From Eledone cirrhosa (lineage: Eukaryota), in assembly GCA_964016885.1 (NCBI GenBank), contig OZ024740.1, forward strand, positions 417,260,001-417,324,000: DNA of 64,000 bases, written 5' to 3'. Positions 1 to 64,000 of the stretch are shown piece after piece (positions within the stretch are counted from its first letter, which is position 1; every line of letters begins with the position of its first letter). Made by a program: the position numbers and the translations under genes. Under the pieces are notes generated by a model. That model was not told the DNA's origin, ran no database searches, and saw nothing but the letters and a program-made list of their open reading frames with translations.

Positions 1-3000
1 TGGTGATTCTGTCCTATTGTTGTTGACATTCAGTAGTATTGGAGATTCTGCCCTATTGTTGTTAACATTCAGTAGTAATGAAGATTGTGTCCTATTGTTG
101 TTGACATTCAGTAGTAATGGAGATTCTGTCCTATTATTGTTGACATTCAGTAGTAATGAAGATTGTGTCCTATTGTTGTTGAAATTCCGTATTAATGGAG
201 ATTATGTCCTATTGTTGTTGACATTCAGCAGTAATGGAGATTGTATCCTATTGTTGACATTCAGTAGTAATGGAGATTGTGTCCTATTATTGTTGACATT
301 CAGTAGTAATGGAGATTGTGTCCTATTGTTGTTGACATTCAGTAGTAATGGATATTCTGTCCTATTCTTGTTGACATTCAGTAGTAATAGAGATTCTGTC
401 CGATTATTGTTGACATTCAGTAGTAATGAAGATTGTGTCCTATTGTTGTTGACATTCAGTAGTGATGGAGATTCTGTCCTATTGTTTTTGACATTCAGTA
501 GTAATGGAGATTCTGTCCTATTATTGACATTTCGTAGTAATGGAAATTCTGTCCTATTGTTGTTGACATTCAGTAGTAATGGAGATTGTGTCCTATTATT
601 GTTTACATTCAGTAGTAAGGAAGATTGTGTTCTATTGTTGTTGACATTCACTCCTAATGGAGATTCTGTCCCATTGTTGTTGATATTCAGTAGTAATGGA
701 GATTCTGTCCTATTGTTGTTGACATTCAGTAGTAATGGAGATTCTGTCCTATTATTGACATTTAGTAGTAATGGAGATTCTGTCCTATTGTTGTTGACAT
801 TCAGTAGTAATGGAGATTGTCCTATTATTGTTGACATTCAGTAATAATGAAGATTGTGTCCTATTGTTGTTGACATTCCGTATTAATGGAGATTATATCC
901 TATTGTTGTTGACATTCAGTAGTAATGGAGATAGTATCCTATTGTTGTTGACATTCAGTAGTAATGGAGATTGTGTCCTATTATTGTTGACATTCAGTAG
1001 TAATGGAGATCGTGTCCTATTGTTGTTGACATTCAGTAGTAATAGAGATTCTGTTCTATTGTTGTTGACATTCAGTAGTAATAAAGATTCTGTCCGATTA
1101 TTGTTGGCATTCAGTCGTAATGGAGATTCTGTCCTATTGTTGTTGACATTCAGTAGTAATGGAGATTCTGTCCTATTGTTGTTGACATTCAGTAGTAATG
1201 GATATTATGTCCTATTATTGACATTTCGTAGTAATGGAGATTCTGTCCTATTGTTGTTGACATTCAGTAGTAATGGAGATTGTGTCCTATTATTGTTGAC
1301 ATTCAGTAGTAAGGAAGATCGTGTTCTATTGTTGTTGACATTCAGTCGTAATGGAGATTCTGTCCCATTGTTGTTGATATTCAGTAGTAATGGAGATTCT
1401 GTCCTATTGTTGTTGACATTCAGTAGTAATGGAGATTCTGTCCTATTATTGACATTTAGTAGTAATGGAGATTCTGTCCTATTGTTGTTGACATTCAGTA
1501 GTAATGGAGATTGTGTCCTATTATTGTTGACATTCAGTAGTATTGGAGATTCTGTCTATTGTTGTTAACATTCAGTAGTAATGAAGATTGTGTCCTATTG
1601 TTGTTGACATTTAGTAGTAATGGAGATTCTGTCCTATTGTTGTTGACATCAGTAGTAATGAAGATTGTGTTCTATTGTTGTTGACATTTCGTATTAATGG
1701 AGATTATGTCCTATTGTTGTTGATATTCAGTGGTAATGGAGATTTTATCCTATTGTTGTTGACATGCAGTAGTAATGGAGATTGTGTCCTATTGTTGTTG
1801 GCATTCAGTAGTAATAGAGATTCTGCTCTATTGTTATTGACATTCAGTAGTAATAGAGATTCTGTCCTATTGTTGTTGACATTCAGTAGTAATGGAGATT
1901 CTGTCCTATTGTTGTTGACATTCAGTAGTAATAGAGATTCTGTCCGATTATTGTTGACATTCAGTAGTAATGAAGATTGTGTCCTATTGTTGTTGACATT
2001 CAGTCCTAATGGAGATTCTGTCCCATTGTTGTTGATATTCAGTAGTAATGGAGATTCTGTCCTATTGTTGTTGACATTCAGTAGTAATGGAGATTCTGTC
2101 CTATTATTGACATTTAGTAGTAATGGAGATTCTGTCCTATTGTTGTTGACATTCAGTAGTAATGGAGATTGTGTCCTATTATTGTTGATATTCAGTAGTA
2201 TTGGAGATTCTGTCCTATTGTTGTTAACATTCAGTAGTAATGAAGATTGTGTCCTATTGTTGTTGACATTCAGTAGTAATGGAGATTCTGTCCTATTGTT
2301 GTTGACATTCAGTAATAATGAAGATTGTGTCCTATTGTTGTTGACATTCCGTATTAATGGAGATTATGTCCTATTGTTGTTGACATTCAGTAGTAATAGA
2401 GATTGTATCCTATTGTTGTTGACATTCAGTAGTAATAAAGATTCTGTCCGATTATCGTTGACATTCAGTAGTAATGGAGATTCTGTGCTATTGTTGTTGA
2501 CTTTCAGTAGTAATGGAGATTCTGTCCTATTGTTGTTGACATTCAGTAGTAATAGAGATTCTGCTATATTGTTATTGACATTCAGTAGTAATAGAGATTC
2601 TGTCCTATTGTTGTTGACATTCAGTAGTAATGGAGATTCTGTCCTATTATTGACATTTAGTAGTAATGGAGATTCTGTCCTACTGCTGACATTTAGTAGT
2701 AATGGAGATTCTGTCCTATTGTTGTTGACATTCAATAGTAATGGGGATTGTGTCCTATTATTGTAGACATTCAGTAGTAATGGAGATTCTGTCCTATTGT
2801 TGTTGACATTCAGTAGTAATGAAGATTGTGTCCTATTGTTGTTGACATTCAGTAGTAATGGAGATTCTGTGCTATTGTTGTTGACTTTCAGTAGTAATGG
2901 AGATTCTGTCCTATTGTTGTTGACATTCAGTAGTAATAGAGATTCTGACCTATTATTGTTGACATTCAGTAGTAATAGATATTCTGTCCTATTATTGTTG

Positions 3001-6000
3001 ACATTCAGTAGTAATGAAGATTGCGTCCTATTGTTGTTGACATTCAGTAGTAATGGAGATTCTGTCCTATTGTTGTTGACATTCAGTAGTAATGGAGATT
3101 CTGTCCTATTCTTGTTGACATTCTGTAGTAATGAAGATTGTCCTATTATTGTTGACATTCAGTAGTAATGTAGATTGTGTCCTATTGTTGTTGACATTCA
3201 GTAGTAATGGAGATTGTGTCCTATTGTTGTTGACATTCAGTAGTAATGGAGATTGTGTCCTATTGTTGACATTCAGTAATGGAGAATCTTTCCTATTGTT
3301 GTTGCCATTCAGTAGTAATGGAGATTCTGTCCTATTGTTGTTGACATTCAGTAGTAATAGAGATTCTCTCCGATTACTGTTGACATTCAGTAGTAATGAA
3401 GATTGTGTCCTATTGTTGTTGACATTCAGTCGTAATGGAGATTCTGCCCTATTGTTGTTGACATTCAGTGGCAATAGAGATTCTGTCCTATTGTTGTTGA
3501 CATTCAGTATTAATGGAGATTCTGTCCTAGTATTGACGTTTAGTAGTAATGGAGATTCTGTCCTATTGTTGTTGACATTCAGTAGTAATGGAGATTGTGT
3601 CCTATTATTGTTGACATTCAGTAGTAAGGAAGATTGTGTTCTATTGTTGTTGACATTCAGTCGTAATGGTGATTCTGTCCCATTGTTGTTGATATTCAGT
3701 AGTAATGGAGATTCTGTCCTATTTTTGTTGACATTCAGTAGTAATGGAGATTCTGTCCTATTATTGACATTTAGTAGTAATGGAGATTCTGTCCTATTGT
3801 TGTTGACATTCAGTAGTAATGGAGATTGTGTCCTATTATTGTTGACATTCAGTAGTATTGGAGATTCTGTCCTATTGTTGTTAACATTCAGTAGTAATGA
3901 AGATTGTGTCCTATTGTTGTTGACATTCAGTAGTAATGGAGATTCTGTCCTATTATTGTTGATATTCAGTAGTAATGAAGATTGTGTCCTATTGTTGTTG
4001 AAATTCCGTATTAATGGAGATTATGTCCTATTGTTGTTGACATTCAGCAGTAATGGAGATTGTATCCTATTGTTCACATTCAGTAGTAATGGAGATTGTG
4101 TCCTATTATTGTTGACATTCAGTAGTAATGGAGATTGTGTCCTATTGTTGTTGACATTCAGTAGTAATGGATATTCTGTCCTATTGTTGTTGACATTCAG
4201 TAGTAATGGAGATTCTCTCCGATTATTGTTGACATTCAGTAGTAATGAAGATTGTGTCCTATTGTTGTTGACATTCAGTCGTAATGGAGATTCTGTCCTA
4301 TTGTTTTTGACATTCAGTAGTAATGGAGATTCTGTCCTATTATTGACATTTCGTAGTAATGGAAATTCTGTCCTATTGTTGTTGACATTCAGTAGTAATG
4401 GAGATTGTGTCCTATTATTGTTTACATTCAGTAGTAAGGAAGATTGTGTTCTATTGTTGTTGACATTCAGTCCTAATGGAGATTCTGTCCCATTGTTGTT
4501 GATATTCAGTAGTAATGGAGATTCTGTCCTATTGTTGTTGACATTCAGTAGTAATGGAGATTCTGTCCTATTATTGACATTTAGTAGTAATGGAGATTCT
4601 GTCCTATTGTTGTTGACATTCAGTAGTAATGGAGATTGTGTCCTATTATTGTTGACATTCAGTAGTATTGGAGATTCTGTCCTATTGTTGTTAACATTCA
4701 GTATTAATGAAGATTGTGTCCTATTGTTGTTGACATTCAGTAGTAATGGAGATTCTGTCTTATTGTTGTTGACATTCAGTAATAATGAAGATTGTGTCCT
4801 ATTGTTGTTGACATTCCGTATTAATGGAGATTATGTCCTATTGTTGTTGACATTCAGTAGTAATGGAGATTGTATCCTAATGTTGTTGACATTCAGTAGT
4901 AATGGAGATCGTGTCCTATTGTTGTTGACATTCAGTAGTAATAGAGATTCTGTTCTATGGTTGTTGACATTCAGTAGTAATAAAGATTCTGTCCGATTAT
5001 TGTTGACATTCAGTCGTAATGGAGATTCTGTCCTATTGTTGTTGACATTCAGTAGTAATGGAGATTCTGTCCTATTGTTGTTGACATTCAGTAGTAATGG
5101 AGATTCTGTCCTATTCTTGTTGACATTCAGTAGTAATGAAGATTGTCCTATTATTGTTGACATTCAGTAGTAATGTAGATTGTGTCCTATTGTTGTTGAC
5201 ATTCAGTAGTAATGGAGATTGTGTCCTATTGTTGTTGACATTCAGTAGTAATGGAGATTGTGTCCTATTGTTGACATTCAGTAATGGAGAATCTTTCCTA
5301 TTGTTGTTGACATTCAGTAGTAATGAAGATTGTGTCCTATTGTTGTTGCCATTCAGTAGTAATGGAGATTCTGTCCTATTGTTCTTGACATTCAGTAGTA
5401 ATAGAGATTCTCTCCGATTATTGTTGACATTCAGTAGTAATGAAGAGTGTGTCCTATTGTTGTTGACATTCAGTCGTAATGGAGATTCTGCCCTATTGTT
5501 GTTGACATTCAGTGGTAATAGAGATTCTGTCCTATTGTTGTTGACATTCAGTATTAATGGAGATTCTGTCCTAGTATTGACGTTTAGTAGTAATGGAGAT
5601 TCTGTCCTATTGTTGTTGACATTCAGTAGTAATGGAGATTGTGTCCTATTATTGTTGACATTCAGTAGTAAGGAAGATTGTGTTCTATTGTTGTTGACAT
5701 TCAGTCGTAATGGAGATTCTGTCCTACTGTTGACATTTAGTAGTAATGGAGATTCTGTCCTATTGTTGTTGACATTCAATAGTAATGGGGATTGTGTCCT
5801 ATTATTGTAGACATTCAGTAGTAATGGAGATTCTGTCCTATTGTTGTTGACATTCAGTAGTAATGAAGATTGTGTCCTATTGTTGTTGACATTCAGTAGT
5901 AATGGAGATTCTGTGCTATTGTTGTTGACTTTCAGTAGTAATGGAGATTCTGTCCTATTGTTGTTGACATTCAGTAGTAATAGAGATTCTGACCTATTAT

Positions 6001-9000
6001 TGTTGACATTCAGTAGTAATAGATATTCTGTCCTATTATTGTTGACATTCAGTAGTAATGAAGATTGCGTCCTATTGTTGTTGACATTCAGTAGTAATGG
6101 AGATTCTGTCCTATTGTTGTTGACATTCAGTAGTAATGGAGATTCTGTCCTATTCTTGTTGACATTCAGTAGTAATGAAGATTGTCCTATTATTGTTGAC
6201 ATTCAGTAGTAATGGAGATTGTGTCCTATTGTTGACATTCAGTAATGGAGAATCTTTCCTATTGTTGTTGACATTCAGTAGTAATGAAGATTGTGTCCTA
6301 TTGTTGTTGCCATTCAGTAGTAATGGAGATTCTGTCCTATTGTTGTTGACATTCAGTAGTAATAGAGATTCTCTCCGATTATTGTTGACATTCAGTAGTA
6401 ATGAAGATTGTGTCCTATTGTTGTTGACATTCAGTCGTAATGGAGATTCTGCCCTATTGTTGTTGACATTCAGTGGTAATAGAGATTCTGTCCTATTGTT
6501 GTTGACATTCAGTATTAATGGAGATTCTGTCCTAGGATTGACGTTTAGTAGTAATGGAGATTCTGTCCTATTGTTGTTGACATTCAGTAGTAATGGAGAT
6601 TGTGTCCTATTATTGTTGACATTCAGTAGTAAGGAAGATTGTGTTCTATTGTTGTTGACATTCAGTCGTAATGGAGATTCTGTCCCATTGTTGTTGATAT
6701 TCAGTAGTAATGGAGATTCTGTCCTATTTTTGTTGACATTCAGTAGTAATGGAGATTCTGTCCTATTATTGACATTTAGTAGTAATGGAGATTCTGTCCT
6801 ATTGTTGTTGACATTCAGTAGTAATGGAGATTGTGTCCTATTATTGTTGACATTCAGTAGTATTGGAGATTCTGTCCTATTGTTGTTAACATTCAGTAGT
6901 AATGAAGATTGTGTCCTATTGTTGTTGACATTCAGTAGTAATGGAGATTCTGTCCTATTATTGTTGATATTCAGTAGTAATGAAGATTGTGTCCTATTGT
7001 TGTTGAAATTCCGTATTAATGGAGATTATGTCCTATTGTTGTTGACATTCAGCAGTAATGGAGATTGTATCCTATTGTTCACATTCAGTAGTAATGGAGA
7101 TTGTGTCCTATTATTGTTGACATTCAGTAGTAATGGAGATTGTGTCCTATTGTTGTTGACATTCAGTAGTAATGGATATTCTGTCCTATTGTTGTTGACA
7201 TTCAGTAGTAATAGAGATTCTGTCCGATTATTGTTGACATTCAGTAGTAATGAAGATTGTGTCCTATTGTTGTTGACATTCAGTCGTAATGGAGATTCTG
7301 TCCTATTGTTGTTGATATTCAGTAGTGATGGAGATTCTGTCCTATTGTTTTTGACATTCAGTAGTAATGGAGATTCTGTCCTATTATTGACATTTCGTAG
7401 TAATGGAAATTCTGTCCTATTGTTGTTGACATTCAGTAGTAATGGAGATTGTGTCCTATTATTGTTTACATTCAGTAGTAAGGAAGATTGTGTTCTATTG
7501 TTGTTGACATTCAGTCCTAATGGAGATTCTGTCCCATTGTTGTTGATATTCAGTAGTAATGGAGATTCTGTCCTATTGTTGTTGACATTCAGTAGTAATG
7601 GAGATTCTGTCCTATTATTGACATTTAGTAGTAATGGAGATTCTGTCCTATTGTTGTTGACATTCAGTAGTAATGGAGATTGTGTCCTATTATTGTTGAC
7701 ATTCAGTAGTATTGGAGATTCTGTCCTATTGTTGTTAACATTCAGTATTAATGAAGATTGTGTCCTATTGTTGTTGACATTCAGTAGTAATGGAAATTCT
7801 GTCTTATTGTTGTTCACATTCAGTAATAATGAAGATTGTGTCCTATTGTTGTTGACATTCCGTATTAATGGAGATTATGTCCTATTGTTGTTGACATTCA
7901 GTAGTAATGGAGATTGTATCCTATTGTTGTTGACATTCAGTAGTAATGGAGATTGTGTTCTATTATTGTTGACATTCAGTAGTAATGGAGATCGTGTCCT
8001 ATTGTTGTTGACATTCAGTAGTAATGGAGATTCTATTCTATGGTTGTTGACATTCAGTAGTAATAAAGATTCTGTCCGATTATTGTTGACATTCAGTCGT
8101 AATGGAGATTCTGTCCTATTGTTGTTGACATTCAGTAGTAATGGAGATTCTGTCCTATTGTTGTTGACATTCAGTAGTAATGGATATTCTGTCCTATTAT
8201 TGACATTTCGTAGTAATGGAGATTCTGTCCTATTGTTGTTGACATTCAGTAGTAATGGAGATTGTGTCCTATTATTGTTGACATTCAGTAGTAAGGAAGA
8301 TCGTGTTCTATTGTCGTTGACATTCAGTCGTAATGGAGATTCTGTCCCATTGTTGTTGATATTCAGTAGTAATGGAGATTCTGTCCTATTGTTGTTGACA
8401 TTCAGTAGTAATGGAGATTCTGTCCTATTATTGACATTTAGTAGTAATGGAGATTGTGTCCTATTATTGTTGACATTCAGTAGTATTGGAGATTCTGTCT
8501 ATTGTTGTAAACATTCAGTAGTAATGAAGATTGTGTCCTATTGTTGTTGACATTTAGTAGTAATGGAGATTCTGTCCTATTGTTGTTGACATCAGTAGTA
8601 ATGAAGATTGTGTTCTATTGTTGTTGACATTCCGTATTAATGGAGATTATGTCCTATTGTTGTTGATATTCAGTGGTAATGGAGATTGTATCCTATTGTT
8701 GTTGACATTCAGTAGTAATGGAGATTGTGTCCTATTATTGTTGGCATTCAGTAGTAATGGGGATTGTGTCCTATTGTTGTTGACATTCAGTAGTAATAGA
8801 GATTCTGCTCTATTGTTATTGACATTCAGTAGTAATAGAGATTCTGTCCCATTGTTGTTGACATTCAGTAGTAATGGAGATTCTGTCCTATTGTTGTTGA
8901 CATTCAGTAGTAATAGAGATTCTGTCCGATTATTGTTGACATTCAGTAGTAATGAAGATTGTGTCCTATTGTTGTTGACATTCAGTCGTAATGGAGATTC

Positions 9001-12000
9001 TGTCCTATTGTTGTTGACATTCAGTAGTAATGGAGATTCTGTCCTATTGTTGTTGACATTCAGTAGTAATGGAGATTCTGTTTTATTATTGACATTTCGT
9101 AGTAATGGAGATTCTGTCCTATTGTTGTTGACATTCAGTAGTAATGGAGATTGTGTTCTATTGTTGTTGACATTCAGTCGTAATGGAGATTCTGTCCCAT
9201 TGTTGTTGATATTCAGTAGTAATGGAGATTCTGTCCTATTGTTGTTGACATTCAGTAGTAATGGAGATTGTATCCTATTGTTGTTGACATTCAGTAGTAA
9301 TGGAGATTGTGTCCTATTATTGTTGACATTCAGTAGTAATGGAGATTGTGTCCTATTGTTGTTGACATTCAGTAGTATTGGAGATTCTGTCCTATTGTTG
9401 TTGACATTCAGTAGTAATGGATATTCTGTCCTATTATTGACATTTCGTAGTAATGGAGATTCTGTCCTATTGTTGTTGACATTCAGTAGTAATGGAGATT
9501 GTGTCCTATTATTGTTGACATTCAGTAGTAAGGAAGATCGTGTTCTATTGTTGTTGACATTCAGTCGTAATGGAGATTCTGTCCCATTGTTGTTGATATT
9601 CAGTAGTAATGGAGATTCTGTCCTATTGTTGTTGACATTCAGTAGTAATGGAGATTCTGTCCTATTGTTGTTAACATTTAGTAGTAATGAAGATTTTGTC
9701 CTATTGTTGTTGACATTCAGTAATAATGGATATTCTGTCCTATTGTTGTTGACATTCAGTAGTAATGGAGATTGTCCTATTGTTGTTGACATTCAGTAGT
9801 AATGAAGATTGTGTCCTATTGTTGTTGACATTCAGTAGTAATGGAGATTCTGTCCTATTGTTGTTGACATTCAGTAGTAATGGAGATTTTGTCCTATTGT
9901 TGTTGACATTCAGTAGTAATGGAGATTGTCCTATTGTTGTTGACATTCAGTAGTAATGGAGATTGTATCCTATTGTTGTTGACATTCAGTAGTAATGGAG
10001 ATAATGTCCTATTGTTGTTGACATTCAGTAGTAATAGAGATTCTGTTCTATTGTTGTTGACATTCAGTAGTAATAGAGATTCTGTCCGATTATTGTTGAC
10101 ATTCAGTAGTAATGAAGATTGTGTCCTATTGTTGTTGACATTCAGTCGTAATGGAGATTCTGTCCTATTGCTGTTGACATTCAGTAGTAATGGAGATTCT
10201 GTCCTATTGTTGTTGACATTCAGTAGTAATAGAGATTCTGTCCGATTATTGTTGACATTCAGTAGTAATGAAGATTGTGTCCTATTGTTGTTGACATTCA
10301 GTCTTAATGAAGATTCTGTCCTATTATTGTTGACATTCAGTAGTAATGGAGATTCTGTCCTATTGTTGTTGACATTCAGTAGTAATGGAGATTCTGTCCT
10401 ATTGTTGACATTTAGTAGTAATGGAGATTCTCTCCTATTGTTGTTGACATTCAGTAGTAATGGAGATTATGTCCTATTGTTGTTGACATTCAGTAGTAAT
10501 GGAGATTCTGTCCTATTGTTGTTGACATTCAGTAGTAATGAAGATTGTGTCCTATTGTTGTTGACATTCAGTAGTAATGGAGATTCTGTCCTATTGTTGT
10601 TGACATTCAGTAGTAATGGAGATTTTGTCCTATTGTTGTTGACATTCAGTAGTAATGGAGATTGTCCTATTGTCGTTGACATTCAGTAGTAATGGAGATT
10701 GCATCCTATTGTTTTTCACATTCAGTAGTAATGGAGATTGTGTCCTATGTTGTTGACATTCAGTAGTAATGGAGATTCTGTCCTATTGTTGACATTTAGT
10801 AGTAATGGAGATTCTGTCCTACTGTTGACATTTAGTAGTAATGGAGATTCTGTCCTATTGTTGTTGACATTCAATAGTAATGGGGATTGTGTCCTATTAT
10901 TGTAGACATTCAGTAGTAATGGATATTCTGTCCTATTGTTGTTCACATTCAGTAGTAATGAAGATTGTGTCCTATTGTTGTTGACATTCAGTAGTAATGG
11001 AGATTCTGTGCTATTGTTGACTTTCAGTAGTAATGGAGATTCTGTCCTATTGTTGTTGACATTCAGTCGTAATGGAGATTCTGTCCTATTGCTGTTGACA
11101 TTCAGTAGTAATGGATATTCTGTCCTATTATTGACATTTCGTAGTAATGGAGATTCTGTCCTATTGTTGTTGACATTCAGTAGTAATGGAGATTGTGTCC
11201 TATTATTGTTGACATTCAGTAGTAAGGAAGATCGTGTTCTATTGTTGTTGACATTCAGTCGTAATGGAGATTCTGTCCCATTGTTGTTGATATTCAGTAG
11301 TAATGGAGATTCTGTCCTATTGTTGTTGACATTCAGTAGTAATGGAGATTGTATCCTATTGTTGTTGACATTCAGTAGTAATGGAGATTGTGTCCTATTA
11401 TTGTTGACATTCAGTAGTAATGGAGATTGTGTCCTATTGTTGTTGACATTCAGTAGTATTGGAGATTCTGTCCTATTGTTGTTGACATTCAGTAGTAATG
11501 GATATTCTGTCCTATTATTGACATTTCGTAGTAATGGAGATTCTGTCCTATTGTTGTTGACATTCAGTAGTAATGGAGATTGTGTCCTATTATTGTTGAC
11601 ATTCAGTAGTAAGGAAGATCGTGTTCTATTGTTGTTGACATTCAGTCGTAATGGAGATTCTGTCCCATTGTTGTTGATATTCAGTAGTAATGGAGATTCT
11701 GTCCTATTGTTGTTGACATTCAGTAGTAATGGAGATTCTGTCCTATTATTGACATTTAGTAGTAATGGAGATTCTGTCCTATTGTTGTTGACATTCAGTA
11801 GTAATGGAGATTGTGTCCTATTATTGTTGACATTCAGTAGTATTGGAGATTCTGTCTATTGTTGTTAACATTCAGTAGTAATGAAGATTGTGTCTTGACA
11901 TTTAGTAGTAATGGAGATTCTGTCCTATTGTTGTTGACATCAGTAGTAATGAAGATTGTGTTCTATTGTTGTTGACATTCAGTAGTAATGGATATTCTGC

Positions 12001-15000
12001 CCTATTGTTGTTGACATTCAGTAGTAATGGATATTCTGCCCTATTATTGACATTCCGTATTAATGGAGATTATGTCCTATTGTTGTTGATATTCAGTGGT
12101 AATGGAGATTGTATCCTATTGTTGTTGACATTCAGTAAGTAATGGAGATTGTCTCCTATTATCGTTGGCATTCAGTAGTAATGGAGATTGTGTCCTATTG
12201 TTGTTGACATTCAGTAGTAATGGAGATTCTGTCCTATTATTGTTGACATTCAGTAGTAATGGAGATTCTGTCCTATTATTGTTGACATTCAGTAGTAATG
12301 GATATTCTGTCCTATTGTTGTTAACATTTAGTAGTAATGAAGATTTTGTCCTATTGTTGTTGACATTCAGTAATAATGGATATTCTGTCCTATTGTTGTT
12401 GACATTCAGTAGTAATGGAGATTCTGTCCTATTGTTGTTGACATTCAGTAGTAATGAAGATTGTGTCCTATTGTTGTTGACATTCAGTAGTAATGGAGAT
12501 TCTGTCCTATTGTTGTTGACATTCAGTAGTAATGGAGATTTTGTCCTATTGTTGTTGACATTCAGTAGTAATGGAGATTGTCCTATTGTTGTTGACATTC
12601 AGTAGTAATGGAGATTGTATCCTATTGTTGTTGACATTCAGTAGTAATGGAGATCGTGTCCTATTGTTGTTGACATTCAGTAGTAACAGAGATTCTGTCC
12701 GATTATTGTTGAAATTCAGTAGTAATGAAGATTGTGTCCTATTGTTGTTGACATTCAGTCGTAATGGAGATTCTGTCCTATTGCTGTTGACATTCAGTAG
12801 TAATGGAGATTCTGTCCTATTGTTGTTGACATTCAGTAGTAATAGAGATTCTGTCCGATTATTGTTGACATTCAGTAGTAATGAAGATTGTGTCCTACTG
12901 TTGTTGACATTCAGTCTTAATGGAGATTCTGTCCTATTATTGTTGACATTCAGTAGTATTGGAGATTCTGTCCTATTGTTGTTGACATTCAGTAGTAATG
13001 GAGATTCTGTCCTATTATTGACATTTAGTAGTAATGGAGATTCTGTCCTATTGTTGTTGACAATCAGTAGTAATGGAGATTGTGTCCTATTATTGTTGAC
13101 ATTCAGTAGTATTGGAGATTCTGTCTATTGTTGTTAACATTCAGTAGTAATGAAGATTGTGTCCTATTGTTGTTGACATTTAGTAGTAATGGAGATTCTG
13201 TCCTATTGTTGTTGACATCAGTATTAATGAAGATTGTGTTCTATTGTTGTTGACATTCAGTAGTAATGGAGATCGTGTCGTATTGTTGTTGACATTCAGT
13301 AGTAATGGAGATTCTATTCTATGGTTGTTGACATTCAGTAGTAATAAAGATTCTGTCCGATTATTGTTGACATTCAGTCGTAATGGAGATTCTGTCCTAT
13401 TGTTGTTGACATTCAGTAGTAATCGAGATTCTGTCCTATTGTTGTTGACATTCAGTAGTAATGGATATTCTGTCCTATTATTGACATTTCGTAGTAATGG
13501 AGATTCTGTCCTATTGTTGTTGACATTCAGTAGTAATGGAGATTGTGTCCTATTATTGTTGACATTCAGTAGTAAGGAAGATCGTGTTCTATTGTCGTTG
13601 ACATTCAGTCGTAATGGAGATTCTGTCCAATTGTTGTTGATATTCAGTAGTAATGGAGATTCTGTCCTATTGTTGTTGACATTCAGTAGTAATGGAGATT
13701 CTGTCCTATTATTGACATTTAGTAGTAATGGAGATTGTGTCCTATTATTGTTGACATTCAGTAGTATTGGAGATTCTGTCTATTGTTGTTAACATTCAGT
13801 AGTAATGAAGATTGTGTCCTATTGTTGTTGACATTTAGTAGTAATGGAGATTCTGTCCTATTGTTGTTGACATCAGTAGTAATGAAGATTGTGTTCTATT
13901 GTTGTTGACATTCCGTATTAATGGAGATTATGTCCTATTGTTGTTGATATTCAGTGGTAATGGAGATTGTATCCTATTGTTGTTGACATTCAGTAGTAAT
14001 GGAGATTGTGTCCTATTATTGTTGGCATTCAGTAGTAATGGGGATTGTGTCCTATTGTTGTTGACATTCAGTAGTAATAGAGATTCTGCTCTATTGTTAT
14101 TGACATTCAGTAGTAATAGAGATTCTGTCCCATTGTTGTTGACATTCAGTAGTAATGGAGATTCTGTCCTATTGTTGTTGACATTCAGTAGTAATAGAGA
14201 TTCTGTCCGATTATTGTTGACATTCAGTAGTAATGAAGATTGTGTCCTATTGTTGTTGACATTCAGTCGTAATGGAGATTCTGTCCTATTGTTGTTGACA
14301 TTCAGTAGTAATGGAGATTCTGTCCTATTGTTGTTGACATTCAGTAGTAATGGAGATTCTGTTTTATTATTGACATTTCGTAGTAATGGAGATTCTGTCC
14401 TATTGTTGTTGACATTCAGTAGTAATGGAGATTGTGTTCTATTGTTGTTGACATTCAGTCGTAATGGAGATTCTGTCCCATTGTTGTTGATATTCAGTAG
14501 TAATGGAGATTCTGTCCTATTGTTGTTGACATTCAGTAGTAATGGAGATTGTATCCTATTGTTGTTGACATTCAGTAGTAATGGAGATTGTGTCCTATTA
14601 TTGTTGACATTCAGTAGTAATGGAGATTGTGTCCTATTGTTGTTGACATTCAGTAGTATTGGAGATTCTGTCCTATTGTTGTTGACATTCAGTAGTAATG
14701 GATATTCTGTCCTATTATTGACATTTCGTAGTAATGGAGATTCTGTCCTATTGTTGTTGACATTCAGTAGTAATGGAGATTGTGTCCTATTATTGTTGAC
14801 ATTCAGTAGTAAGGAAGATCGTGTTCTATTGTTGTTGACATTCAGTCGTAATGGAGATTCTGTCCCATTGTTGTTGATATTCAGTAGTAATGGAGATTCT
14901 GTCCTATTGTTGTTGACATTCAGTAGTAATGGAGATTCTGTCCTATTGTTGTTAACATTTAGTAGTAATGAAGATTTTGTCCTATTGTTGTTGACATTCA

Positions 15001-18000
15001 GTAATAATGGATATTCTGTCCTATTGTTGTTGACATTCAGTAGTAATGGAGATTGTCCTATTGTTGTTGACATTCAGTAGTAATGAAGATTGTGTCCTAT
15101 TGTTGTTGACATTCAGTAGTAATGGAGATTCTGTCCTATTGTTGTTGACATTCAGTAGTAATGGAGATTTTGTCCTATTGTTGTTGACATTCAGTAGTAA
15201 TGGAGATTGTCCTATTGTTGTTGACATTCAGTAGTAATGGAGATTGTATCCTATTGTTGTTGACATTCAGTAGTAATGGAGATAATGTCCTATTGTTGTT
15301 GACATTCAGTAGTAATAGAGATTCTGTTCTATTGTTGTTGACATTCAGTAGTAATAGAGATTCTGTCCGATTATTGTTGACATTCAGTAGTAATGAAGAT
15401 TGTGTCCTATTGTTGTTGACATTCAGTCGTAATGGAGATTCTGTCCTATTGCTGTTGACATTCAGTAGTAATGGAGATTCTGTCCTATTGTTGTTGACAT
15501 TCAGTAGTAATAGAGATTCTGTCCGATTATTGTTGACATTCAGTAGTAATGAAGATTGTGTCCTATTGTTGTTGACATTCAGTCTTAATGGAGATTCTGT
15601 CCTATTATTGTTGACATTCAGTAGTAATGGAGATTCTGTCCTATTGTTGTTGACATTCAGTAGTAATGGAGATTCTGTCCTATTGTTGACATTTAGTAGT
15701 AATGGAGATTCTCTCCTATTGTTGTTGACATTCAGTAGTAATGGAGATTATGTCCTATTGTTGTTGACATTCAGTAGTAATGGAGATTCTGTCCTATTGT
15801 TGTTGACATTCAGTAGTAATGAAGATTGTGTCCTATTGTTGTTGACATTCAGTAGTAATGGAGATTCTGTCCTATTGTTGTTGACATTCAGTAGTAATGG
15901 AGATTTTGTCCTATTGTTGTTGACATTCAGTAGTAATGGAGATTGTCCTATTGTCGTTGACATTCAGTAGTAATGGAGATTGCATCCTATTGTTTTTCAC
16001 ATTCAGTAGTAATGGAGATTGTGTCCTATGTTGTTGACATTCAGTAGTAATGGAGATTCTGTCCTATTGTTGACATTTAGTAGTAATGGAGATTCTGTCC
16101 TACTGTTGACATTTAGTAGTAATGGAGATTCTGTCCTATTGTTGTTGACATTCAATAGTAATGGGGATTGTGTCCTATTATTGTAGACATTCAGTAGTAA
16201 TGGATATTCTGTCCTATTGTTGTTCACATTCAGTAGTAATGAAGATTCTGTGCTATTGTTGACTTTCAGTAGTAATGGAGATTCTGTCCTATTGTTGTTG
16301 ACATTCAGTCGTAATGGAGATTCTGTCCTATTGCTGTTGACATTCAGTAGTAATGGATATTCTGTCCTATTATTGACATTTCGTAGTAATGGAGATTCTG
16401 TCCTATTGTTGTTGACATTCAGTAGTAATGGAGATTGTGTCCTATTATTGTTGACATTCAGTAGTAAGGAAGATCGTGTTCTATTGTTGTTGACATTCAG
16501 TCGTAATGGAGATTCTGTCCCATTGTTGTTGATATTCAGTAGTAATGGAGATTCTGTCCTATTGTTGTTGACATTCAGTAGTAATGGAGATTGTATCCTA
16601 TTGTTGTTGACATTCAGTAGTAATGGAGATTGTGTCCTATTATTGTTGACATTCAGTAGTAATGGAGATTGTGTCCTATTGTTGTTGACATTCAGTAGTA
16701 TTGGAGATTCTGTCCTATTGTTGTTGACATTCAGTAGTAATGGATATTCTGTCCTATTATTGACATTTCGTAGTAATGGAGATTCTGTCCTATTGTTGTT
16801 GACATTCAGTAGTAATGGAGATTGTGTCCTATTATTGTTGACATTCAGTAGTAAGGAAGATCGTGTTCTATTGTTGTTGACATTCAGTCGTAATGGAGAT
16901 TCTGTCCCATTGTTGTTGATATTCAGTAGTAATGGAGATTCTGTCCTATTGTTGTTGACATTCAGTAGTAATGGAGATTCTGTCCTATTATTGACATTTA
17001 GTAGTAATGGAGATTCTGTCCTATTGTTGTTGACATTCAGTAGTAATGGAGATTGTGTCCTGTTATTGTTGACATTCAGTAGTATTGGAGATTCTGTCTA
17101 TTGTTGTTAACATTCAGTAGTAATGAAGATTGTGTCTTGACATTTAGTAGTAATGGAGATTCTGTCCTATTGTTGTTGACATCAGTAGTAATGAAGATTG
17201 TGTTCTATTGTTGTTGACATTCAGTAGTAATGGATATTCTGCCCTATTGTTGTTGACATTCAGTAGTAATGGATATTCTGCCCTATTATTGACATTCCGT
17301 ATTAATGGAGATTATGTCCTATTGTTGTTGATATTCAGTGGTAATGGAGATTGTATCCTATTGTTGTTGACATTCAGTAAGTAATGGAGATTGTCTCCTA
17401 TTATCGTTGGCATTCAGTAGTAATGGAGATTGTGTCCTATTGTTGTTGACATTCAGTAGTAATGGAGATTCTGTCCTATTATTGTTGACATTCAGTAGTA
17501 ATGGAGATTCTGTCCTATTATTGTTGACATTCAGTAGTAATGGATATTCTGTCCTATTGTTGTTAACATTTAGTAGTAATGAAGATTTTGTCCTATTGTT
17601 GTTGACATTCAGTAATAATGGATATTCTGTCCTATTGTTGTTGACATTCAGTAGTAATGGAGATTCTGTCCTATTGTTGTTGACATTCAGTAGTAATGAA
17701 GATTGTGTCCTATTGTTGTTGACATTCAGTAGTAATGGAGATTCTGTCCTATTGTTGTTGACATTCAGTAGTAATGGAGATTTTGTCCTATTGTTGTTGA
17801 CATTCAGTAGTAATGGAGATTGTCCTATTGTTGTTGACATTCAGTAGTAATGGAGATTCTGTCTATTGTTGTTAACATTCAGTAGTAATGAAGATTGTGT
17901 CCTATTGTTGTTGACATTTAGTAGTAATGGAGATTCTGTCCTATTGTTGTTGACATCAGTATTAATGAAGATTGTGTTCTATTGTTGTTGACATTCAGTA

Positions 18001-19897
18001 GTAATGGATATTCTGCCCTATTTTTGTTGACATTCAGTAGTAATGGATATTCTGCCCTATTATTGACATTCCATATTAATGGAGATTATGTCCTATTGTT
18101 GTTGATATTCAGTGGTAATGGAGATTGTATCCTATTGTTGTTGACATTCAGTAAGTAATGGAGATTGTCTCCTATTATTGTTGGCATTCAGTAGTAATGG
18201 AGATTGTGTCCTATTGTTGTTGACATTCAGTAGTAATGGAGATTCTGTCCTATTATTGTTGACATTCAATAGTAATGGAGATTCTGTCCTATTGTTGTTA
18301 ACATTTAGTAGTAATGAAGATTTTGTCCTACTGTTGTTGACATTCAGTAATAATGGATATTCTGTCCTATTGTTGTTAACATTCAGTAGTAATAGAGATT
18401 CTGTCCTATTGTTGTTGACATTCAGTAGTAATGAAGATTGTGTCCTATTGTTGTTGACATTCAGTAGTAATGGAGATTCTGTTTTATTATTGACATTTCG
18501 TAGTAATGGAGATTCTGTCCTATTGTTGTTGACATTCAGTAGTAATGGAGATTCTGTCCTATTATTGTTGACATTCAGTAATAATGGATATTCTGTCCTA
18601 TTGTTGTTGACATTCAGTAGTAATGGAGATTCTGTCCTATTGTTGTTGACATTCAGTAGTAATGAAGATTGTGTCCTATTGTTGTTGACATTCAGTAGTA
18701 ATGGAGATTCTGTCCTATTGTTGTTGACATTCAGTAGTAATGGAGATTTTTCCTATTGTTATTGACATTCAGTAGTAATGGAGATTGTCCTATTGTTGTT
18801 GACATTCAGTAGTAATGGAGATTGTATCCTATTGTTGTTGACATTCAGTAGTAATGGAGATTATGTCCTATTGTTGTTGACATTCAGTAGTAATAGAGAT
18901 TCTGTTCTATTGTTGTTGACATTCAGTAGTAAAAGAGATTCTGTCCGATTATTGTTGAAATTCAGTAGTAATGAAGATTGTGTCCTATTGTTGTTGACAT
19001 TCAGTCGTAATGGAGATTCTGTCCTATTGCTGTTGACATTCAGTAGTAATGGAGATTCTGTCCTATTGTTGTTGACATTCAGTAGTAATAGAGATTCTGT
19101 CCGATTATTGTTGACATTCAGTAGTAATGAAGATTGTGTCCTACTGTTGTTGACATTTAGTCTTAATGGAGATTCTGTCCTATTATTGTTGACATTCAGT
19201 AGTAATGGAGATGCTGTCCTATTGTTGTTGACATTCAGTAGTAATGGAGATTCTGTCCTATTATTGACATTTAGTAGTAATGGAGATTCTCTCCTATTGT
19301 TGTTGACATTCAGTAGTAATGGAGATTGTGTCCTATTATTGTTGACATTCAGTAGTAATGGAGATTGTCCTATTGTTCTTGACATTCAGTAGTAATGAAG
19401 ATTGTGTCCTATTGTTGTTGACATTCAGTAGTAATGGAGATTATGTCCTATTGTTGTTGACATTCAGTAGTAATGAAGATTCTGTCCTATTGTTGTTGAC
19501 ATTCAGTAGTAATGAAGATTCTGTCCTATTGTTGTTGACATTCAGTAGTAATGGAGATTCTGTCCTATTGTTGTTGACATTCAGTAGTAATGGAGATTTT
19601 GTCCTATTGTTGTTGACATTCAGTAGTAATGGAGATTATGTCCTATTGTTGTTGACATTCAGTAGTAATGGAGATTGTATCCTATTGTTGTTGACATTCT
19701 GTAGTAATGGAGATTGTGTCCTATTATTGTTGACATTCAGTAGTAATGGAGATTGTGTCCTATTGTTGTTGACATTCAGTAGTAATAGAGATTCTGTCCT
19801 ATTGTTGTTGACATTCAGTAGTAATAGAGATTCTGTCCTATTGTTATTGACATTCAGTAGTAATGGAGATTCTGTCCTATCGTTGCTGACATTCAAA
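1..19897. repeat. Minisatellite array A, 39-bp unit (36-bp variants), ~500 copies, runs off the left edge of the window
   Basis: Consensus TTGACATTCAGTAGTAATGGAGATTCTGTCCTATTGTTG repeated continuously; 36-bp variants lose one TTG; occasional 1-2 bp indels break the ORFs; array ends at ...gacattcaaatag near 19900. Confidence 0.98.
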
Positions 19898-20021
19898 TAG
19901 TAAAGACCTTAATTTTTAATGTGGTGCTGCCACAGTGGTATTTGTACTTTTTAGTAATGTCCTGCTGGTGTGGTTTCAAGTGGTACAGGATGTTAAGAGT
20001 TAAGATGTTTCATCATAATTT

Positions 20022-20075
20022 TATTTACTCTTTTACCTGTTTCAGCCATCCGGCTGAGGCCATGCTGGGGCACCG
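20022..20075 (-). mobile_element. 3' terminal fragment of a SINE-type retroposon
   Basis: tactcttttacctgtttcagccatccggctgaggccatgctggggcaccg is a near-exact reverse complement of 54599-54647; ends in an AAAGAGTA-type tail. Confidence 0.55.
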
Positions 20076-20324
20076 AAATTTTAGTTAAGTAATGTTCTAA
20101 ATATCAACTTACTAAACAAATTAATTATTTTACTGATTTCCTACAAATTTTTGGTTATTTTCAAAATGAATTGAAAGGCAGGCAATGTATTTCATTACAA
20201 TTATCTTTGATTAGATCTCAGACCTCATTTGCTTACTGAACAGAGTGGAACTCATCAGATTGGATCAAGAAAACAATGTTTCTATTGTTGGTACTATCTA
20301 CTGGTTCCATCTCCTGGCAGGAAG

Positions 20325-20440
20325 AGAAATGTGAAATAGAGTGTCTTGCTCAAGGACATAGCATATCGTCCAATCCAGGAATCGAGATCACAACCTTACG
20401 ATTGCGAATCAAATTCTCAAACAACTAAGTCACAAACCAT
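20325..20440 (-). mobile_element. tRNA-derived SINE head (decayed)
   Basis: Reverse complement resembles the SINE heads at 34457 and 47562 (B-box-like CTCGATTCC followed by tccttgagcaagacactctatttcacatt). Confidence 0.65.
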
Positions 20441-20480
20441 CACAACATATAATATAATATAATACAGAATTTGGTAAACA

Positions 20481-20910
20481 ATTCAGTATTCATGCCAATC
20501 CTGACCTATGGTCATGAATTTTGGTTAATGACCAAAAGAATACAATTGCGAATACAAAATGGAGTTCTTCCGAAGGGTCTTTGGAGTAACACTACTCAAC
20601 AAAGTGCATAGCTCGGAGATTAGAGAGTCACTCCAGGTAGAGCCACTACTTTACTGAATTGAGAGTTCACAGCTCCTATACTATGGGTATGTGATTAGAA
20701 TGTCTCAGGAAAGAATTGCTGGGCAGATTATATAGGCAAAACTATTTGGCAGGAGACCCAAGGGTAGATCCCCAAGCAAGATAGTTGGATAACATCCATG
20801 AACTTGGCTGGTCTCACTTGGGGATCCAACCAGATGGTTGCTTCTGACAGGACCCGCTGGAAGGAATGTTTGAGGACTCTGCCCCCACGACCCTCTCAGG
20901 AACAAGAGGA
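20481..20910 (+). pseudogene. RTE-clade LINE ORF C-terminal fragment (stops, frameshifts)
   Basis: Manual translation gives SVFMPILTYGHEFW..MEFFRRVFGVTLLNKVHSSEIRESLQVEPLL..SSQLLYYGYVIRM..GRRPKGR, the post-RT region typical of RTE LINEs; followed by a (GGA)n tract to ~20962. Confidence 0.8.
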
Positions 20911-21056
20911 TGGAGGAGGAGGAGGAGGAGGTGGAGGAGGAGGAGGTGGAGGAGGAGGAGGACTGCAATGTTTATCTTTCTGATTTATTTATTGACAATA
21001 CTACCAGTAATTTAATAGGGAACTGTTTTCTTAGTGAGAAATGGAAACCCAGATGA

Positions 21057-24000
21057 ATGGTCAGTTGTCATTTGGAGGTGGTGACAGGGATGACAGTGGT
21101 CAGTTGTCATTTGGAGGTGGTGACAGGGATGACAGTGGTCAGTTGTCGTCATTTGGAGGTGGTGACAGGGATGACAGTGGTCAGTTGTCGTCATTTGGAG
21201 GTGGTGACAGGGATGACAGTGGTCAGTTGTCGTCATTTGGAGGTGGTGACAGGGATGACAGTGGTCAGTTGTCGTCATTTGGAGGTGGTGACAGGGATGA
21301 CAGTGGTCAGTTGTCGTCATTTGGAGGTGGTGACAGGGATGACAGTGGTCAGTTGTCGTCATTTGGAGGTGGTGACAGGGATGACAGTGGTCAGTTGTCG
21401 TCATTTGGAGGTGGTGACAGGGATGACAGTGGTCAGTTGTCATTTGGAGGTGGTGACAGGGATGACAGTGGTCAGTTGTCATTTGGAGGTGGTGACAGGG
21501 ATGACAGTGGTCAGTTGTCATTTGGAGGTGGTGACAGGGATGACAGTGGTCAGTTGTCGTCATTTGGAGGTGGTGACAGGGATGACAGTGGTCAGTTGTC
21601 GTCATTTGGAGGTGGTGACAGGGATGACAGTGGTCAGTTGTCGTCATTTGGAGGTGGTGACAGGGATGACAGTGGTCAGTTGTCGTCATTTGGAGGTGGT
21701 GACAGGGATGACAGTGGTCAGTTGTCGTCATTTGGAGGTGGTGACAGGGATGACAGTGGTCAGTTGTCGTCATTTGGAGGTGGTAACAGGGATGACAGTG
21801 GTCAGTTGTCATTTGGAGGTGGTGACAGGGATGACAGTGGTCAGTTGTCATTTGGAGGTGGTGACAGGGATGACAGTGGTCAGTTGTCGTCATTTGGAGG
21901 TGGTGACAGGGATGACAGTGGTCAGTTGTCGTCATTTGGAGGTGATGACAGGGATGACAGTGGTCAGTTGTCGTCATTTGGAGGTGGTGACAGGGATGAC
22001 AGTGGTCAGTTGTCGTCATTTGGAGGTGGTGACAGGGATGACAGTGGTCAGTTGTCGTCATTTGGAGGTGGTGACAGGGATGACAGTGGTCAGTTGTCGT
22101 CATTTGGAGGTGGTGACAGGGATGAGTGGTCAGTTGTCGTCATTTGGAGGTGGTGACAGGGATGACAGTGGTCAGTTGTCGTCATTTGGAGGTGGTGACA
22201 GGGATGACAGTGGTCAGTTGTCGTCATTTGGAGGTGGTGACAGGGATGACAGTGGTCAGTTGTCGTCATTTGGAGGTGGTGACAGGGATGACAGTGGTCA
22301 GTTGTCGTCATTTGGAGGTGGTGACAGGGATGACAGTGGTCAGTTGTCGTCATTTGGAGGTGGTGACAGGGATGACAGTGGTCAGTTGTCATTTGGAGGT
22401 GGTGACAGGGATGACAGTGGTCAGTTGTCGTCATTTGGAGGTGGTGACAGGGATGACAGTGGTCAGTTGTCGTCATTTGGAGGTGGTGACGGATGAGAGT
22501 GGTCAGTTGTCGTCATTTGGAGGTGGTGACAGGGATGACAGTGGTCAGTTGTCATTTGGAGGTGGTGACAGGGATGACAGTGGTCAGTTGTCATTTGGAG
22601 GTGGTGACAGGGATGACAGTGGTCAGTTGTCGTCATTTGGAGGTGGTGACAGGGATGACAGTAGTCACTTGTCGTCATTTGGAGGTGGTGACAGGGATGA
22701 CAGTGGTCAGTTGTCGTCATTTGGAGGTGGTGACAGGGATGACAGTGGTCAGTTGTCATTTGGAGGTGGTGACAGAGATGACAGTGGTCAGTTGTCATTT
22801 GGAGGTGGTGACAGGGATGACAGTGGTCAGTTGTCATTTGGAGGTGGTGACAGGGATGACAGTGGTCAGTTGTCGTCATTTGGAGATGGTGACAGGGATG
22901 ACAGTGGTCAGTTGTCATTTGGAGGTGGTGACAGGGATGACAGTGGTCAGTTGTCATTTGGAGGTGGTGACAGGGATGACAGTGGTCAGTTGTCATTTGG
23001 AGGTGGTGACAGGGATGACAGTGGTCAGTTGTCGTCATTTGGAGGTGGTGACAGGGATGACAGTGGTCAGTTATCGTCATTTGGAGGTGGTGACAGGGAT
23101 GACAGTGGTCAGTTGTCGTCATTTGGAGGTGGTGACAGGGATGACAGTGGTCAGTTGTCATTTGGAGGTGGTGACAGGGATGACAGTGGTCAGTTGTCGT
23201 CATTTGGAGGTGGTGACAGGGATGACAGTGGTCAGTTGTCATTTGGAGGTGGTGACAGGGATGACAGTGGTCAGTTATCGTCATTTGGAGGTGGTGACAG
23301 GGATGACAGTGGTCAGTTGTCGTCATTTGGAGGTGGTGACAGGGATGACAGTGGTCAGTTGTCATTTGGAGGTGGTGACAGGGATGACAGTGGTCAGTTG
23401 TCGTCATTTGGAGGTGGTGACAGGGATGACAGTGGTCAGTTGTCATCATTTGGAGGTGGTGACAGGGATGACAGTGGTCAGTTGTCATTTGGAGGTGGTG
23501 ACAGGGATGACAGTGGTCAGTTGTCGTCATTTGGAGGTGGTGACAGGGATGACAGTGGTCAGTTGTCATTTGGAGGTGGTGACAGGGATGACAGTGGTCA
23601 GTTGTCGTCATTTGGAGGTGGTGACAGGGATGACAGTGGTCAGTTGTCGTCATTTGGAGGTGGTGACAGGGATGACAGTCGTCAGTTGTCATTTGGAGGT
23701 GGTGACAGGGATGACAGTGGTCAGTTGAGGTCATTTGGAGGTGGTGACAGGGAAGACAGTGGTCAGTTGAGGTCATTTGGAGGTGGTGACAGGGATGACA
23801 GTGGTCAGTTGTCGTCATTTGGAGGTGGTGACATGGATGACAGTGGTCAGTTGTCGTCATTTGGAGGTGGTGACAGGGATGACAGTGGTCAGTTGTCATT
23901 TGGAGGTGGTGACAGGGATGACAGTGGTCAGTTGTCGTCATTTGGAGGTGGTGACAGGGATGACAGTGGTCAGTTGTCGTCATTTGGAGGTGGTGACAGG

Positions 24001-27000
24001 AATGACAGTGGTCAGTTGTCATTTGGAGGTGGTGACAGTGATGACAGTGGTCAGTTGTCATTTGGAGGTGGTGACAGGGATGACAGTGGTCAGTTGTCGT
24101 CATTTGGAGGTGGTGACAGGGATGACAGTGGTCAGTTGTCGTCATTTGGAGGTGGTGACAGGGATGACAGTGGTCAGTTGAGGTCATTTGGAGGTGGTGA
24201 CAGGGTGACAGTGGTCAGTTGTCGTCATCTGGAGGTGGTGACAGGGATGACAGTGGTCAGTTGTCATTTGGAGGTGGTGACAGGGATGACAGTGGTCAGT
24301 TGTCGTCATTTGGAGGTGGTGACAGGGATGACAGTGGTCAGTTGTCATTTGGAGGTGGTGACAGGGATGACAGTGGTCAGTTGTCGTCATTTGGAGGTGG
24401 TGACAGGGATGACAGTGGTCAGTTGTCATTTGGAGGTGGTGACAGGGATGACAGTGGTCAGTTGTCGTCATTTGGAGGTGGTGACAGGGATGACTGGTCA
24501 GTTGTCATTTGGAGGTGGTGACAGGGATGACAGTGGTCAGTTGTCGTCATTTGGAGGTGGTGACAGGGATGACAGTGGTCAGTTGTCGTCATTTGGAGGT
24601 GGTGACAGGGATGACAGTGGTCAGTTGTCGTCATTTGGAGGTGGTGACAGGGATGACAGTGGTCAGTTGTCATTTGGAGGTGGTGACAGGGATGACAGTG
24701 GTCAGTTGTCATTTGGAGGTGGTGACAGGGATGACAGTGGTCAGTTGTCATTTGGAGGTGGTGACAGGGATGACAGTGGTCAGTTGTCATTTGGAGGTGG
24801 TGACAGGGATGACAGTGGTCAGTTGTCGTCATTTGGAGGTGGTGACAGGGGTCAGTTGTCGTCATTTGGAGGTGGTGACAGGGATGAGTGGTCAGTTGAG
24901 GTCATTTGGAGGTGGTGACAGGGATGAAAGTGGTCAGTTGTCATCATTTGGAGGTGGTGACAGGGATGACAGTGGTCAGTTGTCGTCATTTGGAGGTGGT
25001 GACAGGGATGACAGTGGTCAGTTGTCATTTGGAGGTGGTGACAGGGATGACAGTGGTCAGTTGTCGTCATTTGGAGGTGGTGACAGGGATGACAGTGGTC
25101 AGTTGTCATTTGGAGGTGGTGACAGGGATGACAGTGGTCAGTTGTCGTCATTTGGAGGTGGTGACAGGGATGACAGTGGTCAGTTGTCGTCATTTGGAGG
25201 TGGTGACAGGGATGACAGTCGTCAGTTGTCATTTGGAGGTGGTGACAGGGATGACAGTGGTCAGTTGAGGTCATTTGGAGGTGGTGACAGGGAAGACAGT
25301 GGTCAGTTGAGGTCATTTGGAGGTGGTGACAGGGATGACAGTGGTCAGTTGTCGTCATTTGGAGGTGGTGACATGGATGACAGTGGTCAGTTGTCGTCAT
25401 TTGGAGGTGGTGACAGGGATGACAGTGGTCAGTTGTCATTTGGAGGTGGTGACAGGGATGACAGTGGTCAGTTGTCGTCATTTGGAGGTGGTGACAGGGA
25501 TGACAGTGGTCAGTTGTCGTCATTTGGAGGTGGTGACAGGAATGACAGTGGTCAGTTGTCATTTGGAGGTGGTGACAGTGATGACAGTGGTCAGTTGTCA
25601 TTTGGAGGTGGTGACAGGGATGACAGTGGTCAGTTGTCGTCATTTGGAGGTGGTGACAGGGATGACAGTGGTCAGTTGTCGTCATTTGGAGGTGGTGACA
25701 GGGATGACAGTGGTCAGTTGAGGTCATTTGGAGGTGGTGACAGGGTGACAGTGGTCAGTTGTCGTCATCAGGAGGTGGTGACAGGGATGACAGTGGTCAG
25801 TTGTCATTTGGAGGTGGTGACAGGGATGACAGTGGTCAGTTGTCGTCATTTGGAGGTGGTGACAGGGATGACAGTGGTCAGTTGTCATTTGGAGGTGGTG
25901 ACAGGGATGACAGTGGTCAGTTGTCGTCATTTGGAGGTGGTGACAGGGATGACAGTGGTCAGTTGTCATTTGGAGGTGGTGACAGGGATGACAGTGGTCA
26001 GTTGTCGTCATTTGGAGGTGGTGACAGGGATGACAGTGGTCAGTTGTCATTTGGAGGTGGTGACAGGGATGACAGTGGTCAGTTGTCGTCATTTGGAGGT
26101 GGTGACAGGGATGACAGTGGTCAGTTGTCGTCATTTGGAGGTGGTGACAGGGATGACAGTGGTCAGTTGTCGTCATTTGGAGGTGGTGACAGGGATGACA
26201 GTGGTCAGTTGTCATTTGGAGGTGGTGACAGGGATGACAGTGGTCAGTTGTCATTTGGAGGTGGTGACAGGGATGACAGTGGTCAGTTGTCATTTGGAGG
26301 TGGTGACAGGGATGACAGTGGTCAGTTGTCATTTGGAGGTGGTGACAGGGATGACAGTGGTCAGTTGTCGTCATTTGGAGGTGGTGACAGGGGTCAGTTG
26401 TCGTCATTTGGAGGTGGTGACAGGGATGAGTGGTCAGTTGAGGTCATTTGGAGGTGGTGACAGGGATGACAGTGGTCAGTTGTCATCATTTGGAGGTGGT
26501 GACAGGGATGACAGTGGTCAGTTGTCGTCATTTGGAGGTGGTGACAGGGATGACAGTGGTCAGTTGTCGTCATTTGGAGGTGGTGACAGGGATGACAGTG
26601 GTCAGTTGAGGTCATTTGGAGGTGGTGACGTATGAGTGGTCAGTTGTCATCATTTGGAGGTGGTGACAGGGATGACAGTGGTCAGTTGAGGCCATTTGGA
26701 GGTGGTGACAGGGATGACAGTGGTCAGTTGTCGTCATTTGGAGGTGGTGACAGGGATGAGTGGTCAGTTGAGGTCATTTGGAGGTGGTGACGGATGACAG
26801 TGGTCAGTTGAGGTCATTTGGAGGTGGTGACGGATGACAGTGGTCAGTTGTCGTCATTTGGAGGTGGTGACAGGGATGACAGTGGTCAGTTGTCGTCATT
26901 TGGAGGTGGTGACAGGGATGACAGTGGTCAGTTGTCATTTGGAGGTGGTGACAGGAATGACAGTGGTCAGTTGTCGTCATTTGGAGGTGGTGACAGGGAT

Positions 27001-30000
27001 GACAGTGGTCAGTTGTCGTCATTTGGAGGTGGTGACAGGGATGACAGTGGTCAGTTGTCGTCATTTGGAGGTGGTGACAGGGATGACAGTGGTCAGTTGT
27101 CATTTGGAGGTGGTGACAGGGATGACAGTGGTCAGTTGTCGTCATTTGGAGGTGGTGACAGGGATGACAGGGGTCAGTTGTCGTCATTTGGAGGTGGTGA
27201 CAGGGATGAGTGGACAGTTGAGGTCATTTGGAGGTGGTGACAGGGATGACAGTGGTCAGTTGTCATCATTTGGAGGTGGTGACAGGGATGACAGTGGTCA
27301 GTTGTCGTCATTTGGAGGTGGTGACAGGGATGACAGTGGTCAGTTGTCGTCATTTGGAGGTGGTGACAGGGATGACAGTGGTCAGTTGTCATTTGGAGGT
27401 GGTGACAGGGATGACAGTGGTCAGTTGTCGTCATTTGGAGGTGGTGACAGGGATGACAGTGGTCAGTTGTCGTCATTTGGAGGTGGTGACAGGGATGACA
27501 GGGGTCAGTTGTCGTCATTTGGAGGTGGTGACAGGGATGAGTGGTCAGTTGAGGTCATTTGGAGGTGGTGACAGGGATGACAGTGGTCAGTTGTCATCAT
27601 TTGGAGGTGGTGACAGGGATGACAGTGGTCAGTTGTCATTTGGAGGTGGTGACAGGGATGACAGTGGTCAGTTGTCATCATTTGGAGGTGGTGACAGGGA
27701 TGACAGTGGTCAGTTGTCGTCATTTGGAGGTGGTGACAGGGATGAGTGGTCAGTTGTCATCATTTGGAGGTGGTGACAGGGATGACAGTGGTCAGTTGTC
27801 GTCATTTGGAGGTGGTGACAGGGATGACAGTGGTCAGTTGTCGTCATTTGGAGGTGGTGACAGGGATGACAGTGGTCAGTTGAGGTCGTTTGGAGGTGGT
27901 GACGGATGAGTGGTCAGTTGTCGTCATTTGGAGGTGGTGACAGGGATGACAGTGGTCAGTTGTCATTTGGAGGTGGTGACAGGGATGACAGTGGTCAGTT
28001 GTCATTTGGAGGTGGTGACAGGGATGACAGTGGTCAGTTGAGGTCATTTGGAGGTGGTGACAGGGATGACAGTGGTCAGTTGTCGTCATTTGGAGGTGAT
28101 GACAGGGATGAGTGGTCAGTTGAGGTCATTTGGAGGTGGTGACGGATGACAGTGGTCAGTTGAGGTCATTTGGAGGTGGTGACGGATGACAGTGGTCAGT
28201 TGTCGTCATTTGGAGGTGGTGACAGGGATGACAGTGGTCAGTTGAGGTCATTTGGAGGTGGTGACAGGGATGACAGTGGTCAGTTGTCGTCATTTGGAGG
28301 TGGTGACAGGGATAAGTGGTCAGTTGAGGTCATTTGGAGGTGGTGACGGATGACAGTGGTCAGTTGAGGTCATTTGGAGGTGGTGACGGATGACAGTGGT
28401 CAGTTGTCATTTGGAGGTGGTGACAGGGATGACAGTGGTCAGTTGAGGTCATTTGGAGGTGGTGACAGGGATGACAGTGGTCAGTTGAGGTCATTTGGAG
28501 GTGGTGACGGATGACAGTGGTCGGGTTGTCGTCATTTGGAGGTGGTGACAGGGATGACAGTGGTCAGTTGTCGTCATTTGGAGGTGGTGACAGGGATGAC
28601 AGTGGTCAGTTGTCGTCATTTGGAGGTGGTGACAGGGATGACAGTGGTCAGTTGTCATTTGGAGGTGGTGACAGGGATGACAGTGGTCAGTTGTCGTCAT
28701 TTGGAGGTGGTGACAGGGATGACAGTGGTCAGTTGTCGTCATTTGGAGGTGGTGACAGGGATGACAGTCGTCAGTTGTCATTTGGAGGTGGTGACAGGGA
28801 TGACAGTGGTCAGTTGAGGTCATTTGGAGGTGGTGACAGGGATGACAGTGGTCAGTTGAGGTCATTTGGAGGTGGTGACAGGGATGACAGTGGTCAGTTG
28901 TCGTCATTTGGAGGTGGTGACAGGGATGACAGTGGTCAGTTGTCGTCATTTGGAGGTGGTGACAGGGATGACAGTGGTCAGTTGTCATTTGGAGGTGGTG
29001 ACAGGGATGACAGTGGTCAGTTGTCGTCATTTGGAGGTGGTGACAGGGATGACAGTGGTCAGTTGTCATTTGGAGGTGGTGACAGGAATGACAGTGGTCA
29101 GTTGTCATTTGGAGGTGGTGACAGTGATGACAGTGGTCAGTTGTCATTTGGAGGTGGTGACAGGGATGACAGTGGTCAGTTGTCGTCATTTGGAGGTGGT
29201 GACAGGGATGACAGTGGTCAGTTGTCGTCATTTGGAGGTGGTGACAGGGATGACAGTGGTCAGTTGAGGTCATTTGGAGGTGGTGACAGGGATGGCAGTG
29301 GTCAGTTGTCGTCATCTGGAGGTGGTGACAGGGATGACAGTGGTCAGTTGTCATTTGGAGGTGGTGACAGGGATGACAGTGGTCAGTTGTCGTCATTTGG
29401 AGGTGGTGACAGGGATGACAGTGGTCAGTTGTCATTTGGAGGTGGTGACAGGGAACACAGTGGTCAGTTGTCGTCATTTGGAGGTGGTGACAGGGATGAC
29501 AGTGGTCAGTTGTCATTTGGAGGTGGTGACAGGGATGACAGTGGTCAGTTGTCATTTGGAGGTGGTGACAGGGATGACAGTGGTCAGTTGTCGTCATTTG
29601 GAGGTGGTGACAGGGATGACAGGGGTCAGTTGTCGTCATTTGGAGGTGGTGACAGGGATGAGTGGTCAGTTGAGGTCATTTGGAGGTGGTGACAGGGATG
29701 ACAGTGGTCAGTTGTCATCATTTGGAGGTGGTGACAGGGATGACAGTGGTCAGTTGTCGTCATTTGGAGGTGGTGACAGGGATGACAGTGGTCAGTTGTC
29801 GTCATTTGGAGGTGGTGACAGGGATGACAGTGGTCAGTTGTCATTTGGAGGTGGTGACAGGGATGACAGTGGTCAGTTGTCGTCATTTGGAGGTGGTGAC
29901 AGGGGTCAGTTGTCGTCATTTGGAGGTGGTGACAGGGATGAGTGGTCAGTTGAGGTCATTTGGAGGTGGTGACAGGGATGACAGTGGTCAGTTGTCATCA

Positions 30001-33000
30001 TTTGGAGGTGGTGACAGGGATGACAGTGGTCAGTTGTCGTCATTTGGAGGTGGTGACAGGGATGACAGTGGTCAGTTGTCGTCATTTGGAGGTGGTGACA
30101 GGGATGACAGTGGTCAGTTGAGGTCATTTGGAGGTGGTGACGGATGAGTGGTCAGTTGTCGTCATTTGGAGGTGGTGACAGGGATGACAGTGGTCAGTTG
30201 AGGCCATTTGGAGGTGGTGACAGGGATGACAGTGGTCAGTTGTCGTCATTTGGAGGTGGTGACAGGGATGAGTGGTCAGTTGAGGTCATTTGGAGGTGGT
30301 GACGGATGACAGTGGTCAGTTGAGGTCATTTGGAGGTGGTGACGGATGACAGTGGTCAGTTGTCGTCATTTGGAGGTGGTGACAGGGATGACAGTGGTCA
30401 GTTGTCGTCATTTGGAGGTGGTGACAGGGATGACAGTGGTCAGTTGTCATTTGGAGGTGGTGACAGGGATGACAGTGGTCAGTTGTCGTCATTTGGAGGT
30501 GGTGACAGGGATGACAGTGGTCAGTTGTCGTCATTTGGAGGTGGTGACAGGGATGACAGTGGTCAGTTGTCATTTGGAGGTGGTGACAGGGATGACAGTG
30601 GTCAGTTGTCATTTGGAGGTGGTGACAGGGATGACAGTGGTCAGTTGTCGTCATTTGGAGGTGGTGACAGGGATGACAGTGGTCAGTTGTCGTCATTTGG
30701 AGGTGGTGACAGGGATGACAGTGGTCAGTTGTCGTCATTTGGAGGTGGTGACAGGGATGACAGTGGTCAGTTGTCGTCATTTGGAGGTGGTGACAGGGAT
30801 GACAGTGGTCAGTTGTCATTTGGAGGTGGTGACAGGGATGACAGTGGTCAGTTGTCGTCATTTGGAGGTGGTGACAGGGATGACAGTGGTCAATTGTCAT
30901 TTGGAGGTGGTGACAGGGATGAGAGTGGTCAGTTGTCATTTGGAGGTGGTGACAGGGATGACAGTGGTCAGTTGTCGTCATTTGGAGGTGGTGACAAGGA
31001 TGACAGTGGTCAGTTGTCATTTGGAGGTGGTGACAGGGATGAGTGGTCAGTTGAGGTCATTTGGAGGTGGTGATAGGGATGACAGTGGTCAATTGTCATC
31101 ATTTGGAGGTGGTGACAGGGATGACAGTGGTCAGTTGTCGTCATTTGGAGGTGGTGACAGGGATGACAGTGGTCAGTTGTCGTCATTTGGAGGTGGTGAC
31201 AGGGATGACAGTGGTCAGTTGTCGTCATTTGGAGGTGGTGACAGGGATGACCGTGGTCAGTTGTCATCATTTGGAGGTGGTGACAGGGATGACAGTGGTC
31301 AGTTGTCATTTGGAGGTGGTGACAGGGATGACAGTGGTCAGTTGTCGTCATTTGGAGGTGGTGACAGGGATGACAGGGGTCAGTTGTCGTCATTTGGAGG
31401 TGGTGACAGGGATGAGTGGTCAGTTGAGGTCATTTGGAGGTGGTGATAGGGATGACAGTGGTCAATTGTCATCATTTGGAGGTGGTGACAGGGATGAGTG
31501 GTCAGTTGAGGTCATTTGGAGGTGGTGACAGGGATGACAGTGGTCAGTTGTCATTATTTGGAGGTGGTGACAGGGATGACAGTGGTCAGTTGTCGTCATT
31601 TGGAGGTGGTGACAGGGATGACCGTGGTCAGTTGTCATCATTTGGAGGTGGTGACAGGGATGACAGTGGTCAGTTGTCGTCATTTGGAGGTGGTGACAGG
31701 GATGACAGTGGTCAGTTGTCGTCATTTGGAGGTGGTGACAGGGATGACAGTGGTCAGTTGTCGTCATTTGGAGGTGGTGACAGGGATGACAGTGGTCAGT
31801 TGAGGTCATTTGGAGGTGGTGACGGATGAGTGGTCAGTTGTCGTCATTTGGAGGTGGTGACAGGGATGACAGTGGTCAGTTGTCATTTGGAGGTGGTGAC
31901 AGGGATGACAGTGGTCAGTTGAGGTCATTTGGAGGTGGTGACAGGGATGACAGTGGTCAGTTGTCGTCATTTGGAGGTGGTGACAGGGATGAGTGGTCAG
32001 TTGAGGTCATTTGGAGGTGGTGACGGATGACAGTGGTCAGTTGAGGTCATTTGGAGGTGGTGACGGATGACAGTGGTCAGTTGTCGTCATTTGGAGGTGG
32101 TGACAGGGATGACAGTGGTCAGTTGAGGTCATTTGGAGGTGGTGACAGGGATGACAGTGGTCAGTTGTCGTCATTTGGAGGTGGTGACAGGGATGAGTGG
32201 TCAGTTGAGGTCATTTGGAGGTGGTGACGGATGACAGTGGTCAGTTGAGGTCATTTGGAGGTGGTGACGGATGACAGTGGTCAGTTGTCATTTGGAGGTG
32301 GTGACAGGGATGACAGTGGTCAGTTGAGGTCATTTGGAGGTGGTGACGGATGACAGTGGTCAGTTGTCGTCATTTGGAGGTGGTGACAGGGATGACAGTG
32401 GTCAGTTGTCGTCATTTGGAGGTGGTGACAGGGATGACAGTGGTCAGTTGTCGTCATTTGGAGGTGGTGACAGGGATGACAGTGGTCAGTTGAGGTCATT
32501 TGGAGGTGGTGACGGATGAGTGGTCAGTTGTCGTCATTTGGAGGTGGTGACAGGGATGACAGTGGTCAGTTGTCATTTGGAGGTGGTGACAGGGATGACA
32601 GTGGTCAGTTGTCATTTGGAGGTGGTGACAGGGATGACAGTGGTCAGTTGAGGTCATTTGGAGGTGGTGACAGGGATGACAGTGGTCAGTTGTCGTCATT
32701 TGGAGGTGGTGACAGGGATGAGTGGTCAGTTGAGGTCATTTGGAGGTGGTGACGGATGACAGTGGTCAGTTGAGGTCATTTGGAGGTGGTGACGGATGAC
32801 AGTGGTCAGTTGAGGTCATTTGGAGGTGGTGACGGATGACAGTGGTCAGTTGTCGTCATTTGGAGGTGGTGACAGGGATGACAGTGGTCAGTTGAGGTCA
32901 TTTGGAGGTGGTGACAGGGATGACAGTGGTCAGTTGTCGTCATTTGGAGGTGGTGACAGGGATGAGTGGTCAGTTGAGGTCATTTGGAGGTGGTGACGGA

Positions 33001-33458
33001 TGACAGTGGTCAGTTGAGGTCATTTGGAGGTGGTGACGGATGACAGTGGTCAGTTGTCATTTGGAGGTGGTGACAGTGGTCAGTTGAGGTCATTTGGAGG
33101 TGGTGACAGGGATGACAGTGGTCAGTTGGAGGTGGTGACGGATGACAGTGGTCAGTTGAGGTCATTTGGAGGTGGTGACAGTGGTCAGTTGTGGTGATTT
33201 GGAGGTGGTGACTGGTGACAGTGGTCAGTTGTGGTGATTTGGAGGTGGTGACTGGTGACAGTGGTCAGTTGTGGTCATTTGGAGGTGGTGATAGTGGTCA
33301 GTTGTGGTGATTTGGAGGTGGTGATAGTGGTCAGTTGTGGTGATTTGGAGGTGGTGACTGGTGACAGTGGTCAGTTGTGGTCATTTGGAGGTGGTGATAG
33401 GGATGACAGTGGTCAGTTGTGGTGATTTGGAGGTGGTGATAGGGATGACAGTGGTCAG
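21057..33458. repeat. Minisatellite array B, 42/39-bp unit, ~300 copies
   Basis: Consensus GTGGTCAGTTGTCGTCATTTGGAGGTGGTGACAGGGATGACA; 39-bp variant lacks GTC; 40-bp variants (gatgagtgg, gacggatg) break the frames; degenerates at 33060-33458. Confidence 0.98.
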
Positions 33459-33547
33459 AAACTGTGAGGAGAACTGGACAGTAGGTCTTCAGAGAAGAAA
33501 CCTCCACCTCAAGTGACAACAGCAGTAACCAAAAATATTTGAGTCAG

Positions 33548-33805
33548 TTATGTGACTTGTGTGTATGTGTGTGTGTGTGTGTATAGATGTGTGTGTATGC
33601 ATGTGTATGTGTGTGTGTAGATGTGTATGTATGCATGTGTGCATGTATGTGTGTGGGTGTGTAGATGTGTATGCATGCATGTGGGTGTGTGTGTGTAGAT
33701 GTGTATGTATGCATGTGTGTATGTATGTGTATGTGTGTACACGTGTGTGCATGCATGTATGTGTGTGCATGTGTATGTCTGTATGTGTGTGTATGTGTAT
33801 GATGA
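33548..33805. repeat. Degenerate (TG)n/(TGTA)n microsatellite
   Basis: Direct reading. Confidence 0.95.
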
Positions 33806-34456
33806 CACACAGTGAGTTTACCATATTAACCAAATCTGCAAAGGAGGAATCTGAGTACGACTCACTCCATAGTTTGAGTGCTTACTTGTGGCAGGGAGTA
33901 CACCATTAACATCCCACAGAGTACATTACACACTCCAGTTATTAATGTCAACATTTACCCAAGAACCAATAAACAATGATATTCTTCTAGTTAATAAGAC
34001 TAAATAAACATCAGTTCCAGTACCTCTCTCTGTGTATATACATATATATAAGTAAGTATGTTTTGAAACAGTGAGCAGGTTTGAAATTAGAAAATAGAAT
34101 AGTTTTCAATTTATTTTTTTACTAAAGAAATTTTAAATGGAAAAAGATGAGTATTGACATACATGGGAGTCGAACTCACATCTTTAGTTATCACTCATCT
34201 TTTTCCATTTACCTGAGGGTTCTAAACCCCATTATCAGACTAAAATTTCTTTAGTAAAAAAAATACGGTGAAAGCTATATATATGTATATATAAATATAT
34301 CATCATCATCATCGTTTTACGTCCGTTCTTCCACGCTAGCATGGGTTAGACGGGTTGTCCTGTAGTGGGCAGTTTCCAGACGGCTGACCTTGTCTTGCCC
34401 ATACCGGAACTGATTCTGGGTTATATATATATATGGAGGCACATATATATATATAT

Positions 34457-34788
34457 GGAGGCACATGGCTTAGTGGTTAGAGCATTGGCCTTGCAATCGA
34501 AAGGTTGTGAGTTCAATTCTCAGACCGGGTGATGTGTTGTTTCCTTGAGCAAGACACTTTATTTCACATTGCTCCAGTTTACTCAGCTGTAGAAATGAGA
34601 TGATAGGGACTGGGGTTCCTATCATTCCACTGCAAAGTGGTCGTGGAGGTGCCACGTCAAAAAAGCACCCAGCACTCACTGTAAATGAGGTTGATGTTAG
34701 GAAGGGCATCCAGCTGTAGAAATCATGCCAGAATCAGTTCCCGTCCCACCCTTGCAAGCAGGGAAAAGTGGACGTAAAATGAAATGAA
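34457..34788 (+). mobile_element. tRNA-derived SINE head joined to an RTE-type 3' tail
   Basis: A-box-like TGGCTTAGTGG, B-box-like GTTCAATTC, CORE-like tccttgagcaagacacttt, then aggaagggcatccagctgtagaaa and gtggacgtaaaatga tail shared with 46840-47120 and 61182-61535. Confidence 0.8.
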
Positions 34789-34789
34789 T

Positions 34790-36174
<1,385 letters not shown>

Positions 36175-36192
36175 CTGATTGATAAATAATTG

Positions 36193-36374
36193 TTTCTACT
36201 TTAGGCACAAGGCCAGCAATTACCCAGTGCATTACTGATACTTTATTTTATCGACCCCGTAAGGATGAAAGGCAAAGTCAACCTCGGCGGGATTTGAACT
36301 CAGATCGTAAATGGACGTAACTATGCTGGAAAGCATGGCGTCCGACCCTCTACCGATACTGCCAATCCACCGCC
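36193..36374 (-). mobile_element. tRNA-derived SINE with a Meta-domain-like central region
   Basis: Minus strand reads ggcggtggattggcagtatcggtag (A box) .. gagttcaaatccc (B box) .. gactttgcctttcatccttacggggtcgataaaataaagta .. gcctaaagtagaaa. The domain name is from recall, not a search. Confidence 0.8.
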
Positions 36375-36529
36375 AATCCATTATATTTATATCTTTAACA
36401 AAATGGTCTCATAACTAATAAACAAACAAAACTGGTGTTTTTTCTGTATCTTCCCAATTTAAAACATTTAAACTGATTGATAAATAATGGAATTCTTTAA
36501 GATAAAATATTATAACTGATTGATAAATA

Positions 36530-38885
36530 ATGGAATTCTTTAAGATCTCTTCATCTCTAAAAGATATACCTTTACCTAAGAATAAGGACTATCTTAAACA
36601 ACTCATTGAGAAATCTGACTCCTTTATACGAAGACTTAAATGGCATGCCTTCCATTTCGATAGAAAATCAGATGAAAAAAACAAATAAATCCAGTTACAA
36701 CTTCGATATGATCTTCAAATCCAAGAAAATTCCACCTAACAACTATTAATGGAATTTGAAAATGAAATAATATCAATTATACAAAACATCAAATTCAGGA
36801 AAAACCAATTTGCAGGCCAGGAATACCTTGAAGGTCTTAAGAATAATATAGAAAATCTTGAAAAAACTGAGAAAATCCTCGTAAAATCTGACAAAACTAA
36901 CAATCTATACGGAATGCAAAAAGACGAATACAATAACCTTATATTGAAAGAACTAAGGAAAACCTACAAAATAACAACCAATGAAGACCTGGAAATGGTA
37001 AATAGAGAAGCTTCTGAAATAATTCATAAATTAGGCATCGAAAATAGGACCGAACCCTTTATACCAAGAAAACCAAAAATTAACCTGAAAGACCACAAAA
37101 GAAACTTTGAAATAGAACTACCAGTTAGACTTATAGCACCATCTAAATCTCTTAGGCATAGTTAGTAAACATATATTAGATAGAATCATACCGCAACTTA
37201 AAGAAATATCTTATCTAAAACTATGGAACGGTACTAACGAAGTTATAGATTGGTTCAATAACATAAAATTTAAAAAATAACAAAAAATTAATTCAATTGG
37301 ATATTGCAAGTTACTACTCCTCTATCACTCCTAATTTACTTAATAAAGCCCTTATCTATGCATCTAAACATACAGATTTATCTAGTGAAGAAATGCATAT
37401 CATTTTAACCGCACGTAAAACTTTAATTGAATTCAACAGCCATCTTTGGACTAGAGCTGATAGAGAAACTAATTTCGAGATCACCATGGGGGTCATCAGA
37501 CTCGGTGCAAATAACGGATCTTGTGGGGCTATTTATTAATAATACACTACATAGAAAAATACCGGAGATGACCGGTGGTTTATATCGTGATGATATGCTG
37601 CTTTTAATAGAAAATCATAATAATTGTGAAATTAATAGAAAAAGAAAATCAATACAATTTTTCAATAGCTACAATCTTAAGTTAGAAATAGAGAATAACT
37701 ATAAAATTAACTTTTTAGATGTAACATTAAACCTTAACACAGGGCTCTACTATCCATTCCATAAAATTAATGAGAATTTAAACTATGTAAGCTTCAACTC
37801 TAATCATCCTAGATCTATTAAGAACACTATTGTAAATTCTATACAACAACGTATTTCTCGAATCTCCGCTAATAAAAACATTTTTGACGATAAGGCAGAA
37901 TATTATAATGAAGCTTTAAACAGAGCAGGCTATATAAATAAGATTAAATACATCGACAACAGTGATAAGGCAAATAACCCTACTATTAATTATAATTACA
38001 ATAAAAAACCTAACTTAAACTCTAAAACTAACAGAAGAAATAGAACTAGAAATATAATTTGGTATTCACCTCCTTTCTCATTAAGCGTTAAAACACCTTT
38101 AGCTAAGCTATTCTTTAAAGCTCTAGATAAATGTTTTCCTAAAGCCCATAGATACCACTCAATCTTTAACAGACATACAATAAAACTATCTTACTCTACT
38201 ACTATGAACTTAACACAAAATATAAATAGAATCAATAATAGAAATTTAAACCATAACCAAAATAGCAGTAATATCTCTAGCAATATCCAACTTAATAATA
38301 CTGTTCCGAATAACATGAACTCCGCTAAATGTAATGGTAGAATTAAATCAAACTGTCCTTTAAAAAATAAGTGCTTAGATAAGGATGTGGTCTATAAATG
38401 CACAGTCAAAACCAATGATAATATATTTAACTATGTAGGCTCTACTTCTACAGACTTTAAAACTCGTTTTAATAATCACAAATGTTCGTTTAATAATATT
38501 GGTAAAAAATCTTCAACTTCTCTATCAAACCTGATATGGAACTTAAAATCCAAAAATATGGACTCCTATACGAGCGAGACACGGTCACCCAACCAACCTT
38601 GCCTCAAGTGGCACAACTCCCGTCTAACCCATGCTAGCGTGGAAGATGGACGTTAACCGATGATGTTGATGATGATGATGATGATGATGGACTATTCTTT
38701 AACTTGGGAAATAATTTCAAAAGCACCTGCCTACCGAAACAGCTTTAGCTAGATTTTGCAAATTGTGTGTTGAGGAAATTTGCTTCATACTTAAATGTAA
38801 GAACTCTATTAACATACGTATGAATTTATTTAGTTCTTGTAAACATCGCCTAAATTCAACGTTTAAAACTATATATAAATTATAA
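36530..38885 (+). pseudogene. Penelope-like reverse transcriptase + GIY-YIG endonuclease, disrupted by frameshifts and an insertion
   Basis: N-terminus MEFFKISSSLKDIPLP..FIRRLKWHAF; VKSDKTNNLY; LKDHK..PVRLI; motif A LDIASYYSSI; motif B FEITMG/SSDS; catalytic GLYRDD; INFLDVTL; SNHP; RNIIWYSPPFS; CPL..CL; GIY-YIG VVYKC..YVGST..FKTRFNNHK; after the insertion DYSLTWEII..CKLCVEE..CKHR, stop at 38883-38885. Confidence 0.95.
38565..38686 (+). mobile_element. 5'-truncated RTE-type retroposon tail inserted in the PLE endonuclease
   Basis: aacccatgctagcgtggaagatggacgttaa plus (GAT)n tail; 7-bp TSD ATGGACT at 38558-38564 and 38687-38693. Confidence 0.9.
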
Positions 38886-38891
38886 TTACAC

Positions 38892-40228
38892 TTATAATAT
38901 TTCTACTTATTTCCATATATTGTTTGCTATAATTTCACTTATTAAATTTTCTTAACTTATATACATATATGATCCTAAATTTTAAAATTTTTATATTTAA
39001 TTTTAACTTTAAATTTAATATTTTTTAAGGTTTTTTAATTCTTTATTTTTTATTTTTTACTTCTTAAATCTTTATTTTTCATTTTTCATTTTTATTCTTT
39101 ATTTTTTTACTTCTAAAATATTTCATATATTTTAAAAATTACTTATTTTTTAGAAATTACTTATTTTTAAAAAAATTATTTTTTTTTTTTTTGAAATCTA
39201 CTTATCTCTTATAAAATAATTTTTAATAAGTTTTAAAATATTTTTAAAAAGTTTTTTTTTTATTTTTTAAAGATTTTTTAAAGTATTTAAAAATTTATTT
39301 ATTTTTTTTTTATATTTTCTGAAATTTAAAAAAAAAATTTCCAGAATTCTTTAATATTTTTTAATATCTTTTATTAGATTTATAACCAATAATATATTTA
39401 TATCTTTAACAAAATGGTCTCATAATAACTAATAAACAAACAAAACTGGTGTTTTTTTCCATATCTTCCCAATTTAAAACATTTAAAATATATAAATATT
39501 CTTAACTCAGTTAACTTATTTACTTACACTAAATATAAACCAATATCCCTCATAACTCATTAAAACAATTATCTATAACAAGATATACCCATCTATCCAT
39601 TCATGTATCTATTTTTCTATCTATTGATTCTTCTATTTATCTATTTTCTATCTATTTATTTTTCAATATATTTTTCTATCTAATTTTCTATATATATTTA
39701 TTTTTCTATATATATCTATTTTTTCTATCTACTTATAATAATAAATATTATATTATATTAGAAAAGAATTCTAATAACAAAATAATAGTAAATATACGTA
39801 CCATTAGTAGATATAAACTTAAAACTTATTTACGTTACATGAGTTCTATTCATCCTCTTGTAAATTTCTTTTCTCTATCTATCTCGTAATATTAATATTT
39901 TTTCTCTCTCTCTTTCTTCCCTATCTTTCCCCAGCATCATTTAAATAAACGGTTGTTTTTTCAATTATTTACATATTCATTTGCATATTTACACATTCAT
40001 TTGCATATTCACACATAACTTTGAATAATCCCTAATGTTTCCACTATCCAGTGAATTTCCGACTGATAAGGTATGATTTTCATGGGTACGTCTTTATTTA
40101 TGAAACAAACTTTGTATTTTATCTGATGAAAGCGCACCAAGGTTTGCTTGGTTGCCCTTGAAATATATATAATAAAATAAATATGGTTTTATAAATAAAG
40201 TTTCCATTTATTTAATATCATGGAATAT
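38892..40228 (+). repeat. Right arm: PLE 3' UTR/pLTR
   Basis: Starts 7 bp after the ORF stop; reverse complement of the left arm; contains the hammerhead motif. Confidence 0.93.
40115..40179 (+). ncRNA. Type I hammerhead ribozyme (PLE-associated)
   Basis: Stem I TATTTTAT/ATAAAATA; CTGATGA 40123-40129; stem II aag-c-gca-ccaag..cttgg-t-tgc-c-ctt; GAAA 40160-40163; short palindromic stem III ATATATAT; predicted cleavage after A40171. Confidence 0.88.
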
Positions 40229-40381
40229 TTACTCCAGTAAACTGTTGAGTGCTCTAAATCAGTTATAAACATTTGTTTGTCGGAATTCCAACAAATTAAA
40301 TACAACTTCTACTTATATATATATATATATATTTTTTTTAACCCAGAAACAAGGATTTTTACATTGGCATTTAGACAACAT

Positions 40382-40597
40382 ATGTGTGTGTGTCGGAGTG
40401 TGTCTGAGTGTGTGTGTGTTTGTGTATGCGAGTGCACATTTGTGTGTGTGGTGTGTGTGTTTGTGTGTACAAGTGTGTATGCGTGTGCATGTACATTTGT
40501 GTGTATACATGTTTGTGCATTTGCATGCATGTGTGCATGTTTGTGTGTGTGTATATGTGTATGAATATGTGTATATGTGTGAATATGTATGCATGTA
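40382..40597. repeat. Degenerate (TG)n microsatellite
   Basis: Direct reading. Confidence 0.92.
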
Positions 40598-40974
40598 TTG
40601 TTGTTGGACCCAAGTTATTCCCAATAAAGAATATCCATCAATAACATTCCAGACATGACCATCCTGCCTTTTATTCAGACAAGTATCTCTTGAATTACAT
40701 TATCTAGACATTTGCCTGTTACTTACAGCAGGTCAAGTTGCCAAGTATTGAGTATTTCATTGATTTCCTGTTTGTCCCAGGTTATCTTTGAGCAAATTTA
40801 TTATGAAAGTCATTTCAGCTGACCGCGGTCAATGTAGTAGTATAAGACTATGTAGAACCTAGGTACATAGGACTCCTCTTCTAAGACAATAGAATGTTGT
40901 TTATGTGAACAAAGACTGCTATTTCTAGTAAGTTAAGTGACCCTGTGCGGGCTCCCTCATGGGTAATGTACTAC

Positions 40975-41176
40975 ATCATCATCATCACCACTGCCGCCAC
41001 CACCACCACCACCACTGCCGCTGCTGCCACCACCACCACCACCACTGCCGGCCGCTGCTGCCACCACCACCATCACCATCACCATCACCACTGCCGCTGC
41101 CGCCACCACCGCCACGACCACTGCCACCGACACCACCGCCACCACCACTACCGCCACCACCACCATCATCATCATC
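40975..41176. repeat. (CAC/CAT/CGC)n trinucleotide repeat
   Basis: Direct reading. Confidence 0.92.
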
Positions 41177-41689
41177 GTTGATCATTCTTCCTCTCTCTCG
41201 CTCTCAATTCACTCACAAAATCTCTCTAAAACAACATTTTTGTTTGTTTTGTTTTTTAAAATAGGATTTAAAGTAAAAATCTGAAGACCAACATCTGGAA
41301 TTAGAAGTGATTTTTAATTGATTTTTCGATCTTATTGGACCTTCATGAGAAGCTGTGTGTATCACCCAATCAACCATAAGGAAACATGTATTTGAATGCC
41401 AACAACAATAGGACAGAAACCCCATTACTCACTAACTCTGTTATTTCTACAATATTGACAGATATCAAAGTAGTAATGATACAGGGAAATATTTGAAGTT
41501 TGATGACAATAAAATGTAGGTCGTCTGATCAATGTTCTTCAGATTAGTTACTGTAGTTTCATTGAATTATTTTTAAATGTCTGATAATATAACAAAACAG
41601 TTGTAAGAAATATTTGGTGTTGATAGAGAATATAAAACTGAAGGATTGAAAGAAGAAAAATCAGCAGAATCTCCAGTTTGAGGTGATGG

Positions 41690-42103
41690 AATACCAGAGT
41701 AAATATCTCACAACAGGTATATTGTTGTGACTCTCTACAAAACTGGAGTGACTATCTCACAACAGGTATATTGTCATGACTCTCAACAATACCAGAGTAA
41801 ATATCTCACAACAGGTATGTTGTTGTGACTATCTCACAACAGGTGTATTGTTGTGACTCTCAACAATACCAGAATGACTATCTCACAACAGGTGTATTGT
41901 TGTGATTCTCAACAATATATGAGTGACTATCTCACAACAGGTGTATTGTTGTGATTCTCAACAATATCTGAGTGACTATCTCAAACAGGTGTATTGTTGT
42001 GACTCTCAACAATACCTGAATATCTCACAACAGATACATTGTTGTGACTCAGCAATACCTGAATACCTCACAACAGGTATATTGTTGTGCCTCTCAGCAA
42101 TAT
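41690..42103. repeat. Degenerate ~50-bp minisatellite (~9 units) with an internal hairpin
   Basis: Unit gagtgactatcTCACAACAggtgtatTGTTGTGActctcaacaatacca; 8-bp inverted repeat in most units. Confidence 0.9.
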
Positions 42104-42170
42104 AAATCATAAACTAACCAAAGAATTGGTATCAGATCTTTAGGGAAATGTTACTAGTGTCTTTATTGAA

Positions 42171-42421
42171 CCCTTTTGATACCAAACCCCCTGAAACTGC
42201 CTTAGATTTATGATACAAAACTGTTCTTTTAAAATGTTTATCCTTATATTAAAACCTTTCACGATAATTTTAGTTTAGAAAGTTTTGTTAAGTATTGTTC
42301 TAAATATCAACTTACTAATGAAAAACTTAGTTATTTTATTGAATTCTACCAAATTTTTGGTTATTTTCAAAATTTAAACAAATAAGCAGTGTATTTCATT
42401 AGAAATATGGTAATGAAAGGG
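42171..42421. mobile_element. TTAA-type (piggyBac-like) MITE, decayed
   Basis: tgaa|CCCTTTTGATACCA .. TGGTAATGAAAGGG|ttaa; internal part is similar to ~20080-20200. Confidence 0.65.
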
Positions 42422-42730
42422 TTAAAATAAAATCTTTGAACCACTTAATTATTTAGAAGCTAGACTTAAGCACTTGTACATGGGCCCTTTTCATTAACTA
42501 ACCTAAACAATAATGATTTAGTAAAAAAAAAAAAAGATTACAAAGAAAAGATATTCACAGATATCTGTACACACACATATATCTGTACACACATATATAT
42601 GTGTGCACACACATATATATGTGTACACACACACATATATATGTGTGTGTGTGTAAAAGTAATAACAAAACAAACGGCACATTAATGGAAGAAATATATT
42701 AGTTTAATGCTCAAAATAGCAGGAAGAGAG

Positions 42731-42766
42731 TCTTAACGTTTCGGACAGTAGTCCTTCATCAGAAGA
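42731..42766 (-). ncRNA. Minimal type I hammerhead ribozyme
   Basis: Minus strand: TCTT CTGATGA A GGAC-tact-GTCC GAAA CG T T AAGA; palindromic stem III AACGTT; GUU cleavage triplet. Lies in a ~250-bp element (~42655-42890) next to a (TG/TA)n tract. Confidence 0.85.
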
Positions 42767-43169
42767 TAGAGTTAGAAATAGAAGATAAATAGAAAGTTAA
42801 GAGTGGTGAGAGGAATGAACAGGGAAAATGAGAAGAAAAAAAACGTGCGTATCATAGTAAAGAGTTATTGTCAAACAGCTGAGGTCATGCCATTTCAATG
42901 GTGAACAAAGTTTTGTTTACATCTATTTAGTTTTTTATTGCGTATCAACCTGGTGTGTGTATTTATATATAAAGCAATTATGGAAACAAAATGAAAGCTG
43001 CATGAAGTGATGCAGTGAAGGCAATCCATCTAGGAGAGTGGTAACTTCATAAATACTGATACAGCATCAGGAGAGATTTTAGTTCTAAGAGAGGTCATCT
43101 GGTGTGAATGGCACAGGAAAATCTATAGATTCCATGCTATAGAATGGTTGGCAATACAGTGGGGGTAGG

Positions 43170-43675
43170 GGATGATGGTGATGGTGATGATGGTGGTGAT
43201 GGTGATGATGGTGGTGGTGGTGGTGGTGGTGGTGGTGGTGGTGGTGGTGGTGAGAGTGGTCGTGATGGTAGTGGTGATGATGGTGTGGGAGTGGTGGTGG
43301 TGATAGTAGTGGTGATGATGATGGTGGGTGTGGTGGTGATGGTAGTGGTGATGATGATGGTAGTGGTGATGATGATGGTGGGTGTGGTGGTGATGGTAGT
43401 GGTGGTGGTGGTAGTGGTGATGATGGTGGTGGGAGTGGTGGTGGTGGTGATGGTGGTGGTGGTGGTGATGGTAGTGGGAGTGGTGGTGATGGTAGTGGTG
43501 ATGATGATGGTGGGAGTGGTGGTGATGGTGGGAGTAGTGGTGATGGTGGCAGTGGTGGTGATGGTAGTGGTGATGATGGTGGTGGGAGTGGTGGTGATGG
43601 TAGTGGTGATGATGACGATGGTGGTGGTGGTGATAATGATGATAATTATGATGGTGATGATAATGATGATGATGA
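43170..43675. repeat. (GGT/GAT)n trinucleotide repeat
   Basis: Direct reading. Confidence 0.95.
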
Positions 43676-44000
43676 GAGGAGAGGAGAAGGAAGAGAAAGA
43701 GGAGCAGCGTGAGATCTAACAGATTTCTATTGCTAAATAATCTCATTGAAACATACAACAGGTTTAATATTCTTTATTAATGAAGCATTTATAGCAAATG
43801 AAATGGATCATTGCATCATTATCATTGTTGTTGCTGTTTGTTATCATCCATTTGCACCATATTGAGAGGAAAATAAACCAGTGGTTCCGAACCTTTTGTG
43901 TACCATGCCCCAACTTAACATCTAAAAATGTTATCTCCCCCACCTTGCCTCTTTGATATGAAAACAGCAATGATCAACTGCAAAGTCTAAACAAATTGAT

Positions 44001-45254
44001 GTATAAGTGGTTCCAGATACACAATAACATGTGGTGGAGGTGAGACAGGAGTTTCTGACAGTAATGTGTACCAAAGTTACCTTGGTATAGGTGGTTCCAG
44101 ATACACAATAACATGTGGTGGAGGTGAGACAGGAGTTTCTGACAGTAATGTGTACCAAAGTTACCTTGGTATAGGTGGTTCCAGATACACAATAACATGT
44201 GGTGGAGGTGAGACAGGAGTTTCTGACAGTAATGTGTACCAAAGTTACCTTGGTATAGGTGGTTCCAGATACACAATAACATGTGGTGGAGGTGAGACAG
44301 GAGTTTCTGACAGTAATGTGTACCAAAGTTACCTTGGTATAGGTGGTTCCAGATACACAATAACATGTGGTGGAGGTGAGACAGGAGTTTCTGACAGTAA
44401 TGTGTGCCAAAGTTACCTTGGTATAGGTGGTTCCAGATACACAATAACATGTGGTGGAGGTGAGACAGGAGTTTCTGACAGTAATGTGTACCAAAGTTAC
44501 CTTGGTATAGGTGGTTCCAGATACACAATAACATGTGGTGGAGGTGAGACAGGAGTTTCTGACAGTAATGTGTACCAAAGTTACCTTGGTATAGGTGGTT
44601 CCAGATACACAATAACATGTGGTGGAGGTGAGACAGGAGTTTCTGACAGTAATGTGTACCAAAGTTACCTTGGTATAGGTGGTTCCAGATACACAATAAC
44701 ATGTGGTGGAGGTGAGACAGGAGTTTCTGACAGTAATGTGTACCAAAGTTACCTTGGTATAGGTGGTTCCAGATACACAATAACATGTGGTGGAGGTGAG
44801 ACAGGAGTTTCTGACAGTAATGTGTACCAAAGTTACCTTGGTATAGGTGGTTCCAGATACACAATAACATGTGGTGGAGGTGAGACAGGAGTTTCTGACA
44901 GTAATGTGTACCAAAGTTACCTTGGTATAGGTGGTTCCAGATACACAATAACATGTGGTGGAGGTGAGACAGGAGTTTCTGACAGTAATGTGTGCCAAAG
45001 TTACCTTGGTATAGGTGGTTCCAGATACACAATAACATGTGGTGGAGGTGAGACAGGAGTTTCTGACAGTAATGTGTGCCAAAGTTACCTTGGTATAGGT
45101 GGTTCCAGATACACAATAACATGTGGTGGAGGTGAGACAGGAGTTTCTGACAGTAATGTGTACCAAAGTTACCTTGGTATAGGTGGTTCCAGATACACAA
45201 TAACATGTGGTGGAGGTGAGACAGGAGTTTCTGACAGTAATGTGTACCAAAGTT
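44001..45254. repeat. 84-bp tandem repeat, ~15 near-identical copies
   Basis: Unit gtataggtggttccagatacacaataacatgtggtggaggtgagacaggagtttctgacagtaatgtgtaccaaagttaccttg; essentially one A/G variant site. Confidence 0.98.
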
Positions 45255-45341
45255 GCAAAGGTGTAAAAGTAATATGGTAAAACCTTAAGTTTGTTCTCAT
45301 TAAATATTCACTGGAATAAACCTACAGGTATGTCTAAAATA

Positions 45342-45517
45342 AAGGTCTAAAGTCTGACTCAAGCTCAGAGGCTCATCTGGCTGGTGATTATCGTGGTTTC
45401 CGTGGTGTGAAGCAACTGAGACTAGAAGACTCTCCCCTGGATAGGACACTAGTCCATCACAGGGTTAAACTCCCCAGCTACTGCTGGTACTCATTTTCAG
45501 TTGAATATGCTGGAGCA
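45342..45517 (-). mobile_element. SINE body/3' end, same family as 47562-47830
   Basis: Reverse complement shares ctgaaaatgagtaccagca, ttaaccctg and agtcagacttta with the 47562 copy. Confidence 0.75.
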
Positions 45518-45613
45518 TACAATATAAACTTAGTGAAGTAAAGACTCAGTCACATACAATGGCTATCAGTTAAGAAAGGTGAGGCAATATAAAGATATGT
45601 AGTTAGCAGTGGC

Positions 45614-46488
45614 ATAACTAGAGATGGTACCAGGGGCGTAACTAGGGATGTAACTAAGGATTTAACTAAGGATGTAACAAAGGATGTAACCAGAGGTGTA
45701 ACTAGAGCTGTAACTAGGGATATAACTAGGGATATAACTAGGGATGTAACTAGGGATGTAACCAGAGGTGTAACTAGGGATGTAACTAGAGATGTAACTA
45801 GGGATGTAACCAGAGGTGTAACTAGGGATGTAACTAGAGATGTAACCAGAGGTTTAACTCGAGCTGTAACCAGAGGTGTAACTAAAGATGTAACTAGAGA
45901 TGTAACCAGAGGTGTGACTAGGGATGTAACCAGAGGTGTAACTAGGGATGTAACTAGAGATGTAACCAGAGGTTTAACTAGAGATGTAACCAGAGGTGTA
46001 ACTAGAGCTGTAACCAGAGATGTAACTAGGGATGTAACTAGGGATGTAACCAGAGGTGTAACTAGAGCTGTAACTAGAGATGTAACTAGGGATGTAACCA
46101 GAGATGTAACTAGGGATGTAACCAGAGGTGTAACTAGAGCTGTAACTATAGATGTAACTAGGGATGTGACCAGATATGTAACTAGGGATGTAACTAATGA
46201 TGTAACTAGAGATGTAACCAGAGGTTTAACTCGAGCTGTAACCAGAGGTGTAACTAAATATGTAACTAGAGATGTAACCAGAGGTGTGACTAGGGATGTA
46301 ACCAGAGGTGTAACTAGAGCTGTAACCAGAGATGTAACTAGGGATGTAACTAGAGGTGTAACTAGAGCTGCAACTAGGGATGTAACTAGGGATGTAACCA
46401 GAGGTGTAACTAAGGATGTAACCAGAGATGTAACTAGGGATGTAACTAGAGCTGTAACTAGGGATGTAACCAGAGGTGTAACTAAGGA
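45614..46488. repeat. 12-bp minisatellite (GTAACTAGGGAT / GTAACCAGAGGT / GTAACTAGAGCT), ~72 units
   Basis: Direct reading; unit pairs reproduce the hAT TIR sequence CAGAGGTGTAACTAGGG. Confidence 0.97.
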
Positions 46489-46651
46489 AAATAGCACCTA
46501 CGGCAAGTAGTGAAATTGCGCCCCTGCCCAAACATGACACCCATCTTTCAGATACCCATAAAACGAGCTCAAATACACTAATCACATTTGTTAATTTTTT
46601 AATTGAAAACAATACATGAATTTTTTACCTAGGGGCTTAATAATATATATT

Positions 46652-46839
46652 TTGTATATACTTGAATATTAGCCAAGACAAATATAAGCCAACCCCACTA
46701 TTTTATGTCTGAGAAATAGGCAAAAATCCAACCTTATTTACATAGAATTTGAAGTTGGTGAAAATCATCAAAATATTGACCCCAAATATAAGCCAACCTC
46801 TTTCTCCATATTCCTTGGCTTATATTTGCGTATATATGG
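46652..46839. mobile_element. Tc2/pogo-like MITE, copy 1 (nested in the hAT element)
   Basis: Imperfect TIR tgtatatacttgaatattagcc / ggcttatatttgcgtatata; internal repeats of aatataagcc; homologous to 47967-48174. Confidence 0.7.
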
Positions 46840-47120
46840 CGTCACGCAGTAATACAGAAGACCCGACTTCTCACGGGTACAAGCTGAAGCATATAGACAA
46901 TATGCTCCCACTGTAATATGGTTGTGGAGGTGCCACAGCAAAAAAGCACCCAGCACTCACTGTAAATGAGGTTGGTGTTAGGAAGTGCATCCAGCTGTAG
47001 AAATCAAGCCAGAATCAGTTCCCGTATGAGCAAGACAAGGTCAGCCTACTGGATACTGCCCACAACAGGGCAACTTGTCTAACCCATGGCGTGGAAGAAT
47101 GGGTGTAAAACGGTGATGAT
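46840..47120 (+). mobile_element. RTE-type retroposon 3' portion
   Basis: Colinear with 61182-61535; ends aacccatggcgtggaagaatgggtgtaaaacggtgatgat. Confidence 0.8.
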
Positions 47121-47561
47121 ATATGGTATATAACTGGTTTAATGATCCAGCCACCATAGTGCTTCTCACTCATGATAATCAAAGACAGATCATACATCTG
47201 AAGAAGTTTCTTTCTTTACTCTCCGACAATATCTGACTTTAATGGAAAGTGATTCTAGTCCATGTGGCGCCTGTGGCATGTGCAATGATTTCCACACCCT
47301 ACTTACACCTCTGGTAGTTAGAAAGAAACAACAAATTGTTGAAATGATAAAAGGGTAATTATAGATGAAACAGAGTAGAAAAGTGAAACCAAACACTAAA
47401 CATTATATGCCTCACTGTGAAAATAAAGAAGTGTAAATACACTTTCTGTTGATCTTTTTCTACACAGAAAAATGCAACAAACTGCTTTCATGTGTTTCAC
47501 AGATTTTTGTTCAGTCATCAGAAAACAACTACCTTTAACTGAGATAGCCAATCTAATTTTA

Positions 47562-47830
47562 TGGAGGTGTATGGCCTAGTGGTAAGGGCGTTGGACTTAC
47601 AATCATAACATTGTGGGTTTGATTCTTGGACTGGGTTGTGTTTTGTTCTTGAGCAAAACACTTCATTTCACATTGCTCCAGTGTACTCAGCTGAAAATGA
47701 GTACCAGCAGCAGCTGGGAATTTAACCCTGCAATGGGCAATCTTGTACTCTCAGTCACTTAATGCCACAGAAACTGGGATAAGCTCCAGACTGGTGAGCT
47801 TCCTGGCTCAAGTCAGACTTTAGGCTTAAA
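47562..47830 (+). mobile_element. Full-length tRNA-derived SINE with TSD
   Basis: A box TGGCCTAGTGG, B-box-like GGTTTGATTC, CORE-like cttgagcaaaacactt; TSD CCAATCTAATTT at 47548-47559 and 47831-47842. Confidence 0.88.
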
Positions 47831-47966
47831 CCAATCTAATTTACTTGATCTTGATCTTCTAATATATGCTGTGTTGTGTGTAAATATTGTTACTTCATTA
47901 ATTGCCACATGAATGTATATCATGTCACCGACAACTTCAGTTAAGTTCTACATTGTATTTGACATA

Positions 47967-48174
47967 CTCTATATAGTCAAATATAAGCCAATATGAATAT
48001 AAGCCGACCTCACTATTTTATGTCTGAGAAATGGGGATAAAAATCAAAACCTTATTTATGTAGAATTTGAAGTTGATAAAAATTGTCAAAATATTACCCC
48101 TGGATATAAGCCGATCCCTTCTACCATTGATGTTTTGGTCATATATTCCTCAGCTTATATTTGAGTATATACGG
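47967..48174. mobile_element. Tc2/pogo-like MITE, copy 2
   Basis: TA|ctctatatagtcaaatataagc .. gcttatatttgagtatatacgg|TA. Confidence 0.75.
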
Positions 48175-48363
48175 TAAATAGCAACTGTTTTAAGATCCTT
48201 TGATAGGCAAAATCATAGGAATATGATGAACAGACAAAAATGTATGAAACACGTAAAGACTGATGGTTTTGTTTGAGTGGTAGGAATAACTAAAATATGT
48301 TTACACTTATTTATTTTCATAACAAAGTTTATAATTCAAAAACAGTAGTTATATCTACATTAA

Positions 48364-48583
48364 CCCTTTAGCATTACATTACTTTATATTTACTTTTGTA
48401 TTTTTGTGGTAAAGGCTTTACCTTACATAATTATCTCACATAATATAGAGTCTATGAAATTTTAATATTATTTATTTTGAGAACAATACCTTAATGTCAG
48501 TATGAGCGGCCAGTTACGGCTAATTTGAACAGATAGAGGTGAGAGAATTCTGGCCGGATCTGGCCAGTTTAAATGCTAAAGGG
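48364..48583. mobile_element. piggyBac-type MITE
   Basis: TTAA|CCCTTTAGCATT .. AATGCTAAAGGG|TTAA: perfect 12-bp TIR and TTAA TSD. Confidence 0.88.
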
Positions 48584-49449
48584 TTAAATATATTTTAGTT
48601 CGTCTGATGTATTGTGTTGTGTATAGATATTTATTATTTTAATTAATTTATTTAAAGCTGTTACAAATCATTAACTATTCTGAAATTTTATGTCTTCTAT
48701 TTTGCATGTATGTATAAAGATATTTAAAAAATGTATATGAACAAATACACACACGTGTGTGTGTAAATGCATATATTTTTCATAGAAAAATCTCTTTTCA
48801 TATTGAAGAAATTTTAATAAGATATAGTCTATGAACTTTTCAGCCAACCCTCGTATACTAAACGTATGCATAAGTCATTATTATTGAAACTTTAGTCAAA
48901 GTGTGCAGAAGTCATTATATATCTCAAAAGAGACATGTAATGAAGGGAAGTTTTCCTGTATGTAGGAAGAAAATAATCTTTATTTGAGAACTATAAATAA
49001 ATAAATATTACATATTCAAATTTGTGGGAATATTGTTTGTGAATAGCAGACAGATTTATATAGCTTGGGAAAAAGATTGTATAATGAAAGTTGTATATTA
49101 GTTGCTTGAATAGACCTACAGGTATTGGAAGATATAATAGACACTCAATAGAGTAAAGATTTAATCTCAAACATTTCTGGCTAATTTGTCAGGACTTACA
49201 TGAAATAAAAGTCACTGAGGAAGGTTCAAAATTATATTGCTGACCTCTGTGCATGCATAGATGGTCCTGTATCTCTTGAGAGGGATGTAGGGGTGCCATA
49301 TTGACATACGGCAGTTCTAGGGTATTTCTTTTTAACCTGGCAGAGCCCATCTCCTCTCCAAGTCTGAATACAGCAGAGTTCTAGCAGAGAAGGATAGAGA
49401 TTGAGAGAAAGGGAGTGAGGAAGAAATATAGAAGAAGAATCAACCCCAG

Positions 49450-49455
<6 letters not shown>

Positions 49456-49546
<91 letters not shown>

Positions 49547-49588
49547 GTGTGTGTGCGTGTGTGCATGCGTGTGTGTGTGTGTGTGTGT
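49456..49588. repeat. (TG)n microsatellite
   Basis: Direct reading. Confidence 0.97.
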
Positions 49589-49794
49589 ACAAAATATAAA
49601 ACAATAACATTTTTGCTTAATGCATTTAATTGCTGACGATTGTTTGCATTAAGCAAAAATTTGATTGTTTTATATTTTGTATTTCTGCTCTGTAATACAT
49701 CTGATAATTTAAATTGAGCTATTTTTCTTACTGGTAATCGGGTAGTACAACATACTACCCTTTCGTATTTATAATTGTATATAGTTTATATATA

Positions 49795-49941
49795 TCATCA
49801 TCATCGTCATCATTTTACGTCCGCTTTTCCCTGCTTACAAGGGTTGGACGGATCCTATTCAGCATCTCTCCACTTGTCATGGTCCTTCGTCATCTCCTCG
49901 GTGAGTTTCAGCGATCTGAGGTCTGCTCTCACCACCTCCGC

Positions 49942-49943
<2 letters not shown>
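49795..49943 (-). mobile_element. RTE LINE 3' end
   Basis: Minus strand encodes WAEVVRADLRSLKLTEEMTKDHDKWRDA, then ggacgtaaaatgatga tail; homologous to 61966-62185. Confidence 0.8.
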
Positions 49944-49970
<27 letters not shown>

Positions 49971-49975
<5 letters not shown>

Positions 49976-50354
49976 ATTACGCATGAAGCAAATTATTCAT
50001 TACAGAAATTACCGAATACGTTTTTACATTAAATATTGATTTACGAACGTTTCATGCCTTATTGGGACTTATCAAAATCAGTTATAAGTAAATATCTCAT
50101 AAGTCTCACCAAACAGTCAGAGAACTGTTTACATTTTAAAAAGATGCCATAATGTTATGCCGTCTTTTTAAATGTAAACAAATTCTCTGACTGTTTGGTA
50201 TAGAGCCGTTTGGTGAGACTTATGAGATATTTACTTATAAATAACTGATTTTGATAAGTCCCAATAAGGGATGAAATGTTCGTAAATCAATATTTAATTA
50301 AAAATATATTTGACAATTACTTTAATGAATAATTTACTTCATGCGTAATTATTA
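49971..50354. repeat. ~380-bp imperfect palindrome (fold-back)
   Basis: taataattacgcatgaag.. pairs with ..cttcatgcgtaattatta; arms continue to a centre at ccataatgttatgc (~50147-50160); right arm has two small insertions. Confidence 0.95.
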
Positions 50355-50589
50355 TTTTTAACACAATAGGATTTTGTACACGTGCTTGTTTGAAAAATAT
50401 TTCAAGGAAATGGGAAACAGCCTTTTGTACAGTTTATTATAATAAATTACCATAATTTGAGCTGTTTTAACTTCTCCACCTACCTCCTTTCAATTCTTTT
50501 ATATTCTTTTTGTAAAAAACGATATTTTTTCATACATATATTGCAAGCAGGGAAAAGCGGACGTAAAATGATGATATATATATTTATAT

Positions 50590-51295
50590 ATCATCTAACT
50601 TATTCATGCTCATCTCACAATATATCCTTACTTACATTACTTCTGTGTTTTTTTTAATAATACATATCAACATTTTCTTTCCATCGCACATATTATTAAA
50701 CCCTTAAAATTATTCTTAATACATATTAACATTTTCTTTCCATCGCACATATTATTAAACCCTTAAATATTATTCTTAATACATATTAACAATTTCTTTT
50801 CATCGCACATATTATTAAACCCTTCAATATACAAACCTTAACTTTACATTACTTTTCTCTTCGTTAATTTTCAAATTCTTTTAATTTATACATTATCTTC
50901 AAACGGTTTTTCAACCTCTCTATGTAAAACAATATATTTTTCTCAGTTATAAAAGCTATCTCTCTCTCTCTATCAGCCATCTCTCCTCCTATCTCATCCT
51001 TCCTCATTATACTCCTCCCCCTCCACTTTTTACTCTCATCTCCTCCTCTTTTTCATCCTTTCCAACCCCCCCCCCCCCCTCAAACAAAATTTTTTCCCCA
51101 ATATCACACATCAATCTAAAACTACTTTTCATATGTTGATTTAAAACTGCACTATCCACAAGTGTTTTTAACCTTCATATCATGTCCTCCTATTTTATCT
51201 GATGAAAACACAAATGTTATTGCATGATGATATTTGTTTTTGAAATGCGCATAATAAAATACATGGAACTCATTTAACCATCTTTTGATCTTATA
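50590..51295 (+). mobile_element. Solo PLE-type 3' UTR/pLTR fragment with hammerhead, copy 1
   Basis: Colinear with 62557-63470; pyrimidine-rich; internal ~60-bp repeat x3 (~50660-50830); ends in (TA)n. Confidence 0.75.
51191..51261 (+). ncRNA. Type I hammerhead ribozyme
   Basis: TATTTTAT CTGATGA [16-bp stem II with one mismatch, loop GCAT] GAAA TGCGCA T A ATAAAATA; palindromic stem III ATGCGCAT. Confidence 0.9.
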
Positions 51296-51320
51296 TATTA
51301 TATATATATATATATACGTG

Positions 51321-51367
<47 letters not shown>

Positions 51368-52054
51368 GTGTATATGTATATATATATATTTCCAATAGCC
51401 GAAATACGATTCTCGCTAATTTATATTTGTATTAATCTCCAGAGTCTAGCTATTGACCAGTAATTTTCTTGATTTCTTTAGTTGATTCTATTGACTGATG
51501 AATAGCTTTTGTTAACTTTAAAACCATTCTGTTGAGAACTTAATTCGTTTTGTGATATTTTGCAATAATAATACACATACTGAATTCATCTGCCAAAAAT
51601 AAGGGTTGCCTCCCTTGTCGAGCCCCACTTGGGTATTGGTAACGGTCAATCCTTGGCCTGGCACTTGAACTAAAAGCCTGTTGAGAAAGTGACGTCCTTG
51701 TTCAATCATCTTACCAAGAGCTTAACATTATTTGTCTAAGCGGACAGTACTTGATTTAGGAGTCGCAGAAACCCAAATGCTGGATTTCACCAACCATCCA
51801 GGGGTCCGGGTAAATTTTTCAATCATATTTTTTTTATTTGTTTGACCCGAATTACTTGGTCGTTTCTATGGCTGTGCGGATAATGGTTTAACCATCGTCT
51901 CAGTGTGTTTGGCCTTTTAACGTATGTTGTAGCTCTGGTTCATTAGAATCTATTGAGCGCTTGCCACACATCTCAGAATCTCGGAAGTTGTTTTTCGCTA
52001 ATTTCCAATAACCAAAATACGATTCTCGCTAATTTATATTTGTACATATATATA

Positions 52055-52927
52055 CAGGGTGCAGACGACATCTGTTGCAATTTTCAACTGCTAATTTTAT
52101 GCAAAATTTTTTTTACATCTGTTGTCACTCTTGTCTTCATAAAAACAGTGACTATATTTGCATTATTTATTTTCAGAATAATTGATTATGAATAATTTTG
52201 AACCTCCAAATTTGTGGAAGAGACACGGAGTTCTTCTTGGAATCCGCGCCGGGAGGACAAATAAGGAAATTTCAGACTTTCTCAGCGTCAGCAGGAGAAT
52301 GGTGTCTCATCCAAAGACGTGACCAGAGTCATGCAGACAAAGTTTCCAGCGACAACATTGGTCTTAGGTGTCGTCATGCCACCTCACTTCTTCCTGAGGG
52401 CCTCAAGCTGAACACCGATGGCTACATCCGCGTTCTGAGCGAGGTAGTAAAGCCCTGGATTGACCAGGTAGCTGCAGGTAGGTCGTACGTGTGGCAGCAA
52501 GACTCAGCGCCCTGCCATACCAGCCGAAAGACCCAAGCCTGGCTGTCAGAGAACTTCGTTGACCACACTTCACCTGACATCTGGCCTCCCAGCTCACCTA
52601 ACTGCAACCCCCTCGACTTCTTTGTGTGGGGCGCAGTGGAACGAGACACCAACAGATTTAGCTGCAATACGAAAGACGATCTGAAGGCCAGGATCACAAG
52701 TGCCTTTAGAGGCCTAAGTTGGGGGACAGTGACGAAGACCTGTAGCCGGTTCCGAGGCGGCCTTGAGGCCGTCATCAAAGCCAATGGCGGGTTTATCGAG
52801 TGAGATCGAAAGAATAAGTCATGAAGACAAACTGATCCAAGTTTGATAAATATATCTTAAAAAATAAAACTACTGTGTTATTTTTTCCTAGACAGTAATC
52901 TTGCGAACAGATATCGTCCGCACCCTG
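52055..52927 (+). mobile_element. Tc1/mariner superfamily DD37D (maT-type) transposon, internally deleted
   Basis: TA|CAGGGTGCAGACGACATCTGTT .. AACAGATATCGTCCGCACCCTG|TA; 873 bp. Confidence 0.92.
52198..52803 (+). pseudogene. DD37D transposase C-terminal fragment
   Basis: WQQDSAPCH..WPPSSPNCNPLDFFVWG with 37 residues between the 2nd and 3rd catalytic Asp; ends LEAVIKANGGFIE; N-terminal DNA-binding region absent. Confidence 0.9.
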
Positions 52928-52947
52928 TATGTATATATATATATATA

Positions 52948-53145
52948 TAGTAATAATAATAAATTTGAAGACTAAAATCCAAAGAGGGCTCGATAAGGAT
53001 AAATATATATCTATATATAAGAACCGTAGAACAAATATTTATTAAAATAACAGATTAAAGTTTAAGCAAAGAATCGCTGCTTTCACCCTTAACGGGTGAA
53101 AGCAGCGATTCTTTGCTTAAACTTTAATGTTATTTTAATAAATAT
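52948..53145. repeat. Short (TA)n-flanked element ending in a ~110-bp palindrome
   Basis: ttaaagtttaagcaaagaatcgctgctttcaccc-ttaac-gggtgaaagcagcgattctttgcttaaactttaa; related copies at 54385-54440, 54518-54835, 56011-56720 and 57882-57934. Confidence 0.9.
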
Positions 53146-53159
53146 ATATATATATATAC

Positions 53160-54230
53160 TAAAAGTATGTACAAGTAAACTTCTGTACCTGACTTTTGTG
53201 GATCTGTAGAAAACCTTTGTAATCTGTTGGGCACTTAGGAAGCTAAGTGTAAATGAAAGGCTCCTGAGGGCCATGCAAAACATATCAGGTCTAAGTTGAC
53301 AATGAATACTGTTATGAATGTGAATGCAGATCGTTCAATTTATCATTGCTCTCCAGGCCATAATGGAAAAGTTTAAGACTAGTATCACATGGGAACTCCT
53401 GCATGCTGATAATCTAGTCCTTAAAGATGAATCTGTAGAAAAATTAGAGACAAAATTCCAGACATGGAGGCTAAAACCTACAATTGAAAAGCCTAGAAGT
53501 AGACTTAGCCAAGACTAAAATACTGATAAGTAAGAAATAAAACAGGAATTTTATATCGTGAGAGATGTGGCCTTGTTCAATGTTGAAAAGAGGTGGGCTG
53601 ATATTACTTAATGCACAAAAGATGTAGTCGGACTAAAGGTAGGTTAACGGAGAAGATAAATTCTGTATCTGACAGGTGTACAAGAGAAGAAAGCACTAAC
53701 AACACGCATGATAGCCAGAATAAAAATGGACTGGAAGAAGTTTAGAGAGCTAGTACATTACATCTGCTGACAATAAAGGGCTTCTCAGTCAGAGTGAAGG
53801 GTAGACTGTATCATGCCTGTGTGTGAACTGCAAAGTTATAGGACAGTAATATATGGACCTCAATTGCAGAAGACCTGTGAAGGTTAGAAAAAAAATGAAT
53901 TGAGCACACTCCGATGGATGTGTAATACCGGTGAGCACGAACGCTGTAATATAAGCTAAAAGAAGCACTTTACAGGAGGGATTTGTGATCAAGTGTGCAA
54001 GTGAGAATACTAAGATGGTACAGACATGTGACGCATATGAAAGATGACAGCTGTATAAAAAAATGCAGAGAAATCTAAATGGATGGGACCTATGAAAGAG
54101 GTAGACCTAAGAAGACATTGGATGAAGTAGTGAAGACTGACCTTAGAACAGAGAAAGAGCTGAATCTCACAACAGAGATGACAAAGGACCACAAGGATTG
54201 GTGACATGCTGTACTGAAGAAGACATGCCT
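53160..54230 (+). pseudogene. Highly decayed RTE LINE RT and C-terminal fragments
   Basis: LYLTFVDL*KTF; FIIALQAIMEKFKTSITWELLHADNLVL (YADD-equivalent); GRPKKTLDEVVKTDL. Confidence 0.8.
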
Positions 54231-54432
54231 GCTATACATACATATCATCATCATCGTTTAACATCCATCTTCCACGCTAGCATGGGTTTAGACGGGAATT
54301 ATCCCACTTGAGGCAAGATTGGTCGTCTCGCTCGTATAGGACTGTCTGGCAGGTTTTCTACGGCTGGATGCCCTTCATATATATATAGTAATAATAATAA
54401 ATGTGAACACTAAACTTTAATCTGTTATTTTA

Positions 54433-54522
<90 letters not shown>

Positions 54523-54884
54523 ATAATAAATGTGAAGACTAAAATCTAAAGATGGTACAATAAGGATTTTATATAAATATATATATATATACCAAGGGCG
54601 GTGCCCCAGCATGGCCTCAGCCGGATGGCTGGAACAGGTAAAAGAGTATATATATAAATATACACACATAAAAAAACCTGTACACCAAATATTTATTATA
54701 AGTACAGAATAAAGTTTAAGCAAAGAATCGCTGCTTTCACCCTTAACGGGATCTACTGAAACTCAAAAGATCCCGTAAAAGGGTGAAAGCAGCGATTCTT
54801 TGCTTAAACTTTATTCTGTACATATAATAAATATATATCGTCATCATCATCATTGTTTAATGCCCATCATCCATGCTAGCATGG

Positions 54885-54922
<38 letters not shown>

Positions 54923-55072
54923 TCATCACTGTTTAATGTCCATTTTTCCATGCTAGCATGGGTTAGACGAGTTGTCCTGTTGTGAGATCAGATGACCGTG
55001 TCTTGCTCATACAGAACGATCTTATGGCTTAATGGCCTTCAAGACGCCAACCACTTTACAGTGTGGACTGGG

Positions 55073-55164
55073 TGCTGCTGCTACTACTACTGCTACTACT
55101 ACCACCACTACTACTACTAATACTAATGCTACTGCTGCTGCTGCTGCTACTGTTACTACTATTA

Positions 55165-55195
<31 letters not shown>

Positions 55196-55252
55196 CACTA
55201 CTACTACTGCTGCTGCTGCTGCTACTGTTACTACTATTATTACTACTACTAT

Positions 55253-55321
<69 letters not shown>
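55073..55321. repeat. (CTA/CTG)n trinucleotide repeat
   Basis: Direct reading. Confidence 0.95.
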
Positions 55322-56455
55322 AAATGGAAAAAAATAAACCACATTCCTCATCAGTAATCAATAAATTAAAACCTATTAACAGCAGACACAGGTTGTATTA
55401 AACTGATTGGTTATTGTAAATATATGAGTCTGTGCAGGTAGCCACCCCTCAGACCCCATATATCTGTGTAAATAAGTTCAGTCCACCACCACTACCACCA
55501 CCACAGTCTATTTCATTATTCTCTTGAAAAAGGATTTAACACCCAAAATATCATGAAATCTATATTACTAAAACAGAGAATGTCTGTTTGTCTGTTTGTC
55601 TGTCCAATCACTAAAACTCGAGAACCACCCAACCGAGTTTTTTCAAACTTTACACATATAATACTTATGGCCCCGTGCATGTTTTGAGCAAATTTTCAAT
55701 GCCCTAGGCATTGCATTAGGCGATTTAGCGATCTCTGTCTATAATTCTTAGTCTTTCCCTTTTTAGATAGATACATAGCTATGACGCCGCACCCTTATAA
55801 TATTTGTCTGCATGCCTGACTGTCTGCATTACGTCATTATGACGTGATCTGTGTGTGTATATATGTATATATAGTGTGTGTATGTGTATATATATATATA
55901 TTCTTATGTCAGGGAACGTCTTCATGAACCAAAGTATCGTCTTCCTGTTTTCCTTCGGTTGCAACGTTTTTTGAAATATTTACATCTGCGTTCACAGATT
56001 GATTTTTTTTAGTTTCAGAAGATCCCGTTAAGGTTGAAAGCAGCAATTCTTTACTTAAACTTTAATATGTTATTTTAATATATATATATATATATATTTT
56101 TGTATACACAAAAACAAAATATAAATCAAGGCCAACGATTACATACGATGCATACACAAGAACAAAATATAAACAAATAAGGCCGGTGATTACATAATCA
56201 CATGCATCACTGACATATATTTTTGCATACACAAAAGAAATATATAAACAAACAAGGCCAACAATTGCATACAATTACATCAGTTAGTCTTAGTGTACTT
56301 CATACTGTTTTTAGGTAGAAGATCCCGTTAAGGGTGAAAGCAGCGATTCTTTGCTTAAACTTTAAGTCAACGGTTCGGAAATCACATGCATCACTGACGA
56401 GTTTACTCCTTACTCTACCAGTTAGTCTTAGTGTACTTCATACTGCTATTAGATC

Positions 56456-56635
56456 ATGCCTCGAAGGAAGAGATACTCCATTGGCCGAAATACTGCGATA
56501 GTGGCAAGAGAAAGAACAAGGCGGGCAAACGAATCGTCAGTGGAATCTGCTATTCAACTATCACAAGATGCAGAACATACTGCCACCAGAAGAGCACTTG
56601 AAACATACAAACAACGAACCAATCGCCAAACGGCT
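56456..56635 (+). pseudogene. Probable Helitron RepHel N-terminal remnant
   Basis: MPRRKRYSIGRNT..RRANES..RRALETYKQR..R: basic/charged start resembling animal RepHel N-termini (from recall); lies inside the Helitron and is truncated by the repeated hammerhead-like motif. Confidence 0.5.
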
Positions 56636-56649
56636 GATTTTTTTATTTT

Positions 56650-56700
56650 AGTTTCAGAAGATCCCGTTAATGGTGAAAGCAGCGATTCTTTGCTTAAACT
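56650..56700 (+). ncRNA. Hammerhead-like motif with variant core CAGAAGA (most complete plus-strand copy)
   Basis: AGTTT CAGAAGA T CC(C) GTTAA (T)GG T GAAA GCAG cgattct TTGC T T AAACT: stems I, II and III sit at hammerhead positions; activity unknown. Confidence 0.55.
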
Positions 56701-56954
56701 TTAATCTGTTATTTTAATATATATATATAATTATATATTCGTGTACAGATATTTTTGCATATACAATAACAAAATATAAACAAAAGTATTTATTTTGCGA
56801 TAAAGTATTGATTTTTTTCGCACGGAAAAAAACTCCTGGTAATCTACAACAAATTTTTTTTATAAGCACAAAATGTAGACACCATCCCGAGGCCGAGGTA
56901 TTCCGTACTTCTCTGTACTGTTATATATATACATATATATAATTATATATTCTC

Positions 56955-57820
56955 TAGAGAGGAACGAAGCTTGCATGCTCCGCTGGATGTGCAATAGTAA
57001 TATACGTGAACGGCAAAACATAAACGAACTAAGGAAAAAATTAGAAATAAGAGGGATCAGATGTTGTTTACTCGAGAGAAGGCTACGTTGGTACGGTCAC
57101 GTGATGCGCATGAAAGACGACAGCTGTATAACAAAGTGCAGGGCAATAAAGATAGACGGTAGCCACGGAGTAGGCAGACCCAGAAAAACATGGGACGAGC
57201 TGATCAATTCCGACCTCACACGCTTACACCTCTCCAAGACAATGTCACTGGACCGAGACCTTTGGCGGTGCTCAGTAATAGAGAAGACCCGCCTTACCTA
57301 AATACAAAGTAAAAACCTACTACAGTCAGTAGGCATCTCTATCAAAACACCCCCCCCCCCCCCCCGTCCCACCACCTCCACCCCATCCACACCGCCCCTT
57401 TCAATGTAAAGTTATGTTGGTCCCACAACATCCAGGCCGAAACAAATGAGATCGTGTAGGTGTCACGACAAAAAAAACACACAGTCCACGCTGTAAATGT
57501 GACCGTGTAGGCAACACGGTAAAAACCTCCCAGCTCCACACTGTAAATGTGGTTGGTGTTAGGAAGGGCATCCAGCTGTAGAAAACCCGCCAGACAGTCC
57601 ACGCTGTAATGTGGCCGTGTAGGCAACACGGTAAAAACCTCCCAGCCCCACACTGTAAATGTGGTTGGTGTTAGGAAGGGCATCCAACTGTAGAAAACCC
57701 GCCAGACAGTCCTATGCGAGCAAGACAACCACTCTTGCCTCAAGTGGGAAAACCCCCGTCCAAACCCATGCAAGCGTGGAACACGGACGCTAAACCTGAT
57801 GATGATGATGATGATGATGA
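56955..57820 (+). mobile_element. RTE LINE 3' end (ORF C-terminus + 3' UTR + (GAT)n) nested in Helitron 1
   Basis: ORF 56975-57301 MLRWMC..RRLRWYGHVMRM..GRPRKTWDE; 3' UTR with ~110-bp internal tandem duplication; (GAT)n tail. Confidence 0.92.
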
Positions 57821-58087
57821 TTCGTGTACAGATATTTTTGCATACACAATAACAAAATATAAGCAAACGTATTTATTTCAGGAGGCTCGATAAGGATAAA
57901 TATATATCAAATATATAAGAACCCTAGAGCAAATCCCGAGCAATGCCGGGCCATTCTGCTAGTATAAACTAAAAGTAAACTATTTTGTTTTGTTTTATTT
58001 CACTCACATTTTCACTTCTTTATTTCTAACTTGTTTTATTTTTGCTTTCCTAAAACAATTTTAACTATCTATCAATATATATATATA

Positions 58088-58710
58088 TCATCATCATCAT
58101 CATCATCATCATTTAACATCTATTTTCCATGCTAGCATGGGTAGGAGATGCTGTCCCATTGTGCTACAATCGGGTCAGAGGACTGTGTTTCACTCACACA
58201 GAACTGATTTTGGCTTAGTTTCTACAGCTCGATGCCCTTCCTAATGCCAACCACATTTACAATGTCTACTGGGCGCTTTGTGTCATGACACCTACAAGAC
58301 CACTTTACAGTGTGTACTGGGTACCTTTTGTTGTGTCACCAACATGATGACTTTACAGTGTGTACTGGGTACTTTCTGTTGTGTCACCAACATAACGACT
58401 TTACAGTGAACTGATCGCCTTTTGTCATGACACCAGCACAACCACTTTACTGTAAAGTGGTCAAGTAGGTGTCACGACAAAACCACCCAATCCACACTGT
58501 AAAATGGTCATTTCGGTACCACAATAAAAAGCAGCCAGTCCATGCTGTAAAGTGGTTGATGTTAGGAAGAGCATCCAGCTGTAGAAACCAAGCCAAAATA
58601 CAGATCTGTATGAGCAAGACATGGTCTCTGGACCTGACTTGTCTTATAACGTGACAAACCTTCTAACTAGAGCTACATGGAAAAATAGATGTTTAACAAT
58701 GATGATGATG
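58088..58710. mobile_element. Two RTE-type 3' UTRs joined head-to-head
   Basis: (CAT)n at the left end, (GAT)n at the right end; junction palindrome ACCACTTTAC-T-GTAAAGTGGT at 58441-58461. Confidence 0.8.
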
Positions 58711-58739
58711 TTTACACACGGAAAGGAAAGATTAAATAA

Positions 58740-58760
58740 GAGAGAGAGAGAGAGAGAGAG

Positions 58761-58857
<97 letters not shown>

Positions 58858-58865
58858 GAGAGAGA
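58740..58865. repeat. (GA)n microsatellite
   Basis: Direct reading. Confidence 0.97.
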
Positions 58866-59532
58866 TAACACCTTTGACAGATATAACAGAATTCTGACAT
58901 CAATGAGAGTGACAAGAAGAAGAAGAGTGTTTGTTAGATTGTATCTGGACAGATATGACATTCCAATATAGATTATGGAGAAGATAGTGACAGAGAAGAG
59001 AACTTTACAACATCCAACAGTTGGTGACTCATTAATCCTAGGCTGAAATCCTGTTAGTCCGGTTAAAGGTGACTTTTGTTTGTTCCTTACTTACATACCA
59101 GTAATATACTAAGTTCAATGCAATTAGGTATAAGACTTCTAGAAAGATCGACCAAATGTCTAGTCAACAAAATTAGTGTTAAAAAATGAAGAAAGGAGAA
59201 CCATTATCAACAGCCAAATCAATTCATTTTGAAACAAACAATATTTATTCTAGAGTCTTCATTTATATTTTTATTTTTTAGATATTAAACTTGAACAGTT
59301 AAACTGTTAATGATGTTAAAATAAATAGTCTAGACTACTAGCTTCATTTTCCTCTTATATAACTGATAAAATAGAAATTGGTTCATACCATAAAGGCTAT
59401 GTGAATGCTTAAAATGGTTAAAAGTTTTTACAAAAGAAGTGAACATCAGTGAATCAAGAAAAGAACACAGCAGTAATCCATTTTGAGATTAAGTTGTTTT
59501 TCAAAAACATTAGCATTCAAATTTCTTTGTCA

Positions 59533-60425
59533 TCTATATATATAAAACTGTGGTTGTCTGTCTGTCTATCGATTTTTGGCACACATCTCCTCTTAGAATC
59601 TCTCACGGAATTGCACCGAAATTGCTATACTTGTACATTGAGCCCTAGCGAAGACATCGGAAAAAAAATATTTCAAATTGACCCGCCCTATCTGACGAAA
59701 TCGAATATAATGTATCGATTTTTGAGCGTAAGTGATCAGTTATTTCCCTTTGTTCTGTTTACATTGAGCGTCTGCGTGCAAAAATTATAAAAAATTACGC
59801 TGGCTTTCTCAGCGTTTAAAATGACATTAATTCATCTATATATATAAAACTGTGGTTGTCTGTCTGTCTATCGATTTTTGGCACACATCTCCTCTTAGAA
59901 TCTCTCACGGAATTGCACCGAAATTGCTATACTTGTACATTGAGCCCTAGCGAAGACATCGGAAAAAAATATTTCAAATTGACCCGCCCTATCTGACGAA
60001 ATCGAATATAATGTATCGATTTTTGAGCGTAAGTGATCAGTTATTTCCCTTTGTTCTGTTTACATTGAGCGTCTGCGTGCAAAAATTAAAAAAAATTACG
60101 CTGGCTTTCTCAGCGTTTAAAATGACATTAATTCATCAGTTCGAACACTAAGCTTCCGTTTTGCTTCATTTCCATTTAAAAGCCTTTTAAAACAATATTT
60201 TTACTTGAAAACAAGTCTATTTAAAGACTACGTAAAACAAGCAAATATTTCGTAAAAAAAAGCAAAAATTATATAAGTTTATTTAAAATATATGTATCTG
60301 TAAATTTCGTTAGGCGTGCAGACAGACAGTCGAGCAGACAGACTTTAAGCCAAAAAAGAAACTTAACATTGTAACTTTAACACAGCTACTGAGCGACCCC
60401 GAGCAACGCCGGGCTTTACTGCTAG
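59533..60425 (+). mobile_element. Non-autonomous Helitron 2 with a tandemly duplicated 302-bp 5' end
   Basis: A|TCTATATATATAAAAC + (TGTC)n at 59533 and again at 59835; 3' hairpin CCCG-agcaacgc-CGGG then CTAG|T at 60422-60425. Confidence 0.88.
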
Positions 60426-60519
60426 TATATAATAAATATTAAACATTTCTAATTTTGAATATGAAAAGAAGCTTAATAAAACTGAAAAAGTCATAATGGA
60501 TATTTGTATACACAAGCAG

Positions 60520-61075
60520 ACAAGTTTTTAGTGGTAGAAAGAGTTATAACAGTGGTAGAAATAGTTTTGACAGAACTAATTAAAGAAAAAGACAAATTAG
60601 ATGAGATGCAGTTTGGTTTTGTGCCAAGAAGGAGCACTACAGAGCTCTCTTTTTAGTGAGACAACTACAAGACAAGTTCTAAGCTAAATGTAAACTGCTG
60701 CTATATCTAACCTAGCTTTTGTAGATATGGAAAAGGCTTTTGAAAGAGTCCAATGAACTGATTATCTAGTGGAAAGTGAGAAGTTCTAAGCTAAGTGTAA
60801 GCTACTATACCTAGTCTTTGTAGATCTGGCTTTTGATAAAATACCATAATCTGATTATCTGGTGGTCCTTAAGGAAACAAGATGTAGATGAGGGGCTCGT
60901 GAGAGTAGTGCAAGTCATGTATGGTGGTGATCTCAGTAAAGTGAGAGTTGGTAATGAGACTTGGGACGTAAATGCAGGGGATATGTGGAAACTGGAGAGA
61001 AATGAAGCAAGCAAGCTTCATAGGATGTGTAATTTAACAGATCAACCAACCCAGTGTAGAAGACATGTAAAAAAA
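60520..61075 (+). pseudogene. Decayed RTE LINE RT fragments
   Basis: LDEMQFGFVPRRSTT; FVDMEKAFERV; IWWSLRKQDVDEGLVRVVQVMY..SKVRVGNE; KLERNEAS. Confidence 0.82.
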
Positions 61076-61181
61076 TGATGGTATATACATATATATGTAT
61101 CATCATCATCATCATCATTTAATGTCTATTATCATATATGTGTGCGTCTGTGTGAGTGTATATATATATATATATATATAT

Positions 61182-61532
61182 CGTCACACAGTAATACAGA
61201 AGACCCCCCCCCCCACGGGTACAAGCCGAAGCTGAAGCATATAGACAGTATTCCCCTACCCCCTCCCACTGCAAAGTGGTCGTGGAGGTGCCACGGCAAA
61301 AAAGCACCCAGCCCACACTATAAAGTGGACGTGTAGGCGCCACGGGAAAAAAGCACCCAGCACTAAATGAGGTTGGTGTTAGGAAGGGCATCCATGTAGA
61401 AATCAAGCCAGAATCAGTTCCCGTATGAGCAAGGCATGGTCACCCGACCGGACACTGCCCACAACAGGACAACTCGTTTAACCCATGCTAGCGTGGAAGA
61501 ACGGACGTAAAACGGTGATGATGATGAAGATG

Positions 61533-61535
<3 letters not shown>
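61182..61535 (+). mobile_element. RTE-type retroposon 3' portion with (GAT)n tail
   Basis: Homologous to 46840-47120; a further minus-strand tail follows at ~61576-61730. Confidence 0.8.
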
Positions 61536-61572
<37 letters not shown>

Positions 61573-61891
61573 CCTCATCATCATCGATTAACGTCCATCT
61601 TCCATGCTACCATGGGTTAGACGGGTCCCATTTAGAGGCAATTTGTGTTAGGTGACCATGTTTTGCTCATATAGGGGTGTTTCTGGCCGGTTTTCTACGG
61701 CTGGATGCCCTTCCTAATGCCAACCACATTGACATATATGTGTATATATATATATATATATAAATATGAAGAAACAATGTTGACTCTGATGAAGACGAAG
61801 TGAGAGTGTATTTGTATACATTCTCACAAAGAAATCAATGGGCAAAAATGCCTCAAAGGACAGAAACCAGCAGCCAGTGGTCAACTGGCCG

Positions 61892-61965
<74 letters not shown>

Positions 61966-62185
61966 ATGGCTGATGATCGCTGGGTGAAGAAGTGCCAAAA
62001 GATTCTAGTGGTAGGAAGTCACAGTAGTGATAGACTAAGAAAAAATGTAGTGAGAGCTGATCTCAAATTGCTGAGACTCATAGAGGAAATGAAGGAATGC
62101 GAGAGGTGGAGAGATGCTGTGTTAAAAAGGACTTGTCCCACCCTTGCAAGTGTGGAAAAATGGACGTAAATAAAAAACGATGATA
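61966..62185 (+). mobile_element. RTE LINE 3' end
   Basis: MADDRWVKKC..VVRADLKLLRLIEEM..WRDAV then gtggaaaaatggacgtaaa tail. Confidence 0.78.
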
Positions 62186-62448
62186 TATTTAATGCAAGTC
62201 TAGGAATATTGATGTGAAAATCGTCACAATTTCATGTTTATAAATATACTAGTACATAACCGTCTAACCCATGCTAGCATGGAAAGTGGACGTTAAACGA
62301 GGATGATGATAACCTGTTATTTTACAGAACGAATAACAAATAATCCATTTTTTCTGCAAACTTTAATAAAGTTGTTTATGGATTATATATAGATACCCAA
62401 CTCTCTCTCTCTTTGTATATATATATATACATACACCTCTCTCTCTCT

Positions 62449-63816
<1,368 letters not shown>

Positions 63817-64000
63817 ACCGTAGACAAAATGTTGACTTTTGGTATGAATAAAAACATTTCAAAATGATTGTCAGTTTGTGTAACACACCCCACCCCACTC
63901 CATACATATTTAGGGAAACTATATTATTTATCCAACCACAAGTTAGTCGGTAAATTGGCAGAATCATTAGAACGTTGGATAGAATTATTTGTGGTATTCA

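What the first reader, a model, noticed from the sequence alone, without database searches (positions are those of the whole stretch)
53035..56720. Seven-copy motif with full hammerhead topology but a non-canonical CAGAAGA core
Seen: consensus AGTTT CAGAAGA T CCC GTTAA GGG T GAAA GCAG cgattct TTGC T T AAACT. Stem I (AGTTT/AAACT), stem II (CCC/GGG, U.U at its base) and stem III (AGCAG/TTGCT) flank core positions exactly as in a type I hammerhead with a CUU triplet, but U4 is A. Copies: 56011-56061 and 56650-56700 (CAGAAGA), 54713-54763 minus (CAGTAGA, all stems intact), 54764-54810 (CAAAAGA), 56316-56361 (5' clipped) and two half copies at ~53059-53123. No single copy equals the consensus. Searches requiring CUGANGA would miss it. 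Inference: a variant ribozyme family marking a small (TA)n-associated mobile element; unlike the other hammerheads here it has a stable stem III and might cleave as a monomer.
Basis: partly seen in the sequence, partly recalled or inferred. Interest (0 to 1): 0.75.

Follow-up and report, generated by a model that had tools for sequence, protein, structure and literature searches.

The report
Capped retrotransposon hammerhead with U4A core
These seven motifs are broken-off ends of a jumping gene with over 26,000 such ends in this genome; its hammerhead-shaped RNA has an A where working hammerheads have a U, which likely weakens self-cutting (untested), and the copy ends suggest the element's RNA starts at the motif's first letter and is likely copied uncut.

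Summary
The motif is real, at the stated places, and A4 is fixed: 26,582 A, 133 T, 187 C/G genome-wide; T4 is at background level (A6>T control: 100). It is not a small stand-alone element but the end repeat (pLTR) of an autonomous 3,259-nt Hydra-clade Penelope-like retrotransposon with a 709-aa RT/GIY-YIG ORF; 13 intact ORFs carry 29 of 29 A4 motifs. Relatives have the same fold but never A4 (0 of 45 hits). Older subfamilies change only loops and N7, so the fold looks selected. Among 100 copies, 27 5' ends fall at the motif's 5' edge (3.3 expected), often after an extra G, the mark of a capped RNA start; no excess at the cut site. Best reading: a crippled hammerhead at the capped 5' end of the mRNA, copied uncut. 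Cleavage is untested; the predicted best fold is a competing one. The scan already noted this same family twice elsewhere in this genome. New variant of a known kind.

The parts
56650..56700 (+). Hammerhead-shaped pLTR motif, CAGAAGA core (A4 at 56656; predicted cut between 56695 and 56696; inferred transcription start at 56650); one stem II mismatch
   Evidence: model hit E 0.14
56011..56061 (+). Motif copy with three substitutions (stem II and stem III broken), inside a 190-nt 5'-truncated element end at 55901-56090
54654..54763 (-). Element end (motif 54713-54763, A6>U, plus tail); left arm of a head-to-head pair that starts at the first base of stem I
54763..54838 (+). Right arm of the head-to-head pair; older subfamily (6-nt loop II), G5>A, 5' strand of stem I missing
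56317..56365 (+). Motif clipped at C3, passenger inside a second repeat
   Evidence: same context in L007
52951..53096 (-). Half motif plus long (about +112) tail; left arm of a palindrome in (TA)n
   Evidence: 97% to the element end
53086..53150 (+). Half motif plus short (+25) tail; right arm of the palindrome
54411..54440 (+).
54517..54583 (-). Fragment of the long tail of the same element
57884..57934 (-). Further tail fragment, outside the finding's range
55557..56941 (+). A second repeat (Helitron-like by recalled end pattern, untested) that carries three of the motif copies; the same composite occurs in L007, L008, L058, L068, L078

Best explanation
The motif is the end-repeat hammerhead of an autonomous Hydra-clade Penelope-like retrotransposon, with A fixed at core position 4; it likely sits at the very start of the element's capped RNA and likely cuts weakly or not at all, so the RNA is likely copied uncut. 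Shown: the parent element (3,259-nt unit, 709-aa RT/GIY-YIG ORF starting 203 nt after the first base of stem I, motif repeated 926 nt after the stop codon), fixation of A4 in young and old subfamilies, a pile-up of copy 5' ends at the motif's 5' edge with an extra G, and copy 3' ends at two sites. Inferred steps: (1) transcription starts at the A of AGUUU (initiator-like TTAGTT, TCAGTT in older copies), so the fold occupies nt 1-51 of the mRNA and a cut would remove the cap with 46 nt; (2) U4A removes the U-turn contact and extends a competing UUUCA/UGAAA helix, which keeps most RNA intact and capped; (3) the element's RT starts internally near nt 75 or nt 162, runs through the uncut motif to the cap, adds a C opposite it, and then integrates into (TA)n, folds back (head-to-head pairs) or jumps to another template (partial tandems); (4) the fold is still selected, most likely as a handle for the element's own protein or as a slow, protein-assisted ribozyme.
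For: Parent: L046, L256-L275; 13 distinct intact 709-aa ORFs, 97-99% alike, 29 of 29 motifs A4; model resembles retron, group II intron and telomerase RT folds. Fixation: 26,582 A, 133 T, 187 C/G; A6>T control 100; 12 of 12 sampled loci from the looser CTGA search are inversion junctions; the 30 sampled T4 loci with stem I context lie on mixed subfamily backgrounds; older subfamilies 53 A of 55 and 60 A of 65; 30 old copies picked by the tail alone give 12 A and 3 T, the 3 T all at inversion junctions. Selection on the fold: old vs young majority differ at 5 of 13 loop/N7 positions and 0 of 38 core and stem positions; five loop II variants with unchanged core and stems; G15.2-C16.2 is a double change from the C-G pair of 24 of 24 relatives. 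RNA start: 27 of 100 tail-picked copies end 37-50 nt upstream of the cut (3.3 expected), 9 scored exactly at the first base of stem I (0.23 expected; one of these, L308, is a misalignment), 3 at the cut (2.1 expected); 2,606 copies have a non-T base before AGTTT, G in 53 of the first 100 listed; 18 of 21 untemplated cases among 30 loci are G (17 on my reading); an extra G is read as the cap mark in L1 (PMC11702581, passage). 3' ends: 52 of 100 at tail +20-29 and 29 at +110-119, as in the two internal RT starts of Anolis Poseidon, where hammerhead-dead mutants still insert in vitro (PMC11167929, parts 1-2). U4: all CUGA single mutants low (PMC9901934, passages); U4 contacts the A6-N7 phosphate and natural U4C lowers activity (PMC3088659, passages).
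Against: No cleavage data exist. Fold conservation over several subfamilies is also what an active ribozyme would show, and 19 of the 38 invariant positions were fixed by the search pattern (0 changes in the other 19 against 7 of 58 in flanks is not significant alone; one search is the unbiased sample and is small). Absence of ends at the cut does not discriminate: a canonical CUGA family in the same genome also shows none (1 of 78), so uncut templates may be the rule whether or not the ribozyme works. That control family shows no pile-up at its stem I. Head-to-head partners are not independent events, and the 100 copies come from the first 28 Mb of one contig. The extra G could be terminal-transferase activity at any RNA end. 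The Anolis hammerhead cuts only with protein, so naked-RNA folding predictions may mislead.
Confidence: 0.6

Rival explanations
1. Active variant ribozyme: A4 is tolerated, and the closed, non-palindromic stem III lets the motif cut as a monomer or with help from the element's protein, removing the cap and so throttling translation or processing tandem transcripts.
For: Every other core base and all three stems are kept across subfamilies; compensatory G15.2-C16.2; three-stem fold about 1000-fold more populated than in two canonical relatives; natural U4C keeps enough activity in vivo (PMC3088659); the oldest subfamily has A4 with U7, which could pair (recalled geometry, untested).
Against: A4 in 0 of 45 hits in related elements and 0 of 26 rows of Craig 2021 File S2; CUGA single mutants low and not rescued by a second change; competing minimum-energy fold; young subfamilies have A7, so no A4-U7 covariation.
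Confidence: 0.25
2. Neutral relic: the ribozyme died at U4A and the sequence persists only because it overlaps DNA-level promoter elements just downstream of the start site, or because too little time has passed.
For: Hammerhead cutting is dispensable in vitro; Penelope has an internal promoter (PMC2377424, passages); flank divergence between old and young is only 7 of 58 positions; no compensatory change is seen within the family.
Against: The changes seen fall in loop II, loop III and N7, including length changes of loop II, a pattern that follows RNA structure rather than a linear DNA motif.
Confidence: 0.1
3. A4 was selected because C3-A4-G5 makes a 3' splice acceptor behind a pyrimidine tract, used in read-through transcripts.
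For: U4A creates TTTCAG after a T-rich tract (sequence); in D. virilis Penelope an intron ends at helix I (PMC4209133, part 2).
Against: No copy boundary at 37-41 nt upstream of the cut joins to upstream element sequence in sense; no GT..AG joint among those listed; the pile-up includes the upstream AG and an extra G, which fits a start, not an acceptor.
Confidence: 0.05

Closest known systems
Hydra clade of C-terminal-EN Penelope-like elements and their pLTR hammerheads (Craig et al. 2021, PMC8557442; section 11, find passages, supplement part 2 and searches seen)
   Same: RWK-like (RWR), DKT, CxCX5C, CxxC and CxH motifs; single ORF; (TA)n targets; partial tandems, 5' inversions, optional tail; hammerhead layout stem I - core - U - stem II - U - GAAA as in Hydra-1_aJap.
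   Different: Core CAGA instead of CUGA; G15.2-C16.2 (CUU triplet) instead of C-G; closed 7-nt non-palindromic loop III instead of a short palindrome; unit 3,259 nt with a 926-nt 3' region (published units mostly under 3 kb). Not Hydra-1_Obim, whose hammerhead and protein differ; two motif words had no relevant hit in that supplement.
PLE minimal and variant hammerheads (Cervera and de la Pena 2014, PMC4209133; parts 1-2 read)
   Same: Type I hammerhead in the pLTR, thousands of single copies from truncated elements, pairs on opposite strands, extra base after A9.
   Different: Their core variant is the compensatory U3-A8; no A4 in the text read. Long stem III is described for fungal and protist elements, not metazoan ones.
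Anolis Poseidon PAc (Frangieh et al. 2024, PMC11167929; parts 1-2 read)
   Same: Two internal RT start sites giving the tail; uncut RNA as template.
   Different: Canonical, protein-assisted core; different clade; ORF overlaps the hammerhead; no cap-G mapping reported in the parts read.
Natural core-variant hammerheads (Perreault et al. 2011, PMC3088659; passages)
   Same: Single core change (U4C, A6C) and U10.1-U11.1 with reduced activity.
   Different: Rare single cases in viroids, phages and bacteria; U4A not found in the text searched; here the change is fixed in more than 26,000 copies.

Membership tests
Penelope-like element (EN+) | Single ORF with RT and C-terminal GIY-YIG endonuclease | tested here: met
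   709-aa ORF with YRDD, IVYKC and YIGLT; RT-like fold incl. TERT hits; Pfam finds nothing on this ORF itself but GIY-YIG on homologue P0095
Penelope-like element (EN+) | pLTR partial tandems, 5' truncation, inverted 5' copy, optional tail | tested here: met
   L046, L256-L275; 3' ends at two sites
Hydra clade | RWK motif and DKT in place of DKG | tested here: met
   RLRWR; SDKT in L046 and L048; DKT is mutated in some copies (absent in the one scanned; SNKT in L256)
Hydra clade | CxCX5C linker; CxxC and CxH around conserved E and N | tested here: met
   CNCRNRADC, CDLCAAE, NKKSEAISACKH against section 11 of PMC8557442
Hydra clade | Insertion into (TA)n | tested here: met
   flanks
Hydra clade | Placement inside the clade on an RT tree | not tested
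   no tree built; 36-52% identity to 23 unnamed homologues
Hydra clade | Canonical hammerhead in the pLTR | tested here: not met
   position and fold match, core has A4
Type I hammerhead ribozyme | Three stems around the core, open at stem I | tested here: met
   5, 3 and 5 pairs; relatives covary strongly (score 0.849, 0 of 500 shuffles); not the predicted minimum-energy fold
Type I hammerhead ribozyme | C3, G5, A6, G8, A9, G12, A13, A14, A15.1-U16.1, H17 | tested here: met
Type I hammerhead ribozyme | U4 | tested here: not met
   A in 26,582 of 26,902
Type I hammerhead ribozyme | Site-specific self-cleavage after NUH | not testable with these tools
   no assay; no RNA run listed
Retrozyme or other small non-autonomous hammerhead element | Short non-coding unit with its own ends, repeated as such | tested here: not met
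   copies are nested 5' truncations of a 3.26-kb coding unit

The most novel reading that the evidence does not exclude
A natural hammerhead that still cuts with adenine at position 4, as a monomer or with help from its own RT, and sits at nt 1-51 of a capped retrotransposon mRNA, where it acts as a built-in decapping switch; this would widen the hammerhead core consensus and give PLE hammerheads a concrete job.
Probability: 0.2. Interest if true: 0.8.

Novelty: new variant of a known kind. Interest (0 to 1): 0.47.

Why it matters
Why Penelope-like elements keep hammerheads is open: the ribozymes are weak, dispensable in one in vitro system, and have been suggested to be parasites of the element. 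Here a highly successful family (about 30,000 ends, recent intact ORFs) fixed a change at a core base that all tested relatives keep, yet kept the fold, beside sister families with the normal core in the same genome. That is a ready-made comparison. The genomic copies also appear to record the capped RNA start at the first base of the ribozyme, which predicts that cutting would decap the mRNA.

Tried and rejected
Rfam scan of the window: no hammerhead family at E<=1, only simple-repeat miRNA hits. Pfam and PDB sequence searches of the ORF: nothing significant. 'Ordinary CUGA family with decayed copies': rejected. A closer sister family in the genome: searches with P0001 and P0003 listed hits with the identity, frame length and places of this family (intact ORFs checked); P0002 also returned two other Hydra-type families with CUGA cores. 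Expression: no RNA holder listed; contigs of four runs showed no listed change at position 4, but those of organisms B and C are low-depth and near-identical, so I do not count them as other species. Cut-site footprint: no excess in this family or in the canonical control, so uninformative. My first boundary script mis-scored homopolymer indels in the control and a local alignment bridged inversions; one search replaces both. Model R1 had stem III one column off and was not used. Initiator-like words near the core in 9 of 36 metagenome relatives vs 13 of 472 background windows: pattern chosen after the fact and several rows are one family, so only a hint. In one search the row labelled L135 used L140, a CpG-decayed copy. 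Literature: searches 'hammerhead+U4A', core-variant terms, 'CAGAUGA' and 'CAGAAGA' with hammerhead, 'octopus+Penelope+hammerhead' listed no natural U4A hammerhead (listings only). Lunse 2017, Nelson and Uhlenbeck 2008 and Ambros and Flores 1998 are not held, and the supplements of Cervera 2014, Perreault 2011 and Roberts 2023 were not read; an A4 variant or a measured U4A rate could be there.
Full report
Observation. Compared with the motif of an intact element, each carries its own damage: one stem II mismatch (56650-56700), three changes (56011-56061), core A6>U (54713-54763, minus), a missing stem I strand with G5>A (54764-54810), a clip at C3 (56316-56361) and two halves forming a palindrome (53059-53123). 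Rfam reports no hammerhead here. The window lies in a 3.0-Gb animal genome, in which a 32-nt pattern of the motif has 18,754 exact matches and the reversed control none.

Is A4 fixed? With one pattern and only position 4 varied, the genome has 26,582 A, 133 T and 187 C or G: 98.8% A. The same pattern with A6>T has 100 matches, so T4 is at the level of ordinary post-insertion mutation, and the 30 T4 loci sampled lie on several subfamily backgrounds. A looser search gave 562 CTGA matches against 18,621 CAGA; all 12 loci sampled from it are head-to-head junctions where the inverted copy supplies the T. Older subfamilies also have A4: 53 of 55 with a 6-nt loop II and 60 of 65 with U7. Of 30 old copies picked by their tail alone, 15 reach position 4: 12 have A, and the 3 with T are inversion junctions.

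The carrier. Extending upstream led to a 3,259-nt unit in partial tandem (L046). Among the ORF-bearing loci fetched, 13 distinct copies have an intact 709-aa ORF, 97-99% alike, and all 29 motifs in those loci have A4; in the 20 loci L256-L275 it is 43 of 43. The protein has RLRWR, DKT, YRDD, CxCX5C, a GIY-YIG pair and CxxC/CxH motifs, which are the Hydra-clade marks listed by Craig et al. 2021 (PMC8557442, section 11). Its model matches RT folds, telomerase among them; Pfam and PDB sequence searches were blank. No tree was built. The motif starts 203 nt before the ATG and recurs 926 nt after the stop. The window's copies are 5'-truncated and inverted ends of this element; three of them are passengers in another repeat.

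Is it a hammerhead by descent? Craig's File S2 lists 26 Hydra rows, all CUGA, 14 with the same U...U flanking stem II. In 77 metagenome loci of related ORFs, a descriptor free at position 4 found 45 sense hits in 37 loci: 44 U, 1 C, 0 A, and none in reversed sequence. These relatives covary strongly, and a model built from 24 of them, without this family, finds the A4 motifs of intact elements at E about 8e-4. Other Hydra-type families of the same genome keep CUGA. Besides A4, this family differs in G15.2-C16.2, a double change from the C-G of 24 of 24 relatives, and in a closed, non-palindromic loop III.

Is the fold still selected? Old and young majorities differ at 5 of 13 loop and N7 positions and at 0 of 38 core and stem positions. 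Half of those 38 were fixed by my pattern, and 0 of the other 19 against 7 of 58 in the flanks is not significant alone. The tail-picked sample is free of that bias and shows five loop II variants, two N7 states and two loop III states around unchanged core and stems. There is no compensatory change within the family. I take this as moderate evidence.

Would it cut? Untested. Published single mutants of CUGA have low activity and are not rescued by a second change (PMC9901934, passages); U4 contacts the A6-N7 phosphate, and natural U4C lowers activity but still allows viroid infection (PMC3088659, passages). In longer context the hammerhead fold falls below 0.1%.

What the copy ends say. I took the first 100 genomic matches to a 25-nt word just downstream of the cut site (29,755 in all) and mapped their ends. 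3' ends cluster near nt 75 (52 copies) and nt 162 (29 copies) counted from stem I, like the two internal RT starts that make the tail of Anolis Poseidon (PMC11167929). 5' ends are not enriched at the cut (3 vs 2.1 expected) but 27 fall 37-50 nt upstream (3.3 expected), 9 scored exactly at the first A of stem I (one misaligned; two further G-AGTTT copies were over-extended). Genome-wide 2,606 copies have a non-T base before that A, G in 53 of the first 100; among 30 such loci 21 are untemplated and 17-18 of these are G. In L1 an extra G at full-length 5' junctions is read as the copied cap (PMC11702581, passage). The site reads TTAGTT, or TCAGTT in old copies, an initiator-like word (recalled consensus). 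I infer that the capped RNA begins at stem I and that these cDNAs crossed the cut site uncut. Limits: paired copies are not independent; the sample is from one contig end; a canonical family shows no ends at its cut either (1 of 78) and no pile-up at its stem I, so this does not measure activity.

Mechanism. Most likely (0.6): a hammerhead weakened by U4A at nt 1-51 of the capped mRNA; RT starts internally, copies to the cap, then integrates in (TA)n, folds back through the TTC-A-GAA near-palindrome or jumps template; the fold is kept as a protein handle or slow ribozyme. Hammerhead-dead Poseidon RNA still inserts in vitro, which fits. Rivals: active variant (0.25), neutral relic under promoter constraint (0.1), splice acceptor (0.05).

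Novelty. The element type, its layout and its hammerheads are known. A fixed natural U4A core was not found in my searches, with the gaps named under Tried and rejected. The scan itself has noted this same family twice on other DNA of this genome (e1-10304421, e1-10330111) and the 'ends mark transcription and RT starts' idea in another genome (e1-9529720); I saw these after my own counts, and they are not independent support. Verdict: new variant of a known kind, interest 0.47.

Noticed in passing
window 36540-38850 (+), 40117-40177 (+), inverted copy about 34880-36400, further hammerhead copies 51193-51259 and 63368-63434: A second, decayed Hydra-type element (about 40% aa identity to the A4 family) with a canonical CUGAUGA hammerhead, long stem II and an AU palindrome as stem III.
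   Followed up: partly
window 47455-47527 (-) and 50036-50081 (-): Further hammerhead-like hits of model R2: a CUGAUGA core with a long stem III insert (E 0.009) and a possible U3-A8 core (E 0.05).
   Followed up: no
window 55557-56941: A repeat with a Helitron-like start (recalled pattern) that has captured this element's end and spread it; it holds a short frame beginning MPRRKRYSIGRN at about 56456. Three sampled T4 copies (L058, L068, L078) lie in this composite.
   Followed up: partly
L226-L255 (own genome): Two more intact Hydra-type families (714 and 719 aa) with canonical cores and very long stem II; one has 3,908 exact tail matches.
   Followed up: partly
window 1-19903, 21067-33458, 44001-45254, 45615-46484: Very long tandem arrays with periods 39, 42, 84 and 24/60 nt, all multiples of three and strongly strand-skewed; possibly giant repetitive coding exons.
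   Followed up: no
window 52500-52930: Fragment that reads by eye like the C-terminal end and terminal repeat of a Tc1/mariner-type transposon (recalled motif), directly before the first (TA)n run.
   Followed up: no
L206 1694 and L155 2046 (metagenome loci): Hammerheads with U3-A8 and with C4 near related ORFs.
   Followed up: no
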